IMG/VR virus record: IMGVR_UViG_3300027963_002897
Location: 1 to 62,162 of that record
DNA from: a virus
Taxonomy: Duplodnaviria > Caudoviricetes
Length of the DNA: 62,162 nucleotides
Reading direction: 5' to 3' (one strand)
The stretch's first letter is position 1. Every line of letters starts with the position of its first letter. The translations under genes and the position numbers were made by a program. A model generated the notes under the pieces. The model saw nothing but the letters and a program-made list of their open reading frames with translations, was not told the origin of the DNA and did no database searches. Positions 1 through 62,162 of the stretch are shown here, in pieces.

Positions 1-62
1 GATTCGAACCTTGGACCCCCTGGTCCCAAACCAGGTGCGCTACCAGACTGCGCTACACTCCG
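1..62 (-). tRNA. tRNA-Pro(UGG), 3' end cut by window edge
   Basis: Reverse complement CGGAGTGTAGCGCAGTCTGGTAGCGCA-CCTGG TTTGGGA CCAGG...GGTTCGAATC. Confidence 0.93.
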
Positions 63-65
63 AAA

Positions 66-140
66 TGGTTGCGGGTGACGGATTCGAACCGCCGATCTGG
101 AGCTTATGAGACTCCCGAGATTCCTCTTCTCCAACCCGCT
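66..140 (-). tRNA. tRNA-Met(CAU), initiator-like
   Basis: Anticodon loop CTCATAA, 1:72 A-A mismatch, A11-U24 pair, encoded CCA. Confidence 0.88.
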
Positions 141-143
141 ATA

Positions 144-237
144 ACTTTAATCAAATACACTTAATACTTTTCTCAACGGGGGTGTATCGTCCTTACCACC
201 TAGTACTATGTCTAGGCTAAGTGTATTTGATTAAAGT
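144..237 (-). ncRNA. putative long-stem structured RNA
   Basis: Perfect 20-bp inverted repeat 144-163/218-237 enclosing two small hairpins; no ORF. Confidence 0.45.
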
Positions 238-257
238 GTCTAGGTTTCCCTAGACAC
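236..257 (-). terminator. hairpin / probable intrinsic terminator
   Basis: GTGTCTAGG-loop-CCTAGACAC followed by short T run, just after ORF 266-838. Confidence 0.45.
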
Positions 258-265
258 AATAATTG

Positions 266-838
266 TTAGATCAAGCCTTCTGCTTGTAGTGTTGCCACTA
301 CTTCATCAGTCAGAGGAATCTCTGTCTTGATGTTTAACTCAAGAATTTCGTCGTTGAGTTTTTGCTTCTGCTTCTTGAGATTCTTAATCTCAACTTTTGC
401 TTGATCTACCTGTTCAGCGCCAATAACACTAGTAGACACTGTGTCATCACGACCGTACAAACTTGCACGGCTTTCTTCCTTGCGGTTGCGGATTTTGTCC
501 AACTTGCCTTTGATAACTGCAATATCAGTAACAGAGTCACTGTTTGCAATTTCGTCTAGTTGGGTAATACGCTTGTCGATGAACGCTGCCTTTGCAAGAT
601 TCATATCAATGCCAGCACTGGCGTTTGCAGCACCAACTAGTCCACGAATGTTGTATAAAGCCAACAACAACTTTTGACGACGAGCGTCATTGGCAAACAA
701 CTTGTCATTTGCCTTTTGTAATTCAACTACAGGATCCTGGAACTCTGTAAGTTCAATAGTTTTCTCAACCTTAATGCTACGGATAGCATCGTTGATAGAA
801 CTTTGGATCGCGTTAGCTTTTCTCAATGTGATATTCAT
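266..838 (-). CDS. hypothetical coiled-coil protein
   Basis: 190-aa ORF, helical heptad pattern, start overlaps rpoZ stop. Confidence 0.8.
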
Positions 839-1065
839 TCTCTCTGTCCTTTCTGTTTTCTTGGTAAACTATCGTACCATTCTTTTTTAGTATATTTGCC
901 TTCTTCAATTTCTCTCAACGCAGTAACCACTGTTGTTGCATCGGTTCCTTCAACTCTTTGCAGATGCCCGTTTTTTAATTCTCTTGCACGATGTGATGCC
1001 ATTAACACCAAATCAAATCTGTTTCCGACCATTTTGGCCGCTGCCTCTGAAGTATACCTAGCCAT
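835..1065 (-). CDS. rpoZ: RNA polymerase omega subunit-like protein
   Basis: [17 protein letters not shown] and [12 protein letters not shown] omega motifs; start reset to ATG 1065 with AGGAG SD. Confidence 0.85.
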
Positions 1066-1079
1066 ATGGCTCCTTTTTA

Positions 1080-1338
1080 AATGACGGGTCGACGAAAGGT
1101 CAAGTAATAGACCGGACAATAGACAGGGGAGGTTTGTAATCTCCAGCGACAATGTGCAAAATACAATACACAGAGGTCTATATATTTCCGATTAACAAAT
1201 GACATTCTATTAGGGATCGGATCACATAAACACGGTCCAATTTCAAGTTGGATTGTAAGTATGGATTAGGCTTGGAGCCTAAACCTGTGTCTATCCTCAT
1301 CTACCCTTCGCTTCACCGGTTGTGTATTTCTACACAAC
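1080..1338 (-). ncRNA. putative structured leader / ncRNA upstream of rpoZ
   Basis: Long-range pairing 1303-1310 with 1093-1100 plus internal hairpins; begins just after sigma70 promoter. Confidence 0.4.
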
Positions 1339-1344
1339 AAAACT

Positions 1345-1373
1345 ATTATATGATCTTTGTTGACAGATGTCAA
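1345..1373 (-). promoter_or_regulatory. sigma70-type promoter
   Basis: TTGACA-17 nt-TATAAT. Confidence 0.8.
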
Positions 1374-1987
1374 CTCTTTTTTGGAACTAATTTAACGTCC
1401 CATGCCAATACAGTCCTGTGTCCTTGGCCACTCCACGGATAAACTGTGTGTGGAACATAACTTGGAAACATTACCATTGTTCCTGCTGTTGGCGTGTATC
1501 GCCATTGGTCTGAGAAAATAAAATTTGCCGGGTTTCGAATAACTGGCAATCTAAATTCTAGTTGAGAATCTGAAGTTTTTGAATTAGGATCTAATTCCGG
1601 AACTTCAATGTAAATGTTTCCACTTATATGAGCTTCGTGTGTATGCAATGCTTGATAATCGCCAGGCGATTGTTTAATAGTCCACGCACTGATTAATACA
1701 GGATCATAAACATTTAAATCATTGCGGCCACTTTGTGCTAGAATAGTATCTAACATCACTCTACAATTTGCTTCTACAAATTCTTTTAATACTGTAATGT
1801 CCAAATCAAATTCGCTGGGTAACAATTGTACCTGCTGTCCTCCACGAATACTGATATTAGGATTACCTTCATCGTTTAAATGAGATTTAGAGTGAGCCGT
1901 TTCTACCATTGCCTTGAACATGTTAAACAACTGTTCAGGAACCGTTTCAACACCCATTACTGTTGGATTAAAATACGCAAATTTCAT
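1370..1987 (-). CDS. putative 2OG-Fe(II) oxygenase (TIGR02466-like)
   Basis: HxH (HTH), ISGNIY, FPSYVPHTV and distal R motifs. Confidence 0.8.
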   Translation of the reverse strand: MKFAYFNPTVMGVETVPEQLFNMFKAMVETAHSKSHLNDEGNPNISIRGGQQVQLLPSEFDLDITVLKEFVEANCRVMLDTILAQSGRNDLNVYDPVLISAWTIKQSPGDYQALHTHEAHISGNIYIEVPELDPNSKTSDSQLEFRLPVIRNPANFIFSDQWRYTPTAGTMVMFPSYVPHTVYPWSGQGHRTVLAWDVKLVPKKS

Positions 1988-2000
1988 ATGTACCTAAAAT

Positions 2001-2076
2001 TGGTGCCCCTTGTCCGACTCGAACAGACCACCTACTGATTACAAATCAGTTGCTCTACCAGATGAGCTAAAGGGGC
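2001..2076 (-). tRNA. tRNA-Thr(UGU)
   Basis: Cloverleaf, loop TTTGTAA, CCA. Confidence 0.95.
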
Positions 2077-2086
2077 GTAGTATTAC

Positions 2087-2284
2087 TTAGTCTTGTGAAC
2101 CACCTTCACTGTCATTAAAACAATCTTCTGTACTTAGAATGTCTTGATACTCGTTTTTGTCTGTACCTGTGTTATCTTCTACTTTTTTCTTCTTGCCAAA
2201 AATAAGATCGAACCTGTTATCAAACTCATCCTTGCTAACACTAAAAGGACGAGGCTTACTGCCCTTGCCTGCTTCATGCGCCAT
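2087..2284 (-). CDS. hypothetical protein
   Basis: 65-aa ORF overlapping upstream gene end. Confidence 0.65.
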   Translation of the reverse strand: MAHEAGKGSKPRPFSVSKDEFDNRFDLIFGKKKKVEDNTGTDKNEYQDILSTEDCFNDSEGGSQD

Positions 2285-2798
2285 CTTTAATCTCCGTTAG
2301 CCAACACTGGATAGTGTATCTAATATTGCCGTCATAGTTTACTGCTGAAGTACTATGCCGAACACCATTTCTCTGCCATATTGCTCGATTCTTTTGCGGA
2401 AGAATAGCTTTAATTTCGTCACCATCCTCGTACATTAGATATCCACCGTTATTCTCAGTCCATTTTTCATTTAGGTAAATGGTCATTGCGGCATCTAGAT
2501 GAGAATCTTCATGCCACGGTATATAACTAAATCGTGTCCAATAATAAAATCCAGCACAGACCGAATAATTCATTCCTGTCTTTTGATTAATAGTCGTTGT
2601 CAAATCTTTCATAACTTTTTCTTCATCGGGAATCCTATAAATTAATACAGGAAAACTATCAAGTACTACTTGATTGTTCCAACATTTGTGAGTTTTTAAA
2701 ACGTGTTCTCCACTATGATACATATCATAGCTGTAACTACGCATTTTTAAATACAAACTCTTATCTAAGAAATTATCAAATTTTATAACGTCTGACAT
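2274..2798 (-). CDS. 2OG-Fe(II) oxygenase, prolyl-hydroxylase-like
   Basis: WHED (HxD), YLNEKW, GG-L, distal H and R; start reset to avoid tRNA-Ala overlap. Confidence 0.82.
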   Translation of the reverse strand: MSDVIKFDNFLDKSLYLKMRSYSYDMYHSGEHVLKTHKCWNNQVVLDSFPVLIYRIPDEEKVMKDLTTTINQKTGMNYSVCAGFYYWTRFSYIPWHEDSHLDAAMTIYLNEKWTENNGGYLMYEDGDEIKAILPQKNRAIWQRNGVRHSTSAVNYDGNIRYTIQCWLTEIKDGA

Positions 2799-2807
2799 AT
2801 TGACCTT

Positions 2808-2883
2808 TGGTGGAGGTGACAGGGATCGAACCTGCGACATCTTGCTTGCAAAGCAAACGCTCTCCCAACTGAGCTACACCCCC
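2808..2883 (-). tRNA. tRNA-Ala(UGC)
   Basis: Cloverleaf, G3-U70, loop TTTGCAA, CCA. Confidence 0.95.
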
Positions 2884-2892
2884 GTGTTTTAC

Positions 2893-3063
2893 TTATTCTG
2901 CTTCTTTACGACCTTTAGAAATTCTTGGCACAACGGCCGCAGACAATTCTGCATCAATCATCATACGTTTATATTGATTACGCTGTTCAGATGAAGCACC
3001 TTTCATCAACGAAATCATACGCTTTACTGTCTTACTTAATTTAAATGTCTTACCTGGTTTCAT
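2893..3063 (-). CDS. small basic hypothetical protein (56 aa, not in ORF track)
   Basis: MKPGKTFKLSKTVKRMISLM...KEAE*, AAGG SD, fills the gap between tRNAs. Confidence 0.6.
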   Translation of the reverse strand: MKPGKTFKLSKTVKRMISLMKGASSEQRNQYKRMMIDAELSAAVVPRISKGRKEAE

Positions 3064-3083
3064 GTTTTACCTTTTTATAAAAA

Positions 3084-3169
3084 TGGCGGAGAGTATAGGA
3101 ATCGAACCTATCCACCCTTTCGGATGACGGTTTAGCAAACCGTTGCCTTAACCGCTCGGCCAACTCTCC
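3084..3169 (-). tRNA. tRNA-Ser(GCU)
   Basis: Long variable arm, loop TTGCTAA, G73-CCA. Confidence 0.93.
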
Positions 3170-3174
3170 AAATC

Positions 3175-3318
3175 TTATCTTGTAACCTTACGTATTAATT
3201 TATACCAATAATACTTTACACCGCGCCATGTTGGAATAAAATCCCAGTTGCCGCTATATCCGACTTCTTTAGGCATATTGCCGTATGCCTTGTGTAAGGT
3301 GTCTTCTTGTTTTGACAT
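3175..3318 (-). CDS. small hypothetical protein (47 aa)
   Basis: MSKQEDTLHKAY..., AGGAG SD; start reset downstream of tRNA-Val. Confidence 0.6.
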   Translation of the reverse strand: MSKQEDTLHKAYGNMPKEVGYSGNWDFIPTWRGVKYYWYKLIRKVTR

Positions 3319-3335
3319 ACAGCTTCTCCTATTAT

Positions 3336-3411
3336 TGGTGGGTCGTGACAGTCTCGAACTGCCGACATTCTGCGTGTAAGGCAGACGCTCTACCAACTGA
3401 GCTAACGACCC
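3336..3411 (-). tRNA. tRNA-Val(UAC)
   Basis: Cloverleaf, loop CTTACAC, CCA. Confidence 0.95.
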
Positions 3412-3416
3412 GTGAT

Positions 3417-3501
3417 TGGTGCGAGTGGCCGGAATCGAACCGGCACGACCGAAGCCGAGAGATTTTAAGTCTCTTGTGTCTACCTATTTCACCACACTCG
3501 C
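3417..3501 (-). tRNA. tRNA-Leu(UAA)
   Basis: Long variable arm, loop CTTAAAA, CCA. Confidence 0.95.
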
Positions 3502-3512
3502 TCTTTATGGTT

Positions 3513-3681
3513 ACCATTAAAAAATAACATTACACCTTATAGGATGGGGCGGATTTCTGAGTGGAGTTCGATATTCCTCATAAGCCATTGCCCACGGTTT
3601 TATCAGAGGAGTAAGATGGCCCTATTCCTCATGAGTCTAAGCGTCCTTAGACGATTCCCGCTAATGCTATTTTTTAATGGT
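3513..3681 (-). ncRNA. putative long-stem structured spacer RNA
   Basis: 20-bp terminal stem 3513-3532/3662-3681 (one G-U), internal hairpins. Confidence 0.5.
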
Positions 3682-3761
3682 GCCCCAGGAGAGACTCGAA
3701 CTCTCACGCCTTGCGACATCGGCTTCTAAGACCGACGTGTCTACCATTCCACCACCGGGGC
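3678..3761 (-). tRNA. tRNA-Leu(UAG)
   Basis: Long variable arm, loop CTTAGAA, CCA. Confidence 0.95.
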
Positions 3762-3807
3762 ATTTACTTTTAATTTTTAATGAACAGTATATATTGTACT
3801 GTCTTTC

Positions 3808-5418
3808 TTACTCTGTGTCAACCTCGTTAACATAAATTCTACTCTTTAAAAACTCATAATGGCTAGGCATCTTTGCAATCTTTCTTTCCATTACAACTTT
3901 ATTTGCATCTAATCGTTTTTTATAAATGTCGTATGCCTTGTTCATATCGGGATATGTTCTTCCGGCGAATTCTATAAATCTGCGACCGGCAGGTATATAC
4001 CCCATGCCTGCACTGATGTACAATAATCCTGCCAACTCTATTTGGAATTCTCGATCTCCAATTTGTTTGGCAAATTCACTGTAGCCGTCATTCATTGTTT
4101 GATCTAATCCCATTAGCACTTTCGAATAGTGCATGTTTTCTGTAACATGTCGCCAATACTCTGTATCGTTTCTAGACGATAGAGCATAATGCATAGACAC
4201 AAAGTCTTTGTATCCTAGGATTTCTTTTAACGACCTAGCATTGTACACATCAATGTCAAATTGATTCATTGTACAATTTTTCATTTGGAACGTGTCAATT
4301 AATCTTAAAATTGTGTTATGTGTAGTTAACAATCCTGTAGATTCCAACGGCTCAATAAATCCATTTGACAACCCAACAGCAACAACATTCTTGATCCAAG
4401 ATTGTTTATGAACACCATGACGTATTTTGATATGCTTAAAGACCGCAGCATTTGCTCGTTCTTTATTTGGACATATCATACGATCACTGGCAAGGTGTTT
4501 TCTAAATTGTTCTTCGGCTTGCTCTTTTGTAGCAAACTTACTAGAATATACGTATCCTGTGCCAATCCTATTCCACACAGGAATGTTCCATACCCAACCG
4601 TTGTCAATTGCAGTACAATTTGTTACAGATTCAAGTTCTCGTTCTTTATCGATGTATGGAATGTGTGTAGCAATTGCACTGTCATTCATGAGTGTATCAC
4701 TGAACGAAAGGAATTCCGATCCCATAGTTTCTTCAATCAGCATGGCTTTAAATCCTGTACAGTCAATGTACAGATCTGATTTTAATTTACTGCCATTTTT
4801 TGTTAGGATATAGTCTACAGAACCGTCTTCACAAAGAGGAATGTCAACCACATCATCTACAACATGCTTAACTCCTCTTGGCTTACAATAGTGTTCTCTA
4901 AGATAACGTCCAAACAATGCCGCATCAAAATGATAAGCAGTGTCGTATCTAAATCTAAAATTTTTAAGTTCGTTAAATTTATTATCAGTCATTTTGTTGG
5001 CATTGGTCATCCAAACATTTTCGTGATAATATTCAGCAAATGTATTACATTCTATTTCCGGATTCATACCTTTTGCCAAGTACCATTCCATTAATCCAAA
5101 ATCTTTATTGTCTAAAATTAAAGTTCCGAAAGGATAATGAAACGACACCGGCTTTTCTAGACGTTCTCTAAAATCTGTAAATTTAATAGAAGTTTTGTAT
5201 GTGGCATTACAGTGTGTCATCCAGTCGCTATCTTCTAACCCGATAGCATCAAGAAATATATTAAAAGCGGCTAACGTACTTTCGCCAACACCTATAATTC
5301 CTATGTCTTCAGATTCTACTAGTGTAATATCCAAATTTGGCATTTGAGCTATAAGCCCTGCCGCTGTCATCCAGCCGGCACTCCCACCACCTACAATTGT
5401 TATGCTTTTTATTTTCAT
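3808..5418 (-). CDS. tryptophan halogenase family flavin-dependent halogenase
   Basis: GGGSAG FAD motif, GVGEST, ATYK lysine, WVWNIP, FIEPLESTG. Confidence 0.9.
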   Translation of the reverse strand: MKIKSITIVGGGSAGWMTAAGLIAQMPNLDITLVESEDIGIIGVGESTLAAFNIFLDAIGLEDSDWMTHCNATYKTSIKFTDFRERLEKPVSFHYPFGTLILDNKDFGLMEWYLAKGMNPEIECNTFAEYYHENVWMTNANKMTDNKFNELKNFRFRYDTAYHFDAALFGRYLREHYCKPRGVKHVVDDVVDIPLCEDGSVDYILTKNGSKLKSDLYIDCTGFKAMLIEETMGSEFLSFSDTLMNDSAIATHIPYIDKERELESVTNCTAIDNGWVWNIPVWNRIGTGYVYSSKFATKEQAEEQFRKHLASDRMICPNKERANAAVFKHIKIRHGVHKQSWIKNVVAVGLSNGFIEPLESTGLLTTHNTILRLIDTFQMKNCTMNQFDIDVYNARSLKEILGYKDFVSMHYALSSRNDTEYWRHVTENMHYSKVLMGLDQTMNDGYSEFAKQIGDREFQIELAGLLYISAGMGYIPAGRRFIEFAGRTYPDMNKAYDIYKKRLDANKVVMERKIAKMPSHYEFLKSRIYVNEVDTE

Positions 5419-5459
5419 ATCATTATATAGTACACGATAGTAATGAAAATGTCAAATCC

Positions 5460-5551
5460 TGGTACCAGCGGAGGGGATCGAACCCTCTCAAGAACGCTAA
5501 TCTGGCGCTAAAAGTCTTATAAGGACTCTCTGACTTCCAAGTCTCGCTGGC
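5460..5551 (-). tRNA. atypical tRNA with UAU (Ile) anticodon
   Basis: Acceptor GCCAGCG/CGCTGGT, T arm, loop CTTATAA, tiny D loop, long variable arm, CCA. Confidence 0.7.
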
Positions 5552-5557
5552 ATTGTT

Positions 5558-5633
5558 TGGTGCTACCTCCAGGGATCGAACCTGGTTCAACGGTTCTTCA
5601 AACCGCCGCTATGACCACATCAGCTAAAGTAGC
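5558..5633 (-). tRNA. tRNA-Phe(GAA)
   Basis: Cloverleaf, loop TTGAAGA, CCA. Confidence 0.9.
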
Positions 5634-5635
5634 AT

Positions 5636-5709
5636 TGGGTTGAACCGGGGAATCGAACCCTCTCTAACTGTTTCACAGACAGTTGTGCGACCACTACACT
5701 AGGAACAAC
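5636..5709 (-). tRNA. tRNA-His(GUG), irregular stems
   Basis: Loop CTGTGAA, G-1:C73, CCA; two U-U mismatches and short T stem. Confidence 0.75.
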
Positions 5710-5711
5710 AT

Positions 5712-5788
5712 TGGCCGGCCCGGAGAGACTCGAACTCCCAACCTCTAGTTTCGAAGACTAGCACTCTAATCCATTGAGTTACGGACCG
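5712..5788 (-). tRNA. tRNA-Arg(UCG)
   Basis: Cloverleaf, loop CTTCGAA, CCA. Confidence 0.93.
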
Positions 5789-5792
5789 TTAT

Positions 5793-5866
5793 TGGCACCC
5801 GGAGTAAGAATCGAACTTACAATAGCAGAGTCAAAGTCTGTTGTGTTACCACTACACTATCCGGGA
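5793..5866 (-). tRNA. tRNA-Gln(UUG)
   Basis: Cloverleaf, loop CTTTGAC, CCA. Confidence 0.92.
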
Positions 5867-5872
5867 TCAATA

Positions 5873-5947
5873 TGGTGGTAACGGCTGGATTCGAACCAGC
5901 ACCTTGCTCCGTATGAAGGAGGTGCACGACCATTATGCTACGTTACC
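5873..5947 (-). tRNA. tRNA with CAU anticodon (elongator Met or Ile2)
   Basis: Cloverleaf, loop TTCATAC, paired 1:72, CCA. Confidence 0.88.
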
Positions 5948-6021
5948 ATATAAAAACACACTCACCCGAATGGACATATCCTGAGTTCCGCCTGCTGTCG
6001 GAAGTGTGTTTTTATATGGTA
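5944..6021 (-). ncRNA. putative long-stem spacer RNA
   Basis: Perfect 19-bp inverted repeat 5944-5962/6003-6021. Confidence 0.45.
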
Positions 6022-6090
6022 GGGGCACAGAGAATCGAACTCTGATTAATAGGTTAAAAGCCTACTACTTTGCCGTTAAGTTATACCCCC
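6017..6090 (-). tRNA. tRNA-Lys(UUU)
   Basis: Cloverleaf, loop CTTTTAA, CCA. Confidence 0.92.
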
Positions 6091-6144
6091 GACATCTTAT
6101 CACTCTTGTCACTACTCATGACAGATCTCCTTTTAAAAATAAAT

Positions 6145-6224
6145 TGTTGTAGTTTTACCAGTTAAACTATTGTAGCTGATTCTTAGTCTTGACTACAAGC
6201 TGGCTTCGAACCAGCAACACAACA
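6145..6224 (-). ncRNA. circularly permuted tRNA-like RNA (T arm, looped acceptor stem, D arm)
   Basis: TGTTGT-GTT-GCTGG TTCGAAG CCAGC-TTGTAGT-linker-GCTACAA-TA-GTTT AACTGGTA AAAC-T-ACAACA. Confidence 0.65.
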
Positions 6225-6228
6225 TGAT

Positions 6229-6303
6229 TGGTAGCCTATCTTGGGAACGATCCAAGGACCTATGCGTTATCAACACATTGCTCTACCACTGAGCTAATAG
6301 GCT
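6229..6303 (-). tRNA. tRNA-Ile(GAU)
   Basis: Cloverleaf, loop TTGATAA, CCA; T loop ATCGTTC. Confidence 0.9.
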
Positions 6304-6311
6304 ATATTGAA

Positions 6312-6522
6312 TTTGTAAGTAGTGCAACCATCGTTATATGCACCATTCACCCGTGTAATAAACTCGAGCGGGACTCGGTACGTCACTTGGGATTCATCCA
6401 GTCTGCCTCCTTTACAGGCCTCCGCCGTTCCCGGCAGGTGGGAGTTGAACCCAAAACCTTCTACTATACAGTACCTTCGAAGAATACTGAACAGCGTGAC
6501 TTCACTTGCTGACACTTACAAA
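6312..6522 (-). ncRNA. putative ~210-nt multi-hairpin ncRNA
   Basis: Terminal stem TTTGTAAGT/ACTTACAAA, at least six internal hairpins including T-arm-like TGGG TTCAACT CCCA. Confidence 0.6.
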
Positions 6523-6525
6523 ACT

Positions 6526-6615
6526 TGGCGGAAGCGGTGAGATTCGAACTCACGGACCTTTTACAGTCGTCTGTTTTCAAGACAGGTGCAATAAACCGGA
6601 CTCTGCCACACTTCC
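6526..6615 (-). tRNA. tRNA-Ser(UGA)
   Basis: Long variable arm, loop CTTGAAA, G73-CCA. Confidence 0.94.
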
Positions 6616-6621
6616 ATAACT

Positions 6622-6699
6622 TGGTACCCAAGGTCGGACTCGAACCGACACGATTCTCCTTTTGAGAGAGACGCCTCATACCAATTGGGCTACTTGGGC
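6622..6699 (-). tRNA. tRNA-Leu(CAA) with short variable loop
   Basis: Loop CTCAAAA, A73-CCA, 5-nt variable region. Confidence 0.85.
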
Positions 6700-6703
6700 A
6701 TAC

Positions 6704-6781
6704 TGGAGTAGCGGGTGAGATTTGAACTCACGGTTTTACGGATTTGCAATCCGTTGCAATGGGCCACTCTGCCACCGCTAC
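6704..6781 (-). tRNA. tRNA-Cys(GCA)
   Basis: Loop TTGCAAA, U73-CCA. Confidence 0.92.
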
Positions 6782-6786
6782 ATGTT

Positions 6787-6860
6787 TGGCGTACCCCCAG
6801 AGACTCGAACTCCGACAAACGGTTTTGGAGACCGCTATGCTGCCATTACATCAGGGATAC
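6787..6860 (-). tRNA. tRNA-Trp(CCA)
   Basis: Loop CTCCAAA, G73-CCA. Confidence 0.92.
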
Positions 6861-6865
6861 AAAAA

Positions 6866-6982
6866 GGTGCTCGCTGTTGGAATCGAACCAAACTGTTTAA
6901 CTCCGTATCTTCCTGGGGGCATTCACCTTTAGTCGACTTCGGGCTACTTGACACGATCCAGTGTAGTTAAACTTCAGCAAGC
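6866..6982 (-). ncRNA. tRNA-like ncRNA (8-bp acceptor, 4-bp T stem, no D arm)
   Basis: GCTTGCTG/CAGCGAGC-ACC, TTGG TTCGATT CCAA, GTTTAACT/AGTTAAAC stem enclosing ~60 nt. Confidence 0.6.
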
Positions 6983-6987
6983 ATAAT

Positions 6988-7062
6988 TGGTACTCGGTAC
7001 GAGAATCGAACTCGTCTTTCCGCCTTGAAAGGGCAGCGTCCTAACCGATAGACGAACCGAGC
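6988..7062 (-). tRNA. tRNA-Glu(UUC)
   Basis: Cloverleaf, loop CTTTCAA, CCA. Confidence 0.94.
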
Positions 7063-7070
7063 AAATTGTT

Positions 7071-7145
7071 TGGCTCCAGAGGCAGGGATCGAACCTACGA
7101 CCAATTGATTAACAGTCAACTGCACTACCGCTGTGCTACTCTGGA
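7071..7145 (-). tRNA. tRNA-Asn(GUU)
   Basis: Cloverleaf, loop CTGTTAA, CCA. Confidence 0.95.
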
Positions 7146-7153
7146 ATAATACT

Positions 7154-7230
7154 TGGCGGAAAAGACGGGACTCGAACCCGCGACTTCCTGCGTGACAGGC
7201 AGGCACTCTAACCAACTGAGCTACTTCTCC
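7154..7230 (-). tRNA. tRNA-Asp(GUC)
   Basis: Cloverleaf, loop CTGTCAC, CCA. Confidence 0.95.
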
Positions 7231-7236
7231 TAAACT

Positions 7237-7325
7237 TGGTGGAAGTGGTTGGATTCGAACCAACAATGTTTCTTATGTGGCGGATTTACAGTCCGTTGCC
7301 TTCAACCAATTCAGCACACACTTCC
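7237..7325 (-). tRNA. tRNA-Tyr(GUA)
   Basis: Long variable arm, loop CTGTAAA, CCA. Confidence 0.93.
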
Positions 7326-7334
7326 ATTGAAATA

Positions 7335-7363
7335 ATTATAACACACTCCCGGCCGTTTGTCAA
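7335..7363 (-). promoter_or_regulatory. consensus sigma70 promoter of the tRNA array
   Basis: TTGACA-17 nt-TATAAT with extended -10 TG, about 10 nt upstream of tRNA-Tyr. Confidence 0.85.
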
Positions 7364-7406
7364 CAACCCGATAACAACTATGTTGTTAATTTAAGGAATG
7401 TGTGTA

Positions 7407-8030
7407 TTAAAGCGCACTGATAAATTTATAATACAAATCTGCTATCATTGTGTGTCCTTCTTTCGAAGGATGTCTACAAGGTAAAAACAAACGATTATCA
7501 TGTAATGAATCAAGATATGTAATTGGACCCATGCCGTCTATTGAAAAAAATCTTGTGTCGTTTGTAAAATCACTGCACATTATAGGATTTATATTTTGTA
7601 AATTCTTAATGTTTTCTGCTGTCGAATACACAAACTTGCATTTTAATTTATTCTTTAGGTATGTGTTTAGTGAAACTAGATTAGCTAGGCTAACTTCGTC
7701 TGAATAAAATCGTATGTAATAATCTTCAAACTCTTTGTATTGCGGCATTACAGTTTTAGAAAGATCGTTGCACCAGCCACGATTAATAAAACTATATTGT
7801 ACAATTACCAAATCGTTTTCTTGAATATTGTTGGATACGATATCTTGCATAACTTTACGAAAGATATGATGATTTGATCCACCTGGCCAACTTCTATTAA
7901 CAAACTCTAAATTAAGTTTGTCTGCAAGTGCAACACCAAACGAATTATCATCAATCCAGTTATCGTTGCTAGGATTTTTGGCTGTGCCAAATTTACCAAA
8001 GCTGCAAGCATATAAGAATAGTTTATCCAT
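7407..8030 (-). CDS. SGNH/GDSL-like hypothetical protein
   Basis: ACSF block I-like, N-x-S-x-PGGSN, C-terminal HPSKEGH. Confidence 0.6.
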   Translation of the reverse strand: MDKLFLYACSFGKFGTAKNPSNDNWIDDNSFGVALADKLNLEFVNRSWPGGSNHHIFRKVMQDIVSNNIQENDLVIVQYSFINRGWCNDLSKTVMPQYKEFEDYYIRFYSDEVSLANLVSLNTYLKNKLKCKFVYSTAENIKNLQNINPIMCSDFTNDTRFFSIDGMGPITYLDSLHDNRLFLPCRHPSKEGHTMIADLYYKFISAL

Positions 8031-8189
8031 ATGCTATGATAACATAAAAAAGCAGACATGTCAATACGCTTTAATACGATCTGATTTTTCGTCCCACACA
8101 AGGGATTCCATCCTAGTCGCCGCCCGTTTGCTCCATGTTTAAAGTGCGGAGCCAGGACCTCGTTCCCTGTATATTCACACTTTGTGCTA

Positions 8190-8354
8190 TTAGTTTACAC
8201 TAAACGTTGGTGCTTTCGCTAACGCTTGGTGATACCGTGTAGCACGATCAAACTTATCTTGAATAAGTTTTTGAAGTTGCTCTTTTGTAAGAACTGCTTC
8301 ATAAGCCTGTTCAACGACACGTTCATTTAACTTTGTATAATCTATCTGTTTCAT
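8190..8354 (-). CDS. small hypothetical protein (54 aa, not in ORF track)
   Basis: MKQIDYTKLNERVVEQAYEA...SVN*, AAGGA SD. Confidence 0.6.
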   Translation of the reverse strand: MKQIDYTKLNERVVEQAYEAVLTKEQLQKLIQDKFDRATRYHQALAKAPTFSVN

Positions 8355-8366
8355 TTTTTCCTTTAT

Positions 8367-8403
8367 AAAAACAAAAACCCTAGGGTTTTTAATCCTAGGG
8401 TCC
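8367..8403 (-). terminator. intrinsic terminator of putative attenuator
   Basis: ACCCTAGG-loop-CCTAGGGT followed by TTTTGTTTTT. Confidence 0.7.
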
Positions 8404-8434
8404 TTGAAGTTTTGAAATGTTTCTAAGTTGTTAC

Positions 8435-8581
8435 TTAGTCATCCCATCCCTCCCGGACCCTGGTAATCTCTGTTGGTAAACGATCATTTGATAGACTATT
8501 AATCGCTAGCCAATAAGAGGGCATAAAGCCTCCCACCTGGGCTATGGATTTACAGTTTCTATGTAATGATACGTTTTGCAT
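8435..8581 (-). CDS. putative leader peptide (48 aa, not in ORF track)
   Basis: MQNVSLHRNCKSIAQVGGFMPSYWLAINSLSNDRLPTEITRVREGWDD*, between promoter and terminator. Confidence 0.5.
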   Translation of the reverse strand: MQNVSLHRNCKSIAQVGGFMPSYWLAINSLSNDRLPTEITRVREGWDD

Positions 8582-8612
8582 TTGTTTCTCTCTAATTCCT
8601 TAGTATGTTTCT

Positions 8613-8641
8613 ATTGTAACACCTTGTTTCACTGTTGTCAA
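8613..8641 (-). promoter_or_regulatory. sigma70-type promoter
   Basis: TTGACA-17 nt-TACAAT. Confidence 0.75.
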
Positions 8642-8753
8642 CCACTATTTGTTTTTTTGAACAAATGATTATCAACAACATGTGTATATTATATTGTCAG
8701 TTTATTTAGCTGTCAATGATTATTTCGCACTCAAATGTGGCTTTTTTGCAACA

Positions 8754-9008
8754 TTATTCTACAAACGATTCTTGCGAGATTAGTAAGTGCTTACCAATTT
8801 CAAAAAGACCAATACTGCCTGGAAGATCCATTGCACTAACGTGTATCTGTGCAATGCCATCGTCATCTAGACTACAGGCTACAAATTCTTTTATCTCTCC
8901 TGCCTCGACTGCATTTCTCATATACTCGAGAACATGAAGCATAGATTGTTTTTGTTCTTCTGCTTGAAGTTCATCTTTACGCTTTGGATTGATACTTACA
9001 ATTTCCAT
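8754..9008 (-). CDS. hypothetical protein
   Basis: 84-aa ORF with GAGG SD. Confidence 0.75.
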   Translation of the reverse strand: MEIVSINPKRKDELQAEEQKQSMLHVLEYMRNAVEAGEIKEFVACSLDDDGIAQIHVSAMDLPGSIGLFEIGKHLLISQESFVE

Positions 9009-9015
9009 AACATCC

Positions 9016-9588
9016 TCATTCTAAAATATAATCGGCTGCACCGTGTTCAATCATTTCGTGTGCTGTCATATATACATCGGTTGGTGGTAAAAGTCTTTTC
9101 TTAATATACGTTGGTGCTTTGCCTGTGGCTGCGACTAACACATTTGTCATACTGACATTCAGCATGTCGTTCTCTTTCATTTCGGCTTTGAGATCGTGAT
9201 ACTTGGCATCGCCGCCGCCACCTGCAAATTGATGACACATACAACTGGTATTCTGTGCAAGATAGCGTTCGCCTTTAGATCCAGATGCTGCAATTAAAAA
9301 TGCTGCACTCATTACAGTACCTATTCCAATTGTGCGTATTGGATATTCACTGCTATTCATAATGTCTATTAACGCCAATGCTTGATATAAATCACCGCCT
9401 GTGCTGTTAATGTACAGTGTTAGAAGTTTTTCAGCTTTAGTGTCAAGATTCTCGTAGGTGATCCATTTGATACACTTGGCAATATTTTCGGCTTCTATCT
9501 CGCCCGTAAGGAAAAATACCGAGTTTTTTAGTAGTGTGATGTCAATGCGATCATCTGCATTAAATTCTTCAATTTTACGGGCGGCCAT
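9016..9588 (-). CDS. clpP: ClpP-like protease proteolytic subunit
   Basis: LYINSTGG, VMSAAF nucleophile Ser, MCHQ His, DVYM Asp. Confidence 0.85.
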   Translation of the reverse strand: MAARKIEEFNADDRIDITLLKNSVFFLTGEIEAENIAKCIKWITYENLDTKAEKLLTLYINSTGGDLYQALALIDIMNSSEYPIRTIGIGTVMSAAFLIAASGSKGERYLAQNTSCMCHQFAGGGGDAKYHDLKAEMKENDMLNVSMTNVLVAATGKAPTYIKKRLLPPTDVYMTAHEMIEHGAADYILE

Positions 9589-9637
9589 TTATGCTCCAAT
9601 TATACTTTACTTATCTAAATAATAGCATATTATATAT

Positions 9638-10009
9638 CTAGAAAACACCCACAATCCAACCGATAATCAAAATGTATGTTAGATAGTGTAGGGCTTGATC
9701 CGCCCCAAGCAAAAGCCAAAACTCACGATCAGCAGGAGTATACCCTTTATTCAATTGTTGTTTAGTCCAATCAATATGATAATGTAATATACCATCTACT
9801 AGTGCAGGAAGAATTCCTAACATTCCAAAAATTGGAAGCAAGATAAACCAAGTTCCTACAGCATGATAGGCTGCATGATCAATTCCGCCACGAGCTCCAT
9901 AAATTCCTTTTTCTGCAACCATATAAGAAAATTGGAGAGAAAAATCACATATGAAATGTTTAATTCCAAACAGAGCCAACAACAGAATAATCAACTCAGC
10001 TTCATTCAT
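9638..10009 (-). CDS. DUF3307-like membrane protein
   Basis: HFICDF, HYHID, DQALH motifs; hydrophobic helices. Confidence 0.75.
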   Translation of the reverse strand: MNEAELIILLLALFGIKHFICDFSLQFSYMVAEKGIYGARGGIDHAAYHAVGTWFILLPIFGMLGILPALVDGILHYHIDWTKQQLNKGYTPADREFWLLLGADQALHYLTYILIIGWIVGVF

Positions 10010-10275
10010 CTCCAAACGCCCCATTGATTGTCCCAATGTCTAGTATCGTAGACACTGAGCTCTAAAGCATATCCAAATAGTCCAATCATTAAGAATAGGC
10101 CCGGATGATCAATTTTACCCTGTCTTAATTCAAAATTAAAATCAACAACTTGATGTGTAGCGTATCCGTTAAATTCCCAAGCCTTAGTTGCTGAAAAAAG
10201 TAAGCCGTGTTTACAGAACAGTGTTCGCCACCGAGTACTCCACGGCCAATCTATTTTAAAATTGAGTGTTATCAT
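10006..10275 (-). CDS. hypothetical protein
   Basis: ORF in ATGA-coupled run. Confidence 0.7.
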   Translation of the reverse strand: MITLNFKIDWPWSTRWRTLFCKHGLLFSATKAWEFNGYATHQVVDFNFELRQGKIDHPGLFLMIGLFGYALELSVYDTRHWDNQWGVWR

Positions 10276-10457
10276 TCTGATATAGGTCTAAATCGTTGTA
10301 AAAAACTTTCTAGGTAACAACTGTATTCACGATTTAATTCGTGATCTTGAACATTTTCTTTAATATAATGTACCCAGGTATGGCCTTCAAGTTCTATCAC
10401 GTGAATAACGTGAAATTTATCATCGCCGCCTGTCCACTTTGATCCTTCTTTGACCAT
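10272..10457 (-). CDS. hypothetical protein
   Basis: Start reset to MVKEGSKW with GGAG SD. Confidence 0.65.
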   Translation of the reverse strand: MVKEGSKWTGGDDKFHVIHVIELEGHTWVHYIKENVQDHELNREYSCYLESFLQRFRPISE

Positions 10458-10465
10458 ACGCTCTC

Positions 10466-10870
10466 CTATTTGAAAGTTTCTAATGCATCTGTATCTACAT
10501 TCTCTACCATATGTATCATTAATCGATAAGCATCCCAAGCAGTCTTGACTGAATGGTTGTCACTAATCACAGTTGGAAACATATCTACCCACACTGCATT
10601 TTCTGGCTGACGATGACGATGCAGTCCTTGTCTACGTGGTTGCAGTATTTTATTTGTTTTCCAAAGATCCAAAGCTACAGATTGACATGCCGCTTCATCT
10701 AAACCGTAAAGATAATCATCATCACGATACATGTATTGTTCTATTACATTGGCAAGTTGTGGTTCGTCGTGAATAGATGTAGCGGCGATAATAAATGCCA
10801 CATCGTTAATACTCACATTGCCTTTAACAATATCACGGACGCAACGGCCCAAACTAAATCCGATTTTCAT
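10466..10870 (-). CDS. hypothetical protein
   Basis: 134-aa ORF directly after promoter. Confidence 0.75.
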   Translation of the reverse strand: MKIGFSLGRCVRDIVKGNVSINDVAFIIAATSIHDEPQLANVIEQYMYRDDDYLYGLDEAACQSVALDLWKTNKILQPRRQGLHRHRQPENAVWVDMFPTVISDNHSVKTAWDAYRLMIHMVENVDTDALETFK

Positions 10871-10897
10871 GTGTAATCTTTCTTAATTGTATAATAC

Positions 10898-10926
10898 ATT
10901 ATAACATCATTCTGTGGTAAAGTCAA
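10898..10926 (-). promoter_or_regulatory. sigma70-type promoter
   Basis: TTGACT-17 nt-TATAAT. Confidence 0.75.
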
Positions 10927-10932
10927 TAAGTG

Positions 10933-11190
10933 TTATAGCCATCTTAGTGTAAAATTAACAGCGTCGACGGAATTTTCAAATATGAATTCACTTCCCTTTC
11001 TCTCATAATGATTCTTACAGTTTTTTTCAACCCATTCAAGAACGTCGACAGCCTGTTCTCGATTTTTGAATCTAGGAAGCAGTGTTCGTGTCCAGCCCAT
11101 TCCCACCAGCATACCCCAAAGTATCTCTTTGTCTATTTCACTTTGCATCTGTGTGCCAAGTTCATCTATGATTTGTTTTTCTAAGTTCAT
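10933..11190 (-). CDS. small paralog-family protein
   Basis: C-terminal FIFENSVDAVNFTLRWL. Confidence 0.7.
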   Translation of the reverse strand: MNLEKQIIDELGTQMQSEIDKEILWGMLVGMGWTRTLLPRFKNREQAVDVLEWVEKNCKNHYERKGSEFIFENSVDAVNFTLRWL

Positions 11191-11447
11191 AGCCATCTTA
11201 ATTGAAATAATGTTACTTCAGTGTCGTCATGTATGTAAACAGTCCACATGGGATCCCCGCTGTTAAATCGATGTGTAACATCCGCAGTAGGACACATGCG
11301 ACTCATCCATTCTTCAAATTCAGTATCATCTTCAGGATAGACCCAACAGTACCAACCACGCGGCACACATATTTCTCCAAAGCGATTTCCGGGATTGATA
11401 GGCTTGGTGCCGTCATCAAAGCGCCAATAATTTACAATAGTTTTCAT
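11187..11447 (-). CDS. small paralog-family protein
   Basis: C-terminal VYIHDDTEVTLFQLRWL. Confidence 0.7.
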   Translation of the reverse strand: MKTIVNYWRFDDGTKPINPGNRFGEICVPRGWYCWVYPEDDTEFEEWMSRMCPTADVTHRFNSGDPMWTVYIHDDTEVTLFQLRWL

Positions 11448-11713
11448 GACCATTTCATCGCAAACATCATTGCGTCTTCTGCATTTTCAAAATACCAAAC
11501 CCTACCTTCTTCTGCACTTAAATCGCGGAATTTGTTTTGACAGTTTTCTAAACACCAGGTAAGTTTTTCTGAAAATTCTATGTCGTTGTTTATAAGAACA
11601 GAATGATATGATGCCAATAACTCCATAAGTCGGATATCACCTTTTAGTACCTGTTCTGCTTTCATTGCTTTGAACAGTGTACTGGTTCTTGCCTCATATG
11701 GAGTACTGCTCAT
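11444..11713 (-). CDS. small paralog-family protein
   Basis: C-terminal WYFENAEDAMMFAMKWS. Confidence 0.7.
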   Translation of the reverse strand: MSSTPYEARTSTLFKAMKAEQVLKGDIRLMELLASYHSVLINNDIEFSEKLTWCLENCQNKFRDLSAEEGRVWYFENAEDAMMFAMKWS

Positions 11714-12069
11714 TTACCGTGCCTCAACAACCATTCTGTTAATCGAGCGCCTTGCAGTTTTGCAGTGATAGCATATTTGTATCCGTAGTTCATATTGTCA
11801 GCCATTCGATGCCAACAAGGTGTTTCTACAGCGTGTTCCATAATCCATTTACCTTCTGCACTTTCTTGCCATTTGTATAATGGTTCGGCTGCATATAAAT
11901 CTGGATCTTCAACATCGCCCATTGTAAATTCGTGTACTGTGATTTCTCTAGTTTCTTCCACCCTTTCTCCTACCATTGTAAACCGGTATATAGTCTTGGT
12001 GGGTTTTGGTCCTAGAAAAACGTATTCTCGACCGTAGTCGTCTAATTCCCAAAGAATTTTTCTAGCCAT
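11710..12069 (-). CDS. hypothetical protein, possible divergent paralog
   Basis: GDVEDPDLYAAEP; C-terminal TEWLLRHG; start uncertain. Confidence 0.7.
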   Translation of the reverse strand: MARKILWELDDYGREYVFLGPKPTKTIYRFTMVGERVEETREITVHEFTMGDVEDPDLYAAEPLYKWQESAEGKWIMEHAVETPCWHRMADNMNYGYKYAITAKLQGARLTEWLLRHGK

Positions 12070-12536
12070 TCTTTACACTCGGGCCAATCCCTATATACGT
12101 GAGCATGTCCGCCTGCAGATTCCCACTGCTGGCAATTGTCCGTTCTATCATCAATTAATATATCACCAGGTTGGCAGTGCTTCCATTTGTCTGTGCTATA
12201 CGGACCAATGAACACAGGAATATTTGGAAAGTGTTCGTGAGCCCACCATACCTTATCATTTACTGCCCATGGCATATCGTCGCCACGTGGCAACGCTGTT
12301 AGAAATCGTAAGTCAGTTCCAGGATGTGCAGCCACATAGTCACGACACCATTGCACTAACTCATTTGCTCCCTCTTTAAGAGGCAACTCGCGATAGAAAC
12401 GACTATGTTGTTTAAGCCTATTCCAATCTTCCTGCGGAATACGTTCTTCTTTTTTCTTCCATTTCATTTTTAGGAAATCTTGTGCTGAAGTGTACCAATC
12501 AGCTACAACATCGTCCATGTCTAGATATATAATCAT
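12042..12536 (-). CDS. 5'(3')-deoxyribonucleotidase, HAD family
   Basis: YLDMDDV motif I, LTA, K, LIDDR motif IV. Confidence 0.85.
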   Translation of the reverse strand: MIIYLDMDDVVADWYTSAQDFLKMKWKKKEERIPQEDWNRLKQHSRFYRELPLKEGANELVQWCRDYVAAHPGTDLRFLTALPRGDDMPWAVNDKVWWAHEHFPNIPVFIGPYSTDKWKHCQPGDILIDDRTDNCQQWESAGGHAHVYRDWPECKEWLEKFFGN

Positions 12537-12793
12537 TTTAATTTAGTTCCCTCAGATGATCCAAATTTTAACATAAACATCATAGCATCATAATCATCTT
12601 CAAATTGAAAATAAAGTGCATGGTAATGTTCTTCACGCCACAATCCCCTACAGTTAGTTATGCACCATACGGCCATTTCTTCAACCTGGGCAAGTTTTAT
12701 TTCAGAAAAATTTACTCTGTAGGGGAATGTTGCTCTAGCACGAGTAGATAAAATCTCATGGATAGTGCCAATTTTAGTTTTTGCCGTTGCCAT
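12533..12793 (-). CDS. small paralog-family protein
   Basis: C-terminal FQFEDDYDAMMFMLKFG. Confidence 0.7.
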   Translation of the reverse strand: MATAKTKIGTIHEILSTRARATFPYRVNFSEIKLAQVEEMAVWCITNCRGLWREEHYHALYFQFEDDYDAMMFMLKFGSSEGTKLK

Positions 12794-13079
12794 ATTTTAA
12801 CAAAAACATTGTTCGTTTTTCTTCATCGTAAAAATCCAAATGAACAGTATGCTGACTACGCTTGCCTTCGTACCATCCCATATCACCAAACAGATCGTCA
12901 GCCTCTGGAGATTTTACATATTCGGGATCTTTAATGTATTCTCTATGATCTCGAACTGTAAATCCTAAAACTTCTTTCATTTTTGATCTCATGAGATAAA
13001 CAGCAGGTTTTTCCTTCTGCTTGATCTTTAACAGTACATGTTTCCATTCATCTGGAGACATAACTACTGGCTTACTCAT
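12774..13079 (-). CDS. small paralog-family protein
   Basis: C-terminal LDFYDEEKRTMFLLKYG. Confidence 0.7.
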   Translation of the reverse strand: MSKPVVMSPDEWKHVLLKIKQKEKPAVYLMRSKMKEVLGFTVRDHREYIKDPEYVKSPEADDLFGDMGWYEGKRSQHTVHLDFYDEEKRTMFLLKYGNGKN

Positions 13080-13396
13080 GACCAAGTCCTATGATCTTCA
13101 GCTACCCATTCGGCTCCGTCATATTCGCCGATGTGCCATTTCACATCGCCTGGGATTTCAACCAATTTGAGATTGGAGTGAGTACCGTTAGCACCCATGC
13201 CTAGTTCTTTTACAATTTTAACTAGGTAAGGGTCGTCACGAGGAATTTCACGTTCGCTAAAACTTGGATCGGTGATACCTGCTAAGGCTTTGTAATCGTT
13301 GAAAGCACGAGTACTTAAACCAAACCCACCATAGCAGTCATTGATCACCACAGTTCTAAGACCTCGAAGAGCCTCCATGAACTTTTCAGCATCCAT
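13076..13396 (-). CDS. phage hypothetical protein
   Basis: INDCYGGFGLS, RDDPYLV, EYDGAEWV motifs. Confidence 0.75.
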   Translation of the reverse strand: MDAEKFMEALRGLRTVVINDCYGGFGLSTRAFNDYKALAGITDPSFSEREIPRDDPYLVKIVKELGMGANGTHSNLKLVEIPGDVKWHIGEYDGAEWVAEDHRTWS

Positions 13397-13959
13397 TATT
13401 TGCCTTTCTTTTTCTTCTTAGATTTTTTATACGGAATATCATTCAACATGTTGTGTGCATCAATTGCTTCTCTCAACGCAATTTCAACAAGTTGGTTAAA
13501 TGTAATGTCACGTTCGTGTGCTAACTTCATCATAGTGAACATCATGTCGTCGTCTAGAGTAACTTCCATTTGAACACGAGTATCGTAAGCTTCACCGCTG
13601 ATGATGGCACGAGCTTTTTCTAAGAAATCTTCTACAACATCAAGATCAATGTAGTCTACTTCGTCCCATGCCTGATTTCCTAATTCTCCACGATCGTGAC
13701 TTTCTTCATCGTGCTGTGATTTGTAGTCTGGATTAATCATACGATAAGCACGGTTGTTGGTGTAATCGCAGATCTCCACTTCATAGACTGTTTGAAAGTC
13801 TGTATCAAAAATAACATTGGTACTCCAGCCTCCATCGCCGTGAATACCATTCCAAGCACTCAACATATGAGCCTTTGGTCCGTAGCAGTTCCAGCCGTAG
13901 TCACAGCCTTCTGTGATACGATAATTAACTAGTTCAAAATACTGTTGAAGGGTAACCAT
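13396..13959 (-). CDS. hypothetical protein, possible C-terminal ribbon-helix-helix
   Basis: LAHERDITFNQLVEIALR resembles an RHH helix pair. Confidence 0.7.
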   Translation of the reverse strand: MVTLQQYFELVNYRITEGCDYGWNCYGPKAHMLSAWNGIHGDGGWSTNVIFDTDFQTVYEVEICDYTNNRAYRMINPDYKSQHDEESHDRGELGNQAWDEVDYIDLDVVEDFLEKARAIISGEAYDTRVQMEVTLDDDMMFTMMKLAHERDITFNQLVEIALREAIDAHNMLNDIPYKKSKKKKKGK

Positions 13960-13983
13960 GCCAATCCTTTCATTATATAGTAT

Positions 13984-14012
13984 ATTATAGCATCATTCTT
14001 TGGGTTTGTCAA
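13984..14012 (-). promoter_or_regulatory. sigma70-type promoter
   Basis: TTGACA-17 nt-TATAAT with TG extended -10. Confidence 0.8.
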
Positions 14013-14136
14013 CTTCGTTTTGGATTTTCTTTTCTTTATAAACGGGTTCGGGCAAATAAGGAGTGATCACATAGTAATTAGCACTCCACCACCCAATCGC
14101 TGAAAAGAACCCAACGACTATCCATTCTACTATCAT
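13993..14136 (-). CDS. small membrane protein (47 aa, not in ORF track)
   Basis: MIVEWIVVGFFSAIGWWSANYYVITPY..., ATGA-coupled to upstream gene. Confidence 0.55.
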   Translation of the reverse strand: MIVEWIVVGFFSAIGWWSANYYVITPYLPEPVYKEKKIQNEVDKPKE

Positions 14137-14573
14137 TTTGGAACCTCATAAGTTTGGGCGAAAATATCTTTCTTCACTACTCCGTAATCTCCGGAACCGT
14201 GTTTTACAATGTAGTCTTCGCCTGCCTTGTAATTCAAATTGCCCCAGCTGGCTTTTACCACACCGTCGTGATCTGCCAGTTTGGCAATCTTATGGATCTT
14301 CTTAGGAGTAGCAGTTCCGTCTTTATTGTCGTCATAGTAGTCGGCAAACTTTTCTGCACTCACTGGATACTTCTCACCTTTAGGACCTGTAATGATCTTA
14401 TGGCCAGCTTGATAGTCCACAGGACCTTCTAGTGTATCTACAGTACCATTGGCAATGGCAGTTTTATAATGTATTGGAGTAGGATGCTTATAGGTATCAA
14501 AACTTCCTTTGTTAAACCAATCATCGGTAATACCTTCCATTGATTCCACGATGTTGATAAATTCTTTAATCAT
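14133..14573 (-). CDS. PGDYG-like domain protein
   Basis: TLEG...IITGPKGEKYPV and DYIV...GDYGVVKKDIFAQTY internal duplication. Confidence 0.7.
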   Translation of the reverse strand: MIKEFINIVESMEGITDDWFNKGSFDTYKHPTPIHYKTAIANGTVDTLEGPVDYQAGHKIITGPKGEKYPVSAEKFADYYDDNKDGTATPKKIHKIAKLADHDGVVKASWGNLNYKAGEDYIVKHGSGDYGVVKKDIFAQTYEVPK

Positions 14574-15027
14574 TTTGTTTTTCCTTTGTAAGTTCACACA
14601 TTAAAATAAAATGCTCGTAGGCCTTACGAACACCCTCATGCTTCATCAATTTGTCAGCTTCTTCCTGCATGGCCTTTACAGCCGCTTCCGAATGATCTCT
14701 AGCACTACCATAGGTCAACGGACATAGTTCATCGCCAAACTCTTTGGCCAGCTTCTCCCAGGCCTTCTTTTGTCCGGGGGTGATCGGAGTTCGTTGAGGT
14801 TTCATTTCGCTGCTTTTGCGCATGGATTCGCAGATAGCTTCTTCAGCAACACGCCCAGCAGCAATCATAGCGGCATAGTTTGGATCAATATTAAATCTGC
14901 GTGAGGTACCACCCGGATAGCTCATAACCAAGTGTGTGCCTTTGCTAAAACTGTCCAGAAAGTCGTTGTCGTATTCTGCTACAGGCACATACCTGCGTCC
15001 ACGTTTTTCGTAATAGATTTTTTTCAT
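14566..15027 (-). CDS. hypothetical protein
   Basis: Start reset to MKKIYYEK. Confidence 0.75.
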   Translation of the reverse strand: MKKIYYEKRGRRYVPVAEYDNDFLDSFSKGTHLVMSYPGGTSRRFNIDPNYAAMIAAGRVAEEAICESMRKSSEMKPQRTPITPGQKKAWEKLAKEFGDELCPLTYGSARDHSEAAVKAMQEEADKLMKHEGVRKAYEHFILMCELTKEKQND

Positions 15028-15028
15028 T

Positions 15029-15424
15029 TTAATACAGTATTGGTTCGATTGTAGATTCATCTCGAAGAGCCAACATTACCTCTTCTTGTTCTGTAAAAAT
15101 CAATTGGTATTTTTCAAGAATAGCTCTGCGACTGTCTTCATCTAGATGAATCCACTCACTGACTCTGTTGTAACTGCTGTAGGCGTCTGGGGGCATACAA
15201 TCATTAATCCAACCTACCAAACACTTAAATGCTTCTACAGTATTAGCAGGATGGCTGTGTTGCATAGCCGCAAAGAAATCATTGGCTAACAACGAAGTAA
15301 AACAACTGCCAGGCTCGTAGCCATATACCAAATAGTTAGCCATCGGGTCAGCGAAGTCTCGAGGAACATCCCACTTAGAGAATGTTTCGTACAAGCGATT
15401 ACGACTATAAACAGTTATTTTCAT
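15029..15424 (-). CDS. hypothetical protein
   Basis: 131-aa ORF, YLVYGYEPGS motif. Confidence 0.75.
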   Translation of the reverse strand: MKITVYSRNRLYETFSKWDVPRDFADPMANYLVYGYEPGSCFTSLLANDFFAAMQHSHPANTVEAFKCLVGWINDCMPPDAYSSYNRVSEWIHLDEDSRRAILEKYQLIFTEQEEVMLALRDESTIEPILY

Positions 15425-15621
15425 TTTACGAACCGTGGCATGCCAGCATCTGAGCCAGCGTATTCAAAACTTGATAACATGGGCAACAGGCCAGCCAAAT
15501 TATTACTAGGATGTCTCTCAATTATAGGCATCTTGCCCTGGTCAACTAGCATGAAGTAGAGTTTGGTTGTACCTTCTTCAACTTGGTATTCAAAGATATA
15601 TTCTAAATCTTCTATAGTCAT
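15421..15621 (-). CDS. hypothetical protein
   Basis: ATGA-coupled ORF. Confidence 0.65.
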   Translation of the reverse strand: MTIEDLEYIFEYQVEEGTTKLYFMLVDQGKMPIIERHPSNNLAGLLPMLSSFEYAGSDAGMPRFVK

Positions 15622-15761
15622 TCTTCAACTCCGAGTTTCACTAACAATCCTTGTGAATTATGTATCTTGTGCAACGCCATGCGTTCGTTGTCCGGCACCA
15701 TGTCAGTCCAGTTGTGATACAACATAGACATTGTTATAACATAGGCTATTATTATTTTCAT
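15618..15761 (-). CDS. small hypothetical protein (47 aa, not in ORF track)
   Basis: MKIIIAYVITMSMLY...GVEE*, fills the gap with ATGA overlap. Confidence 0.5.
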   Translation of the reverse strand: MKIIIAYVITMSMLYHNWTDMVPDNERMALHKIHNSQGLLVKLGVEE

Positions 15762-15762
15762 A

Positions 15763-16050
15763 TCAGTGCAACTGTGAGTACCACCAATGTCCCCAAACTA
15801 CCAATATTGATACTATAACAATGACCTCTAACAGCTCAACATTGTTTCTCCTACGTTGAGTTTGATTGTTTAGATTGTCGTTGATTGTTTTGGCACATAT
15901 TTGGATAACAGACTGTGTGTGTTCTTCTCGAACTTTGTCAGCAAATGCTTCGAGAGCCTTTTCGCTAAAGGTATAGGTAATGCCTAGCTTAGGATCTTCC
16001 GCTCTACGGTTGGCCCAAATGTTAGCAAGAGATTTAGTCTGTTCTTTCAT
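15763..16050 (-). CDS. hypothetical protein with C-terminal TM helix
   Basis: VIVIVSILVVWGHWW tail. Confidence 0.6.
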   Translation of the reverse strand: MKEQTKSLANIWANRRAEDPKLGITYTFSEKALEAFADKVREEHTQSVIQICAKTINDNLNNQTQRRRNNVELLEVIVIVSILVVWGHWWYSQLH

Positions 16051-16268
16051 ATAATCTTTCCTAATCCTAAATAGATTAAAGTTTCCAATTCTGTTTGATA
16101 GTCTTGTCCAAGTCTGCGTTTTTCATAAATTGTCTGTAATACTTCTTTCCCATCACCGTAGTCCATAACACCCGAACCACGCGACTCTAATTCTTCAATT
16201 AGATCGTCTGTGTCAAAATCACCGAGATCTACATCCACTTCAACTTCTGTGTAAACTGTTTTGTACAT
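16047..16268 (-). CDS. small acidic hypothetical protein
   Basis: VDVDLGDFDTDDLIEELESRG. Confidence 0.7.
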   Translation of the reverse strand: MYKTVYTEVEVDVDLGDFDTDDLIEELESRGSGVMDYGDGKEVLQTIYEKRRLGQDYQTELETLIYLGLGKII

Positions 16269-17128
16269 TATACTTCCAATACTATGTTAGGGTTCCAACC
16301 AGTGTCCTCGCTGTAACCGTCGTTTTCGTAACCACGTGGGTTACATACTACTCGTGTCTCACCGATCACATAATCAAAAGGATGATGAGTGTGTCCGTGT
16401 GTCCACAGTTTAATCTGTGGGTGATCCAAAATAAACTCACTCAAGTCACTGTGGTAGCCACCGTTCATCAGTGTCTCGTGAGCATAAATCGGGTGTACAC
16501 TTTGGAAACTAGGCGAATGATGTCCGACCACAACACACTGTTTGTCTTTGTGTTCCTGCACCATCAGCTTGATGTAGGCCAGTGTCCGGTCGTGACGGAT
16601 AGCAACATCCAACGCACTCATGGGCGCATAATTTCTTTTGTCGTTTCGAATGATACGGAAGTCGTTCATCATACCTTCAATGGCATGCATTGTAAGCGGA
16701 TCACGCCGGTTCATGTTGGTCCAAAGCGTTCCGCCAACAAACACAACATCATCAATAATCTTTGTATCCTGTTCTAACATATACATGTTAGGATACTTGG
16801 CAAGTTCTTCGCGCATATAGTCAATACCAGCGTAAAACTTGCCGTTATAGAATTCATGATTGCCCATGATGTAGATAACATGCGGGAACTGAAAACTGCA
16901 ACGCTTGAAGAAATCTCTATAGCGTTGAGCTGCCGTCTGCCTACGACCTAGCCCAGTGCTGTTAGCAATGGCAGCTTGATCGGCAGTATTATTTGGTTCA
17001 GGATGATCATGTAGATCTTGGGCAATACAAATATCGCCTCCCAAAATCAACACATCACATCCATCATCATTTGTGATGTTGATATCGCTGAATTCTAGGT
17101 GTAAATCGGATACAAGTTTGATTTTCAT
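16268..17128 (-). CDS. calcineurin-like metallophosphoesterase
   Basis: SDLH, GD, GNHE, HH, GHTH motifs. Confidence 0.9.
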   Translation of the reverse strand: MKIKLVSDLHLEFSDINITNDDGCDVLILGGDICIAQDLHDHPEPNNTADQAAIANSTGLGRRQTAAQRYRDFFKRCSFQFPHVIYIMGNHEFYNGKFYAGIDYMREELAKYPNMYMLEQDTKIIDDVVFVGGTLWTNMNRRDPLTMHAIEGMMNDFRIIRNDKRNYAPMSALDVAIRHDRTLAYIKLMVQEHKDKQCVVVGHHSPSFQSVHPIYAHETLMNGGYHSDLSEFILDHPQIKLWTHGHTHHPFDYVIGETRVVCNPRGYENDGYSEDTGWNPNIVLEV

Positions 17129-17156
17129 GGCTGTCACTTTGCGGAAATATACGTAT

Positions 17157-17185
17157 ATTATAGCATCACTTTAATTTCTTGTCAA
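17157..17185 (-). promoter_or_regulatory. sigma70-type promoter
   Basis: TTGACA-17 nt-TATAAT. Confidence 0.8.
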
Positions 17186-17227
17186 TTGGTTAAATACTCA
17201 TATTAAACAACAGAGCGGGGCGAAAAA

Positions 17228-17509
17228 ATGAGCGATATTTTTAAAATAATTGGTGATTTGGGCATGCCTGTAGCCGCGGCGTTAGCTGGTGGCTATTTTG
17301 TATACTTAACCATTAAGTTACTATTGCAGGGCGTACTTGGATCAATTAAAGGTATGGCTGGTATTATCACTGCTCTAGACAATCGTGTAAAAACCATGAA
17401 TCACGATGTTATACGTATTGATGCTGTTGTATCTAATGCACTAGGACTAAAACCGGATGTAGACCGTATCGCACGAGCAGACGGCAAGAATGATGCAAGG
17501 AGAGATTAA
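17228..17509 (+). CDS. single-TM coiled-coil protein
   Basis: N-terminal TM then ALDNRVKTMNHDVIRID; paralog of 17853-18203. Confidence 0.75.
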   Translation: MSDIFKIIGDLGMPVAAALAGGYFVYLTIKLLLQGVLGSIKGMAGIITALDNRVKTMNHDVIRIDAVVSNALGLKPDVDRIARADGKNDARRD

Positions 17510-17709
17510 TGAGACATTATGATTACGATTGGGATTTAGAACCCTGGGGCATTACATTTGACCCTGAACTAAACATAGACAAGTTAGGATGGAAGAGCGG
17601 TGACTATTTTAAAATCACTAACGTTAACGGACGAGCCATGTTAGTCAAATGCGATCCGTTGGTAAAATTTATTAAAGAAGGGGAGAATGCAATTGAGCAA
17701 ATGGGATAA
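17509..17709 (+). CDS. small AbrB/MazE-like hypothetical protein
   Basis: DKLGWKSGD-x-F-x-I pattern. Confidence 0.55.
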   Translation: MRHYDYDWDLEPWGITFDPELNIDKLGWKSGDYFKITNVNGRAMLVKCDPLVKFIKEGENAIEQMG

Positions 17710-17842
17710 CTGGTACGATAGCTTACCACAACACACAAAAGAATATTTAAAAACACAACCGTTATGGCACGATAAAGATGTAGCATTTTTTGTCAGTATT
17801 GCATTAGTGGTAGGTTTTTTCTTTGGGTATATTGCCCACTAA
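17687..17842 (+). CDS. small membrane protein (51 aa, not in ORF track)
   Basis: MQLSKWDNWYDSLP...VAFFVSIALVVGFFFGYIAH*, GGAG SD. Confidence 0.6.
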   Translation: MQLSKWDNWYDSLPQHTKEYLKTQPLWHDKDVAFFVSIALVVGFFFGYIAH

Positions 17843-17852
17843 GGAGTAGTAT

Positions 17853-18203
17853 ATGGATCCAGTAGAATTAGTTAACAAGTATGGCTTCCCAATTGTTATG
17901 GCGGTTGGGATGGGTTTCATTATCAAGTACGTTTGGGAATGGGCTACCAAAGAAGTTAAGCCGGTTATCTCAGATGCCAATACTGTGTTGATTGCTCTAA
18001 TCGATCGTATTCGTATGTTGGACAATGACTTGATTCGTTTAAATCAAAAAGTTAATACTGTGCTACATCTACGTGGTAAGATGATTGAAGGCGATCGTGT
18101 TATGGAAACAGCGTTAACTGAAGCACAGGCTAATAAGAAGTTCCACGAAGCTATGGACGAAGCCGATAAGATCAGCAAGAAAGAAGCAGCAGGCGGCAGT
18201 TAA
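17853..18203 (+). CDS. single-TM coiled-coil protein (YvrJ-like N-terminus)
   Basis: GFPIVMAVGMGFII then ALIDRIRMLDNDLIRLN; AGGAG SD. Confidence 0.75.
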   Translation: MDPVELVNKYGFPIVMAVGMGFIIKYVWEWATKEVKPVISDANTVLIALIDRIRMLDNDLIRLNQKVNTVLHLRGKMIEGDRVMETALTEAQANKKFHEAMDEADKISKKEAAGGS

Positions 18204-18922
18204 TTTTTAGCAGCAATAAACTCAGCTTCGGGAATACGTGTATGTGTATTCTTACTGCCTAGCACCACAACAATTCTAGATCCTATATCTGTATCAATCA
18301 TTAACACAATGCAGCCTCCTGAAGCATTAATAAATCCTGTTTTACTAACAACAAAATCGTGACGCTTGCCTATGATGGGATTTGTGTTACGGAATACGAA
18401 CCATTTCTTTCTGATTTTAATCTTAACTTCACTTGTGCGTGAGGCTAACACGATTTCGGGATATTTTGCAGCTTCTAAAACCACTGTGATCAATTCTTTA
18501 GCAGTGCTGACATTCATAACACTTAGTCCGCTAGATTCAACAAAATGAGTTTTTGTTAATCCTAAAGATTCCATCTTGTGATTCATGGCTCTTACACATT
18601 GAGCAGAACCACCGGGATAGTGTTTACATAAATCTAGACTTGCTTGATTATCCGATTTAACTAATGCCAGCTGTATCATCTCGCCACGAGTATATGGCTT
18701 GATGTACTCATCGAGATCTTGTCGAGCATCTAATACCACCATCGCTGTAACAAGTTTAGTAATACTGGCAATGCTACGCTGTTGCGAAACATTTTCACCT
18801 TCTATGATATTACCTTTGGAGTCTGCCACTAACCAACTTTTGGCAGTGACATTTAGAGCAAATACTGAATTACTTAGTAGTAGCCCTAAAAATACCATCC
18901 CAATCTTTTGGAAGTTTAGCAT
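18200..18922 (-). CDS. D-Ala-D-Ala carboxy/endopeptidase (peptidase S11, PBP7-like)
   Basis: Signal peptide, SITK (SxxK), SDN, KTG. Confidence 0.9.
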   Translation of the reverse strand: MLNFQKIGMVFLGLLLSNSVFALNVTAKSWLVADSKGNIIEGENVSQQRSIASITKLVTAMVVLDARQDLDEYIKPYTRGEMIQLALVKSDNQASLDLCKHYPGGSAQCVRAMNHKMESLGLTKTHFVESSGLSVMNVSTAKELITVVLEAAKYPEIVLASRTSEVKIKIRKKWFVFRNTNPIIGKRHDFVVSKTGFINASGGCIVLMIDTDIGSRIVVVLGSKNTHTRIPEAEFIAAKN

Positions 18923-20927
18923 TCTTCATTTCCTCACACCGTTCTATCCATAATTCGTATGAGTGATCCATCTGTCTATCAAAAGAACCCATTAAGTTTT
19001 TACTCATGGTAATTGCTTGATCAAATTTCTGAGCTCTATATGATTGTAACATTTGATTATGGTTTAGTCTAGCTGCCTGATAAGCAGCCATATCTACTCC
19101 GTCTGTGAGTAATGGTGTGTAAATTCGCAAGCCAACTGTTTTACCTTTAACAGCAATGTTGTCTAGCTCTAGTGTAAAGATTTCATCCTTTACAAGTTCA
19201 TTAGTGTTAGGGCCAATAATTAGCAATACACCATATGACTTTGTTTGTCCTTCTAAACGTGCGGCAGTACTTACGCTGTCGCCTAGTACGTCATAGCCAA
19301 ATTTACTCTTGGCTCCAATATTACCAATTAGTGTTTCGCCTGTGTTAACACCTGCGCCCATACCAACTGGAGGTTTACCTTTGGCAGTAAGCTCTTTGTT
19401 AAACTCTTCAATTGCTTTAATCATTTGCTGTGCTGTGCGAACAGCCGTATAAGCATGACGTGGGTCATCTAACGGAGCACCGTGTATGTGTAGGCTGGCA
19501 TCTCCAATAAACTTAATCAATGTGCCATCATTCTTTAGTACAGGAATACTCAACGCTGTCATATAGTCATTCATGATTTGTGTTAGGCCTTCCACATCAT
19601 CGCCAAAACTTTCACCTAGTGTAGTAAAGCCACGTAAGTCAGTCATAACAATTGAAAGTTCTTTACGCTCCCCACCTAATTTAATAAGCTCGGGATTCTT
19701 TTGTAGTCGTTCTACGATAGTGGGATTTACATATGATCCAAATTGCTTTTTAATCTGTTGCTTTTGAAGGAACTCACTTACAAACTTAACCCCGTAGGCA
19801 TGCAAAGCGACCAGGACTGTGCAAACTGCAAAGGCAGTAGCATCAAATAAGAATAAAAAGTTAGTGAAAGCATACTGACTGCCAACAATGCCGCCAACAA
19901 CCAATACAACGACCGACGCAAGTCCAACATAAGTCCACCTTGTTAAAAATAGTAATAATAATCCTGCGGCTAGAATAGCAACAATCTCTAAACCATCTGC
20001 ATAGTCTGGACGTTGTATAACAACTCCGTTAGCCATAGTGGCAATTACACCGGCTTGTACTTCGTGCGGAAAAACAGCCCCTATACTTGTTGGTACCGGA
20101 TTCGCAATGCCGGCAGCAGTGGGCCCTACTACAACAATAGCACCACCAAAGTCTTTTGGTAAATTAGTTAACGATACTGATTTACTCTGCTGACTCCAAT
20201 CAATCCATATACGACCAAGATTGTCTGTATTGATAATTCCAACTTCTCCAGCAAGCCTCATTTTCTCAACACCACCTTCATTAAGTTTAATCTGGAAGGT
20301 ATCGTTGCCTGTGGCAACACGTAATGCCTCTAGTGCCAGTCCAGGATACAGTTTATCATTGACTGCAACGATCAGCGGAACTCGACGATTAACACCATCT
20401 ACTTCTGGGAGTGTGTTCACAATACCAACACCAGCAGCTGATTTTTCTAGTTGTGGTACGTTGGCAATAAGTCCTGGGTATTGTACAATTTGATCCAACC
20501 ACTCCGGACCTAACACAGCACTGCCTGGAACACGCGGTGTATTCTTTGTTTTGTCGCTAGGTACAGATCCTAAAACGACAGGATACTTTTTAAGTATGGC
20601 ACTAAGATCTCCATCTCCACCAGTACGATCGCGCTCAGCCATAAGCACGTTGAGCACAACAAGGCCAGCGTTACGATGATAAAGGTCTTCAATAATTTCA
20701 GCATAGTTAACCCTCGGTAGTGGCCACTGGCCATATTTGTCTAATGCGGCTTCGTCTATGTTGACCGTATAGATGTTGTTCTGAGTGGGGGCTTTGGCTG
20801 TGATCAGTGTGTCAAAGTAGCGTAGTCTTACACTTTCTACAAAGCTAGGATCGGCGATTCTTATACTTATAATAAGTGCCAATGTTAATAGGGCAGTCCA
20901 CGGACTTAGAAGGAGTTTTTTTAGCAT
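18870..20927 (-). CDS. CHASE2-domain class III adenylate/guanylate cyclase
   Basis: IDEAALDKYGQWPLPR (CHASE2), 3 TMs, TDLRGFT, KFIGDA, YDVLGDSVSTAARLE; K/D residues suggest ATP specificity. Confidence 0.92.
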   Translation of the reverse strand: MLKKLLLSPWTALLTLALIISIRIADPSFVESVRLRYFDTLITAKAPTQNNIYTVNIDEAALDKYGQWPLPRVNYAEIIEDLYHRNAGLVVLNVLMAERDRTGGDGDLSAILKKYPVVLGSVPSDKTKNTPRVPGSAVLGPEWLDQIVQYPGLIANVPQLEKSAAGVGIVNTLPEVDGVNRRVPLIVAVNDKLYPGLALEALRVATGNDTFQIKLNEGGVEKMRLAGEVGIINTDNLGRIWIDWSQQSKSVSLTNLPKDFGGAIVVVGPTAAGIANPVPTSIGAVFPHEVQAGVIATMANGVVIQRPDYADGLEIVAILAAGLLLLFLTRWTYVGLASVVVLVVGGIVGSQYAFTNFLFLFDATAFAVCTVLVALHAYGVKFVSEFLQKQQIKKQFGSYVNPTIVERLQKNPELIKLGGERKELSIVMTDLRGFTTLGESFGDDVEGLTQIMNDYMTALSIPVLKNDGTLIKFIGDASLHIHGAPLDDPRHAYTAVRTAQQMIKAIEEFNKELTAKGKPPVGMGAGVNTGETLIGNIGAKSKFGYDVLGDSVSTAARLEGQTKSYGVLLIIGPNTNELVKDEIFTLELDNIAVKGKTVGLRIYTPLLTDGVDMAAYQAARLNHNQMLQSYRAQKFDQAITMSKNLMGSFDRQMDHSYELWIERCEEMKNAKLPKDWDGIFRATTK

Positions 20928-20941
20928 CCGATATTTATCTG

Positions 20942-21649
20942 TTAAAACTTGGTGTAGGACCAACCTGAACCACAAGGGCTGCATTGTATATTCATTCCTG
21001 CCTGATCGGGAGTATATGGATTAGTTTGGTTAACCGTAACTCCTGCTCCTGTTGCACCATTAAACTGTAAATTAAAAACTTTATCGCTGCCTGCTCCGCC
21101 TTGTTGTAATGCTGTAACTGTGTTGCCATTGTTTGTAGCATTGTTTGGATTTGTGACTGTGAATGAGTGTGAGCCTGCACCTTGCTGTGTTATACCTATA
21201 TTATTTCCAGTACCGATCATATTCTGTATACTTGCATTATGATTTCCAGTTCCATCTTGTTGTATGTTAAATGTATTGCTGACTCCGGATTTTAATTCTA
21301 TGCTGGCTGTTTTTGCAGCACCTTGTTGTGTGATTGTAAACGTATTGTAATCAACATCAGAAGTTGTACCGGCTTTGATGGTAGCACTGTTTCCACTACC
21401 ATCTTGCACGATCGTGATGGTATTACTTGATCCTATTTGTTCTATGTCAATGGTATTGTCAGCCGCATATACTCTTCCTGACATTAAAGATATTATAAAA
21501 ATAATAATAAATGGGAATGAAAATAGACCGAAAGCAATTATACATCCTTGTATTATTTGTTTTTTATATAAGGCTTGTTTTTCTGCGTGAAATCTTCGCC
21601 AGTATTCTATTATTCTATCATAATGATCGTCGTATCTTGTTCTGTTCAT
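20942..21649 (-). CDS. curlin-repeat protein (CsgA/CsgB-like) with long N-terminal anchor/signal
   Basis: Repeats IEQIGSSN, IVQDGSGN, IQQDGTGN, ITQQGAG. Confidence 0.7.
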   Translation of the reverse strand: MNRTRYDDHYDRIIEYWRRFHAEKQALYKKQIIQGCIIAFGLFSFPFIIIFIISLMSGRVYAADNTIDIEQIGSSNTITIVQDGSGNSATIKAGTTSDVDYNTFTITQQGAAKTASIELKSGVSNTFNIQQDGTGNHNASIQNMIGTGNNIGITQQGAGSHSFTVTNPNNATNNGNTVTALQQGGAGSDKVFNLQFNGATGAGVTVNQTNPYTPDQAGMNIQCSPCGSGWSYTKF

Positions 21650-22776
21650 TTCTGTATCAGCGTTATAACTGTGCTGCCTCCGCTGTTAACACGATTCTTA
21701 AAGTCTAGTACTCCCTGTGTCATATAAATGGTTGAATTTTGTGTTGTAGGTACTGTTACGATCATGTTATTACTGCCATCGTCACGTGCTAATGTTACTT
21801 TAGGTTCTTGAACATCTACGGTAATACCTGTAATAGCTTGCCAGTCTGGCAATAGCCTATTGCTGGTAGTATTCAACATATTCAATTGTGCTTTCATTTG
21901 CGCATCTAGAATATCTAGGATGTTAGCAAGAAAAGTTTGATCAAGAAAATTTCGAGCCAGCTTGTCTTGGAAAACTTCTTTTTCTTGATCATCTAAGACA
22001 TTAACTAATCCCTGCTCTTTAAGGAAGTCTATGTCTAAGGCAGTTTTCATTTCCATCTTGCCTTGATGTTTATTTTGATGTTGATCGAGTTCTGGTGGCG
22101 GTGCAACAATTAACATATTATTGATGGCACCTTCGCTGAGTTTAAGTATAGCAGGAGGTGTAGGTATTGCACTTCTACTGTCAACTCTGGTGGCTTGGAA
22201 GGGCTTGTTTAGTATGACCTGCCCTGCATCACTTTCTACAGTGATTTCGCCAGTTTTACAGATGGCTTCAATATCCTGTACAGTTCGAGTATTGCGATCA
22301 CTAGGACAGCTAGGTAATAAAATAATTGTGCTACGTCCTAGCTCATCTACTGTGGCAGTGAAATCAGTACCACGAACTGATACCGTGGCACTTGGTGTAT
22401 TGACAGACACTGCCTGTGGACTATTTTTAGCAATCTGTCCAGATGCATAGCGCACGGTGCCTAAAGCCATATTAAGAGCTACTTTACCGGATTTGCTTTT
22501 TGGATCATAGACAAAATCATCAATAACTAATTTTGAATTTTCGTTGACCTGTACTCTGGTCTGATCTTCAAATGTTATTCCGATTTTGCCCTGTGTAGTC
22601 CGTACTGCATCCTGCATCTCCACTCCAGTGCCTTTGACTCCTATCACCTTCTGTGATTTCCTCTCCACAGTCGCGGCTGCGTTCAATTGCTCTGTGATAG
22701 TCCCTATCCCTGCGTAGCTCTGAGATATAGGCAACAACAGCCCGCATAGTAGTAGCGTCCATAATTTAGTCTCCAC
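21646..22776 (-). CDS. secreted FecR-domain protein
   Basis: Signal peptide; D-x-VRT, ITFEDQT, NTPSATVSVRGTDF. Confidence 0.85.
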   Translation of the reverse strand: METKLWTLLLCGLLLPISQSYAGIGTITEQLNAAATVERKSQKVIGVKGTGVEMQDAVRTTQGKIGITFEDQTRVQVNENSKLVIDDFVYDPKSKSGKVALNMALGTVRYASGQIAKNSPQAVSVNTPSATVSVRGTDFTATVDELGRSTIILLPSCPSDRNTRTVQDIEAICKTGEITVESDAGQVILNKPFQATRVDSRSAIPTPPAILKLSEGAINNMLIVAPPPELDQHQNKHQGKMEMKTALDIDFLKEQGLVNVLDDQEKEVFQDKLARNFLDQTFLANILDILDAQMKAQLNMLNTTSNRLLPDWQAITGITVDVQEPKVTLARDDGSNNMIVTVPTTQNSTIYMTQGVLDFKNRVNSGGSTVITLIQK

Positions 22777-22785
22777 AGTGTGCCT

Positions 22786-23694
22786 TTATCGTGACGGTAA
22801 TGTTAACAATGGAACCAGTGCACCTTGACTAACATTAACGCTGTTACCACTGCCGTTAATCTTAATCTTAGCTTCTTGCCCTGTACCGGATGATCCTTGA
22901 TTGACTCCGATAAAGTTAGTGTCTCCTGTAATTCCTAAACTGATACTGTTATTGTTACCGTTTTGTACAAGTTGTATTTGGTTGTCATTACCAGCCAATG
23001 TTGACCCACTGGTATATCCGCCAATAGTAATACCGTTACCTGTGCCAGTTTGTTCTATGCCAAATATATTACCATATCCGCTGGTGCTGATACCGATGGT
23101 ATTACTATCACCGGTAGTTGAGATAGTAGTTGAGTTACTACCAACTGTTCCGGATTTCGTAATGTTTTGTATGTTATCATCACCTGCTATAGTAGAAATA
23201 ACACTGTCACCGTCGCCTGAAGTAGTAACAGATACTTCGTTACGAGCACCAGTTACACGAGATTGCAGGACAGTACTGTTACCACTTTGTGTTATGTCTA
23301 TTAGGTTACTTGCGCCGCTGTTTTTAATGAATGCTTGTGCGCTGTCACCGGTTATATTATAATTGATAGTGGTATTACGTTGTCCAGATTCTGTCGATCC
23401 AGCAGACTGCAGAGAAAGGGTATTCCCCGAACCAACTTGATTAATCTGTAGTTGTGTATTATCACCGGATACTGTGGCGGCATCAACTCCGCGAACACCC
23501 GGTGCATTGTTTACTATGCCTTTGACTGTGTTACCTGCACCATCTTGGGTGATATTAACTACAGCATTATCACCACTTTGATCAATGTAGATACTGTTGT
23601 CAACGGCATGGCCCAGTGATGGCATCGCAGCCAACACCAGAATTGTGAGTAATTTTCTCGACAACCCACCAGCGCCTTTGATTCTTGTTTTCAT
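22786..23694 (-). CDS. curlin-repeat protein (CsgA-like)
   Basis: Signal peptide; about ten I-x-Q-x-G-x-x-N repeats; G/N/S/T rich. Confidence 0.75.
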   Translation of the reverse strand: MKTRIKGAGGLSRKLLTILVLAAMPSLGHAVDNSIYIDQSGDNAVVNITQDGAGNTVKGIVNNAPGVRGVDAATVSGDNTQLQINQVGSGNTLSLQSAGSTESGQRNTTINYNITGDSAQAFIKNSGASNLIDITQSGNSTVLQSRVTGARNEVSVTTSGDGDSVISTIAGDDNIQNITKSGTVGSNSTTISTTGDSNTIGISTSGYGNIFGIEQTGTGNGITIGGYTSGSTLAGNDNQIQLVQNGNNNSISLGITGDTNFIGVNQGSSGTGQEAKIKINGSGNSVNVSQGALVPLLTLPSR

Positions 23695-23858
23695 TTATTT
23701 TCATTATTAGGATAATAAATTCCTAATGTCGCTCCTGTTTTTATGTTATGTTTCCTTTTTAATTCCTTTCTCTCATTTAAAAAGCATTCTCTGCTTAAAA
23801 TATTTACTGAGGTAACAGCAATCATTATGCTCCGCTGTTATTTTTCCGTTACTATAAG

Positions 23859-23891
23859 GTGTAAAAAAATTAACAGTGTAAAAAATTAACA
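23859..23891. repeat. tandem imperfect 16-17 bp repeat GTGTAAAAAA(A)TTAACA
   Basis: Two adjacent copies between csgG and the curlin gene, flanked by inverted TAAGGTGT/ACACCTTA. Confidence 0.7.
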
Positions 23892-23893
23892 CC

Positions 23894-25123
23894 TTATTTC
23901 ACTTCCTCTAAATGTTCTGCGCGGACCCACCCGCCTCGTTTCTCACTGTCTGTCACTCTTAACCAACCTTCGCTGCCTGGTTGAATTACATTTACCATGG
24001 TGCCTTTCTTAAACTGCCAAGTTTTTTGACTCTTCTCATCTGGCTCTTTGTAAATGTACTGTGCTTCTGTTAATCTACGTTGTCCAAATAAAGGTCTAGG
24101 TTCTATTTTTTCTTCAACGGCCTTACTTTCTCTTTTGTTTCCTTCATCAGCCTTTCTGCTGTTGGACTCAGTCGCCGATCTTGTGGGTACGGGACTTGGC
24201 TGGGCGGCAACTGCTTGGGGGGTTTGATTTTGAACCACGACATCTTTCTTTTCCTCCACTTTTATTTCACTGCTGATAACCGGTGCTTTTGGTTCTATTT
24301 TTGATATTACCACAGCCACAGGAGTATCTACTTTATATTCCCATATACCTTTGGTTACACCTTCTTTAATCAATTCGACCACTGCCATTTCCACAGCGGC
24401 TTTTACTGCGTAGGTTCCGGGCTCATTGATAGTCAATCCTGCTTCTGCTTCAAATGCCTGTGTGCCTGCATCAAAAAACTTCAATGCTGTGGCACTGTCA
24501 GATGTGCTTAGGATAGTCTTTTGTACTGTAACTGTGGCCAGTACTTTACCTGTGTTTACACTAACAGCACGTAGGCTAACTGTGACTGTATCCTGGCTCC
24601 ATTGTGTCTGTTTACCTATGCCAAATATACGCATACCAGCACCACCGCTGGTAGTTGTTGTATCATAGCCAACCAATCCACCTTCTAAGATCATACCAGC
24701 AAACTGCATGGGCATCAAGGGTTTGGCATTGGCTCCTTCATAGGCTTCACGCATCTGGCGAATGATAGTACGCTCTTTAGTTAGGTTATCAATACCCACA
24801 CGCTCTACTACTTCGAACCAACGACCTCGGCCAACATTCTGGAGTGCCTGTATTAGGAATGTTTCTGCACCTTGTGTAACTGCTGTTGATAAACTGGCCA
24901 CGTTAGCCTGTGGACGTCTTTGACCTGTTTTGTCAGCAAAACTGTATACTGCTACACTGATAGGTTTACCAGCAGACGGTGCCTGTATCTCGTCAAATTC
25001 TTTCTTGACTGCTTTTCTCTGCGTTGTCAGTGTTGGATCTGTTTCATTCAACCCGGTGCTTTGGATTATGGCACATCCGCTCAACATTGAAACTATCACG
25101 AGTGTTAGTAGAGTCTTTTTCAT
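23894..25123 (-). CDS. csgG: curli secretion channel CsgG/HfaB with C-terminal SH3b-like domain
   Basis: Lipobox LSGC; VAVYSFADKTGQR, STAVTQGA, ER-x-G-x-DNLTKER, NEP; SH3-like tail GWLRV...GGWV. Confidence 0.9.
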   Translation of the reverse strand: MKKTLLTLVIVSMLSGCAIIQSTGLNETDPTLTTQRKAVKKEFDEIQAPSAGKPISVAVYSFADKTGQRRPQANVASLSTAVTQGAETFLIQALQNVGRGRWFEVVERVGIDNLTKERTIIRQMREAYEGANAKPLMPMQFAGMILEGGLVGYDTTTTSGGAGMRIFGIGKQTQWSQDTVTVSLRAVSVNTGKVLATVTVQKTILSTSDSATALKFFDAGTQAFEAEAGLTINEPGTYAVKAAVEMAVVELIKEGVTKGIWEYKVDTPVAVVISKIEPKAPVISSEIKVEEKKDVVVQNQTPQAVAAQPSPVPTRSATESNSRKADEGNKRESKAVEEKIEPRPLFGQRRLTEAQYIYKEPDEKSQKTWQFKKGTMVNVIQPGSEGWLRVTDSEKRGGWVRAEHLEEVK

Positions 25124-25124
25124 A

Positions 25125-25565
25125 TTACTGGAATTGGAACTGTCCTAATGGAACTGTAATTGTTGTTTGATTACCTACAGTATCAGTGACTGTGAGATAA
25201 ACATTTGAACTGTCTTTGTTCCAAAATATAGTATTACCTTCAAAGTTCAGTGTACCACTGGTACTACCTCCATTGGCAAACATAGCTGTGGCTAAGTTTT
25301 GACTTATCTGCGCATATATTCTAGATTCCAAGTTGTTCATAAACTTGGCTAAGTTAGTGTTCTTTTCGTCAGCTTTGGCTTTTTCTAAAGCTGCTTGAAT
25401 ATCTTTTTTAACCTGTGCTTGACGTGTGAATTCTTGATTCTCTATGGTAAGCACGTGAGAACTGTAGCCCGAGCCGTTAAAGCTGGGACTTTTAAATCCG
25501 AAGTCTAGGGGTGCAGCAATGCTCGCAAGAGGAAACGCTGCTAATAATACTAATACGTTTTTCAT
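25125..25565 (-). CDS. csgF: curli assembly component CsgF
   Basis: Signal peptide then FKSPSFNG; F-x-x-NLESRI; TDTVGNQTTITVP. Confidence 0.82.
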   Translation of the reverse strand: MKNVLVLLAAFPLASIAAPLDFGFKSPSFNGSGYSSHVLTIENQEFTRQAQVKKDIQAALEKAKADEKNTNLAKFMNNLESRIYAQISQNLATAMFANGGSTSGTLNFEGNTIFWNKDSSNVYLTVTDTVGNQTTITVPLGQFQFQ

Positions 25566-25592
25566 CGAAACCGCTCCCGGTAATCCGTATTA

Positions 25593-25599
25593 GTATTTA
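25593..25599 (-). promoter_or_regulatory. putative T4-like late promoter core (TAAATAC) ahead of csgF
   Basis: Same TAAATA motif recurs before many late/virion genes in the window. Confidence 0.5.
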
Positions 25600-25642
25600 A
25601 GTAAGTGCTTTTGGGAATTAAGTTGCTAGATTATATTGGAGT

Positions 25643-27166
25643 TTAATCGAATCTAAAACTGATCTTTTTAGATGGTCTTGCGTTAGATGTATAGTGTTCA
25701 GCATCAATAACAATGTTGCCATTGAATCTTGGAGGCCAAACTACATCAAATTTACTAAAGACTATGCCAGCGGGTGATTTTTCAGTGTAGGTGTACACCT
25801 GTACCATTGACGCTTTGTTTAAAACTGCTTTGAAAAAATCAGTTAGTAATCGAGAGTTTTTATTAAGATCGGCGGCTAACAGTTTAGCACAGCACCCTAA
25901 CAAATGATATCCCATTTGCCATTTAGGGTTATTGAGATCAACACCTCGATTAGATATCACTTCCTCGCCTGCCTTATTTTTTACTATAGATCCTTTGATA
26001 ATTTTAGCATTATAAACTCTGGACAAATTTGGAAAGTTTTGTAAATCTTGAAGTGTACCTGTACCTTTACCGTATATTTCCTGTATGTAGTTTTTCTCAT
26101 CATCGTTGATAATACCAATATCAGGAAGAGCGCAGGCTGCTAATATACCCGGAATAGCTTCGTTTGTATGCAGTGTCTCTAATGCAGGAAGAAGAGCTGC
26201 ATATTTTTTATAGAATTTGGTATTTGGTCCAAAATCGTCCGGGTACTTATCTAAGGTTTCCATAGCACCAGTTAAGCTGGCCGCTGCACCACCACTTTTA
26301 TTTTTACTGCTGATGATGATCTTAGTCCCTTCTGCCCATAAAAATGAGTCGCCTATCTTTTCTCCAAATGCACCAAACGATGCTTCGTTAAAACTAGACC
26401 AAGATAGCCCTAACGGTCCTAACAGATTTTTCTCTGCGGCAGCGTAATCTCCGCTAACACGTTTGTTTAATGCTAATGCTATAGGGGCAGCAGTTTCACC
26501 AAAAACAACTTCAATTTGATCGGCGTACTGATCTAGATTAGGAACAGCTCCGGTATCGTTCATTAGGTCATCAAGTAAAGCAGGCAATCCTACTTTTAAA
26601 TTTTGAGGGAATGATGCAGGTCTTGAATTTAAATTTTGTGCAACTAATCCTGGAAGACCTGCAATCGGATATTTTCCGGGTTTTACAAAATCATAAGGAC
26701 TGATTTTTATTTCTGCAGCCTTGGCAGTTGCTGATTTACCCTTACCAGTTTGTACCCAGCCAGTTTCTTTTGAAAATTCAGAAGTTTGCCAATATAGGGG
26801 AGGATGTACTGGTTTCTTTTGTTTGTAAAACTTAACAAATGCAATCTTAGTGTTTGGGTCACCGATTACAACAACCATAGCTGCGGCGGTGCCTTTGTTA
26901 CCGCCAACGTATTTTTGTACCGTTGCACCTTGTTGTTGCAGATACGCATCGATGTCTGCTTTCATTAGATCTGTAACAATCGTTTCTGGATTTTCAGGAT
27001 CAGGTTCGTAATTTAAACGGGCGTCTTGCGGAAATACTGCAACGTTAATTAAATCGTAGGTATTGTTGCCGTTGATGAATTGGATCTGTGCTCCAGACTT
27101 CTTTTCCAACATGCGATCCCACATACCACCCTGGGCTTCAACTAAAAGGAATTCAAATGCTCTCAT
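25643..27166 (-). CDS. hypothetical protein, possibly virion-packaged
   Basis: 507 aa, MRAFEFLLVE leader, weak D...ISSK nuclease-like pattern. Confidence 0.75.
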   Translation of the reverse strand: MRAFEFLLVEAQGGMWDRMLEKKSGAQIQFINGNNTYDLINVAVFPQDARLNYEPDPENPETIVTDLMKADIDAYLQQQGATVQKYVGGNKGTAAAMVVVIGDPNTKIAFVKFYKQKKPVHPPLYWQTSEFSKETGWVQTGKGKSATAKAAEIKISPYDFVKPGKYPIAGLPGLVAQNLNSRPASFPQNLKVGLPALLDDLMNDTGAVPNLDQYADQIEVVFGETAAPIALALNKRVSGDYAAAEKNLLGPLGLSWSSFNEASFGAFGEKIGDSFLWAEGTKIIISSKNKSGGAAASLTGAMETLDKYPDDFGPNTKFYKKYAALLPALETLHTNEAIPGILAACALPDIGIINDDEKNYIQEIYGKGTGTLQDLQNFPNLSRVYNAKIIKGSIVKNKAGEEVISNRGVDLNNPKWQMGYHLLGCCAKLLAADLNKNSRLLTDFFKAVLNKASMVQVYTYTEKSPAGIVFSKFDVVWPPRFNGNIVIDAEHYTSNARPSKKISFRFD

Positions 27167-27175
27167 AGCTAATAT

Positions 27176-27859
27176 TTAGCTGATTTCAGGAAACAGGCAT
27201 TCCTGTATGAAATGCTGTACATCATCCTCACTTAACCCTAAACTAACCATTACACGCGGAGTGTGTGGATTTTGCTTCTGATTATGGGCATAAAAGTTTT
27301 GATTTTTAGTGGTATTTTTGACAGTATTATTGCTCTTAGCTACTTCTTGCAGATATACGCTGGTAGTAAGTTTGGCTAGATCTGTAATCTGATCTAATTC
27401 TTCTTGTTTTTGTACATTACCCGCAGCTACCATAAAAGGAGTAAAGATACGTTCGGCCCAGTCTGGAAGTTTGCGAGTTCGATTCCATTCTAATCGTGTT
27501 ACCTCTCCAGCGAACCATTCTATGAGGGGATGATCTTTATCGCCCGCTGGACTAAAATCGTGGAAGCATCCAGTGATCTTGTTCTTACCAGCAATAACGT
27601 CAAAACCAAAAATAGGAGCAGGATTATGTGTATGTGGAAAGATGCAACAATGCATCATCCAGAGTCCTTTGGATTCCCTAGCATCCACAACATCAACGTG
27701 AGCGCGACGATAACTGTCACTGGTCCAAACACGATTAACCCAACCAGGCTGATTAAAGCGATCCATACCCGGCTCAAAGATTTCTTTTCCTGTTGCATCA
27801 AAACTACTCTCTAAAAGGTGCTGAATTTCAATCAGCGTGTCCCAAACATTACTCTCCAC
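27176..27859 (-). CDS. pcyX: ferredoxin-dependent bilin reductase, PcyX/PcyA-like
   Basis: RRAHVD, MHCCIFP, PIFGFDVIAG, HDFSP, LPDWAERIF, QKQNPHT; follows heme oxygenase. Confidence 0.8.
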   Translation of the reverse strand: MESNVWDTLIEIQHLLESSFDATGKEIFEPGMDRFNQPGWVNRVWTSDSYRRAHVDVVDARESKGLWMMHCCIFPHTHNPAPIFGFDVIAGKNKITGCFHDFSPAGDKDHPLIEWFAGEVTRLEWNRTRKLPDWAERIFTPFMVAAGNVQKQEELDQITDLAKLTTSVYLQEVAKSNNTVKNTTKNQNFYAHNQKQNPHTPRVMVSLGLSEDDVQHFIQECLFPEIS

Positions 27860-28394
27860 GGTACAAATCTCGCATCATCTTAATAGCGTATTCAAACGCT
27901 ACACGAGCTTCGTCTCCAAGGTCGTCAGTGAGTGTTACTCGAATAGCCGTCTTCATAGCGTCGGCATTTTCAAAATCATAGAACTTGCCACTGCTAATGT
28001 GTGCTACTTGTTTCTTAATGATTTGACCACCGAATAGGTCGCCCATATGGCGGCAGTATAGATGCGCTTTAATAAGATGTTTACGGAGTTCATCGTTGCC
28101 TAGTTTGTGCAAGTATGCTTGATACTCTAATGTACTAGGTGTTAGATAGCAATAACTGCCATCATCTAGTTCTAGAAAGTCTGCATGGATAGCACGTAGA
28201 CGAGGAAGGTCGGGCATTGTAACAAGGAATCCTTGACGCTGACAATACCACTCAATAGGATCGTATACTGCTAGTAAGTTGTAAAGATAATTTCTGTAGT
28301 CTTGTTTTTCAATTTTGCCACTTAATAGCAATTTGGCAAATTTTGTTAATTCTGCTTCGTGATGTAGGTCTTTTGTGATTTCTCGTAAACTCAT
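27849..28394 (-). CDS. hemO: heme oxygenase (biliverdin-producing)
   Basis: LREITKDLHHEAE proximal His; AHLYCRHMGDLFGGQII. Confidence 0.88.
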   Translation of the reverse strand: MSLREITKDLHHEAELTKFAKLLLSGKIEKQDYRNYLYNLLAVYDPIEWYCQRQGFLVTMPDLPRLRAIHADFLELDDGSYCYLTPSTLEYQAYLHKLGNDELRKHLIKAHLYCRHMGDLFGGQIIKKQVAHISSGKFYDFENADAMKTAIRVTLTDDLGDEARVAFEYAIKMMRDLYRGE

Positions 28395-28690
28395 TCTTGT
28401 TCTACCTGTATGCGTAATGGTGAGCCGTTTGCTCTAGCGATATTTGTTGCTTCAATGCCTCGCTGTTCTGCAATTTCGAAAGTGTATACACCTGCTACGG
28501 CACTGCCCGAATTATGTATTTCTAAAGTGATTTCTTTTGCTCTAGATTCTGTGTGTTTGAAAACGCCCGTAAGCAATTCAATAACTAACTCCATAGGAGT
28601 TTGATCGTCGTTGAGAAAGATTACTTTCCACATTTTTGGTGGCTGTAAATTTACTACAACTTTCTCTTCAATTTTCACGTCTGTGGTCAT
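28391..28690 (-). CDS. clpS: Clp protease adaptor ClpS
   Basis: KVIFLNDDQTPME, IH-x-x-G, AE motifs. Confidence 0.92.
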   Translation of the reverse strand: MTTDVKIEEKVVVNLQPPKMWKVIFLNDDQTPMELVIELLTGVFKHTESRAKEITLEIHNSGSAVAGVYTFEIAEQRGIEATNIARANGSPLRIQVEQE

Positions 28691-28708
28691 ATTAACTCCG
28701 TTGGATAT

Positions 28709-28730
28709 AAAGGGAGGTTCCCCTCCCTTT
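28709..28730 (-). terminator. intrinsic terminator-like hairpin
   Basis: AAAGGGAGG-loop-CCTCCCTTT after hsp20. Confidence 0.55.
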
Positions 28731-28737
28731 AATTATA

Positions 28738-29181
28738 TTACTTAATGTCTACAATGTCAATGATTTTTGGCTTAGCAGATTCTGGAATATTGCGTACCAA
28801 TTTAACGACTAACATACCGTTTTCGATTTGAGCACCAGTAACTTCAATGTGCTCAGCAAGTGGAAACTCGCGAGCAAAGTCACGTGTGGCTAAACCACGA
28901 TGTAGATAGACAACTTCGGGATCTTCGTGACGAATTGATTCTTCGCCCTCTCCCTTGATTACAAGAACTGTATTTTCAACAGTAACAGAAATTTCTGATT
29001 TTTTAAATCCTGTAACAGCAACCTGTATCTCATACTGATTTTCACCAGTCTTGATAATGTTGTGTGGAGGATAGTTGTTAGACATTTGGTTAGCAAATCT
29101 GCGCTCCATTTGATCGAACATAGTGTCAAAGCCAACCAAGGCTCTGCTTAGTGAGTCAAGTCTTGTTAATTGATTGTTCAT
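28738..29181 (-). CDS. small heat shock protein Hsp20 (IbpA-like)
   Basis: NYPPHNI, YLHRGLATRDF, NGML. Confidence 0.92.
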   Translation of the reverse strand: MNNQLTRLDSLSRALVGFDTMFDQMERRFANQMSNNYPPHNIIKTGENQYEIQVAVTGFKKSEISVTVENTVLVIKGEGEESIRHEDPEVVYLHRGLATRDFAREFPLAEHIEVTGAQIENGMLVVKLVRNIPESAKPKIIDIVDIK

Positions 29182-29186
29182 TATGG

Positions 29187-29204
29187 TCTCCTTATAAAGT
29201 AAGA
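29187..29204 (-). promoter_or_regulatory. SD-sequestering hairpin, ROSE-like (copy 1)
   Basis: TCTTACTTTATAAGGAGA, identical to 31148-31165. Confidence 0.5.
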
Positions 29205-29239
29205 ACAATGGGGGCCTCGAAAGTACCCCCTATAATAAC

Positions 29240-31141
29240 TTAGTCTGCTTTCTTCTCTGTGAATGTAGCGTCAACTATGTCATCTTGTGGCTGAGGTTGT
29301 GCTTCTGCTTGTGCTTCTGCTTGTTCCTTAGCCTGTTTTTTATCTAACAATGCTTTCATTGCTGGATAAACTTTTGCAAGCTCTTCTGTAATCTTTTCAG
29401 CATCATCACCTTTGGAGGCTTCTTCTACTGAAGCGATTGCAGTTTCAAGCTCGGTAATTTCTGTTTCTGTTAGTTCAGAACGGAACTCTTCAAGATCCTT
29501 TCTAACTTCGTGTAATTGAGAATCGGCTTGGTTGCGTGTTTCGATAAGAGTACGTTGTTTCTTATCTGATTCCGCATTGGCTTCTGCATCACGAATCATA
29601 GCTTGGATTTCATCGTCACTTAAACCACTGTTAGATTTAATAGTGATCTTGTTTTCCTTGCCTGTGTTTTTATCTTTAGCACTAATGTGCATGATTCCGT
29701 TAGCATCGATATCAAATGTAACTTCAATCTGAGGCTGTCCTCTACGTGCTGGAGCAATACCGTCTAGTTTAAATTCACCTAACAGTTTATTGTACTGCAC
29801 AAGCTCACGCTCGCCTTGGAACACTTTAATGTCCACTGCTGGTTGATTGTCTTCAGCAGTACTAAATGTCTGGCTAGCCTTAGTTGGGATAGTTGTATTC
29901 TTTTGAATCAACTTGGCCATTACGCCACCCATTGTTTCGATACCAACGCTTAGTGGTGTAACATCTAACAACAGTACGTCTTTGCGATCACCACCTAACA
30001 CTGCACCTTGTACTGCGGCACCTGCGGCAACTGCTTCGTCTGGGTTAACATCCTTACGTGGTGCTTTACCAAATAACTTCTCTACAGTTTCCTGTACCTT
30101 AGGCATACGTGTCATACCACCAACAAGGATAACTTCGTCAATGTCTACGGCAGTCACTTTAGCATCTGCCATTGCTGTCTTACATGGCCCAACACTTCGT
30201 TGAATTAATTCGTCAACTAACTGTTCTAGTTTGCTGCGATTTAATTTTACTGCTAGGTGTTTTGGTCCACTTGCGTCTGCTGTAATATATGGCAGGTTAA
30301 CATCTGTTTGGCTTGAACTAGATAACTCAATCTTAGCCTTTTCAGCACTATCTTTCAAACGCTGTAATGCCAATACATCTTTGCTTAGATCAATACCTGA
30401 TTCTTTCTTAAATTCATCAATCAAGTGATCCATAATACGTTGGTCGAAATCTTCACCGCCGAGGAATGTGTCACCATTGGTAGAGAGAACCTCAATTTGC
30501 TTCTCACCGTCCACGTTAGCAATTTCAATGATAGATACATCAAAAGTACCACCACCAAGGTCATACACAGCCACTTTACGATCTGTTTTGTCATTTTTAT
30601 CTACTCCGTATGCTAATGCAGCCGCAGTAGGTTCATTGATAATACGTAAAACTTCTAAGCCTGCAATCTTACCTGCATCCTTAGTCGCCTGACGTTGGCT
30701 GTCGTTGAAGTAAGCTGGTACTGTAATAACAGCTTGTGTTACTTCTTCTCCCAAATAGTCTTCAGCAGTCTTTTTCATCTTACGAAGGACTTCAGCAGAA
30801 ATTTGTGGAGGTGCTAAATCTTTGTTATTTGCTTTTACCCAAGCATCGCCGTTTTCAGCTTCAACAATTTGATAAGGCATCAAGTCGATGTCTTTTTGCA
30901 CAGCTTCTTCTTTGAACTTACGTCCAATAAGACGCTTGCTTGCGTAAATTGTATTTGTGGGATTTGTTACTGCTTGACGCTTTGCTGTTGCACCAACTAA
31001 AATTTCATTGTCAGTATATGCAACAATACTAGGAGTAGTCCTTGCGCCTTCTGAGTTTTCAATTACTTTAGCTTTACCATTTTCGATAACAGCTACACAT
31101 GAGTTTGTGGTACCCAAGTCGATACCGATGATCTTAGACAT
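29240..31141 (-). CDS. dnaK: chaperone DnaK
   Basis: [27 protein letters not shown]; full length. Confidence 0.98.
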
Positions 31142-31147
31142 ATTTCA

Positions 31148-31165
31148 TCTCCTTATAAAGTAAGA
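31148..31165 (-). promoter_or_regulatory. SD-sequestering hairpin, ROSE-like (copy 2)
   Basis: Identical 18-mer upstream of dnaK. Confidence 0.5.
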
Positions 31166-31223
31166 TCTAATTAGGCTCTATGCCCTGTAATTTGCCATAT
31201 AGTACAAACTACGATTTTATTTA

Positions 31224-31802
31224 TCATTGACGTGCCAAAGGCGAAAACAATTTTCCGTCAAAACTACTGGCAGATCTGAGTTTTTTGTAGACATTTTGGA
31301 CGCCTACTGCTTGATTCCAGGCATCTTCCAACGCATGATGTTTAAGCACCGGAGGACGTTCTGGATTAACACCAATATCAAACAATGTACGGGTATCGCG
31401 AACTTCCCAAAATTGCCAAGGAATAGCTTTACCTATTTTTCTAAATAAATGCTCGCAAATAATGATGTCAAAGCCAGCCCCGTGACTCCATACCCGTTTT
31501 GCGCCCCAGCAAAATTTATACAATTGAGTCATAGCATCTTCAATCGAAATCCTGCCGTCTGGGCTAAACGCTTCATCTTGTGCTGCTTGACTTTGGCTAG
31601 CCCACCAATCTAATGTAGCTTGACTAACTGTGCAACCGTAATGGTCGCAACTGTCAAGGTCAACTTTTACATAGAATTTTTGGCAAGTAGGTTCTTCAAC
31701 ATCCATACCAAAAGGATCAAACTTAACTGCTCCAATTGTGAGTATAGTTGCCGATGGAAGAACATCAAGTGTTTCTAGGTCAATCATTACGTCTGTATTC
31801 AT
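31224..31802 (-). CDS. DEDDh 3'-5' exonuclease
   Basis: MIDLETL, GAGFD, RDTRT, HHALEDA. Confidence 0.88.
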   Translation of the reverse strand: MNTDVMIDLETLDVLPSATILTIGAVKFDPFGMDVEEPTCQKFYVKVDLDSCDHYGCTVSQATLDWWASQSQAAQDEAFSPDGRISIEDAMTQLYKFCWGAKRVWSHGAGFDIIICEHLFRKIGKAIPWQFWEVRDTRTLFDIGVNPERPPVLKHHALEDAWNQAVGVQNVYKKLRSASSFDGKLFSPLARQ

Positions 31803-31808
31803 TATACT

Positions 31809-31837
31809 ATTATACTTTCTCTGTTTAAAACAGTCAA
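31809..31837 (-). promoter_or_regulatory. sigma70-type promoter
   Basis: TTGACT-17 nt-TATAAT. Confidence 0.7.
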
Positions 31838-31840
31838 TGG

Positions 31841-32866
31841 TTATTTTAAAAATACATCATTAATCTGTCTACCGACTTTGATAAATGTTGTACACTTTGA
31901 TAATTGTTTTAAACTTGGAGCACCGACGTATGTACAGGTACTGCGTAGTCCTCCGAGTAAATCCAATACAGTTCGAACAACAGGCCCTTTGTATAATAAC
32001 TCTACTGTTCGACCTTCTGAACTTCTATACTCTGCAACACCGCCACTGTGCTTTTCCATAGCTGTGTCTGAGCTCATTCCGTAAAATGTAATTTTATTGT
32101 CTTTAACTTCGCCCCCACCTTCATCGTGTCCGGCAAGCATACCACCTAACATTACGAAATCAGCGCCTGCCCCGAAAGCCTTAGCAACGTCCCCAGGACA
32201 AGTGCATCCGCCGTCAGCCACAATGTGTCCACCAAGACCGTGAGCGGCATCGGCACATTCAATGATAGCACTAAGCTGTGGGTAGCCCACACCAGTTTGG
32301 ATACGAGTAGTACAAACACTACCAGGGCCAATGCCCACTTTAACAATATCTGCGCCACGTAAGATTAACTCCTGTGTCATGTCTGCGGTAACCACGTTAC
32401 CTGCAATAATTGTATGGCTAGGGAACTTTGCTCTAACTTTAGCAACAAAGTCTCCAAAGTATTCACTGTATCCGTTCGCTACATCGATGCAGATAAACTT
32501 GATACTATACATCCCAGTCAATATAATATTTAATCTATCAAAATCATCATCACTGATGCCGGTACTAACTGCATAGTGTTCATGTTTTCCTTGCTTATTG
32601 AATTTGGCCCAATTATCAATGTCTGTATTATAATTCTTAACTAGGCAGGTAAACATCGAGTGTTCTTGTAATGCAAGAGCCATTTCAAATGTTCCAACAC
32701 CGTCCATGTTAGAGGCCATTACAGGAACGCCTGTCCATTCTTTTTGACTATGTTTGAATTTATACTTACGAGTAAGGTCTACGTTTTTCCTACTAGAAAG
32801 GGTAGATCTTTTTGGACGGATAAGCACATCTTTGAAGTCTAGCTTGACTTCGTCTTCGATACGCAT
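31841..32866 (-). CDS. guaC: GMP reductase
   Basis: [40 protein letters not shown]. Confidence 0.95.
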
Positions 32867-32878
32867 TTGAAACCTTTC

Positions 32879-33118
32879 TTAAAATAATTTTGGCGGCAAT
32901 GATTGTGACTTTAACTGTTTACGCCAACGTGCTTTTGCTGCACCTTTTTTGCGTTTACGTTCAGTTGTTGGTTTTTCGTAGAATTCTTTTTTTCTTAATG
33001 CGTCAAGCACCCCAGATTCTTCAACTTTCTTTTTAAATCGGCGCAGAGCCTGAGTGATGTTTTCATTCTCTTTTAGGGTTACGGTATTGCCTTTTAATCT
33101 ATTCTCAAATTTAGCCAT
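32879..33118 (-). CDS. rpsU: ribosomal protein bS21
   Basis: [13 protein letters not shown]...[14 protein letters not shown]. Confidence 0.92.
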
Positions 33119-33494
33119 TTTGATTTATTACATTCTCCAGTAAGTTATGAATTTGATCAGTATTATATATAGCACAATTATTAGCTGCTGTCAACGATCT
33201 GAGAATTCCAAAATAGTGCGAATTCTTTTGCGCAGCCATATATCCAACAATAATTTCATTTTCGCTATCTGCATTAAAAATAATAAGTTGGCTTTTTAGC
33301 TTTTTATCTAATAGCCAATCGATGTTATCTTTTGAATTCCACATATAAGAAATAATTGTGGTATCTCCAGTTAAACGATTTAGTGCATCTGAAATTAATT
33401 GAGTTTGTTCGCTATTGAGATCTACTAATAATATTCTAATACCGTCTATTAATATATCGTCTGGAGGAGTGACTAAAATAACCTTATCTGTCAT
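33111..33494 (-). CDS. hypothetical protein
   Basis: 127-aa ORF in operon. Confidence 0.75.
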
Positions 33495-33496
33495 TG

Positions 33497-34963
33497 TTAA
33501 TCTTTCTTAACATCTTTGATCCGAGTCCAAATTGTATTTTCGCCTTGTTCAGCATTTTGTATGTAACTTGCTAGTCTTGTCGAGTTTTCTTTATCTGTTG
33601 ATTGCCCACTCGTTCCATCCACGTCGTTACCTTTTTTTTTGAGCTCAACTTGTTCCATGGCCCATTTAGCAGCTTCTTCGGCAGCATCATTATCTGAAAA
33701 GTCTGGTTGAACTTTTAGATATTCGTCCCACGGAAGTACTTTAATGGCACCTCTTTCAAATAGTCGTCTTTGTAATTTTAACGAACTATCTGGATTGTCA
33801 GCCTTCCATAAAGTCATAGCTTCTTTTTCTGAGTCTGCAGCCTTGTCTAATATATCCTGTTCGGATTCTTCTTCCACTGCTTTCTCAGCTTCTTCAATCA
33901 TTCTGTTCCATTGTTCGAGTGGTATACCTTCAACCCCTTCTTCTTGCTTTTCCTCAGGCGCCGTTATATCACCTCCTAGTGCGGTCGGCTGTGTTTCGCT
34001 TGGAACTTCGTCTGTGTGTGTAGGTGTTGTGCCCCAGTCCGGTGCTGGATTATATGTTGCTGAAGGGAATGGCCAAAATGTGCTGGCTGGCGGTGTATCT
34101 AATGCTTCAATTTCTTCTTCTGTAAAAGGACGAGTGTCTTCGTCTTTTGGGGGAACGATACCCATGGCCGCTTGATCTTCTTCTTGTTTGCGGAACCATT
34201 GGAAACTGTATTGGCTAGCTAACAATAGGATAACAGCCAGCGGATCAAATACCATAACAATAATAATGATCACTGCACGTACTGCTTTTTCTAAAAGATT
34301 TTGATCTGGATTATCGCCATATAACAAAGCGGCAATATATTTGATTGGCCCTACTTCTGCTTCTACTTTGCGTACTTCAGCGGCAATTGGGGCACGTTCT
34401 TCATTAAGGGCGGCAATCGCTTTCTGTTCGGACGCAATGTCGGATTGAAGACGTACACGTTCTTTTTGCTGGCTGCGTCTAATAGCAACTGCTTTCTCAG
34501 CACCTTTTTCATCACTGCTTCGACCCATAACTTGGTCCACAGCTTCGTCCATCTGTTTAAGCGCCTTGCGGTTCGCATCTATGTTATCTCTTGCTGTTTT
34601 AATTTTTTCATCGTATATGGCAATCTTACTTTGTACATCACCACTGACAATATTTTGATCTAAATGTGCTTTGCTTAGGTATCCAAAAATACCCATAGAG
34701 GTAATTACCATCAATATAGCAATAGCAGAGATAAGATAGGCCTTGATTGCTCTCGGAGCAATAGTCCAATTAAGTTTTAGCCAAACAGTGGCAACCAGTT
34801 TGCTGACTTCTAGTGCTACTCCCATAATCATAATAGGAACAGCAGCCGCCGCAAAAATGGAAACTAGGCCTGCAACACTATACCATACAGCCACAGCACT
34901 AACACTGAGACCGCTGAATAATGTCAGCCAGGCTATTATCTTATCGCTTGAATTTATTTTCAT
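33497..34963 (-). CDS. membrane protein with coiled coil and acidic tail
   Basis: 3 N-terminal TMs, coiled coil, EVGPIKYIA, FDPLAV TM. Confidence 0.8.
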   Translation of the reverse strand: MKINSSDKIIAWLTLFSGLSVSAVAVWYSVAGLVSIFAAAAVPIMIMGVALEVSKLVATVWLKLNWTIAPRAIKAYLISAIAILMVITSMGIFGYLSKAHLDQNIVSGDVQSKIAIYDEKIKTARDNIDANRKALKQMDEAVDQVMGRSSDEKGAEKAVAIRRSQQKERVRLQSDIASEQKAIAALNEERAPIAAEVRKVEAEVGPIKYIAALLYGDNPDQNLLEKAVRAVIIIIVMVFDPLAVILLLASQYSFQWFRKQEEDQAAMGIVPPKDEDTRPFTEEEIEALDTPPASTFWPFPSATYNPAPDWGTTPTHTDEVPSETQPTALGGDITAPEEKQEEGVEGIPLEQWNRMIEEAEKAVEEESEQDILDKAADSEKEAMTLWKADNPDSSLKLQRRLFERGAIKVLPWDEYLKVQPDFSDNDAAEEAAKWAMEQVELKKKGNDVDGTSGQSTDKENSTRLASYIQNAEQGENTIWTRIKDVKKD

Positions 34964-34966
34964 GAA

Positions 34967-35410
34967 CTAATATTTATCGTTAACCCACTGCCATCTATTG
35001 TTAATGTCATCAAAACAGGCAGTTGCGGTCATTGTTTTTTCCACGTTGTATGCAATAGCCTGTATATGTACTCTCCGACAATATCCATTACCATTAGGCC
35101 ATGTCATTACCGGTACTGCAAAACCACTCGCATCGTCTTGATACCACGATACCTTTTGTCCGTTGTCGGCAAACATAATTGCATGATTGATCGACGAGTG
35201 ATATGATTCGTTCTGTACAGCACTTAAAGTTTTAAACCAACCAAAACTAAAATCAGATACACGATTAATAAATCCGCCTGCACGATATTCGAAGAACCTA
35301 GGCTCATTCGCTTCTACCGCGGCAGCGTTAAAACTAACGGCCAGCAGTATTAACGATTTCCCAACTACCGTCCGGCTTTTGGCAACTAATGCCTTTGCGT
35401 TGAACATCAT
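34967..35410 (-). CDS. secreted protein, 17-kDa surface-antigen-like
   Basis: V-x-W...G...YCRR...TAC...W pattern after a signal-like segment. Confidence 0.6.
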   Translation of the reverse strand: MMFNAKALVAKSRTVVGKSLILLAVSFNAAAVEANEPRFFEYRAGGFINRVSDFSFGWFKTLSAVQNESYHSSINHAIMFADNGQKVSWYQDDASGFAVPVMTWPNGNGYCRRVHIQAIAYNVEKTMTATACFDDINNRWQWVNDKY

Positions 35411-35690
35411 AGTTTCCTTGTTTCATCCAATATTGAAATTCACCGCAGTTAGCAGCCATCCCTAATCGAACTTCAGCTAATCGCTTAATTTGATCGTCTG
35501 TACACTCAACTGTGGTTTCGCTGTTTACACGTTCACTATTTTGAGTCTTGATGGTTTGACTGGTATGGCAGTACTGTGGCTTTTGTGCCTGTACCTTTGG
35601 CGCTGACGAACATCCTGATAGTAATGATAATACACCCACCATTACAATTATCAATAGCCAAAGATATTCCTTGACGCGATATGGATGCAT
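35334..35690 (-). CDS. lipoprotein
   Basis: Lipobox LSGC, four further Cys. Confidence 0.7.
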   Translation of the reverse strand: MHPYRVKEYLWLLIIVMVGVLSLLSGCSSAPKVQAQKPQYCHTSQTIKTQNSERVNSETTVECTDDQIKRLAEVRLGMAANCGEFQYWMKQGNYDVQRKGISCQKPDGSWEIVNTAGR

Positions 35691-36163
35691 TATTGTTTTA
35701 CTTTCGCTTCTTCAATCAATTGATCAAATACCGCTTTCTTCATTTCAAGACGAACATAAGTGTAATGACGTCCACTCATTGTGAAATGACCTTTTTCGGA
35801 TTTTACATGACGGCGGATAGCAGTATCTTGAACTTTATACGAAATCAGTGTACGAGTAGTTTTCTTGTCGTCCTTGATATCGATAGTAGTTTCGCTATTA
35901 ACAGTACCGTTGATGCGTTTTGCAAAGTTGTTCATTGCAATTGCATCCATTTGTTCTTCTGCGGCTTGTGCATAAGATGATTCGCCTGCGCCACAAGCAT
36001 AGACATAATCTTCTTTCCACCAAAACCAACCTTTGACGCCTTCTTGAGCGCAATCCTGATACCAGCTTGGCTGAGCATAAGTTTTACGATCTTGAATGTC
36101 TTTCATTCCGGCGCAACCAACCAGTGCTGCCATTAGCGGAGCAATAAGTAGAGCCTTTTTCAT
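35690..36163 (-). CDS. lipoprotein, LPP20-like
   Basis: Lipobox LVGC, PSWY, GAGES. Confidence 0.7.
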   Translation of the reverse strand: MKKALLIAPLMAALVGCAGMKDIQDRKTYAQPSWYQDCAQEGVKGWFWWKEDYVYACGAGESSYAQAAEEQMDAIAMNNFAKRINGTVNSETTIDIKDDKKTTRTLISYKVQDTAIRRHVKSEKGHFTMSGRHYTYVRLEMKKAVFDQLIEEAKVKQ

Positions 36164-36202
36164 AATGTGCCTTTCTGTGTGTGAAATATTAACAACAACT
36201 AT

Positions 36203-36231
36203 AGTATAGCATCACCACTGTCCGAAGTCAA
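36203..36231 (-). promoter_or_regulatory. sigma70-type promoter
   Basis: TTGACT-17 nt-TATACT. Confidence 0.7.
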
Positions 36232-36248
36232 TGGTGATGTTTACCAAA

Positions 36249-36566
36249 TTATTTGAAGAAGATCAATGCCAACATTACTGACTGAACAATAAATCCAAAT
36301 CCAATAGTAATCAAGTTAAGCATGTCCTTTTGAACTGCGGCTTTGATAAAGAGCAAAGATAGAGCTGCCCAAACTAGCAGTACCAAATCAATTCCAGGAG
36401 CACGATCAGTTAATCCGCTCATGATTGCCAAAAATGTAGGAATAGTTGATGCATGTAATACCATTACAGCCATCCAACCCAACGTCTCGGAAGAGATGTG
36501 CGAGAACTTGTTTGCTACAAAATCTTTGAACTTCGTGATATCAAAATTAAAATTAAATTTTTCCAT
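36249..36566 (-). CDS. small 3-TM membrane protein
   Basis: Three hydrophobic helices; coupled to the hydrolase gene. Confidence 0.7.
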   Translation of the reverse strand: MEKFNFNFDITKFKDFVANKFSHISSETLGWMAVMVLHASTIPTFLAIMSGLTDRAPGIDLVLLVWAALSLLFIKAAVQKDMLNLITIGFGFIVQSVMLALIFFK

Positions 36567-37119
36567 TTTGCGAACTTACCTTTCCTCTGTAAAAAATATG
36601 GTTGCCAATCTTGCCTATCTTTTCAAAACCCCATCTTGGATTCACATAGTCTGCATGATAGTATAATGCATCTTTGAGAACATCAAGTTTGAAGCCTTCT
36701 AAAAGAACTTTTTTAGCAACAGCCATAGACTCGTCATAAGCCGCGGCATTTATTGGACGTGTTTTAGTAGCAGAATCGCAGAACCATGAGAACTGGCACA
36801 CAACTCTTTCCATTATAACACTCTTTTGATAAATTACCCCGCATACATCCGTGGCAAACTTGCCCGAATTAACGCGATTCATTACAACCTGTGCTACTGC
36901 AACTTTACCTTCGAAGGGCTCATAACCTGCTTCTCGATAAATGTTCATGGCCATACAATCAAGTTGTTTTTCGCGGGTTTTGATTGATACAACGTCGGAA
37001 GAATAAAGTCCACCATTATCCTTTAACAGCTGAAATTTTGTGGTAGTGATTGACTGTACTAATACAGCTACTACCATGATACCTATAAACATAGATATCA
37101 AACGTATAGTTCTATCCAT
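36553..37119 (-). CDS. cell wall hydrolase SleB/CwlJ (Hydrolase_2)
   Basis: N-terminal TM; CMAMNIYREA, AVAQVVMNRV, CQFSW, IGNHIFY. Confidence 0.92.
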   Translation of the reverse strand: MDRTIRLISMFIGIMVVAVLVQSITTTKFQLLKDNGGLYSSDVVSIKTREKQLDCMAMNIYREAGYEPFEGKVAVAQVVMNRVNSGKFATDVCGVIYQKSVIMERVVCQFSWFCDSATKTRPINAAAYDESMAVAKKVLLEGFKLDVLKDALYYHADYVNPRWGFEKIGKIGNHIFYRGKVSSQNGKI

Positions 37120-37134
37120 AGTGTTTTTCTCCTT

Positions 37135-37372
37135 TCACTTGGTGTGATCAAACAACAATCACATTACATTAAGGGAGTAAACTTCACGAGGCTCAATTAA
37201 AGAACCCTGGGTTCGTGTAGTTGTCTCCATTAGCCACCACAGCTCATAACTTGTGGTACCTTTGGCGAACTTGGCTTCCCGAATCTCACGGGTTTCTCAT
37301 TGGCCAAGACTCGCGGATCAGTATCAAAACTTGTTACTAACACTGACCTACTATCTTGTTTCTTTGCGAAAC
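37135..37372 (-). ncRNA. putative structured 5' leader of the cell wall hydrolase
   Basis: ORF-free ~240 nt with five or more hairpins ending next to the AAGGAG SD. Confidence 0.5.
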
Positions 37373-37419
37373 GTATAATATATAGTCGATAAATTGGATT
37401 CATATACTAAAATATGGCT

Positions 37420-37812
37420 CTAACGTCTCATTTTGGAAATATCTACAGCTTGTTCACTGCTAAACACCGGTACCGCATTACTTTTATGCATAGTAGCAAT
37501 TCCCTTTACCATAGTTCCTGTATAAACTTTAGGTGCTGGCATTGTACAAGCCCCGCCTGTAAATGGCAAACTTGGGTGTTTGACATCAGTACCAAAACGT
37601 GAATATGGTTTATTATCTGGTTTCCAAACTTCGGCAGTCAGAGCACGTTTGCGTTTCTTTTCTTCTGCTTCAATGCCCCAACGCTTCATAAACTCTTTCC
37701 AAGATTCTTCCTGTTCGCGAGCTTTGCGGGCGTGATCTGCTGAAGCAAATTTTTTCTTACCCTTTTTCTTGCCTGTGGTTGAAAGCCACGGACCTTCTAA
37801 GTGCATACTCAA
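37420..37812 (-). CDS. T4-like phage hypothetical protein
   Basis: YTG...KGIATMHKSNAVPVF...DISKMRR; TTG start with AGGAG SD. Confidence 0.8.
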   Translation of the reverse strand: MSMHLEGPWLSTTGKKKGKKKFASADHARKAREQEESWKEFMKRWGIEAEEKKRKRALTAEVWKPDNKPYSRFGTDVKHPSLPFTGGACTMPAPKVYTGTMVKGIATMHKSNAVPVFSSEQAVDISKMRR

Positions 37813-37864
37813 AATAGACTCCTAACTTGTTTACTATAGAACTATTATACAGTCTTTTGTTAAA

Positions 37865-38152
37865 TTAGTCAACCACTGCGTAGATCTCGTCTTCTCGTAG
37901 AACCAAAAGATCTTCACCTTCAATTTTAACAGCTAACCCTGCATTTGGATAATACATCACTGTGTCATCGGCCTTGACTGCTATAGGAATAACCACTCCT
38001 TCTTTGGTTGTTCGTCCTTCACCGACTCGCAACACCAGTCCTTTTGGAGTATGAACATCATCACCTGTAAGCACAACTAGTCCACCTGCAGTTGTTCTAT
38101 CACTTTCAATTTTTCTAATTATTACACGGTCGCCCAAAACTGATACAATCAT
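37865..38152 (-). CDS. groES: co-chaperonin GroES
   Basis: LGDRVII, TAGGL mobile loop, VGEG, LREDEI. Confidence 0.88.
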   Translation of the reverse strand: MIVSVLGDRVIIRKIESDRTTAGGLVVLTGDDVHTPKGLVLRVGEGRTTKEGVVIPIAVKADDTVMYYPNAGLAVKIEGEDLLVLREDEIYAVVD

Positions 38153-38162
38153 ATATTTTCCT

Positions 38163-38573
38163 TTATTTTGTTTTATTGGCTAATTCTTTATAACCATTAT
38201 AAGTCGGATGAACTGTATCCGAACTGCGTTCAACTCCTCGAGCATCGATAACCCAGTCGTTGTATTTTCGAGCAACTTCCCAAACTGCCTTGCGTTTTGT
38301 TTCTTTAATGTTTGGAATGATCCAATAAACTCGATCGGCAGTGACCAGTTGTCGCAATGTATCCAATTCTTCAAATGTGTTGATTTTTTCAGTGTCATTG
38401 CTGCCTAGACTGATGATAACATTCTTTGCTGCGGTAGCACCTTTGGTATAGAACACATGCCTATTAACATAGTCGTAACTGTTGATACCCGATTTAGCAT
38501 AGGTTACACATTCCTTACGGATCTGACCTACGCCTACTGCAAGGCTGTCGCCTAGAATCAAACATTCTAACAT
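38163..38573 (-). CDS. SGNH/GDSL hydrolase
   Basis: GDSL, LGSND, DTVHP; start reset to ATG with GGAGG SD. Confidence 0.85.
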   Translation of the reverse strand: MLECLILGDSLAVGVGQIRKECVTYAKSGINSYDYVNRHVFYTKGATAAKNVIISLGSNDTEKINTFEELDTLRQLVTADRVYWIIPNIKETKRKAVWEVARKYNDWVIDARGVERSSDTVHPTYNGYKELANKTK

Positions 38574-38604
38574 TAGTCCTCCGAAAATTTCAATCATAAA
38601 ACAT

Positions 38605-38633
38605 ATTATAGCATCGTTATAAATTTTAGTCAA
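38605..38633 (-). promoter_or_regulatory. sigma70-type promoter
   Basis: TTGACT-17 nt-TATAAT. Confidence 0.75.
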
Positions 38634-38634
38634 G

Positions 38635-38659
38635 AAAAAGCCCACCGAAGTGGGCCTTT
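38635..38659 (-). terminator. intrinsic terminator of pqqA
   Basis: GCCCAC TTCG GTGGGC TTTTT. Confidence 0.8.
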
Positions 38660-38676
38660 AATATGTTAAGAACAAA

Positions 38677-38748
38677 TTACTTGTTCATTACATACATAGT
38701 TACTTCAAAACCAAAGCGCATTTCTGTAGCTGCTGGTGTTGTCCACAT
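38677..38748 (-). CDS. pqqA: pyrroloquinoline quinone precursor peptide (23 aa, not in ORF track)
   Basis: MWTTPAATEMRFGFEVTMYVMNK*, W-x-x-P and E-x-x-x-Y core, GAGGAG SD, own terminator. Confidence 0.92.
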   Translation of the reverse strand: MWTTPAATEMRFGFEVTMYVMNK

Positions 38749-38973
38749 AGTATTTCTCCTCGTTTATAAAAGTCTTGCAGTTTATAAACTCATATCAGTG
38801 GAGATATCGATCGTTTGATAAAGGTCCACCTTGAGGCCTATTAGTACTACGGCAACGGTTGTCTGTTGTCCTTAGTACTTATATATTATTATATGACAAC
38901 CCCACCTAAAAGTCATACGTAAAATCATTAAAAGGAGTTAGTGGTAGTACTGGTTACGGATTCCAGCGATACC

Positions 38974-39984
38974 TTATCTTGTACCCGATTTTTCTATTAA
39001 GTTGTCTTTAAATATTTGCCAAGCACGTTCCCAAGTCCAACGACTGCTGCCTTCTAATACTCGATTACGGTCAAGTAACAATGCAGAGTCAACGGCCTGC
39101 TTTAGATCTTCGTTCATACAGCCAGTAATACCTTCATCCACTACATCTAATGGACCTTGGCATGGATATGCAGCCACTGGAGTGCCACAGGCCATGGCTT
39201 CAATCATGACTAGTCCGAACGTTTCCCAACGACTAGGGAACACAAAGCAATCTGCCATGGCAAAGTATTTGGCTAGTTCTTCACCACGCTTGGCTCCTAC
39301 AAATTTTACATCAGGATACTGTGCCTTATACTCTTCCAGCATAGGACCATCGCCTACCATGAACTTGACACCCTCGTAAGGCATTTCAAAAAACGCTTCT
39401 AAGTTCTTTTCTTTACTTACACGGCTAACGCATACTAATATAGGACCATTTACCACTGTGCCAGTACGCTGACTTGGATTAAATATAGCACGGTCAACAC
39501 CGCGTGTCCATGGAATAACATCTCCATCGAATCCGTGGGCTTGTAATTCTTTAACCATGGTGTCGGTAGTGGTCAACACCTTGCCTGCGTGTTTGTGGAA
39601 CCAGCGTACTAGAGGCCAAGTAAGTGCCTCAGGGATTCCAAATAGGGCTCTAAGTCCTTCAGGGAACTTAGTATGATAAGCAGTATTGTACCGAAGATTA
39701 TGTTTTGAAAGATATTTTCTAGCAGACAGACCAACAGGACCCTCTGTGGCAATATGGTAATAATCCGCACCTGCCGCCTCAATCTTCTTGCCCATCTGCC
39801 TGGTAAGGGCAATCTTGACTTCGTTGTAGCCAGGACAATCAAAGTAGCGGAAGTCCCCGGGAGTAATGTAAACAACGCTATAACCATCCAGAACCGCACA
39901 AGCCTCGATGTTTTTGTAAGTTGTGACAACGCCATTGATCTGCTCCGGTAAGTTATCTGTAATAATTAAAATCTTTTTTGTCAT
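38974..39984 (-). CDS. GT4 glycosyltransferase (Agt-like)
   Basis: INGVVTT, HIATEGPVG, YHTKFPE, SRVSKEKN, ETFGLVMIEA. Confidence 0.9.
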   Translation of the reverse strand: MTKKILIITDNLPEQINGVVTTYKNIEACAVLDGYSVVYITPGDFRYFDCPGYNEVKIALTRQMGKKIEAAGADYYHIATEGPVGLSARKYLSKHNLRYNTAYHTKFPEGLRALFGIPEALTWPLVRWFHKHAGKVLTTTDTMVKELQAHGFDGDVIPWTRGVDRAIFNPSQRTGTVVNGPILVCVSRVSKEKNLEAFFEMPYEGVKFMVGDGPMLEEYKAQYPDVKFVGAKRGEELAKYFAMADCFVFPSRWETFGLVMIEAMACGTPVAAYPCQGPLDVVDEGITGCMNEDLKQAVDSALLLDRNRVLEGSSRWTWERAWQIFKDNLIEKSGTR

Positions 39985-40871
39985 TGAATCTTTAACTTTA
40001 TAAAATCTACAATACGCTGTGCCATATCCTGCCCACAGTACCGGTCCATACCTTCAAATCCTGGACTTGAATTAGCTTCACATATCTTGTAGCCGTCCTT
40101 ATCAAACAACAAGTCAACTCCTGCTATTTGTAGACCTAGCACACGAGCTGTTTCTCTTGCAAGATAATCCACTTCGTCTGTTATCTCAAACAGTTCAGCA
40201 GTGCCGCCTTGACTGATGTTGGCACGAAAATCGCCCTCAACACCTATACGTTTCATTGCCACTACACTTTTGCCACCAATGACCCACACACGCAGATCAG
40301 TACCAGGCTGTGCATCCACAAACTCCTGTATGATCATGGTTTTCTTTAGGCTGATACTGCTCAACAAACTCATAAGGCTTACAAAGTCTTTTTTGGTTTG
40401 GCATAGGTGTACTGTCTTGCCTTTGCTACCGCTGGTGGCTTTGACCACACAGGGAAACCCTATTTCTTTTTCAATAAGCTCGATGTCAACATCACCGTTG
40501 ACCAGTATGGTTTTTGGGATTGGCAAGTTCTCTTTGACCAACAACTGGCTGGTTAGTAACTTGTCTGATACACGACTTATGCTGTCGGCATCGTTGATCA
40601 CAGGTATACCAAACTTTTCAATTTGACGCATTACCGAACGTGTAAAATAGTTGGTGCCTGCACCTGTTCTGCTTAAGACTAGGTCAGGTAATTCAATTTT
40701 TTCGCCTTTGTATCGTATACTCTTGGCACTGCTACGACTGACAATAATGTCAAAATATTTGGGTTCAAGAACTTGTCCACGCAAGCCGTTCTTTTTTAAA
40801 CATGCCAATAATTGTTGATTTTCGTATGCATCAATATTTGAAGCATAGTGCAATATCCATACTTGTTTCAT
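39981..40871 (-). CDS. RimK-family ATP-grasp ligase
   Basis: DKLL, IPKT, GFPCVVK, IIQEF, DLRV, FRANISQGG, EANSSPG. Confidence 0.9.
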   Translation of the reverse strand: MKQVWILHYASNIDAYENQQLLACLKKNGLRGQVLEPKYFDIIVSRSSAKSIRYKGEKIELPDLVLSRTGAGTNYFTRSVMRQIEKFGIPVINDADSISRVSDKLLTSQLLVKENLPIPKTILVNGDVDIELIEKEIGFPCVVKATSGSKGKTVHLCQTKKDFVSLMSLLSSISLKKTMIIQEFVDAQPGTDLRVWVIGGKSVVAMKRIGVEGDFRANISQGGTAELFEITDEVDYLARETARVLGLQIAGVDLLFDKDGYKICEANSSPGFEGMDRYCGQDMAQRIVDFIKLKIQ

Positions 40872-41023
40872 TACTCAGCCGTTTCTTCAAAGTTTTCGTC
40901 GATTTCTAAATCAAAATCTTCAGGTAGGTCTTCTTCGTCTATGGGTGCTACTACTTCAGTCTGAGTAGGTGGGTTAAAAGCACTGAACCAAGCCAACGGA
41001 TTGAAAATATTAAACCACATCAT
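40871..41023 (-). CDS. small acidic peptide (50 aa, not in ORF track)
   Basis: MMWFNIFNPLAWFSAFNPPTQTEVVAPIDEEDLPEDFDLEIDENFEETAE*, AGGAG SD, TAATG overlap with the RimK gene. Confidence 0.65.
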   Translation of the reverse strand: MMWFNIFNPLAWFSAFNPPTQTEVVAPIDEEDLPEDFDLEIDENFEETAE

Positions 41024-41771
41024 CTTTCTCCTTTGTCCATGTAATTATCTCCCAGACTCCATCATGGTGCTCAACTAAGGCTGTGCATGACTCTACCCAA
41101 TCCCCGTCATTCATATAGATGATGCCGTCTATGGTTTTTATTTCAGCGTGATGAATGTGTCCACATATCACACCATCATAGCCACGCTTCTTGCAGTAGC
41201 CTGCTAGATTTTTTTCGAATTGAAACATAAAGTCACTGGCCTTCTTGACTCTATGCTTGAGATATTTACTAAGGCTCCAGTACCCGAAGCCTAATTTATG
41301 TCGTATCCAATTAAACTTGCTGTTCCAGTCTAACACTAGGTCGTATAACTTATCACCCAGAAATGCAAGCCAAGGAGCAAGACGAGTAATACCGTCAAAT
41401 AAATCACCATGTGTAACCAAATAGTGTTTGCCATCTGCACCTATATGTTCTGTTTGATTTTGTATCTCAATAAGACCAAATGAAAAACCATAAGGTATCA
41501 TTGGTCTTAAGAATTCGTCGTGATTGCCGGCGACGAATACCACTCGTGTGCCACGCTTGGCGTGTCCTAGTACACGGCGTACTACGTTGGTGTGCGATTG
41601 TTTCCAACGCCATTTGTTTTGTTGGATCTTCCAGGCATCAATGATATCACCAACGAGGTAGAGAGTGTCGCATGAATTATGCTTGAGAAAATTATTGAGC
41701 TGTTCCGCCTTGCAGTCTTTTGTACCTAAGTGGACGTCACTCACAAAAATACTACGGTAAGTTTTTTGCAT
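41010..41771 (-). CDS. LpxH-like metallophosphoesterase, PlcP phospholipase C-like
   Basis: SDVHLG, GDIID, GNHD, HGD, GHIH, NDGDWVESCTAL. Confidence 0.88.
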   Translation of the reverse strand: MQKTYRSIFVSDVHLGTKDCKAEQLNNFLKHNSCDTLYLVGDIIDAWKIQQNKWRWKQSHTNVVRRVLGHAKRGTRVVFVAGNHDEFLRPMIPYGFSFGLIEIQNQTEHIGADGKHYLVTHGDLFDGITRLAPWLAFLGDKLYDLVLDWNSKFNWIRHKLGFGYWSLSKYLKHRVKKASDFMFQFEKNLAGYCKKRGYDGVICGHIHHAEIKTIDGIIYMNDGDWVESCTALVEHHDGVWEIITWTKEKDDVV

Positions 41772-41823
41772 AGCAATATTTACCGTAGTATCGCTGTTTA
41801 AAGATTACGTTTGTGTTACGAAA

Positions 41824-41982
41824 CTAAATCCTTACTAGTACCCACTTAGCTGTAAATGGTTTACCTTCGGCCTTATGTTTCAGTATCTTAGCGAACTCTT
41901 TTTTACGAAGTTCGGAAACCGTTTCTGTATCATGGTCGACGCAAGCCCTGTACAGTTTAGCTAATAGCTTTTTCTGTTTCAT
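41824..41982 (-). CDS. small basic protein (52 aa, not in ORF track)
   Basis: MKQKKLLAKLYRAC..., AGGAGG SD. Confidence 0.6.
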   Translation of the reverse strand: MKQKKLLAKLYRACVDHDTETVSELRKKEFAKILKHKAEGKPFTAKWVLVRI

Positions 41983-42006
41983 GGTTGTGTCCTCCTTATA
42001 CTTTAT

Positions 42007-42513
42007 TTAACTGTTTAATACCTTTGCAACACTATTCATTACACTGGCAATACGACCAATGTCACGAAGCTGTTCTACTGTGTAGCCTTCTGTCTTTAGA
42101 GTTTCGTAATGTGCTTTAACACAGAAATGACACTTGCCCACAATACTAGCTGCCAAACTAAATGCTTCAAAGTTTGATTTAGTAGTTCCACCGTGACTAG
42201 CAATAGCATTCATACGTAAGCCAGCTGGTAGGCCTTTTAGAGCAGGATCATCAGCCATTTCGACATATGGATACCATACATTGTTCTGTGCCATAATGCT
42301 TGCGGCAGTCATTGCTGACTCTGCATACACCGGAGCATCTGCTAACAAGATGCTTAATACCTTACCGTTACCAGTTGCAGCCAATGCGGCTACAGCACAA
42401 CCCATAGCAACATCAGCATCTAATGTACTACGCAAAAGAACAGCATCAAGATTTAACTTGGTGTCCTTTGCGTAGTCTGGCAACGCTTCTTTGATAGCGT
42501 CATTGAATGCCAT
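42007..42513 (-). CDS. ahpD: alkyl hydroperoxide reductase AhpD
   Basis: LPDYAKD, MAQNNVWY, CHFCVKAH. Confidence 0.92.
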   Translation of the reverse strand: MAFNDAIKEALPDYAKDTKLNLDAVLLRSTLDADVAMGCAVAALAATGNGKVLSILLADAPVYAESAMTAASIMAQNNVWYPYVEMADDPALKGLPAGLRMNAIASHGGTTKSNFEAFSLAASIVGKCHFCVKAHYETLKTEGYTVEQLRDIGRIASVMNSVAKVLNS

Positions 42514-43070
42514 TATAGTGTCTCTCCACCAACTGTACGGTTACAAGCGCAAAGCTCGCCAGTTTGTAGCGCATCTAATACACGAAGTGTTTCTTCTGGG
42601 CTACGACCAACGTTCAAGTTGTTAACAGTTACGTGTTGGATAACGTTCTCTGGATCAACGATGAATGTTGCGCGAAGTGCGGCACCTGCTGGAGCGTAGA
42701 ACACACCAAGCTGTTCGATCAAGCTCAAGTTGTCGCCAGTTTCTGGATTGTAACGCTGTGTGTCAGCAAATTGTGTGTGAGTAATTTTCTTTAAATCAGC
42801 GTGGGCATTTTGCCAGCTAACTTTACAGAACTCGTTGTCTGTTGAACCTGTGAGCAATACAGCGTCACGGTCAGCAAAGTCACCTGCTAGTTTGTCATAG
42901 GCTACAATTTCTGTAGGGCAAACGAATGTGAAATCCTTTGGATAGTAAACGATTACTTTCCACTTGCCAGCAAATGACTCATCTGTAATTTCAAAGAAAG
43001 CATCTTCTGGCTGTCCTGGCTTAACTCCAGTAACTGCGAATTTTTCTAATTTATGTCCAACTGTTTTCAT
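42513..43070 (-). CDS. ahpC: peroxiredoxin AhpC
   Basis: YPKDFTFVCPTEI, GR, ELCAC. Confidence 0.95.
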   Translation of the reverse strand: MKTVGHKLEKFAVTGVKPGQPEDAFFEITDESFAGKWKVIVYYPKDFTFVCPTEIVAYDKLAGDFADRDAVLLTGSTDNEFCKVSWQNAHADLKKITHTQFADTQRYNPETGDNLSLIEQLGVFYAPAGAALRATFIVDPENVIQHVTVNNLNVGRSPEETLRVLDALQTGELCACNRTVGGETL

Positions 43071-43204
43071 ATCTTCTCCTTGTGTGTGTTGAAAACTTCT
43101 ACAACTCTGTGTTGTATGTGTATATTATATATCCTATTAAAAACTAAAATCAATAGGTTTTTGCAATAATTATTTCTATAACGCTAATTGAAAAAATCAA
43201 TAAC

Positions 43205-43227
43205 AAAAGGACCCGAAGGTCCTTTTT
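43205..43227 (-). terminator. intrinsic terminator
   Basis: AGGACC TTCG GGTCCT TTT. Confidence 0.75.
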
Positions 43228-43247
43228 GTGTTTTGAATCTAATTAGA

Positions 43248-43808
43248 TTAGAAACGATGGATGTATCCAACTTTAGTGATGTTTTGCTCACTGTCGCCAC
43301 GTTGTTGATCGTAACCAACATAGACAGTGCTTGTCTTGTTTAGGTCGTAACCTAACTTGCTGCGCCATGTGCGAGTTGTATCATTACGATTGTCACTGAA
43401 TGTATCTTGGAAACGATATCCAACACTCAATGCCAAACCTGGCACAAATGTAATTGGAGCAACAACACCTGGCTCAACTGAATAGTAGCTGTAACCACTT
43501 GCACCGCTAACAAACTTTTCACCAACTGCTACGCGAGTGTAAGCAGAAACTGGACCAACTGGAACAGCGCCTGTTAAACCTGCTTCATAGCGGGTGGACA
43601 AAACGTTAGTATTGTCAGTGCGATAGTTTTTGACTACGATATCACCTGCAAAGTTTTTATTAATTGATTCTTTTACTCCCAATTCATAAACTCTTTGATC
43701 TGCGGTGGTTCCTTGGCCATTGGCATTTTGAGCTTCGATACGAACCTCTGCCGCTGTTGCTGTAAATGCTGCCAGCGCCAAGATAGTCGCTAATGTAATT
43801 TTCTTCAT
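43248..43808 (-). CDS. outer membrane beta-barrel protein
   Basis: Signal peptide, alternating beta strands, terminal Y-x-x-x-F. Confidence 0.8.
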   Translation of the reverse strand: MKKITLATILALAAFTATAAEVRIEAQNANGQGTTADQRVYELGVKESINKNFAGDIVVKNYRTDNTNVLSTRYEAGLTGAVPVGPVSAYTRVAVGEKFVSGASGYSYYSVEPGVVAPITFVPGLALSVGYRFQDTFSDNRNDTTRTWRSKLGYDLNKTSTVYVGYDQQRGDSEQNITKVGYIHRF

Positions 43809-43879
43809 TTTTAATTCCTTTTATAATAATGACTTAACGTCATTAAACAGTATATAGCGTATTGCTGATAAAAGTCAAG

Positions 43880-43906
43880 AAAAAGCGGCATTTTAAGCCG
43901 CTTTTT
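43880..43906 (-). terminator. terminator of the tmRNA gene
   Basis: AAAAAGCGGC-loop-GCCGCTTTTT. Confidence 0.8.
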
Positions 43907-44190
43907 GGTGGTTTCTGTTACGAGGTATATCCTACCCTAAGCAGTGTTTAGGCTGCTAATGCGTATTCGCTTGAGTTTGCGTTTACTTGTTTTACGCTGA
44001 TAACGTCAGTCGTCTCTCGTGTTGCCGTCTCTACTATCTACCCCTGTCGAAACCATGGCAGGCCCATTATGAAGTATACTCACGTTTCTGATGTCTCTGT
44101 TGGCTATGTGCCAACCGAATATACTTTATGGTGGACCTGGCGGGAGTCGAACCCGCGTCCAGAAGTCCTTCGCTTTGAAGGGATTACAAC
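43907..44190 (-). ncRNA. ssrA: two-piece (circularly permuted) tmRNA
   Basis: Acceptor piece with T arm and CAGGTCC-ACCA (ends 44129) precedes coding piece GGGCCTG (starts 44065); G3-U70; tag ANSSEYALAA* at 43948-43980. Confidence 0.9.
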
Positions 44191-44210
44191 AATTCTTTTA
44201 TTTAACCAAC

Positions 44211-44414
44211 TTACGCTGGATAAATGTTTGCAGCCTGCTTGCCTTTGGGGCCTTGCACAACTTCAAAACTTACGTTTTGATTTTCTTGCAAGACTTTAAA
44301 ACCTGAAGTCTGAATTGCAGAGTAATGAGCAAATAAATCCTCACCACCTTCGTCTGGAGTAATAAACCCAAAACCTTTGGTTTCATTAAACCATTTTACT
44401 TTACCTGTTGCCAT
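44211..44414 (-). CDS. cold shock protein
   Basis: [21 protein letters not shown]. Confidence 0.95.
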
Positions 44415-44468
44415 TTACTTATTTTCCTTAGTTATTAAAATTGCTGTGTGTAGTATATTTAAACATCT

Positions 44469-44771
44469 TTAGGCTGTGATGTCAACCTCTTTCTTTTCTT
44501 TTTGGACTAACTTGTCCGGTCTTATAGGTTCTAGCCACGTGTCTGGAATATATGCTTTTGGCGTATCGCCGTACATGTTGCTCAATCCAAATTCAGTAGA
44601 TATCCACCAAAAATGATCGGTAATCTGTGCTTTGCACGAAACGCCACGAAAATCAAATTCTTCACCCTGTTTGAAATGTCCAATGTATTTTTCTACCAAT
44701 ACAGTTTTACCTATATTGCTAGGACGTAGACTCATTATAATTTTGGCTAGATCGCCTTTTTCACATTTCAT
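44469..44771 (-). CDS. hypothetical protein
   Basis: C-x-x-GDLA...PDTWLEPIRP. Confidence 0.75.
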   Translation of the reverse strand: MKCEKGDLAKIIMSLRPSNIGKTVLVEKYIGHFKQGEEFDFRGVSCKAQITDHFWWISTEFGLSNMYGDTPKAYIPDTWLEPIRPDKLVQKEKKEVDITA

Positions 44772-45424
44772 AGAGTTAATGTATTAATTGCACCGCCTGA
44801 GGTGCCTCTTGGGAATAGATTAAATGCTAGAGTATATCTAGTTTTGCCTTTAACATTTGGATCTACTGAGTGGGATACCTGAGATGGGAATAACAACAGA
44901 TCATTTTTCAAAGGCTGCATTCCAAAATTTTGAATATTGTAGATATTCATTTTACTTTGATCTTCGGAATCTTCAAAATTGTGACCAATTTCAATCAACG
45001 GATTGAATAGATTCATATGAGTCCTATCTTTATGGAATATGATGTCTCCGGTATTTTGTTCAATTTCGATATAGTAAACTCCGCTGAGTATACTGCTGCC
45101 GTGCCAGTGTGGTTGACTAAAATCATCTTTGTAGTGTCGATTGACCCAACTGTTTTCCATTTCAAAAGTCATGACTTTTTTACAGTCTAAATAATCATAG
45201 ACAAAGTGATTGACTTTGTTCATGATCTTTTCTTTCAATAGTGCAAGCTCTGGACAATTGAGAATATATTTGTTTACTGAATAATCTCCATTGCCGTAAG
45301 GCATACGTTCAAATTCTGTATTCTCAATAAAGTCTCTCATATCTTTTGCTAGACTTCCGAGATTGGTTCTATACAGCGGAGTAGCAAATAACGGTATTAC
45401 TTCAAAATTGTTTACTTGAGCCAT
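44768..45424 (-). CDS. putative 2OG-Fe(II) oxygenase (TIGR02466-like)
   Basis: SWVN, HWH, LSGVYY, FPSQVSHSV, RYTLAFN. Confidence 0.85.
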   Translation of the reverse strand: MAQVNNFEVIPLFATPLYRTNLGSLAKDMRDFIENTEFERMPYGNGDYSVNKYILNCPELALLKEKIMNKVNHFVYDYLDCKKVMTFEMENSWVNRHYKDDFSQPHWHGSSILSGVYYIEIEQNTGDIIFHKDRTHMNLFNPLIEIGHNFEDSEDQSKMNIYNIQNFGMQPLKNDLLLFPSQVSHSVDPNVKGKTRYTLAFNLFPRGTSGGAINTLTL

Positions 45425-45822
45425 CCTACCTTTTCTCCATTGTCAATTCTTCGTTGGTGTTCTTCAACACTCCCAGGAAAACGCCAAGCCCAAATGGCAA
45501 CAAGGGCCATAAACATTGCAGTATAAACAATCCCACGTGTAGGTACTCCTCCAGTAAACATTAATATCAAACTCAAACTCATCATGCCTAGCATAAAAAA
45601 TTTCATCTTAGTAGGAAATACACGCTTCTCACCCCAATTGGTCAAGAACGGTCCAAACAACGGATGATTATAAATCCAGCGATGCATACGCTCACTGCCT
45701 TTGCTAAAGCAATAGGCTGCAAACACCACGAACGGTGAATAAGGAATGCCCGGAGTAATGACTCCGATGTATGCCATGCCTAAGGATAAAAATCCTAGGC
45801 AAGTCCAAAGAAATTTTTTCAT
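45412..45822 (-). CDS. YbaN/DUF454 family membrane protein
   Basis: IGVITPGIP...CFSKGSER...HPLFGP. Confidence 0.85.
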   Translation of the reverse strand: MKKFLWTCLGFLSLGMAYIGVITPGIPYSPFVVFAAYCFSKGSERMHRWIYNHPLFGPFLTNWGEKRVFPTKMKFFMLGMMSLSLILMFTGGVPTRGIVYTAMFMALVAIWAWRFPGSVEEHQRRIDNGEKVGWLK

Positions 45823-45827
45823 GTTTA

Positions 45828-46856
45828 TTATTCCGATAGTTGAATCAAGCCATATCCGTTGGCTTTTGTTTTTGTTTCGCGTTTGTCGTTTAAGAACGTC
45901 ATTACCTTTGTTGGGTCTTTCGGAGACCTTTGAGGAACAGCAAAACTAATATGTATCCAAGGCAGTCCCGATCCTGTCGTTTTGTATTCTAACAACAATT
46001 GATCAAATGGCACATTATCACGGACCCATACGGCTATGTTGAAGTATTCTGATTTAGGAACTCCGCGAAACTGGATGTCTGCTGCTTGTCCTTTTCCGTG
46101 TTGAGTTGTTGAATCTTCTCTATAGGTGTTGGTAATAAATGCGTTTGGATATTTTTTCCTAATTGGTTCGATAGTATTGATAGCCAAAAGTTTTAAATTT
46201 TCAACTATGGTTTTAGTAGGTAATCCAGATGCACTAGGAGCAGATACAGGATGATCGAAAACTACACCCGGAGTTCTAGTCAACTGCCCAAGGGTGTAAT
46301 TTGGACTTAGTTGAAGACTGTTAGGGAACGTAGTTCCTACATCGCCCGCTGAAGTTGTTGCAGGTGCTTTGTTTTTAGTAACACTACCGGAAGTTTTTCC
46401 TGTAGCCTTAACAGCATCTTCTCTTTCAACTTCGCGAGCATCTACAGTGCCAGATTTGGCCTTGGAACTAAAATAAGCCGAACCTGGGCCACTACCGGCC
46501 CTTGGTCCACCACGAGATGCAGGTGGTGTATCGGCTTCTGCCTCATCTCCGCTTACTACAGCTCGAACACTAGGAGTATCAGTGTCGACATCAGTACCAA
46601 CAAATACATTTCCACTGCCGCCTACACGCACCTTGCCATCGTTATCTGAGTTGTCTGTAAAGTTAACAGGCTTCTTATGAGCAAAGACATTTCCACTACC
46701 GTTCGCAGTAGTGGTGGTTCCTGGGCTATATCGTACTAGACTGGTGTCAACACTGGCCAACAGGTCATTAGCATATACTGTGCTGTTGCCATCAGTGTTA
46801 GCGACCTTTCCGCCGCCACTGTTTGAATCTGTTAGGCGTTGGATTGGTTTTACCAT
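45828..46856 (-). CDS. PAAR-like domain fused to peptidase M15
   Basis: N-terminal RLTD, STVYAN, GSGNVF x2; C-terminal LSPNYTL, QHGKGQAADI, WIHIS. Confidence 0.75.
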   Translation of the reverse strand: MVKPIQRLTDSNSGGGKVANTDGNSTVYANDLLASVDTSLVRYSPGTTTTANGSGNVFAHKKPVNFTDNSDNDGKVRVGGSGNVFVGTDVDTDTPSVRAVVSGDEAEADTPPASRGGPRAGSGPGSAYFSSKAKSGTVDAREVEREDAVKATGKTSGSVTKNKAPATTSAGDVGTTFPNSLQLSPNYTLGQLTRTPGVVFDHPVSAPSASGLPTKTIVENLKLLAINTIEPIRKKYPNAFITNTYREDSTTQHGKGQAADIQFRGVPKSEYFNIAVWVRDNVPFDQLLLEYKTTGSGLPWIHISFAVPQRSPKDPTKVMTFLNDKRETKTKANGYGLIQLSE

Positions 46857-46857
46857 G

Positions 46858-47148
46858 TTAGGCTAATTTAATACCTGTGGTACCTTGAAGGTAGCTGTTT
46901 GAAAATTCTTTTTCAGTAGCATCGATAATTGTCACAGTACCTTTTGACAATTTTACATCTTTTTCATTGCTGACTGTGAATAGGTATGGAGCCATACCGA
47001 GTCCTTGTTGTCCCATGGTCAACACCATAGGTCTGTTTAATTTATAATACTCGCCGGTTTCTTCAACTAACTTGGCTATAATTTCTTCTCCAGAAGTTAG
47101 TTTGATTGTAACTACTTCACCGGGTGCTGCACCTTTGTCTATTAACAT
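46858..47148 (-). CDS. small Sm-like fold phage protein
   Basis: IKLTSGEEIIAKL pattern. Confidence 0.6.
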   Translation of the reverse strand: MLIDKGAAPGEVVTIKLTSGEEIIAKLVEETGEYYKLNRPMVLTMGQQGLGMAPYLFTVSNEKDVKLSKGTVTIIDATEKEFSNSYLQGTTGIKLA

Positions 47149-47149
47149 A

Positions 47150-47374
47150 TTATCCTTGTAAATGCTTTTTTAATTCGTTAAACCCACCGATTAGATTTTC
47201 ATCTAAAAAAATCTGTGGTACTGTCCTTGCTGTTGGTACTGCTTCTAATAAATCTTCTCTAGTAAACCCGTAACCAATTTTCTTTTCTTCAAACTCAATG
47301 CCCTTCATTTTGAGTAAACCTTTAGCTTGCTCACAATAAGGACAATTATCCTTACTCCATACTATCGCTCTCAT
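47150..47374 (-). CDS. glutaredoxin
   Basis: CPYC, TVPQIF, GG. Confidence 0.95.
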   Translation of the reverse strand: MRAIVWSKDNCPYCEQAKGLLKMKGIEFEEKKIGYGFTREDLLEAVPTARTVPQIFLDENLIGGFNELKKHLQG

Positions 47375-47389
47375 ACTTCTTTCCTTTAC

Positions 47390-47557
47390 TTAATTTGAAT
47401 ATATAACACTTCCGTTCTTATCTACAACACGAACAACTATCATACCTTTATTTTTATAACTCATAGCGGCAGACATGGCCGCTTGCTCACTACCATAACT
47501 TCCGATAGTTGTCCAAGATTCATAAGGATTGTGTCTTTTGAACTGTGCTTTGTACAT
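47390..47557 (-). CDS. small hypothetical protein (55 aa, not in ORF track)
   Basis: MYKAQFKRHNPYESW...VIYSN*, fills the nrdB-glutaredoxin gap. Confidence 0.6.
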   Translation of the reverse strand: MYKAQFKRHNPYESWTTIGSYGSEQAAMSAAMSYKNKGMIVVRVVDKNGSVIYSN

Positions 47558-47563
47558 AATATA

Positions 47564-48664
47564 TTATATAGCAGGAAGGGAGTCGTAGTCAAGATTTTCT
47601 CCCATTACTCCGATGACATAATTTGTTGATTCGGATTCTTGTAGTGCTGTTTGCTTATTGCTGGTATTAACGTGTTTGTTAAACCAAGGAATTGGTGTGG
47701 ATTTTGGCGCAGGACTATTATACTTGATGCCGATATCCTTAAGTGCTCCTACTGCTGTATAATCTACAAAATCACGTAGAATGTTAGCGTTCAATCCAAT
47801 TACTGGTCCCATCTTAAACAAATAGCTTGCCCAATCTTTTTCTTCGCGAATCACATCCATATATAGTTGATATACTTCTTGTTCGCATTCTAATTTAGCT
47901 TCGGCAAAACGACTGTCTTCCTTGACAACTTGATTAATCAAATAAGCTGTCCAGCCCTTGTGTAACAGCTCGTCTTGCAGGATTAATTGGATGATATTGC
48001 CATTGCCCATAAAGATTTTGTTTTCAACCATTGCTAAACTTGTAGCGAACGATACCATAAAGCGGAAAGCTTCTAAAGCATAAGACGCATGTAACGCCAT
48101 GTAGATTGCTTTGACATGTTCTTTTTCAGTGATAGCTTCGCCTAGTTGTTTACGGCAATTGATAACGTGTAATGCTTCATAGTAGTTGCCTACGCTTGAT
48201 GCCATGTCAATAATTTCTTTAGTATCGTGAATAGTGTTAAACACATCTTTGGGTACATTGTAAATGTTACGAATGATGTGACTGTAGCTCTTACTATGAA
48301 TATTAGTTTCAAAGAATGTCCAATTGTATACCAATGCTTCAAGTTCTGGCAAAGATACTACAGGCATGAAGATTTGACTTGGGCCACGTCCTTGTAAACT
48401 GTCTAATGCGGTTTGACGCAACAAATTACTTGTAAAAATATGTTTAACTGCATCACTAGCATCTTTGAAGTCATTAGAATCTTTGGTAAGACTAATCTCT
48501 TCTGGTTGCCAAAAGAAGCCACGTGCTGTTGCTTCGAAGTCGGCAATCTTTTTGTATTTGACTTCTTCAAAGCGTTGAATAGTAACTGGACCTGCTGGGT
48601 CTAGAAACATTTTACGACTTAGGTAGTCTGTCTTTGTGTTTAGGTTGTATTGTGCTTTACTCAT
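47564..48664 (-). CDS. nrdB: class Ia ribonucleotide reductase beta subunit
   Basis: FFWQPEE, DSLQ, ETNIHSKSY, EAFRF, DELLH. Confidence 0.95.
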   Translation of the reverse strand: MSKAQYNLNTKTDYLSRKMFLDPAGPVTIQRFEEVKYKKIADFEATARGFFWQPEEISLTKDSNDFKDASDAVKHIFTSNLLRQTALDSLQGRGPSQIFMPVVSLPELEALVYNWTFFETNIHSKSYSHIIRNIYNVPKDVFNTIHDTKEIIDMASSVGNYYEALHVINCRKQLGEAITEKEHVKAIYMALHASYALEAFRFMVSFATSLAMVENKIFMGNGNIIQLILQDELLHKGWTAYLINQVVKEDSRFAEAKLECEQEVYQLYMDVIREEKDWASYLFKMGPVIGLNANILRDFVDYTAVGALKDIGIKYNSPAPKSTPIPWFNKHVNTSNKQTALQESESTNYVIGVMGENLDYDSLPAI

Positions 48665-51003
48665 TATAACTTACATGCCTCGCAATCTTCATCTTCTATT
48701 AATTCTCTTTCATTATGAAATCCATTATAATGGACTTCTGGTGTAGCTTCTTGCACTGCTTTACTACCTGCTTTGTTAATCAGACTGTAGTAGAATGTTT
48801 TCAATCCCCATACGTGTGCCTGCATTAAGTTTTTAGCAATCAATGTAGTTGGCACCTTACGATCCGCAAAGTGTGCTGGATTATAGAATGTGTTGGTACT
48901 AATACTTTGATCTACATAGGCTGCTAATACTGCCGCAGTCTTTAGATATCCGTCACAGTCTTTTTGTTCCCACATCAGTTGATATTTGTTCTTGAGCTTA
49001 TGATACTCAGGGACAACTTGGACAAAGGAACCTGCTTTGCTTTCCTTAACTGAAATAAGCGACATAGGCATTTCGATGCCATTAGTGCTATTAATGACCA
49101 CACTACTACTTTCAACAGGGGCAATAGCCATAAGTGTTGCATTTCTAACTCCGTGTACTCTCATTTGTTCACGCAATGGTTCCCAATCGAGTTCAGGTTT
49201 AAAGTCTGCTAGATCGTTAACACCGTTAGCGCGGCGCTCCCAAGGAAACTCGCCCTTGCCGTATCGTGTATGTGCGCTATGCAGACAAGGGCCACGTTCT
49301 TTGGCAAGTTCAACTGTTGCTTCTGTTAGGTAGTAGGCTTGATGCTCCATCCATGTCTTAACATCTTGTAGTGCATCTTTGTCACCATACTTGAGTCCAC
49401 GCTTGGCATGCCAATATGCAAGATTAGTAACACCAATGCCTAGTGGTTGGATTTCGTCGTTGCTGAGTTTACTTTGAATACTTAAAAAATCTTGGTAGTC
49501 AAGGATGTTACACAGGCTACGCTGTAGAATCCTACAAGCTCTACGCATATCCTCTGGGTTTCGGAACGATCCCCAGTTGATAGATCCCAGTGTACATAAC
49601 GCTATGCGCCCCGCATCGTCGTCTAATCTCTTAAATGGACGTGTGGGTAATAGAATCTCACAGCACAAGTTACTTTGATAAATCGCATGATATTCTGGAT
49701 CAAAAGGTCCTTGATTCATTACATTATCAATGAATACGAGATATATTCGACCCGTGTCTGTGCGTTCCTTCAGTATACCACCCTTGAAAACTTCTTCAGC
49801 ACTAAGAACTTTTTTTCTTAGGTCTTTACGCTTTTCATATTTTACATATAATTCTTCAAATAGATCTACATCTTTATAGAATGCTTCATATAAGTCAGGT
49901 ACTTCATTTGGATCAAAGAATGTTATATTCTCTTTGTTCTTGAAACGTCTCCAGAAGAAAGCAGACAAGACAACACCATAGTCCATGTGTCTTACCCTTG
50001 TTTCCTCAGTTCCTTGATTGTTCTTAAGTACGATGAGATCATCAAACTGATGGTGCCAAATAGGATAAAAAACTGTCGCAGACGCATTACGGATTCCTCC
50101 TTGTGAGCAACTACGTAAGTCGCCAAACCACTTTTTCAGGAATGGGATCATACCAGTATGTTGAATCTCGCCACCTCTGATGGGACTACCTAATGAACGT
50201 AAGCGACCAATCTCCAAGCCGATACCAGCTCGCTTGGCCGCATACTTGGCCATCATCTCTCCAGAAGCAAATATGCTATCCAGATCGTCGTCACTGCGGA
50301 TAAGCACACAACTAGAAAACTGTTTAGTAGGAGTGCCAAGCCCAGCCAGCACAGGTGTAGCAAGAGTAAACAAACCATCGGATGCCGCTGTATAGTATTC
50401 TTTAATGTAACGCATTCTTGCACTATTCGGCTCTTCCTTATGGAAGACAGTTGCTGCCGCAACCATGTATCTAATTTGTGGAGTTTCATAAGTTTCTTTT
50501 GTTGCTCTATTTTTAACAAGGTACTTCTCAATTAACTGCTCAATGGCTGCGTATGAATATGTTTCATCCTTTTCGTGATCCAACATATCATCCATCTTGT
50601 TCCAATCGTCTTCACTATACCACTCTAACAGCTCTGGTGTGTATAGACCCACTTCGACATTTCGTTTCACAATAGAATAAAGGTGGGGAACGGTATAACT
50701 GCCATACACATCTTTTCTCAGCATTGACAATCGTTGCTTGCCTGCTACATATTGGTAATTGGTATGGCCAACATCTGGATTTTGTTCAACATCGATAAGA
50801 TCAACAATAGCACGTAATGTAATACCATCAATCTCTTCAGTGGTAATACCATCATAAAAATGTAGTTGCGCTTTAATCTCAATCATGCTCTGACTAACGT
50901 CAGCTATTCCCTTACATACTTTTGCTACCTGAGCTTGCCATTTCTCAATCATTAACGGCTCTTTTGTACCATTTCTTTTAATTACGGTAATTGTCATTGT
51001 CAT
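48664..51003 (-). CDS. nrdA: class Ia ribonucleotide reductase alpha subunit
   Basis: ATP cone VIKRNG, SSCVL, SNLCCEI, TFYY, CEAC. Confidence 0.97.
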   Translation of the reverse strand: MTMTITVIKRNGTKEPLMIEKWQAQVAKVCKGIADVSQSMIEIKAQLHFYDGITTEEIDGITLRAIVDLIDVEQNPDVGHTNYQYVAGKQRLSMLRKDVYGSYTVPHLYSIVKRNVEVGLYTPELLEWYSEDDWNKMDDMLDHEKDETYSYAAIEQLIEKYLVKNRATKETYETPQIRYMVAAATVFHKEEPNSARMRYIKEYYTAASDGLFTLATPVLAGLGTPTKQFSSCVLIRSDDDLDSIFASGEMMAKYAAKRAGIGLEIGRLRSLGSPIRGGEIQHTGMIPFLKKWFGDLRSCSQGGIRNASATVFYPIWHHQFDDLIVLKNNQGTEETRVRHMDYGVVLSAFFWRRFKNKENITFFDPNEVPDLYEAFYKDVDLFEELYVKYEKRKDLRKKVLSAEEVFKGGILKERTDTGRIYLVFIDNVMNQGPFDPEYHAIYQSNLCCEILLPTRPFKRLDDDAGRIALCTLGSINWGSFRNPEDMRRACRILQRSLCNILDYQDFLSIQSKLSNDEIQPLGIGVTNLAYWHAKRGLKYGDKDALQDVKTWMEHQAYYLTEATVELAKERGPCLHSAHTRYGKGEFPWERRANGVNDLADFKPELDWEPLREQMRVHGVRNATLMAIAPVESSSVVINSTNGIEMPMSLISVKESKAGSFVQVVPEYHKLKNKYQLMWEQKDCDGYLKTAAVLAAYVDQSISTNTFYNPAHFADRKVPTTLIAKNLMQAHVWGLKTFYYSLINKAGSKAVQEATPEVHYNGFHNERELIEDEDCEACKL

Positions 51004-51042
51004 TCGATATACGCCTCTACTTTATTCTATTTGGTTTGATAT

Positions 51043-51468
51043 TTATAAACTATCGTCTAGTTGCCAAACCATGTTGGTTTGAACTCCGCTTAGTTTATCA
51101 AAATCAACTACGTTTTTGTATTCCAGATTTAATACTTTAGAATGATCCACTACTAAAAAGTACTTAGGTGACTTTTCATTGGGAAGCATAGACGTATGTA
51201 TCTCGCAATTGGTTTTCATAAACCGCTGTGTTAATTTAATAGTATACAGCATTCCAAGAGCGATTGCAAGATCGTCATACCGATCATCCAGAACTAAATG
51301 CCATGGATCAGGCCATTCGGATGGTTTGGTTGGATTTAAGTACGGATTAACAAACGGAGCATGACTCCAAAATTCAGCAACATCTTCTAAAGGACTATTG
51401 CTGAGTTCCAGCCTATTTCTAAATTCTTTCCATTCGGTTAATCTACTAGTGCCGTATTGATCAAACAC
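51043..51468 (-). CDS. hypothetical protein
   Basis: 141-aa ORF, WPDPW motif. Confidence 0.75.
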   Translation of the reverse strand: MFDQYGTSRLTEWKEFRNRLELSNSPLEDVAEFWSHAPFVNPYLNPTKPSEWPDPWHLVLDDRYDDLAIALGMLYTIKLTQRFMKTNCEIHTSMLPNEKSPKYFLVVDHSKVLNLEYKNVVDFDKLSGVQTNMVWQLDDSL

Positions 51469-53032
51469 CGTACGCTAGGTCGTATGATAATAGACCGGTA
51501 GCGCCGCTAGTTGGATTCTTATAACCTAACACCACCGTTTCGTTGCCAGTTACGGCATCGTTATTAGCAAGTACAGCAGTAAATTCAAAATTGGTCATTG
51601 TGGTTCCTCCTGGATCTGAAACTAGTGATGGTGAATATTGATATTCGTCAGTTATAGCAACTTTAGTTGAATCTGAACTAACTGATAAAGTTAATTTTCC
51701 TGTGCGTGTGTGAGTTCCTAATTTTAGGAAATATTTAATCGCGTATGATTTATTCTGTGCCGACAATACAGTAAGAGATGTTGTACTCACAGTGTATGAA
51801 ATTTCAGAATAGTTTCTGTTAACAAATACAGAATAATCACTGTTGTACACTTCGGTAATAGCAGTTACAGAAGATGGATACAAAGGATTACTTTGTACAG
51901 TATTATAATTTAACTGTGCTCTATCGTTTGAGCAATTGATTAATACATTACCGGTTTTTTCACCAAAATATACGATTGGATACAACGGTATAGTTGGCGA
52001 GTTCGCATTACCGCAGTTGATAAATGTTGTGTCTGTAATTATAGTATAACGACCGTATGTAGATTTAAACGCCTGAGCATATATTTCTTCAAATGTACAA
52101 TCGTTAAGTTTCCAATTATTATCCTGTCCAGTAACACCGTTGATTAATATACCTGTGTGATTTATAAAAAATTTACAATTGCTAAATTTAATTTCAGTTG
52201 AGAATACAACATCTTGAATACACTTAACGCTCAACGAATTACTTAAAAAATTACAATTTCTAAAAGTCACATTGGTAGTTTTTGTTCCACTGCTAGTGTT
52301 TTGCCAAAATACTGCGGGTGGCGCAACATTGATATCTGATATAACGTCTATAAGATCATATTCACCTTCGAATGTAACGTCTTCAAAGATACTGTCAGCA
52401 ACACCGGACAATACTACCTGTCCAGAAGAACGAATAATTTTAATATTTGAAATACGAACATTACGTGGTCGGTTGACACTATTGAAGCTGATTAACTCTT
52501 GACCATCGCTAGTTACAAATTGAATGTTATTGGTATCAATGTTTAACACAACACCAGTTGGAGTTTCTCCTTTGATGATAGTTCCGCTTGGTATTTTTAA
52601 ATCTCTCAAGAATAGATACTCACCGTTTGGAACGGTCAATACTTTTTTATAATTAGGGTTTGTGTTTTGAAATAGCTCTGAAAATGCAAGTTCAAATGCA
52701 TCAGTACAATCTGTACTGCCATCACCAACAGCACCGAAGTCCACAACCGAAACGTATTCGTCTAGTTTTCCTTGCAGGCTTCTTGGTAAGCTGTCTATAA
52801 AACCAGGAGCAAATTGATAGCTGGATGCTAGTTCTAATAGATTATCATGCTCTGTAATAATCTTAGTATTTCCAACGTATGGAGCGCCTTCAGCTACAGA
52901 ACCATTACCAATATACAGTTCTTGTGAATCGACTGCCCACGCAAACTCAGCCGAGCTTAGTTGTGGGATCCCACTGTTAGAATTCTTTTGTCCTCTGCGG
53001 ACCTGTATTTTTGATATCTGTACGACAGCCAT
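51461..53032 (-). CDS. tail fiber/spike-like protein with beta-helix domain
   Basis: IQVRRG...ELYIGNG N-terminus; VSVVDFGAVGDG; F-x-NC-x-F repeats. Confidence 0.75.
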   Translation of the reverse strand: MAVVQISKIQVRRGQKNSNSGIPQLSSAEFAWAVDSQELYIGNGSVAEGAPYVGNTKIITEHDNLLELASSYQFAPGFIDSLPRSLQGKLDEYVSVVDFGAVGDGSTDCTDAFELAFSELFQNTNPNYKKVLTVPNGEYLFLRDLKIPSGTIIKGETPTGVVLNIDTNNIQFVTSDGQELISFNSVNRPRNVRISNIKIIRSSGQVVLSGVADSIFEDVTFEGEYDLIDVISDINVAPPAVFWQNTSSGTKTTNVTFRNCNFLSNSLSVKCIQDVVFSTEIKFSNCKFFINHTGILINGVTGQDNNWKLNDCTFEEIYAQAFKSTYGRYTIITDTTFINCGNANSPTIPLYPIVYFGEKTGNVLINCSNDRAQLNYNTVQSNPLYPSSVTAITEVYNSDYSVFVNRNYSEISYTVSTTSLTVLSAQNKSYAIKYFLKLGTHTRTGKLTLSVSSDSTKVAITDEYQYSPSLVSDPGGTTMTNFEFTAVLANNDAVTGNETVVLGYKNPTSGATGLLSYDLAYGV

Positions 53033-53056
53033 AGATGTATACCCTTGTTAGAGTAT

Positions 53057-53758
53057 TTATCTTCCTAGACTATAGTACTCCTCTACCTTGCTGAGCCAAG
53101 CGTCCTGCCACTTGTTAAAGTCCTTAGGCTCTAGTGTAAACTGCTGATATTCAAAAGCACGGCTACACATAAAGATAACACCTTTTTTAATGTCTGTGCC
53201 GTATACTTCATTATGTGCTAATATATAAGCCATTAGTTGTAGATAGTAATCTTCTACCCATTCTGCTTTTTTAGGTTTGTTAGTTTGCTTATAATCCATA
53301 ACCGCTGGTTCATCTTCATGTACACCAACTAGGTCAGTTGTGCCAGAAAATAAACCCGGAAAATATAAACTCTGTTCCATTGCCCAAATTTCATTTACTT
53401 TAGCAAGGCCGTTTTCGATAATGACATCTGCCATTTTATTAGCCTGTATATGAACAGGTGCGCCACCAGGCTGTCTTTGCTCACCAACTACAAACCTTTC
53501 TAAGTTGGCATGCATTGCTGTGCCAACCCCTGCAGCTTCTGTGGTAATCTGCTGTGCTTTAGCATGTCCAATCCTATCACGCCATTCATTCAAATGGGTC
53601 ATGTCTTTAGTAGCACTAAGGATAGTAGTAACACTCGGTAGGCTTTCGCCGTCGGGTGTTAGGTAGACACGTTTACGTGTTACAGGATCATTAACCTGTT
53701 TACAGTTTTTATATTGGAATCGTTCAATGAACGGTGGTGGAGTATAATTAGTAGTCAT
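53057..53758 (-). CDS. PD-(D/E)xK exonuclease
   Basis: PSVTTIL, GTAMH, E, GTTD, DYK, QLMAY. Confidence 0.88.
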   Translation of the reverse strand: MTTNYTPPPFIERFQYKNCKQVNDPVTRKRVYLTPDGESLPSVTTILSATKDMTHLNEWRDRIGHAKAQQITTEAAGVGTAMHANLERFVVGEQRQPGGAPVHIQANKMADVIIENGLAKVNEIWAMEQSLYFPGLFSGTTDLVGVHEDEPAVMDYKQTNKPKKAEWVEDYYLQLMAYILAHNEVYGTDIKKGVIFMCSRAFEYQQFTLEPKDFNKWQDAWLSKVEEYYSLGR

Positions 53759-53790
53759 TCTGTATATATTACAGGAATGATTTTAGTTTG

Positions 53791-54159
53791 TCAAGCCTGA
53801 GCAGCTAATTGTTGCGGTGCAGCCGATGCTGCCATTTTATCTACTTGATCTTGGCTAGTTTCGCCAGACTTTTGGGGACTTTGTTCTTGATCGTCTGGAG
53901 CACCAGGAACATTTAAGTTAATACCGTCTTGGTTAAAGTCTTTAACCAATGACTGCACAACTGGGTTAGAATCGTATATGGCTTTGAATGTTTCGTAATC
54001 GGCAGCAAGTTCTACTCCGCTGGTTTGAAATATTTTATTAAGTCCATTCCAATTTAGCTGACTACCCGCACCTTTGCTAGATGCACGACCAATGTAGTTT
54101 TTTAAAACTACAATTAGTTTATCAGTAGGATCGTTTTCAACAAACTCAAAAAATCTCAT
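53791..54159 (-). CDS. hypothetical protein, probable virion/head protein
   Basis: MRFFEFVE leader; late gene block. Confidence 0.75.
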   Translation of the reverse strand: MRFFEFVENDPTDKLIVVLKNYIGRASSKGAGSQLNWNGLNKIFQTSGVELAADYETFKAIYDSNPVVQSLVKDFNQDGINLNVPGAPDDQEQSPQKSGETSQDQVDKMAASAAPQQLAAQA

Positions 54160-54542
54160 TTTATCTGTGCCAATTGTTGTTGCAACTGTTGTAGTTCCTG
54201 TTGCTTTGCTTTGATTTGATCTTGTACTTCTTTCTTTTGAGCCATTACCTGTTGTGCTTGAGCCGCAGGATCTTGTTCGCCACCTGCTCCGGCTGCTCCG
54301 GCAACCTGTTGAGCAACATTACTAACTCCTTGTCCAACAGCTTGTGCGCCTTTCTGAACAGCTCCGCCAACCGCTTTTGCCCCTTGTACTGCGGCATTGC
54401 CAACACCTTTGGCTACTGCGGCACCACCACGTAAGGCAGCACCTCCAACCGCGGCAACACCGCGAGCAGCACCCAGCAATGCTGGAAGTATTTCGTCTAA
54501 CTGCTCACGTTCTTTGTCAGAGACAAATTCGTTTAATTTCAT
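54156..54542 (-). CDS. Gly/Ala/Gln-rich hypothetical protein
   Basis: MKLNEF...LDE then AKGVG-type repeats and Gln coiled coil. Confidence 0.75.
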   Translation of the reverse strand: MKLNEFVSDKEREQLDEILPALLGAARGVAAVGGAALRGGAAVAKGVGNAAVQGAKAVGGAVQKGAQAVGQGVSNVAQQVAGAAGAGGEQDPAAQAQQVMAQKKEVQDQIKAKQQELQQLQQQLAQIK

Positions 54543-56227
54543 CCTGCTAATACTTTTAGTAATTGATTACTGCGGTCAATTGATTCACGCTTGGCACGAC
54601 CTGCTTCTTCCGATCCGCCTGCTGCTGGTTCAGCTGCTGCAAAATCATCAAGCCCTGCATCAGAACCAAACTCATCACCGCCTGCGTTCATTGCATCTGG
54701 AGCTGCTGGAGCTGCTACGTCACCACCGAACTCGTCTCCACCTTCTGCACCTGGCTCACCACCAAGCATTTCTGCCGATTGCTCTTCACCAGTTAAAGCA
54801 CGTACACCACTTGATAGTGTTTCGCGTGTAGATTTTAGATTTTCTAGAGCTTGTTGAATCGTTGGAGCAACTGCACTGATAAATGCTTTTGCTTTTTCTT
54901 GACCCATTTCGTCACGGATAGAATCTCCTAGTGTTAGGAGTGTATCATTTTCCATTCCTGAAAGTTCTTCGATCCAACGGCCTACTCTGTCTACCATTGT
55001 TTTTGCGGTTACGATTGCAGATGCTTGCTGAATCTCACCTTCTCTTAAGTTACTCATATTATCTCCTGTTTGTTCTTTGTTTTCGTAGTTGATGCTTTCA
55101 GTTGCAGGTTCGCCTGTAACATGAACTGTCCATTTCTTACCTGTGGCTTCTGATTTCTTAGCGGCCCAAGTTTGTAGTTGACGGAAGTGAGTTTTTTCAG
55201 CCATGTCGTCTGCATGACGACCACGACCCTTAAATACCTTCCATTGTTTACCATTGACTGCTACAGCAAAGTTGTTAGCTGGTTCTGTATCACCTTCGTC
55301 CCAATCTCTTTCTTGACGGCCCATTCCGGTCACGCTGCTGTCATAATCTCTTTGGTATGCATCACGCCCGGTAGCTTCGCCTACATCATGAGCTTGTCTT
55401 TGTAGCCATTTGTAAGCACTGATCATTTCACCTGGAAAATCTTCATCATAGTTAAACATATAGTTGGCACGTTTTTTGTTGCCACCTACCATTTTAACAA
55501 CATGGGGGAACGCTGCTTTTAAAATATCATCTTCGTCGTCGAGGTCTGGATTCTCAGCATAGACATCTTGGGCAATGCTCATGTCGCTGTGTGGACTGTC
55601 ACCTTCCATCTCAATGCTTTCATCGTGTCCAGCAAAACCGTAATCTTCATCGCTGCCATGTCCAGCACTTGCTAGAGCATACGCATCATCAGTATCGCCG
55701 CCTTCGTCGTCTGGTTGCCCAAATCCTTCACCGAAGTCGCTGACAATACGATCCATTAAACGATTTTCGATCTCTTCAAAATCATCATCTGGGTGTAAAC
55801 CTGTTTCTGAAGTAATATCTTCAATCTGACTCTGTACCCACTTGCCTGCATCGCTATCGATATCGCTCATTAGATCATATAAAGCATCATAATCTTCTTC
55901 GTCTGCAATCTTGCCTAAAACTGTTTCTTTGTCTTCAGATTCTTCTTGAAATGTATTGTCTACAATGTGTTCTTCTCGATCCATTAACTCTGCAACAATA
56001 GCATCATGCATCCATTGTGCTTTGGTTAATGCTTCGTTTTCGATAGTTTCGTTGAACCCACTTTCTCCGCGAGCTGTATGAATCTGAGTACGTAATTTGT
56101 TACGAGCATCTTCTAGTTTTTCTGTGTCAAAAGTTTCAAAATTTAACTTTTGTCCAAAAACTTTATCGATGCTTTCGTTGATCCGTTTACTTGATCTATT
56201 AAATTTAAAAAGGTCCGTTGTTTTCAT
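54539..56227 (-). CDS. acidic protein, prohead core/scaffold-like
   Basis: Very acidic, many (L/I)-x-E sites, helical C-terminal domain. Confidence 0.6.
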   Translation of the reverse strand: MKTTDLFKFNRSSKRINESIDKVFGQKLNFETFDTEKLEDARNKLRTQIHTARGESGFNETIENEALTKAQWMHDAIVAELMDREEHIVDNTFQEESEDKETVLGKIADEEDYDALYDLMSDIDSDAGKWVQSQIEDITSETGLHPDDDFEEIENRLMDRIVSDFGEGFGQPDDEGGDTDDAYALASAGHGSDEDYGFAGHDESIEMEGDSPHSDMSIAQDVYAENPDLDDEDDILKAAFPHVVKMVGGNKKRANYMFNYDEDFPGEMISAYKWLQRQAHDVGEATGRDAYQRDYDSSVTGMGRQERDWDEGDTEPANNFAVAVNGKQWKVFKGRGRHADDMAEKTHFRQLQTWAAKKSEATGKKWTVHVTGEPATESINYENKEQTGDNMSNLREGEIQQASAIVTAKTMVDRVGRWIEELSGMENDTLLTLGDSIRDEMGQEKAKAFISAVAPTIQQALENLKSTRETLSSGVRALTGEEQSAEMLGGEPGAEGGDEFGGDVAAPAAPDAMNAGGDEFGSDAGLDDFAAAEPAAGGSEEAGRAKRESIDRSNQLLKVLAG

Positions 56228-56260
56228 ATTTGTATGGGTCCAGATTGATGTAGTATTTAT

Positions 56261-56689
56261 TCAGAACGAAGCCAAAGTTTCCGCCCGAACCTTGGCAGCT
56301 ATTACCCTATCTCGACTCTCGCTATATCTAGCCCATAGCACGTCTGAGCGGTCGTAATCCTGGTTATTCACTGCTTTTTGGTACTGTGTCCTTAGCATTT
56401 GGCTTTCAATAAACCAACGCCCGTATTCTTGATCTGCCCTGTAGATCACATCACATTGCGGATTGCTTTTGTACCTTGCCAACATGTTAGCCAGCTTGAT
56501 AGCTACTTTATTTAGACTAATTTCTTTGTAAAGCATCTCTTGATTTCTCCACAGGTATTTCAATGCGCCATTGCTGACTATCTTTACATCGCCAACAAGA
56601 ATTCCGTCCTCAACCTTAACAGGTAAGATTGGGGCTTTTTGGATTGCAGAGCGTATGGTCTGCTCTAGACGTTTTGAAATATCAGTCAT
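56261..56689 (-). CDS. hypothetical protein
   Basis: 142-aa ORF. Confidence 0.75.
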   Translation of the reverse strand: MTDISKRLEQTIRSAIQKAPILPVKVEDGILVGDVKIVSNGALKYLWRNQEMLYKEISLNKVAIKLANMLARYKSNPQCDVIYRADQEYGRWFIESQMLRTQYQKAVNNQDYDRSDVLWARYSESRDRVIAAKVRAETLASF

Positions 56690-56732
56690 AAAAAAAAGGA
56701 CCTATGGTCCTTATTTAAGTATGTATATAATG

Positions 56733-57122
56733 TCACTTAAAGAAGCTGGACAATGCTGTTGCGTGTCCTGACATAAAACCTAGTACAGCAATACCACCGG
56801 CTGTCATATAAACCCATTTGGTTTTAAATTGTTCTAATTCTTTAATCTTTTTATCTAATGCTGCGTGACTGTCTTGGTCTTCTGCATGTAATTTGTTTGC
56901 GTGTTCAAAATACTTTGAGCTGTTGTTACGATACTCTTCCTGCATCTTTTCTAGCTTGTCTGCTAGTAGGTCACGAGTCTGATCCAGACAGTCGTGCATA
57001 TCTTTGACATCAACTTTGAGGTCAATTAATTTTTCGTTGATATTATCAACCTGCGTCTCTAGTACGCTTACACGCTCTGGTATTGCCGCTAGTTGTGCGA
57101 CAGCTTCTTTCGTTGTGGCCAT
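56733..57122 (-). CDS. coiled-coil protein with C-terminal TM
   Basis: ERVSVLE coiled coil; WVYMTAGGIAVLGF. Confidence 0.75.
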   Translation of the reverse strand: MATTKEAVAQLAAIPERVSVLETQVDNINEKLIDLKVDVKDMHDCLDQTRDLLADKLEKMQEEYRNNSSKYFEHANKLHAEDQDSHAALDKKIKELEQFKTKWVYMTAGGIAVLGFMSGHATALSSFFK

Positions 57123-57215
57123 TATGGCTATGTTCCTTGTATGTTAAGTCAAGTGCTCGCTCCGAGCCATGTGCCTAAGTTAGTAACTGCCTAATGTGTG
57201 CCTTTGATAAAGTAT

Positions 57216-57620
57216 TTATCCTGATTGTGTTGTTTCATATATCCACGTATTGGGTTTCTCCCCAATCGTTTTGAACACAGCCGGATTAATGTCTATACTA
57301 TTATTTAGCTCAACCACCACAGGAACGCCATTTAGGTCATCTAATAGTAATCCTACAGGGTCTGTGCCTTTTAAAAACAAGTAATCTCGTTCAGTTTCAA
57401 ATTCCCATATCCAGTGGTTAGCCTTGCCAACCATAGGATGTGGTAGTCGTCCAGTGTTTAATTCTGGATCTTGTTCCCATGCTACGTTTGCACGAAGTCC
57501 AATGGCCTGTATCAAGCAGTTGAAATTTGCCTGCTGTCCTAGTTTAAGTCTGTTGGTTTCTTGACGAGAAGGATTAGTTCTTGTGATGTCAACAAATGTG
57601 ATTATTTTATATCGTGCCAT
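57216..57620 (-). CDS. hypothetical protein
   Basis: 134-aa ORF after TAAATA motif. Confidence 0.75.
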   Translation of the reverse strand: MARYKIITFVDITRTNPSRQETNRLKLGQQANFNCLIQAIGLRANVAWEQDPELNTGRLPHPMVGKANHWIWEFETERDYLFLKGTDPVGLLLDDLNGVPVVVELNNSIDINPAVFKTIGEKPNTWIYETTQSG

Positions 57621-57652
57621 GATATTATTTAAGTCAAGATACTAGAGCCAAC

Positions 57653-57675
57653 AAAAAAGGACCTTTCGGTCCTTT
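57653..57675 (-). terminator. intrinsic terminator
   Basis: AAAGGACC GAAA GGTCCTTTTTT. Confidence 0.8.
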
Positions 57676-57703
57676 AATGCTTCCCATCCCTGAGAATTAA
57701 CTA

Positions 57704-58132
57704 TTAAGCAATAGTTGTTGCTGTTGGTGATAGTGCTGTTACAGTAGTTGCAGCTGATGCATTTAGAGCAGCGTTGATAGCAGATTCTAATAGACCGAAT
57801 CCACCGTTTGCAGTGTTACCGCTGTCTGCTGATTGTGCTGTATCGCTAGAAATAGCGGCTACAAAACCGCCTGCTGCTGGGGCACCAACGTAGTATACTT
57901 CGCCGAAGCCTTGTAGTACGTTAACTGCTTTCTGAAACAAGCTGTTTGACAAGGTGTAAGACAATGTGCTTGTAGCACCGTCTTGATAACGCATGTCGTT
58001 TGATCCGCCTGTTACAGCCACTTTGATAAATGTTAGATCACGTGTACCAAATTGTGAAAATGTACCTGGGTTTTTGTAAGCATTAGCGCCTACTGTTGTT
58101 GAACCAACTGTTGTTGTTAAGATTGATGGCAT
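57704..58132 (-). CDS. Ala/Thr/Gly-rich protein, probable virion structural protein
   Basis: Composition, strong AGGAG SD, own terminator. Confidence 0.65.
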   Translation of the reverse strand: MPSILTTTVGSTTVGANAYKNPGTFSQFGTRDLTFIKVAVTGGSNDMRYQDGATSTLSYTLSNSLFQKAVNVLQGFGEVYYVGAPAAGGFVAAISSDTAQSADSGNTANGGFGLLESAINAALNASAATTVTALSPTATTIA

Positions 58133-58217
58133 AATAAGTTCTCCTTTTAATATAGTCCCGCTCCGGGACTGCCAATATTATTTATATTGGTTTGAAAAAA
58201 TCAGGGGTTTAGAGCTA

Positions 58218-59315
58218 TTAATCGGCTCTAAACGGAGTCCAACGATCACGTGGTACTAGTTTTGTACCTGCTGCGACATAGCCTTCACCGCCTGGTTTGC
58301 CACCAGTGCTTTGTTCTATTTCGCCACTGGCAGCATCAAGCTCACGAATTACTTCGTCTTTGGCCGCCATGATCTCACGTACTAGTTCAAACAGCAGATC
58401 CAGTACTCCGGGATGAGCATCGCTGTGGGCTTTTATCTTAGCTGCTTTAGCAGGGGTTTTTTGTTCAAATGCTAGGAAAGCATCTGTGTTGATATTGTCT
58501 AGCTGTTTTGCTTTTGATTGATTGTTAACAAATGTGTAAATTTCACCTTGCAAATAACCCATACCTGCAACTGGTGCTAACAGATTATTAATTGCCTGTT
58601 GATTCTTAGCCAACGCTTCAATCTTAGTAATATTATCTGCACCCACAGCAGGTCTATGGCTAACACTGGTTAGTCCAAATACTGCCAATTGCGGGTTACC
58701 AGCAAACTGATCAGGGTCTGTAAAGTCCTCCCCACTTTTGTCTCCAAAGTATCCAAAGAACTTGTGGGCTGCTACAGCCACTTTTGCCTTGATCAATTTC
58801 TGATAGTAAGGACTGCCAACTCGTACACTGTAGGTGGTTTGATTAGGAGTAAAGCTGATCTTACCGTCTGCACCAGAATAAGGTTTTCCTGGATGGAATA
58901 GTATGTCACCGTAGACATATCCACGGAAGTCTGCCGGAGTAGCCGCTTCAAAAACAGGCCACATATCTGCCATATCGCTGGCAAACTTTTCACGCCAGTC
59001 TTCACCTTTACCACGACTCATGATAAATGATTTAAGTTCTTCTGGGCTAGAGCTTTTGCCTTCTTCACGTCCCCAGTTGTTCTTACCAACCATACGGAAT
59101 GTGCCATCGTCCTCTCGTCCCCAATATACAGTAGGATTGCCGTCCCACTTGATAGTAATGCTGGTGCCTGGACTGGCTAGATCTTTCAGGATCTTAATGG
59201 CTTTGTGAGCACCGTTGGCTTCGGTGAATACTAGATCCTCGAGATGGTTGAACTCGCGTCCTACTTTCTTAGGAGCAGGTGCTTCGTCCTCGGTTAAAAA
59301 TTCCCAAAATCTCAT
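58218..59315 (-). CDS. ATP-dependent ligase-like (KxDG) protein
   Basis: IKWDG motif I, YGDIL, GEGYV, TKLV; HLEDL. Confidence 0.6.
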   Translation of the reverse strand: MRFWEFLTEDEAPAPKKVGREFNHLEDLVFTEANGAHKAIKILKDLASPGTSITIKWDGNPTVYWGREDDGTFRMVGKNNWGREEGKSSSPEELKSFIMSRGKGEDWREKFASDMADMWPVFEAATPADFRGYVYGDILFHPGKPYSGADGKISFTPNQTTYSVRVGSPYYQKLIKAKVAVAAHKFFGYFGDKSGEDFTDPDQFAGNPQLAVFGLTSVSHRPAVGADNITKIEALAKNQQAINNLLAPVAGMGYLQGEIYTFVNNQSKAKQLDNINTDAFLAFEQKTPAKAAKIKAHSDAHPGVLDLLFELVREIMAAKDEVIRELDAASGEIEQSTGGKPGGEGYVAAGTKLVPRDRWTPFRAD

Positions 59316-60124
59316 TTTACTATTTCAATCATTTGACGCATCCAACCAATCGATCCTGGTTGGTAGCTTTCTACTTGATTAGACTTAGGTAATTCGATAC
59401 CTTGACGTCCCAATGTTTCTCGGGCACCTGCAACTAGTTCTTCGTAGTTGGGTAATTTTTTAATGTAGTTTAGAATAGCATCTACTGATTTAATATCTTT
59501 AACAGTGGCTGTCTGTCCTAACAGCTCTTTGGCTATTTGATTCCAATCATTGCCATTGGGTAGCAGTTCATCTGTCTGCGGATCAAGTAGTCCATGTTTA
59601 GGACTGTACTTCATACCACGAGCACGAGCAATACTGCTTAATACAATATGACGATGTTCTCCACGATATGTATCGCTACCACCAATCATACTGCCTTGCT
59701 GGAACTTGGGATTAGCTGAAAACATAAAGTCAGCCTGCACAAATCCATTGGCTGCATCGCCTTTGATAGGCACTTTCCAGTGTACATTATCGCCGCTTAG
59801 TTTGATATTCTCTTTGCCAAAGTGTGCAATCAACTTGTCAGCAAATTCTTTCTTATCAACTTCTTTAGCGTCAACACTTAGATCTAAATCTCCAGAACTG
59901 TTTTTTTCAAATGTTCCGTCTTCGTGTGATTTACGTCCGGTAGTTCCTAACCACTTGACTGGCTTCTTATCGTCTAGATCTTTTTCTTTAGTAAAGTCTA
60001 GTCCTGTGATCTTTTCAATGTAGGCAACTGTTTCTTCAACATCAGCTGTAGCTATGCGCTGAGTCAAGGGCTTTTTATCAGCCCCTTTAAAAACGTTACC
60101 GCCTTCTAATAATGCTTTACTCAT
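59312..60124 (-). CDS. Pol-beta-like nucleotidyltransferase
   Basis: LGTTG...SGDLDL, VQADFM; LLEGGN leader. Confidence 0.6.
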   Translation of the reverse strand: MSKALLEGGNVFKGADKKPLTQRIATADVEETVAYIEKITGLDFTKEKDLDDKKPVKWLGTTGRKSHEDGTFEKNSSGDLDLSVDAKEVDKKEFADKLIAHFGKENIKLSGDNVHWKVPIKGDAANGFVQADFMFSANPKFQQGSMIGGSDTYRGEHRHIVLSSIARARGMKYSPKHGLLDPQTDELLPNGNDWNQIAKELLGQTATVKDIKSVDAILNYIKKLPNYEELVAGARETLGRQGIELPKSNQVESYQPGSIGWMRQMIEIVK

Positions 60125-60407
60125 CTTTATTCTCATTGAGTTGTTGTTGTTTCTTTTGTTTTCTATCTTCCACTATTTTACGGATACCTCTACTGAATTT
60201 AGCAGTATCTTGCCCTTTGATAGAATTAATAAATCGGCGCTCTAGTTCAGACGCATCTTCAGGGGAATAGTGCTTATGGATACTTTCTAGTAAATTAATA
60301 GCAGAATTGATAATGTTAGTGGCACGGCTTTCAAATAGAGAGTCTTTGTTACGGACTTCTGCTATATCATTCAGTTCTTGCAATATTGATCTTGTTCTAA
60401 TTTTCAT
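60117..60407 (-). CDS. hypothetical protein
   Basis: 96-aa ORF after TAAATAC motif. Confidence 0.75.
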   Translation of the reverse strand: MKIRTRSILQELNDIAEVRNKDSLFESRATNIINSAINLLESIHKHYSPEDASELERRFINSIKGQDTAKFSRGIRKIVEDRKQKKQQQLNENKDE

Positions 60408-60550
60408 ATGCCTTTCCCAGTGTAGTATTTACCCTCTGTACATCATTTGATATTATACACTGTTTGTTCTATTTAATCAAGTTGTAACACTTCTCATGGT
60501 AAATACTGAGTAGAAACAAACGTTACTACACACACTTACAGAGGAAAAAA

Positions 60551-60730
60551 ATGAAAGCCCTATCAAACAGAATGTTGAGCATTCTGGAACGTTTAAGTGA
60601 AATGTTCCCAGGATCCAGCTATCAAACCCGTTTAGATCAATATCTAAGCACCAAAGGCATTACCGATGCCGCACAGTTGGAAAACTACATCCAGCAATAC
60701 AACTACTCTCAAAAGGAGCAATATCTATGA
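60551..60730 (+). CDS. small hypothetical protein (59 aa, not in ORF track)
   Basis: MKALSNRMLSILERL...EQYL*, GAGG SD. Confidence 0.65.
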   Translation: MKALSNRMLSILERLSEMFPGSSYQTRLDQYLSTKGITDAAQLENYIQQYNYSQKEQYL

Positions 60731-60846
60731 AAAAAGTATTAAACGCAATCTGGTTATTTTTAGTAGCATTTGGCGAAGCACGTTATGCGGCTAGTCTTGC
60801 TCGTCAAGGCCGTGTAGCAGAAGCCAAAGCTGTATACGGCGCTTGA
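60727..60846 (+). CDS. small hypothetical protein (39 aa, not in ORF track)
   Basis: MKKVLNAIWLFLVAFGEARYAA..., AGGAG SD, ATGA overlap. Confidence 0.55.
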   Translation: MKKVLNAIWLFLVAFGEARYAASLARQGRVAEAKAVYGA

Positions 60847-60857
60847 TAAATATTGGC

Positions 60858-61433
60858 ATGAACTTAGTGTATATTCACGGAGCAAATGCCACCAGCGAAA
60901 GTTTCAACTATATTAGAAGTAAATTAGGCGACGGAGTAGATATCAACTACGACAGTCGCAATGGGTTTGAAAATAACCTTAAAGACATGCAGTTAACACT
61001 ACAAGGTCATAAGGACCTAGTGTTTGTTGCACACAGTCTAGGAGGCATATACAGTTTGCATTTGGCCAACTCAATGCCCACTGCTGTTAAAGGTGCTGTT
61101 ACTCTAAGCACACCCTATGGTGGTGCCGAAGTAGCGGACTATGCCCAATACTTTTTACCGTTCAGTAGACTAATGCGTGACATTGGTCCTAGTTCGTGGG
61201 TAATGAAGCAGGCTAGGAACATCAAGATACAGCATCCCTGGACCAACATTGTAACAGTCAAAGGACAAAGTCCGTTTATGCATGAACCCAATGACGGCGT
61301 GGTAACCATTGCCAGTCAGAAGCATCACAAAGATATGGAATTAGTAGAAGTAGACTGCAACCACTATGAAGTAGTGCTCAGTGACCAAGTGGTTGGACTT
61401 ATCAAAGAACGAGTAAAAAAGTTCCGGAAATAA
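60858..61433 (+). CDS. alpha/beta hydrolase
   Basis: IHG, AHSLGG, STPYGG, NDGVV, NH. Confidence 0.88.
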   Translation: MNLVYIHGANATSESFNYIRSKLGDGVDINYDSRNGFENNLKDMQLTLQGHKDLVFVAHSLGGIYSLHLANSMPTAVKGAVTLSTPYGGAEVADYAQYFLPFSRLMRDIGPSSWVMKQARNIKIQHPWTNIVTVKGQSPFMHEPNDGVVTIASQKHHKDMELVEVDCNHYEVVLSDQVVGLIKERVKKFRK

Positions 61434-61524
61434 GTTGTTTTTCTGTCGCAGAGCATATATAATAAGTTAACAGCGAAAAAGAAGTAGTTGTTAATTTACA
61501 GACATTAACACACAGGAGATTATT

Positions 61525-61797
61525 ATGTCAAACACATTCGAAGCACCAAAGCTACCAGAAGTTAAATTCAACAAGAACGGATACGAAATCCGTACAGACA
61601 TCTTGGGCATGGCCAAGAGCCTAGTACAAGACGACTTCCACGCCAAATTCCAAGGCTGGGAAATGACTGCTACTCGTGACGAGAAGACTGGTCAAATCGT
61701 TAGTAAAGTTGAAATGCCACAGTTCCCAGGACTTGATAAAGTTCTAGAAACAGCTGAAAAGATGTATGCATTTGTAAATAGTGGTACTAAGAAGTAA
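61525..61797 (+). CDS. phage hypothetical protein
   Basis: KNGYEIR...AEKMYAFV, AGGAG SD. Confidence 0.8.
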   Translation: MSNTFEAPKLPEVKFNKNGYEIRTDILGMAKSLVQDDFHAKFQGWEMTATRDEKTGQIVSKVEMPQFPGLDKVLETAEKMYAFVNSGTKK

Positions 61798-61836
61798 TTA
61801 GTTATCGCATAGCGATTTATATACATTAGAGAAAAG

Positions 61837-61859
61837 AAAAGCACCTTCGGGTGCTTTTT
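61837..61859. terminator. bidirectional intrinsic terminator
   Basis: AAAAGCACC TTCG GGTGCTTTTT between convergent genes. Confidence 0.85.
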
Positions 61860-61860
61860 C

Positions 61861-62162
61861 TTATGTGCGTAGGTTGGCTAGACCTACTAGTCTAAACAGG
61901 CCTAACCACATCCAGCCTATGTCAAATTCAAACCAACGGCGGCTTAACTTAACACTTGCAGGATTGAGATGATGGTTATTGTGAAGCTCCTCACCGCCCA
62001 CAACAATACCCCAAGGAATAATATTGCGGCTGTGATCATTGCTAGTTCCGTTCTTATATCCATACCAATGTCCTATTCCATTAATAACACCTGCGGCCCA
62101 GAATGGGATCCATATCATTTGAATACCCCACACTACCAGTCCCCACGGTCCAAAGAGCAAGC
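61861..62162 (-). CDS. fatty acid (delta-9) desaturase, C-terminal part
   Basis: INGIGH, GEELHNNHH histidine box, FEFDIGW; 5' part outside window. Confidence 0.88.
   Translation of the reverse strand, partial: LLFGPWGLVVWGIQMIWIPFWAAGVINGIGHWYGYKNGTSNDHSRNIIPWGIVVGGEELHNNHHLNPASVKLSRRWFEFDIGWMWLGLFRLVGLANLRT

Follow-up and report, generated by a model that had tools for sequence, protein, structure and literature searches.

Between two adjacent tRNA genes of a large phage lies a spacer of about 220 nucleotides, and the question raised by this locus is whether that spacer is the gene of a structured RNA in its own right, a protein-coding segment, or simply DNA that separates two tRNAs. The window, by which we mean the whole stretch of DNA analysed here, is a viral record of 62,162 bases. 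As it was judged to be only 18% complete, it represents a fragment of a very large phage. On its minus strand are the 23 tRNA genes, a permuted tmRNA of the betaproteobacterial type and all but two of the long open reading frames (ORFs). The element and its two neighbours are placed as follows.

6526 to 6615, minus strand: upstream tRNA-Ser(tga), whose CCA end touches the element.
6304 to 6525, minus strand: the whole RNA, 222 nt, bounded by the two tRNAs; index 1 of the RNA is window position 6525.
6229 to 6303, minus strand: downstream tRNA-Ile(gat), as called by ARAGORN and Rfam.

A preliminary description of this DNA had proposed a GC-richer, multi-branched non-coding RNA between tRNA-Ser and tRNA-Ile. 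The location is confirmed, the helices of that description being written in the letters of the minus strand, which is the strand of all 23 tRNAs, and the element is somewhat richer in G+C (0.45-0.50, against about 0.31-0.42 in coding DNA outside the tRNA array). The source record holds one copy of it. The minimum free energy predicted for the minus strand is -67.4 kcal/mol (z = -1.80 relative to dinucleotide shuffles, 5 of 200 of which fold as well), and the plus strand gives about the same value (z = -1.86). Such a single-sequence fold energy is marginal and proves nothing by itself; the support comes from relatives.

A search of the element with Rfam 15 returned no family at gathering score, ROOL included, and at E-values up to 10 only tRNA-Sec (15.5 bits, gathering score 47) and sX4 (14.5 bits) touch it. 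The preliminary description had called the element a candidate new class and had named beforehand a match to a described Rfam family as what would speak against this; no family was found at threshold, and the candidate stands. With a z score of -1.8 and no Rfam match at gathering scores, the case was therefore undecidable from the lone sequence. In the literature we found no description of this RNA family, which the unnamed candidates of PMC10690425 may contain; the supplements of that paper list 8,495 such candidates from IMG/VR.

Relatives, genomic context and coding potential

Loci were gathered by a first scan with the T-loop-like hairpin as a pattern, which returned three viral contigs carrying a near-identical element beside different tRNAs, then by three more pattern scans of viral contigs, and then with nhmmer. 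By nhmmer the element is present in 115 loci representing 87 distinct sequences, and all of these loci but one are viral contigs. A metagenome scan with one fixed spacing, which was the wrong one, gave a single locus, and the metagenome count is thus a minimum. Short contigs of metagenome-assembled genomes (MAGs) yielded two nhmmer-confirmed elements among at least 120 stretches with a matching 15-mer, both of them at contig ends; these matches are uninformative on hosts. A BLAST search of the element against 50,697 deposited phage records produced matches of just 26-29 nt with E-values of at least 0.2, a longer query matched through tRNAs only, and a search for relatives through the neighbouring 207-aa protein found none.

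The relatives share a setting. At least three tRNAs lie within 3 kb of the element in 112 of the 115 loci (median 14), and 2059 of the 2060 tRNAs in these loci are on its strand. Of the loci that could be assessed, 67 of 104 have a tRNA ending at most 3 nt upstream, and 70 of 107 have one starting at most 4 nt downstream. The adjoining tRNAs are of at least 16 kinds; since the neighbours differ so widely, the element is an independent module and not an appendage of one tRNA. Many carriers are large freshwater phages; they include phages of 162 to 367 kb that are 94-100% complete by CheckV, and a model search found exactly one copy in each of the five large records (252-367 kb). One locus (L138) has a divergent second copy, which scores 56.4 bits against R1, the covariance model introduced below.

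The preliminary description had also noted an overlapping ORF of 73 codons (minus strand, 6294-6515), which is open in the window and could in principle encode a protein of 73 residues. Its frame is open for at least 73 codons in just 7 of 79 relatives and is mostly closed after 7-30 codons. The lengths of the relatives are not confined to multiples of three but are spread evenly among the three residue classes modulo 3 (22, 29 and 28), and the changes seen in the helices are compensatory. Coding-type conservation, which the preliminary description had named as a second finding that would speak against its reading, is thus missing, and the probability of a protein product is close to nil: judged by its pattern of conservation, the element is non-coding.

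Transcripts were sought in public RNA data. Six RNA runs share words with the element, and in all four that were mapped, from four studies, contigs lie on it. Three metatranscriptome contigs cover 133-151 nt of the element with 0-1 differences, with the reservation that contigs give neither ends nor strand and that DNA may occur in RNA libraries. In run X17 the summed depth reaches about 150,000 over 6359-6377, in the conserved core, against 0 at 6150-6244 and 12-27 at 6606-6700; this depth sums all relatives, so that the peak follows the most conserved part. Empty flanking bins are no sign of absence. The data hint that the RNA is abundant in freshwater RNA libraries.

These observations bear on the simplest explanation, in which the structure only punctuates the polycistronic tRNA transcript for processing and has no role of its own. 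The tRNAs that touch the element on both sides would fit such a spacer. The other tRNAs of the source array, however, are spaced 2-6 nt apart without any such element, and a fold of 220 nt with invariant junctions is kept beside at least 16 kinds of tRNA, in one copy per genome and with abundant representation in RNA libraries. We consider a pure processing spacer very unlikely.

A two-domain fold supported by covariation

The covariance model R1 was built from 79 full-length sequences with a hand-made structure, and 88 matches were then aligned to it; in the window it matches 6303-6527 at 226.6 bits. In this alignment, which is fitted to its own structure and whose figures lean towards that structure, standard pairs occupy 95.1% of 3532 pair cells (88 rows), compared with 81.0% when partners are shuffled (none of 500 shuffles reaches 95.1%) and 32.5-46.7% when partners are slid by 1-3 columns. 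Both sides change in 31 of 42 pairs, in a total of 421 cells, which are not to be read as event counts, the 88 rows being mutually related. The covariation score is 0.354, against 0.119 in the control. The same pairs emerge from a MAFFT alignment in which the structure was not used. Helices P1, P2, P2a, P3, P4, P8 and P9 are supported by covariation. The parts of the RNA are listed from its 5' to its 3' end, both strands of the long-range helices being given together.

6514 to 6522, minus strand: P1, 5' strand UUUGUAAGU; nine pairs, eight of which change on both sides, 98.9% paired.
6312 to 6320, minus strand: P1, 3' strand ACUUACAAA, partner of 6514 to 6522.
6510 to 6513, minus strand: P2, 5' strand GUCA; 99.7% paired, two of four pairs change on both sides.
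6382 to 6385, minus strand: P2, 3' strand UGAC, in the near-invariant block CCCAAGUGACGUACC; placed by covariation.
6501 to 6509, minus strand: junction P2/P2a, purine-rich GCAAGUGAA, nearly invariant in the alignment columns.
6498 to 6500, minus strand: P2a, 5' strand GUC; 99.6% paired (GC 43, GU 31, AU 10; next pair UA 70, AU 13).
6396 to 6398, minus strand: P2a, 3' strand GAU; covaries with 6498 to 6500, earlier placed in the hairpin GGA-TGAA-TCC.
6463 to 6495, minus strand: P3, a long hairpin interrupted by an internal loop; both-side changes at 11 of 12 pairs, helices 94.9% and 80.4% paired.
6475 to 6482, minus strand: L3, the P3 apex, palindrome CUUCGAAG; a self-complementary loop.
6439 to 6453, minus strand: P4, T-arm-like hairpin UGGG-UUCAACU-CCCA; outer pair CG 39, UA 30, AU 5, GC 4.
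6422 to 6437, minus strand: P5, a GGAA-capped hairpin, optional in the family; from single-sequence folds.
6405 to 6419, minus strand: P6, a short hairpin with loop GUAAAGG, ending in GG; from single-sequence folds.
6386 to 6395, minus strand: junction P2a/P2 GAAUCCCAAG, highly conserved in the alignment.
6373 to 6381, minus strand: junction P2/P8 GUACCGAGU, which contains ACCG.
6350 to 6372, minus strand: P8, stem CCCG/CGGG around a loop of 15 nt; 98.2% paired, with both-side changes at two pairs (17 and 15 rows).
6363 to 6368, minus strand: L8, palindrome CUCGAG directly after the P8 5' strand; a self-complementary loop.
6345 to 6349, minus strand: junction P8/P9, UGAAU, nearly invariant in the alignment.
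6321 to 6344, minus strand: P9, GGUGCA/UGCACU with the conserved loop UAUAACGAUGGU; both-side changes in 38, 40 and 12 rows, 96.4% paired.
6304 to 6311, minus strand: conserved single-stranded 3' tail UUCAAUAU, which doubles as the 5' leader of the next tRNA.

In this fold P1 and P2 close two domains. Several helices meet at a junction in the 5' domain, namely the long P3, the T-arm-like P4, an optional GNRA hairpin P5 and the small GG-loop hairpin P6; the 3' domain consists of P8 and P9, two hairpins linked by junctions that are nearly invariant. In one sub-family P1 is wholly different and longer, with the pairing kept. P5 and P6 sit in a stretch of variable length and were counted from single-sequence folds of 72 distinct segments. 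By this count P5 is present in 45 of 72, with 30 different stem strands and GNRA loops in 36 of the 45, several relatives being devoid of it, and a P6-like hairpin with GG in its loop is present in 51 of 72, with 20 different stems.

Some pairings reach beyond the listed helices. One position of the junction 6501-6509 covaries with one in 6386-6395 (UA in 22 rows, AU in 51). The junctions flanking P2a come in two coupled versions. In the loop of P8, covariation also links two positions separated by just 2 nt (UA in 45 rows, CG in 33). The ACCG of the 6373-6381 junction and the UGGU of the P9 loop form a candidate pseudoknot, which is weakly supported: it is 97.2% paired, but both-side changes occur in just 1 and 3 rows.

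Six of the eight helices named in the preliminary description are kept with compensatory changes and reappear in this fold. Its 9-bp terminal stem is P1, with both-side changes in 8 of 9 pairs over the 88 rows; its CAGTA/TACTG helix is conserved through compensatory changes as part of a longer hairpin, and such changes also uphold the T-loop-like hairpin TGGG-TTCAACT-CCCA (P4), GCCT/AGGC, and GTGCA/TGCAC (P9). The GNRA hairpin GCCG-GGAA-CGGC corresponds to P5 and draws support from the variety of stems and the prevalence of GNRA loops noted above. Two proposals fail. In the inner helix GTCAC/GTGAC and the hairpin GGA-TGAA-TCC, none of eight pairs changes on both sides; together they are 92.8% paired, against 92.8% when shuffled, a value reached by 500 of 500 shuffles, and their varying columns give 11, 14, 3 and 15 unpaired rows. 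The bases involved have better partners, GUCA (6510-6513) with UGAC (6382-6385) and GUC (6498-6500) with GAU (6396-6398).

Rfam and ORF tests are both negative, the structure is conserved with covariation in 115 loci, and tRNAs abut the element on both sides in most of these. The reading as a new structured non-coding RNA is therefore supported, and the central claim of the preliminary description is borne out.

Self-complementary loops and a T-arm-like hairpin

Two hairpin loops of the fold are palindromic. Of 86 rows, 85 have a palindrome of 6-8 nt at the start of the P8 loop, 12 different ones in all; in shuffled P8 loops, any such palindrome at any place is found in 19% on average and in at most 29%. 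The outer pair of the L8 hexamer changes on both sides in 46 rows and the second pair in 40. The divergent second copy in L138 also retains a palindrome in its P8 loop. At the P3 apex, the core UUCGAA is the longest palindrome in 76 of 85 rows; of the 83 rows that have letters in the aligned columns, 81 show it. Three alternatives occur in 5 rows, with core UGGCCA in 3 rows, UGCGCA in 1 and UCUAGA in L017, and a single relative, L024, has UUCAAA, which is not palindromic. For the pair that closes the apex, 65 rows have CG and 16 have GC. As the apex varies little, its palindromic nature rests on few changes. The preliminary description did not include these covarying palindromic loops.

Adjacent bases of one chain cannot pair together, and the loop palindromes therefore point to pairing from copy to copy: we infer that L8 and the P3 apex pair with the same loops of other copies of the RNA. 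For the symmetric kissing loops of OLE and GOLLD RNAs, Kretsch et al. (2025; PMC12286853) likewise argue from covarying loop palindromes to pairs between molecules.

A different account would keep the RNA monomeric, as a structured RNA that binds a protein or a small ligand, with the palindromes serving as a symmetric protein site or as an alternative fold. The near-invariant junctions around P2 and between P8 and P9 fit a binding pocket or protein site, and the P3 apex hardly varies. Yet a symmetric protein site would keep one sequence, and 12 palindromes are found at L8; moreover, the adjacent loop bases cannot pair within one chain. We regard a monomer as unlikely.

Another set of features recalls tRNA. 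The loop of P4 reads UUCRANN in 75 of 86 rows, which we take to be the T-loop pattern, and the loop of P6 has, like the D loop of tRNA, a GG, placed at its end. In rows where the P4 loop is CGUGAUU, CGCAAUA or CGCGAAU, an A-rich segment takes the place of the P6 stretch and no such hairpin is present. By analogy with tRNA, the T-loop of P4 and the GG loop of P6 probably dock on each other as in the elbow, which suggests that P4 and P6 together mimic a tRNA elbow. The molecule as a whole is not a tRNA: over 6304-6525 neither ARAGORN nor Rfam calls one, and of the tRNA arms there is a T-arm-like hairpin only. The element as a tRNA (RF00005) was ruled out, as it lacks a cloverleaf of acceptor, D, anticodon and T arms, and an intron-bearing or permuted tRNA was ruled out on the absence of acceptor pairing.

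Taken together, we consider it likely that this gene encodes a stable non-coding RNA, structured and about 220 nt long, whose copies pair with each other, which probably mimics a tRNA elbow and whose assembly may meet the tRNA-handling machinery. The RNA would be transcribed together with the tRNA array from the minus strand and, as the preliminary description proposed, released when the flanking tRNAs are processed. From what is generally known of tRNAs, its 5' end would be set through the 3' maturation of the upstream tRNA and its 3' end where RNase P cuts to form the 5' end of the tRNA that follows. The sequence patterns of the P3 apex and of the first six bases of the P8 loop suggest that both would pair with the same loops of other copies. 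With two self-complementary loops per copy, the products could be a doubly held dimer, rings or larger closed bodies, and the RNA would then act as a symmetric dimer or closed oligomer. As to function, our guess, modelled on what is suspected for GOLLD and ROOL, is that an RNA-based assembly meets the tRNA-handling machinery during infection. A bolder version, in which the elbow mimic and an RNase-P-like junction belong to a machine of two-fold symmetry that assembles itself through kissing loops and processes, shelters or decoys tRNAs during infection, seems to us rather improbable; if true, GOLLD and ROOL would have in the element a small and tractable cousin in function, which might also be a new ribozyme. 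Were elbow mimicry true, it may point to a cellular partner.

Comparison with known RNAs

The junction around P2 invites a comparison with RNase P RNA, and one may imagine a ribozyme or tRNA-docking RNA that is related to it in design and acts on the tRNAs of the array. By eye, in comparison with E. coli rnpB, a purine-rich junction and AAGUC open a long-range helix just inside P1/P2, and GGGUGAA-GG is followed by a hairpin; the order P1, P2, junction, P2a recalls the RNase P core, and the element is located inside a tRNA array. RNase P models, however, match neither the element (Rfam, E-values up to 10) nor 16 loci of relatives (E-values up to 1), RF00010 matches nowhere in the record, the order of elements differs, and the likeness comes down to three short words. 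Membership among RNase P RNAs was rejected on the missing model match and the differing order, and we give a relationship in design very little probability.

Y RNAs and YrlA combine a closing stem formed from both ends with a tRNA-like module that has a T arm. The element resembles them in its closing stem and T-arm-like hairpin but is twice as large, with an additional domain on its 3' side. It might accordingly be asked whether it is a bacterial-type Y RNA, a YrlA-like tRNA mimic bound by a Ro/Rsr protein, and a weak YrlA-like match does lie elsewhere in the array of L070 (831-898, 33.4 bits, gathering score 69). The model RF02553 nevertheless has no match on the element or in its related copies, and none of the five large records, four of them at least 94% complete, encodes a protein with a TROVE domain (Ro/Rsr), in a search to which control genomes respond. 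A phage-encoded Ro is thereby largely refuted, and a Y RNA is highly improbable.

Phage T4 provides another analogy. Its species 1 and species 2 RNAs (rnaC and rnaD in the annotation) are small stable RNAs of 139 and 119 nt directly after a tRNA; like the element they are small stable RNAs of unknown function in a tRNA cluster, and rnaC ends in a T-arm-like hairpin, comparable to P4. Unlike in the element, palindromic loops are not seen in either. With filters off, R1 scores at most 7.5 bits over T4 70.5-72.7 kb, at T-arm-like hairpins, and homology to rnaC and rnaD was rejected on these scores.

The loops of the phi29 pRNA pair with a different loop of the next copy and are not palindromes. 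This phage RNA multimerises via loop-loop pairing (PMC4201828). It is part of the packaging motor and lies outside tRNA arrays, unlike the element, the two having been compared for similarity through Rfam only.

ROOL and GOLLD occupy arrays of the same kind, and the preliminary description had likened the element to both. The comparison is apt as an analogy and does not extend to membership, for neither model matches the element. ROOL has been described from other habitats. It shares the tRNA-island niche with the element, which is much smaller and has no Rfam match. According to PMC12286853, ROOL is encoded by phages or prophages close to tRNA islands and assembles into an oligomer made of RNA only. 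For both GOLLD and ROOL, cages built from RNA only have recently been demonstrated.

GOLLD is likewise a structured RNA of unknown function in phage tRNA arrays, many of them from lakes, and it shares arrays with the element. The GOLLD model (RF02032) has no match on the element at E-values up to 10, and none in the window at a threshold of at least 150 bits, the source record being cut inside the tRNA array. The same model does match elsewhere in related loci with 199-214 bits, which indicates that the test works. In L080 and L068 GOLLD precedes the element by about 100 nt; in L017 it lies about 720 nt upstream, with three tRNAs in between. In four of the five large records it is 0.1-1.8 kb from the element, on either side, and of 50 additional records, most of them fragments, 4 also contain it. 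Six records are at least 90% complete; three of these have both RNAs and three have the element alone.

Such proximity raises the question of whether the element serves GOLLD as an accessory or partner, be it as a domain that can detach or as a co-factor in its assembly. The neighbourhood of the two RNAs in the records just listed speaks for it. Against it, gene order varies and tRNAs stand between the two in L017, on which grounds the element as a GOLLD domain was rejected; in addition, the element occurs without GOLLD in half of the six most complete records and in the window, and no part of it scores against the GOLLD model. We regard a partnership as improbable, and conclude that GOLLD and the element are separate genes that often share one array.

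The family thus belongs by kind with the structured RNAs of phage tRNA islands and is new in sequence, size and architecture. The Rfam model of GOLLD has 416 positions, and GOLLD RNAs exceed 800 nt according to PMC12286853, compared with about 220 nt for the element, which has another helix plan and no similarity in sequence or model. GOLLD has been solved as a 14-mer cage, whereas the element is known from its sequence alone. The symmetric kissing loops of GOLLD, with their covarying palindromes, are described in PMC12286853, and L8 of the element shows the same sequence signature.

This signature of self-pairing loops is the most useful lead. The element is a one-copy gene in phages of 160-370 kb, its small size suits it to native gels, probing, crystallography or cryo-EM and mutational tests of pairing, and an alignment rich in compensatory changes is already at hand. 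If the proposed assembly is true, it would offer a simple handle on why phages keep self-assembling RNAs among their tRNAs, in an element that shares its niche, and often its very array, with GOLLD and carries the same self-pairing signature at only about 220 nt.

A divergent copy of the element and two covarying loop positions

The structured RNA of the array (the element, 6304-6525 on the minus strand) has a divergent second copy in two relatives; it lies in the same tRNA array as the first and precedes it by about 0.8 kb on the upstream side.

L138 4522-4714, minus strand: divergent second copy (56.4 bits); such a copy is also found in L146

The closing stem P1 and the T arm are retained in the second copy, as is the ACGUACC block, and the loop of its 3'-domain hairpin P8 again holds a palindrome. 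Among the 88 sequences aligned to the covariance model of the element, two positions of the P8 loop separated by only 2 nt (6359 and 6362, minus strand) covary, with UA in 45 sequences and CG in 33, a pattern that is not explicable by any ordinary pair.

Neighbors of the element in the window

6861-6987, minus strand: second conserved RNA, about 125 nt long, in the same array as the element
6091-6228, minus strand: spacer of 138 nt, inspected by eye

The second conserved RNA is present in 7 loci at 75-95% identity. Besides an acceptor-like stem (GCUUGCU/AGCGAGC) showing compensatory changes, it has a T arm, and GUCGAC occurs within its long insert; ARAGORN called a tRNA in none of the 7 loci, and Rfam returned nothing at E-values up to 10. 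By eye, a T-arm hairpin can be made out in the spacer, together with a capped acceptor-like stem and a D-like hairpin, the order of these parts being permuted. Its folding is no better than that of shuffled sequences, and conservation among relatives is limited to the last ~50 nt, where a 12-codon ORF extends into tRNA-Lys and a Shine-Dalgarno-like word is present.

The window also carries unusual cargo genes.

3808-5418, minus strand: tryptophan-halogenase-like gene, located within the tRNA array
18870-25123, minus strand: cluster of a CHASE2-cyclase, a FecR-like gene, a curlin-repeat gene and CsgG
29240-31141, minus strand: full-length Hsp70/DnaK

tmRNA and unusual tRNAs

43857-44242, minus strand: phage-encoded permuted (two-piece) tmRNA with the tag ANSSEYALAA
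5460-5551, minus strand: tRNA-Ile(tat) of 92 nt called by ARAGORN, anticodon at position 31

The tmRNA scored best against the betaproteobacterial model, at 154.4 bits, followed by the permuted-type model at 141.3 bits, and the same kind of tmRNA occurs in relatives L138 and L026. The tRNA-Ile(tat) has no match to the Rfam tRNA model. In six loci of relatives (L061, L099, L132, L139, L138 and L146), tRNAs with a CTA anticodon, labelled tRNA-Pyl by ARAGORN, directly adjoin the element. These tRNAs are amber-suppressor-like, a hint that some of the phages bearing the element recode TAG.

GOLLD in the same arrays

L080 227-691, L068 5575-6039 and L017 6034-6499: GOLLD RNA (matches to RF02032)

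The element shares its tRNA arrays with GOLLD, a known structured RNA of phage tRNA arrays and a separate gene, in these three loci and in four large records, with scores of 199-214 bits throughout. The GOLLD RNAs of L080 and L068 each have one tRNA embedded within them.

Follow-up and report, generated by a model that had tools for sequence, protein, structure and literature searches.

Methylophilaceae, represented in lakes by LD28/Methylopumilus and at sea by OM43, rank among the main consumers of methanol and other C1 compounds. Their genomes contain 3 to 12 copies of pqqA, according to the available text of Beck et al. 2014 (PMC4109929). A virus-encoded PqqA has also been published: PqqA and methanol dehydrogenase are reported, in the available text, from Lake Baikal phages of Methylophilaceae (Coutinho et al. 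2020, Microbiome 8:163, PMC7678222). This is the only paper found in a literature search that linked pqqA to Methylophilaceae and viruses; PMC3728764 says nothing about pqq, PMC5120137 mentions pqqF/G and no other pqq genes, and the available text of the paper on the cultured phage Melnitz (PMC9004378) mentions PQQ only as a medium supplement (1 nM in the OM43 medium) and pqqA not at all. The central idea, a virus-encoded PqqA, having been published in 2020, the present locus is of limited surprise in that respect. What is new here is a pqqA-specific box together with a covarying leader hairpin, both common to some host and phage copies.

The locus lies in a window of 62,162 bp, the whole of an IMG/VR virus record that CheckV rates as 18% complete, which suggests a full genome of about 345 kb. 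A pqqA gene and the elements around it are arranged as follows on the minus strand:

38919..38930, minus strand: pqqA box TAATGATTTTAC, from the upstream-region alignment, at about -49 to -38 from the predicted transcript start
38888..38893, minus strand: -10 hexamer TATAAT, from the promoter scan, 37 nt after the start of the pqqA box
38844..38878, minus strand: stem-loop GTACTA...TAGTAC, from the fold, starting about 3 nt past the predicted transcript start
38787..38840, minus strand: leader hairpin R1, a 6-bp helix GGTGGA/TCCACT plus two outer pairs, from a covariance model (54.7 bits)
38756..38761, minus strand: Shine-Dalgarno sequence GAGGAG, 7 nt 5' of the ATG, from the sequence
38677..38748, minus strand: pqqA coding sequence, 23 codons plus TAA, from the reading frame and the TIGR02107 and PF08042 profiles
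38632..38659, minus strand: intrinsic terminator AAAGGCCCAC-TTCG-GTGGGCTTT plus T-run, from the sequence and the terminator scan
38633-38605, minus strand: promoter of the next gene, TTGACT-17-TATAAT (11/12 matches, with a TG extension), from the promoter scan, immediately after the pqqA terminator

The gene begins with ATG and encodes the 23-aa peptide MWTTPAATEMRFGFEVTMYVMNK, exactly the translation that the original prediction had given for a small reading frame with the PqqA E-x-x-x-Y core. That prediction proposed checks against TIGR02107 and viral databases, and both were run. The peptide matches the whole of TIGR02107 (NCBIfam equivalog; model positions 1-21 of 21) with a score of 38.8 bits against a cut-off of 20 (E 5.6e-10). 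Its match to PF08042 also spans the full model (positions 1-19 of 19) and scores 40.3 bits against a cut-off of 21.1 (E 3e-10). It is the single PqqA site found by a six-frame profile search of the whole record. Its 23 residues fall within the PqqA range of about 20-40 aa with Glu-x-x-x-Tyr, and the sequence reads W2-x-x-P5 followed by the Glu15-x-x-x-Tyr19 core (E15-V-T-M-Y19). From established knowledge of the PQQ pathway, we take Glu15 and Tyr19 to be the residues that are cross-linked to each other and turned into PQQ; the available text of PMC7678222 cites the PqqE and PqqD work behind this role of Glu and Tyr. The gene has what translation requires, namely an ATG, GAGGAG at 7 nt and an open frame with a pattern of purifying selection. 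The exact window peptide is found on 622 contigs of the protein collection; it is the commonest host form (81 of 131 bacterial copies) and also makes up 22 of 112 viral copies. The likeness to Methylophilaceae PqqA noted in the original prediction is borne out by a back-translated pattern search of bacterial genomes. The window gene is a true, intact PqqA of the Methylophilaceae peptide type.

The gene is framed by its own expression signals. The Shine-Dalgarno sequence, predicted to be strong, is GAGGAG at 38761-38756, and a similar site precedes pqqA at 110 of 115 viral and 114 of 115 bacterial loci. The promoter claim stands in part: the sigma-70-like site ATGACT-17-TATAAT is present at 38916-38888 on the minus strand, 140 nt upstream, with 10 of 12 matches. 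However, the same scan finds 20 promoter-like sites in 4 kb where 8.8 are expected, so this site alone is weak evidence, and its '-35' hexamer ATGACT is probably incidental because the conserved element at that place is the pqqA-specific box common to host genes. The predicted terminator is there as a GC hairpin with a T-run, GCCCAC-TTCG-GTGGGC followed by TTTTTCTT on the minus strand (38659-38632), 17 nt past the stop codon; the terminator scan reported the plus-strand version only, and the minus-strand version was taken from the sequence. Within 50 nt downstream of pqqA, terminator-like sites occur at 106 of the 115 bacterial loci and at 49 of the 115 viral ones, versus 20 of 605 random places. 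The fold of the whole 266-nt pqqA stretch, terminator included, has a z of -3.3, and the stem-loop GTACTA...TAGTAC has no counterpart in the other loci of the upstream alignment. A GT4 glycosyltransferase gene and a GDSL-like gene flank pqqA, which forms a separate transcription unit because the GDSL-like gene has its own strong promoter right after the pqqA terminator. The GDSL-like gene probably starts at the ATG at 38573 on the minus strand (MLECLILGDS...), behind GGAGG; the GTG of its longest reading frame, which would overlap the pqqA terminator, is probably not the start.

The pqqA box, with the consensus T[A/C]ATGA[A/T]TTTAC placed 37 nt before the -10 hexamer, sits just beyond the interval 38635-38915 to which the original prediction was confined. 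A strict 16-nt form of it has six matches in five whole Methylophilaceae genomes, all six at 112-130 nt upstream of pqqA, and a reversed control pattern has none in the same five genomes. With up to one mismatch allowed, the 12-mer occurs between -210 and -50 at 28 of the 117 viral pqqA loci and at 40 of the 120 bacterial ones; control windows are positive in 10 of 585 cases for the viral set and 15 of 600 for the bacterial set. The spacing of 37 nt from box to -10 hexamer is the commonest among the viral cases (14 of 28, window included). Among the 40 bacterial loci, a -10-like hexamer lies at +60 from the box start in 17, and a second TCATGA-like site lies at +23 in 29, again 37 nt before the -10 hexamer. 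Phage P19250A has a perfect box 90 nt upstream of pqqA. Located at about -49 to -38, the box is in a position compatible with a putative activator site overlapping the -35 region. As a general promoter of the window phage the box was rejected, the 19-nt motif occurring once in the window at up to three mismatches. No published description of the box or of the leader hairpin was found in a search that covered papers other than Ge et al. 2015 on Methylovorus pqqA promoters, a study cited in the available text of PMC9851590.

Between the box and the gene, hairpin R1 combines its helix with a conserved GAC and CTCTC, in and beside the loop; the CTCTC next to R1 has been considered as a possible anti-Shine-Dalgarno element. 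The covariance model was built from 7 viral loci, and its match at 38787..38840 is the only one in the window. When the window and 99 viral loci were searched with this model by cmsearch, 12 matches resulted, and 100 more loci gave six further matches. Three of these six are bacterial, at about 41 bits; the match at L196 is placed between a box and the ATG of a pqqA copy. Across 12 sequences, 97.9% of cells are paired and 3 of 8 pairs show compensatory changes, while the covariation score is 0.53 versus 0.17 when shuffled (reached in 0 of 500 shuffles), in an alignment that is fitted to the model and so favours the score. Loci bearing R1 are those with a longer distance from box to ATG. Rfam gives no match at the pqqA leader, either at gathering scores or at E<=10, and its weak matches all lie on the terminator. 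Because the box and the leader hairpin are common to phage and host copies, the sequences suggest that the phage copy may be read through the host's own pqqA control. Phages may even carry pqqA as whole host regulatory cassettes (with the box 37 nt before the -10 hexamer and the hairpin in a subset) rather than as a bare coding sequence, a proposal that is put forward tentatively and with slightly more doubt than confidence.

Four freshwater metatranscriptome runs were examined over 36000-42000 of the window. RNA contigs at pqqA span only 38675-38760; they stop at 38675 and at 38749 or 38760, are unlike the sequence beyond, and carry two fixed differences. Because they diverge on both sides and differ at these two positions, they derive from pqqA genes at other loci. 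No RNA contig of the four runs covers the leader specific to the phage or the terminator flank, which proves nothing. Elsewhere in 36000-42000, contigs from the RNA libraries match with 0-2 differences, and DNA carry-over is possible.

The record has the features of a viral genome. Nearly all its reading frames are on the minus strand, and PHROG matches include virion structural proteins (phrog_14154, phrog_11854), a tail-spike-like protein, endolysins and the exonuclease phrog_298; pqqA itself is present in cultured phages and in seven viral genomes that are at least 90% complete. The G+C content is about 40%, and the window stretch is present in DNA runs of many studies, with freshwater or lake water as the label. 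A megablast of window positions 30000-48000 against 50,697 phage records gave no match. Genes of cellular type identified with Pfam encode DnaK, GroES, Hsp20, ClpP, ClpS, RNR, AhpC, a CMD-family protein and curli CsgG/CsgF.

Several other gene sets of the record also lie on the minus strand. A heme oxygenase gene adjoins a ferredoxin-dependent bilin reductase gene (27176-28394), a pair that is known from cyanophages and is found here in a phage of a non-photosynthetic host. The chaperone and protease set of ClpS, Hsp20, DnaK (855 bits), GroES and ClpP occupies 28391-31141, 37865-38152 and 9016-9588. A tRNA array at 1-7325 comprises 23 tRNA genes (ARAGORN) and one cut at the window end (Rfam), covering most amino acids; genes for 2OG-Fe(II) oxygenases and for a tryptophan-halogenase homologue of 536 aa (358 bits) break it up. 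A tmRNA gene at 43857-44242 has the tag ANSSEYALAA and scores 154 bits with the betaproteobacterial model and 141 bits with the permuted-tmRNA model; ARAGORN calls it permuted, and a two-piece tmRNA is reported in Melnitz-type phages in the available text of PMC9004378. A curli-like module at 18870-25565 encodes CsgF, a CsgG that carries an SH3 domain at its C terminus, and two proteins with curlin repeats; a FecR-like protein and a CHASE2-adenylate/guanylate cyclase of 704 aa accompany them. Melnitz is reported without csgA/B (PMC9004378, available text), whereas the window phage has the curlin-repeat proteins.

The absence of pqqB-E from the window, also part of the original prediction, holds: six-frame searches of the record give no match for PqqB, PqqC, PqqD or PqqE, and among 74 window reading frames scanned there is neither a Pqq family member nor a PQQ dehydrogenase, methanol dehydrogenase included. 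With only about 18% of the genome represented, a dehydrogenase or further pqq genes could sit outside the record. The window pqqA is not adjacent to pqqBCDE as in the classical operon; this does not exclude it from PqqA, because most Methylophilaceae copies are also orphans. The bacterial genomes were searched, as one-genome-per-species contigs, with a pattern back-translated from nearly the whole peptide, which gave at least 123 loci. Among 80 matches listed, 69 are titled Methylophilaceae, Methylophilales, OM43, Methylotenera, Methylophilus, Methylopumilus or Methylobacillus, nine are broadly named and two come from one MAG labelled Acidovorax. The five Methylophilaceae genomes have 1-5 pqqA matches each, mostly distant from the single pqqC, a number consistent with the figure in PMC4109929. 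As a positive control pqqC was detected in 4 of these 5 genomes; the host family has both pqqC and copies identical to the phage peptide.

A tblastn search with the pqqA peptide against the same 50,697 phage records gives 12 hits. Nine of the ten matches at E <= 2e-4 are records of cultured phages with Methylophilales or Methylophilaceae as the recorded host: P19250A (100% identity), MEP301 and Venkman (91%), MEP401/402 (83%) and four Melnitz records (73%). The tenth is an uncultured Caudoviricetes record (96% identity) with no recorded host, and the two weak hits (E 0.09) are to a metagenomic Acinetobacter phage. In the search listing, five of the nine cultured-phage records have no annotation under the match and the four Melnitz records have 'hypothetical protein'. 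The GenBank record of P19250A has no feature at the pqqA site (L245:3001-3069), and in Melnitz (L246:4001-4066) a 'hypothetical protein' is called on the opposite strand over an unannotated pqqA.

In viral contigs, the pattern W-x2-P-x3-[D/E]-x3-G-x-E-V-T-x-Y gives at least 120 IMG/VR loci, on at least 119 contigs with pqqA. All 119 loci found again by regular expression are short PqqA reading frames, in which Met stands 0-3 residues ahead of the Trp and the stop follows 4-5 residues past the Tyr; L064, a locus that only blastn matched, is outside this number. In most viral loci, nucleotide similarity to the window is limited to the Shine-Dalgarno sequence and the coding sequence, and the flanking genes differ. 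A minority have another peptide type, for example ...[FY]-x-D-[ILV]-R-F-G-F-E-V-T-M-Y-I... (L022, L062, L077, L081, L114 and others); phages of other PQQ-using hosts may therefore carry pqqA too. In 50 other pqqA-bearing viral records, seven of which are at least 90% complete, PqqE above the cut-off is found in 0/50 and PqqC in 0/50.

Two viral contigs are close to the window. G002 (17.9 kb) is syntenic with window positions 31.8-48.6 kb at 45-89% amino-acid identity and also has pqqA. G017 (72 kb, rated 20% complete, 36.5% G+C) shares RNR (80%) and DnaK (71%) with the window, as well as the curli genes, the FecR-like protein and the CHASE2 cyclase. Between its FecR-like and CHASE2 cyclase genes, G017 has an insertion that encodes a dehydrogenase, a formate-dehydrogenase alpha-like protein, a thioredoxin, PqqA and a SoxYZ fusion. 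The dehydrogenase (624 aa, 608 bits on TIGR03075) is XoxF/MxaF-like and lies 6 kb from pqqA; G017 is the one record among 51 pqqA-bearing viral records with a PQQ dehydrogenase of the methanol/ethanol family. The C1 set of G017 (L251:13989-18783, L252:1467-2789) is contained within 9 kb, and its formate-dehydrogenase alpha-like molybdoenzyme is 946 aa long. The likeness to G002 and G017 places the window in a lineage of large phages with C1-oxidation genes.

A methylotroph host, probably of the Methylophilaceae, is strongly backed by these comparisons; such a host had been proposed from pqqA itself, and both the recorded hosts of the cultured phages and the methanol dehydrogenase of G017 speak for it. 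DnaK, at 68-73% identity throughout 301 genomes of the Methylopumilus order (a sample that included the unpublished G081, G260 and G349, with matches bearing no taxon labels), gave no host signal. The host assignment therefore rests on pqqA, the cultured phages and the relatives.

The favoured reading, which we hold to be very probable, is that the window contains a functional stand-alone pqqA of a large uncultured freshwater phage of Methylophilaceae that sustains the PQQ supply and methanol oxidation of its host. After infection, pqqA would be transcribed as its own short unit, comprising the box, the -10 hexamer, a leader of about 130 nt, the 23 codons and the terminator, and host RNA polymerase would read it with the same factor that acts at host orphan pqqA promoters. 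Going by established PQQ biochemistry, host PqqD would then bind the peptide, host PqqE would cross-link Glu15 and Tyr19, and host PqqF/G, PqqB and PqqC would complete PQQ. One peptide would be spent per PQQ made, and the PQQ would be exported to periplasmic XoxF/MxaF methanol dehydrogenases. The phage could thereby maintain or raise the only stoichiometric substrate of the pathway as host transcription falls, and methanol oxidation, thus sustained, would provide energy and C1 units for phage replication. The classification of pqqA as a putative auxiliary metabolic gene is supported by the sequence evidence, and we infer that its expression may boost methanol oxidation during infection. Counting against a role in PqqA supply, PqqB and PqqC are possibly rate-limiting in PQQ synthesis, as suggested in the available text of PMC9851590.

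The PQQ might instead serve other ends, such as other periplasmic quinoproteins or redox and antioxidant protection of the infected cell. AhpC, the CMD-family protein, Hsp20, DnaK, GroES and ClpP/ClpS in the window would fit such a use, as would the lack of a methanol dehydrogenase in the window and its rarity among pqqA-bearing viral records. XoxF and MxaF are, however, the main PQQ enzymes of obligate and specialised methylotrophs, to which the peptide type and the cultured carriers are confined among the matches listed, and the sole relative with a PQQ enzyme has a dehydrogenase of the methanol/ethanol family; other uses are thus improbable. Even less is to be expected of a decoy or regulatory peptide that floods PqqD/PqqE, or acts as a signal, and so alters host PQQ synthesis or its regulation. 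Nothing specific favours it beyond the general point that a chaperone could be titrated by a small peptide made from a strong ribosome-binding site. The window peptide, by contrast, matches the commonest host peptide at every residue and, with Glu15 and Tyr19 retained, is a normal substrate rather than a dead-end analogue. We regard a decoy as very unlikely.

Two further explanations do without a function of the peptide in the phage. The gene could be kept as DNA homology, a target for integration or recombination, or as a neutral passenger on a host fragment: viral and host pqqA have a high nucleotide identity (a median of 87-90% across 69 nt), and several targets are dispersed over host genomes. 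Yet no tyrosine integrase occurs in 51 pqqA-bearing viral records, in a search restricted to tyrosine integrases whose control matched 14 of 14 genomes. Variation is concentrated at third codon positions: across 104 distinct viral sequences of 23 codons, mean entropy by codon position is 0.28, 0.22 and 0.85. Positions 1 and 2 are in part fixed by the search pattern, but unconstrained codons show the same bias. The start codon, the Shine-Dalgarno sequence (110/115) and the full frame are retained, the cassette with its box persists while flanking genes vary among viral lineages, and pqqA is carried by cultured phages that we take to be virulent. Maintenance as mere DNA is on these grounds highly improbable. 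Nor is there much to be said for a mis-binned piece of Methylophilaceae chromosome or plasmid whose pqqA is a host orphan copy, a highly unlikely origin despite the many cellular-looking genes (DnaK, ClpP, curli, RNR, AhpC). The sequence is an IMG/VR virus record with one-strand genes, 23 tRNAs, a tmRNA and PHROG structural, tail-spike-like, endolysin and exonuclease matches; its DnaK is merely 68-73% identical to that of any of the 301 genomes of the order; and curli CsgGF, tmRNA and the tRNA array form the module set of Melnitz-type myophages described in the available text of PMC9004378.

If the preferred reading of a functional phage pqqA is correct, a gene that keeps the PQQ supply of Methylophilaceae going would tie infection to C1 turnover. 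Should the box be the site of an activator of PQQ synthesis in Methylophilaceae, the phage would plug its pqqA into the host methanol/PQQ regulon, and box and hairpin would then offer a handle for finding the regulator and a signature for methylotroph phages in metagenomes; in any case both are testable leads to the control of PQQ synthesis in this family. Gene callers miss the gene, and most cultured phages of Methylophilales and Methylophilaceae have no annotation for it; a 23-codon peptide of the exact window type looks usable as a host marker for viral contigs.

Among known systems, the orphan pqqA genes of Methylophilaceae (PMC4109929) resemble the window gene in their identical commonest peptide, monocistronic arrangement, Shine-Dalgarno sequence, intrinsic terminator and upstream box and, in some copies, the leader hairpin. 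In hosts, most of the promoters carry a pair of boxes spaced by 23 nt, and the -10 hexamer is at +60 from the distal one, whereas the window has one box at 37 nt; the window leader is also longer (about 130 nt) and has an extra 5' stem-loop. The T4-like Baikal phages of population VP_266, as described in the available text of PMC7678222, are alike in gene, host family, proposed role in methanol oxidation and freshwater habitat, a likeness drawn from the published description; their contigs have 35% G+C versus about 40% in the window. A methanol dehydrogenase is reported for them (PMC7678222, available text) but is missing from the window, although the relative G017 has one. The cultured phages P19250A, Venkman, MEP301, MEP401/402 and Melnitz encode a 23-aa peptide 73-100% identical to that of the window; these cultured phages have genomes of 35-141 kb, and the window genome is much larger by the CheckV estimate. 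Cyanophage psbA is the classical auxiliary metabolic gene. By analogy, pqqA may be like genes of the psbA type in that the phage would re-supply a rapidly consumed part of the host energy machinery; however, the psbA product is a subunit, whereas PqqA is a consumable biosynthetic substrate that needs five or six host enzymes.
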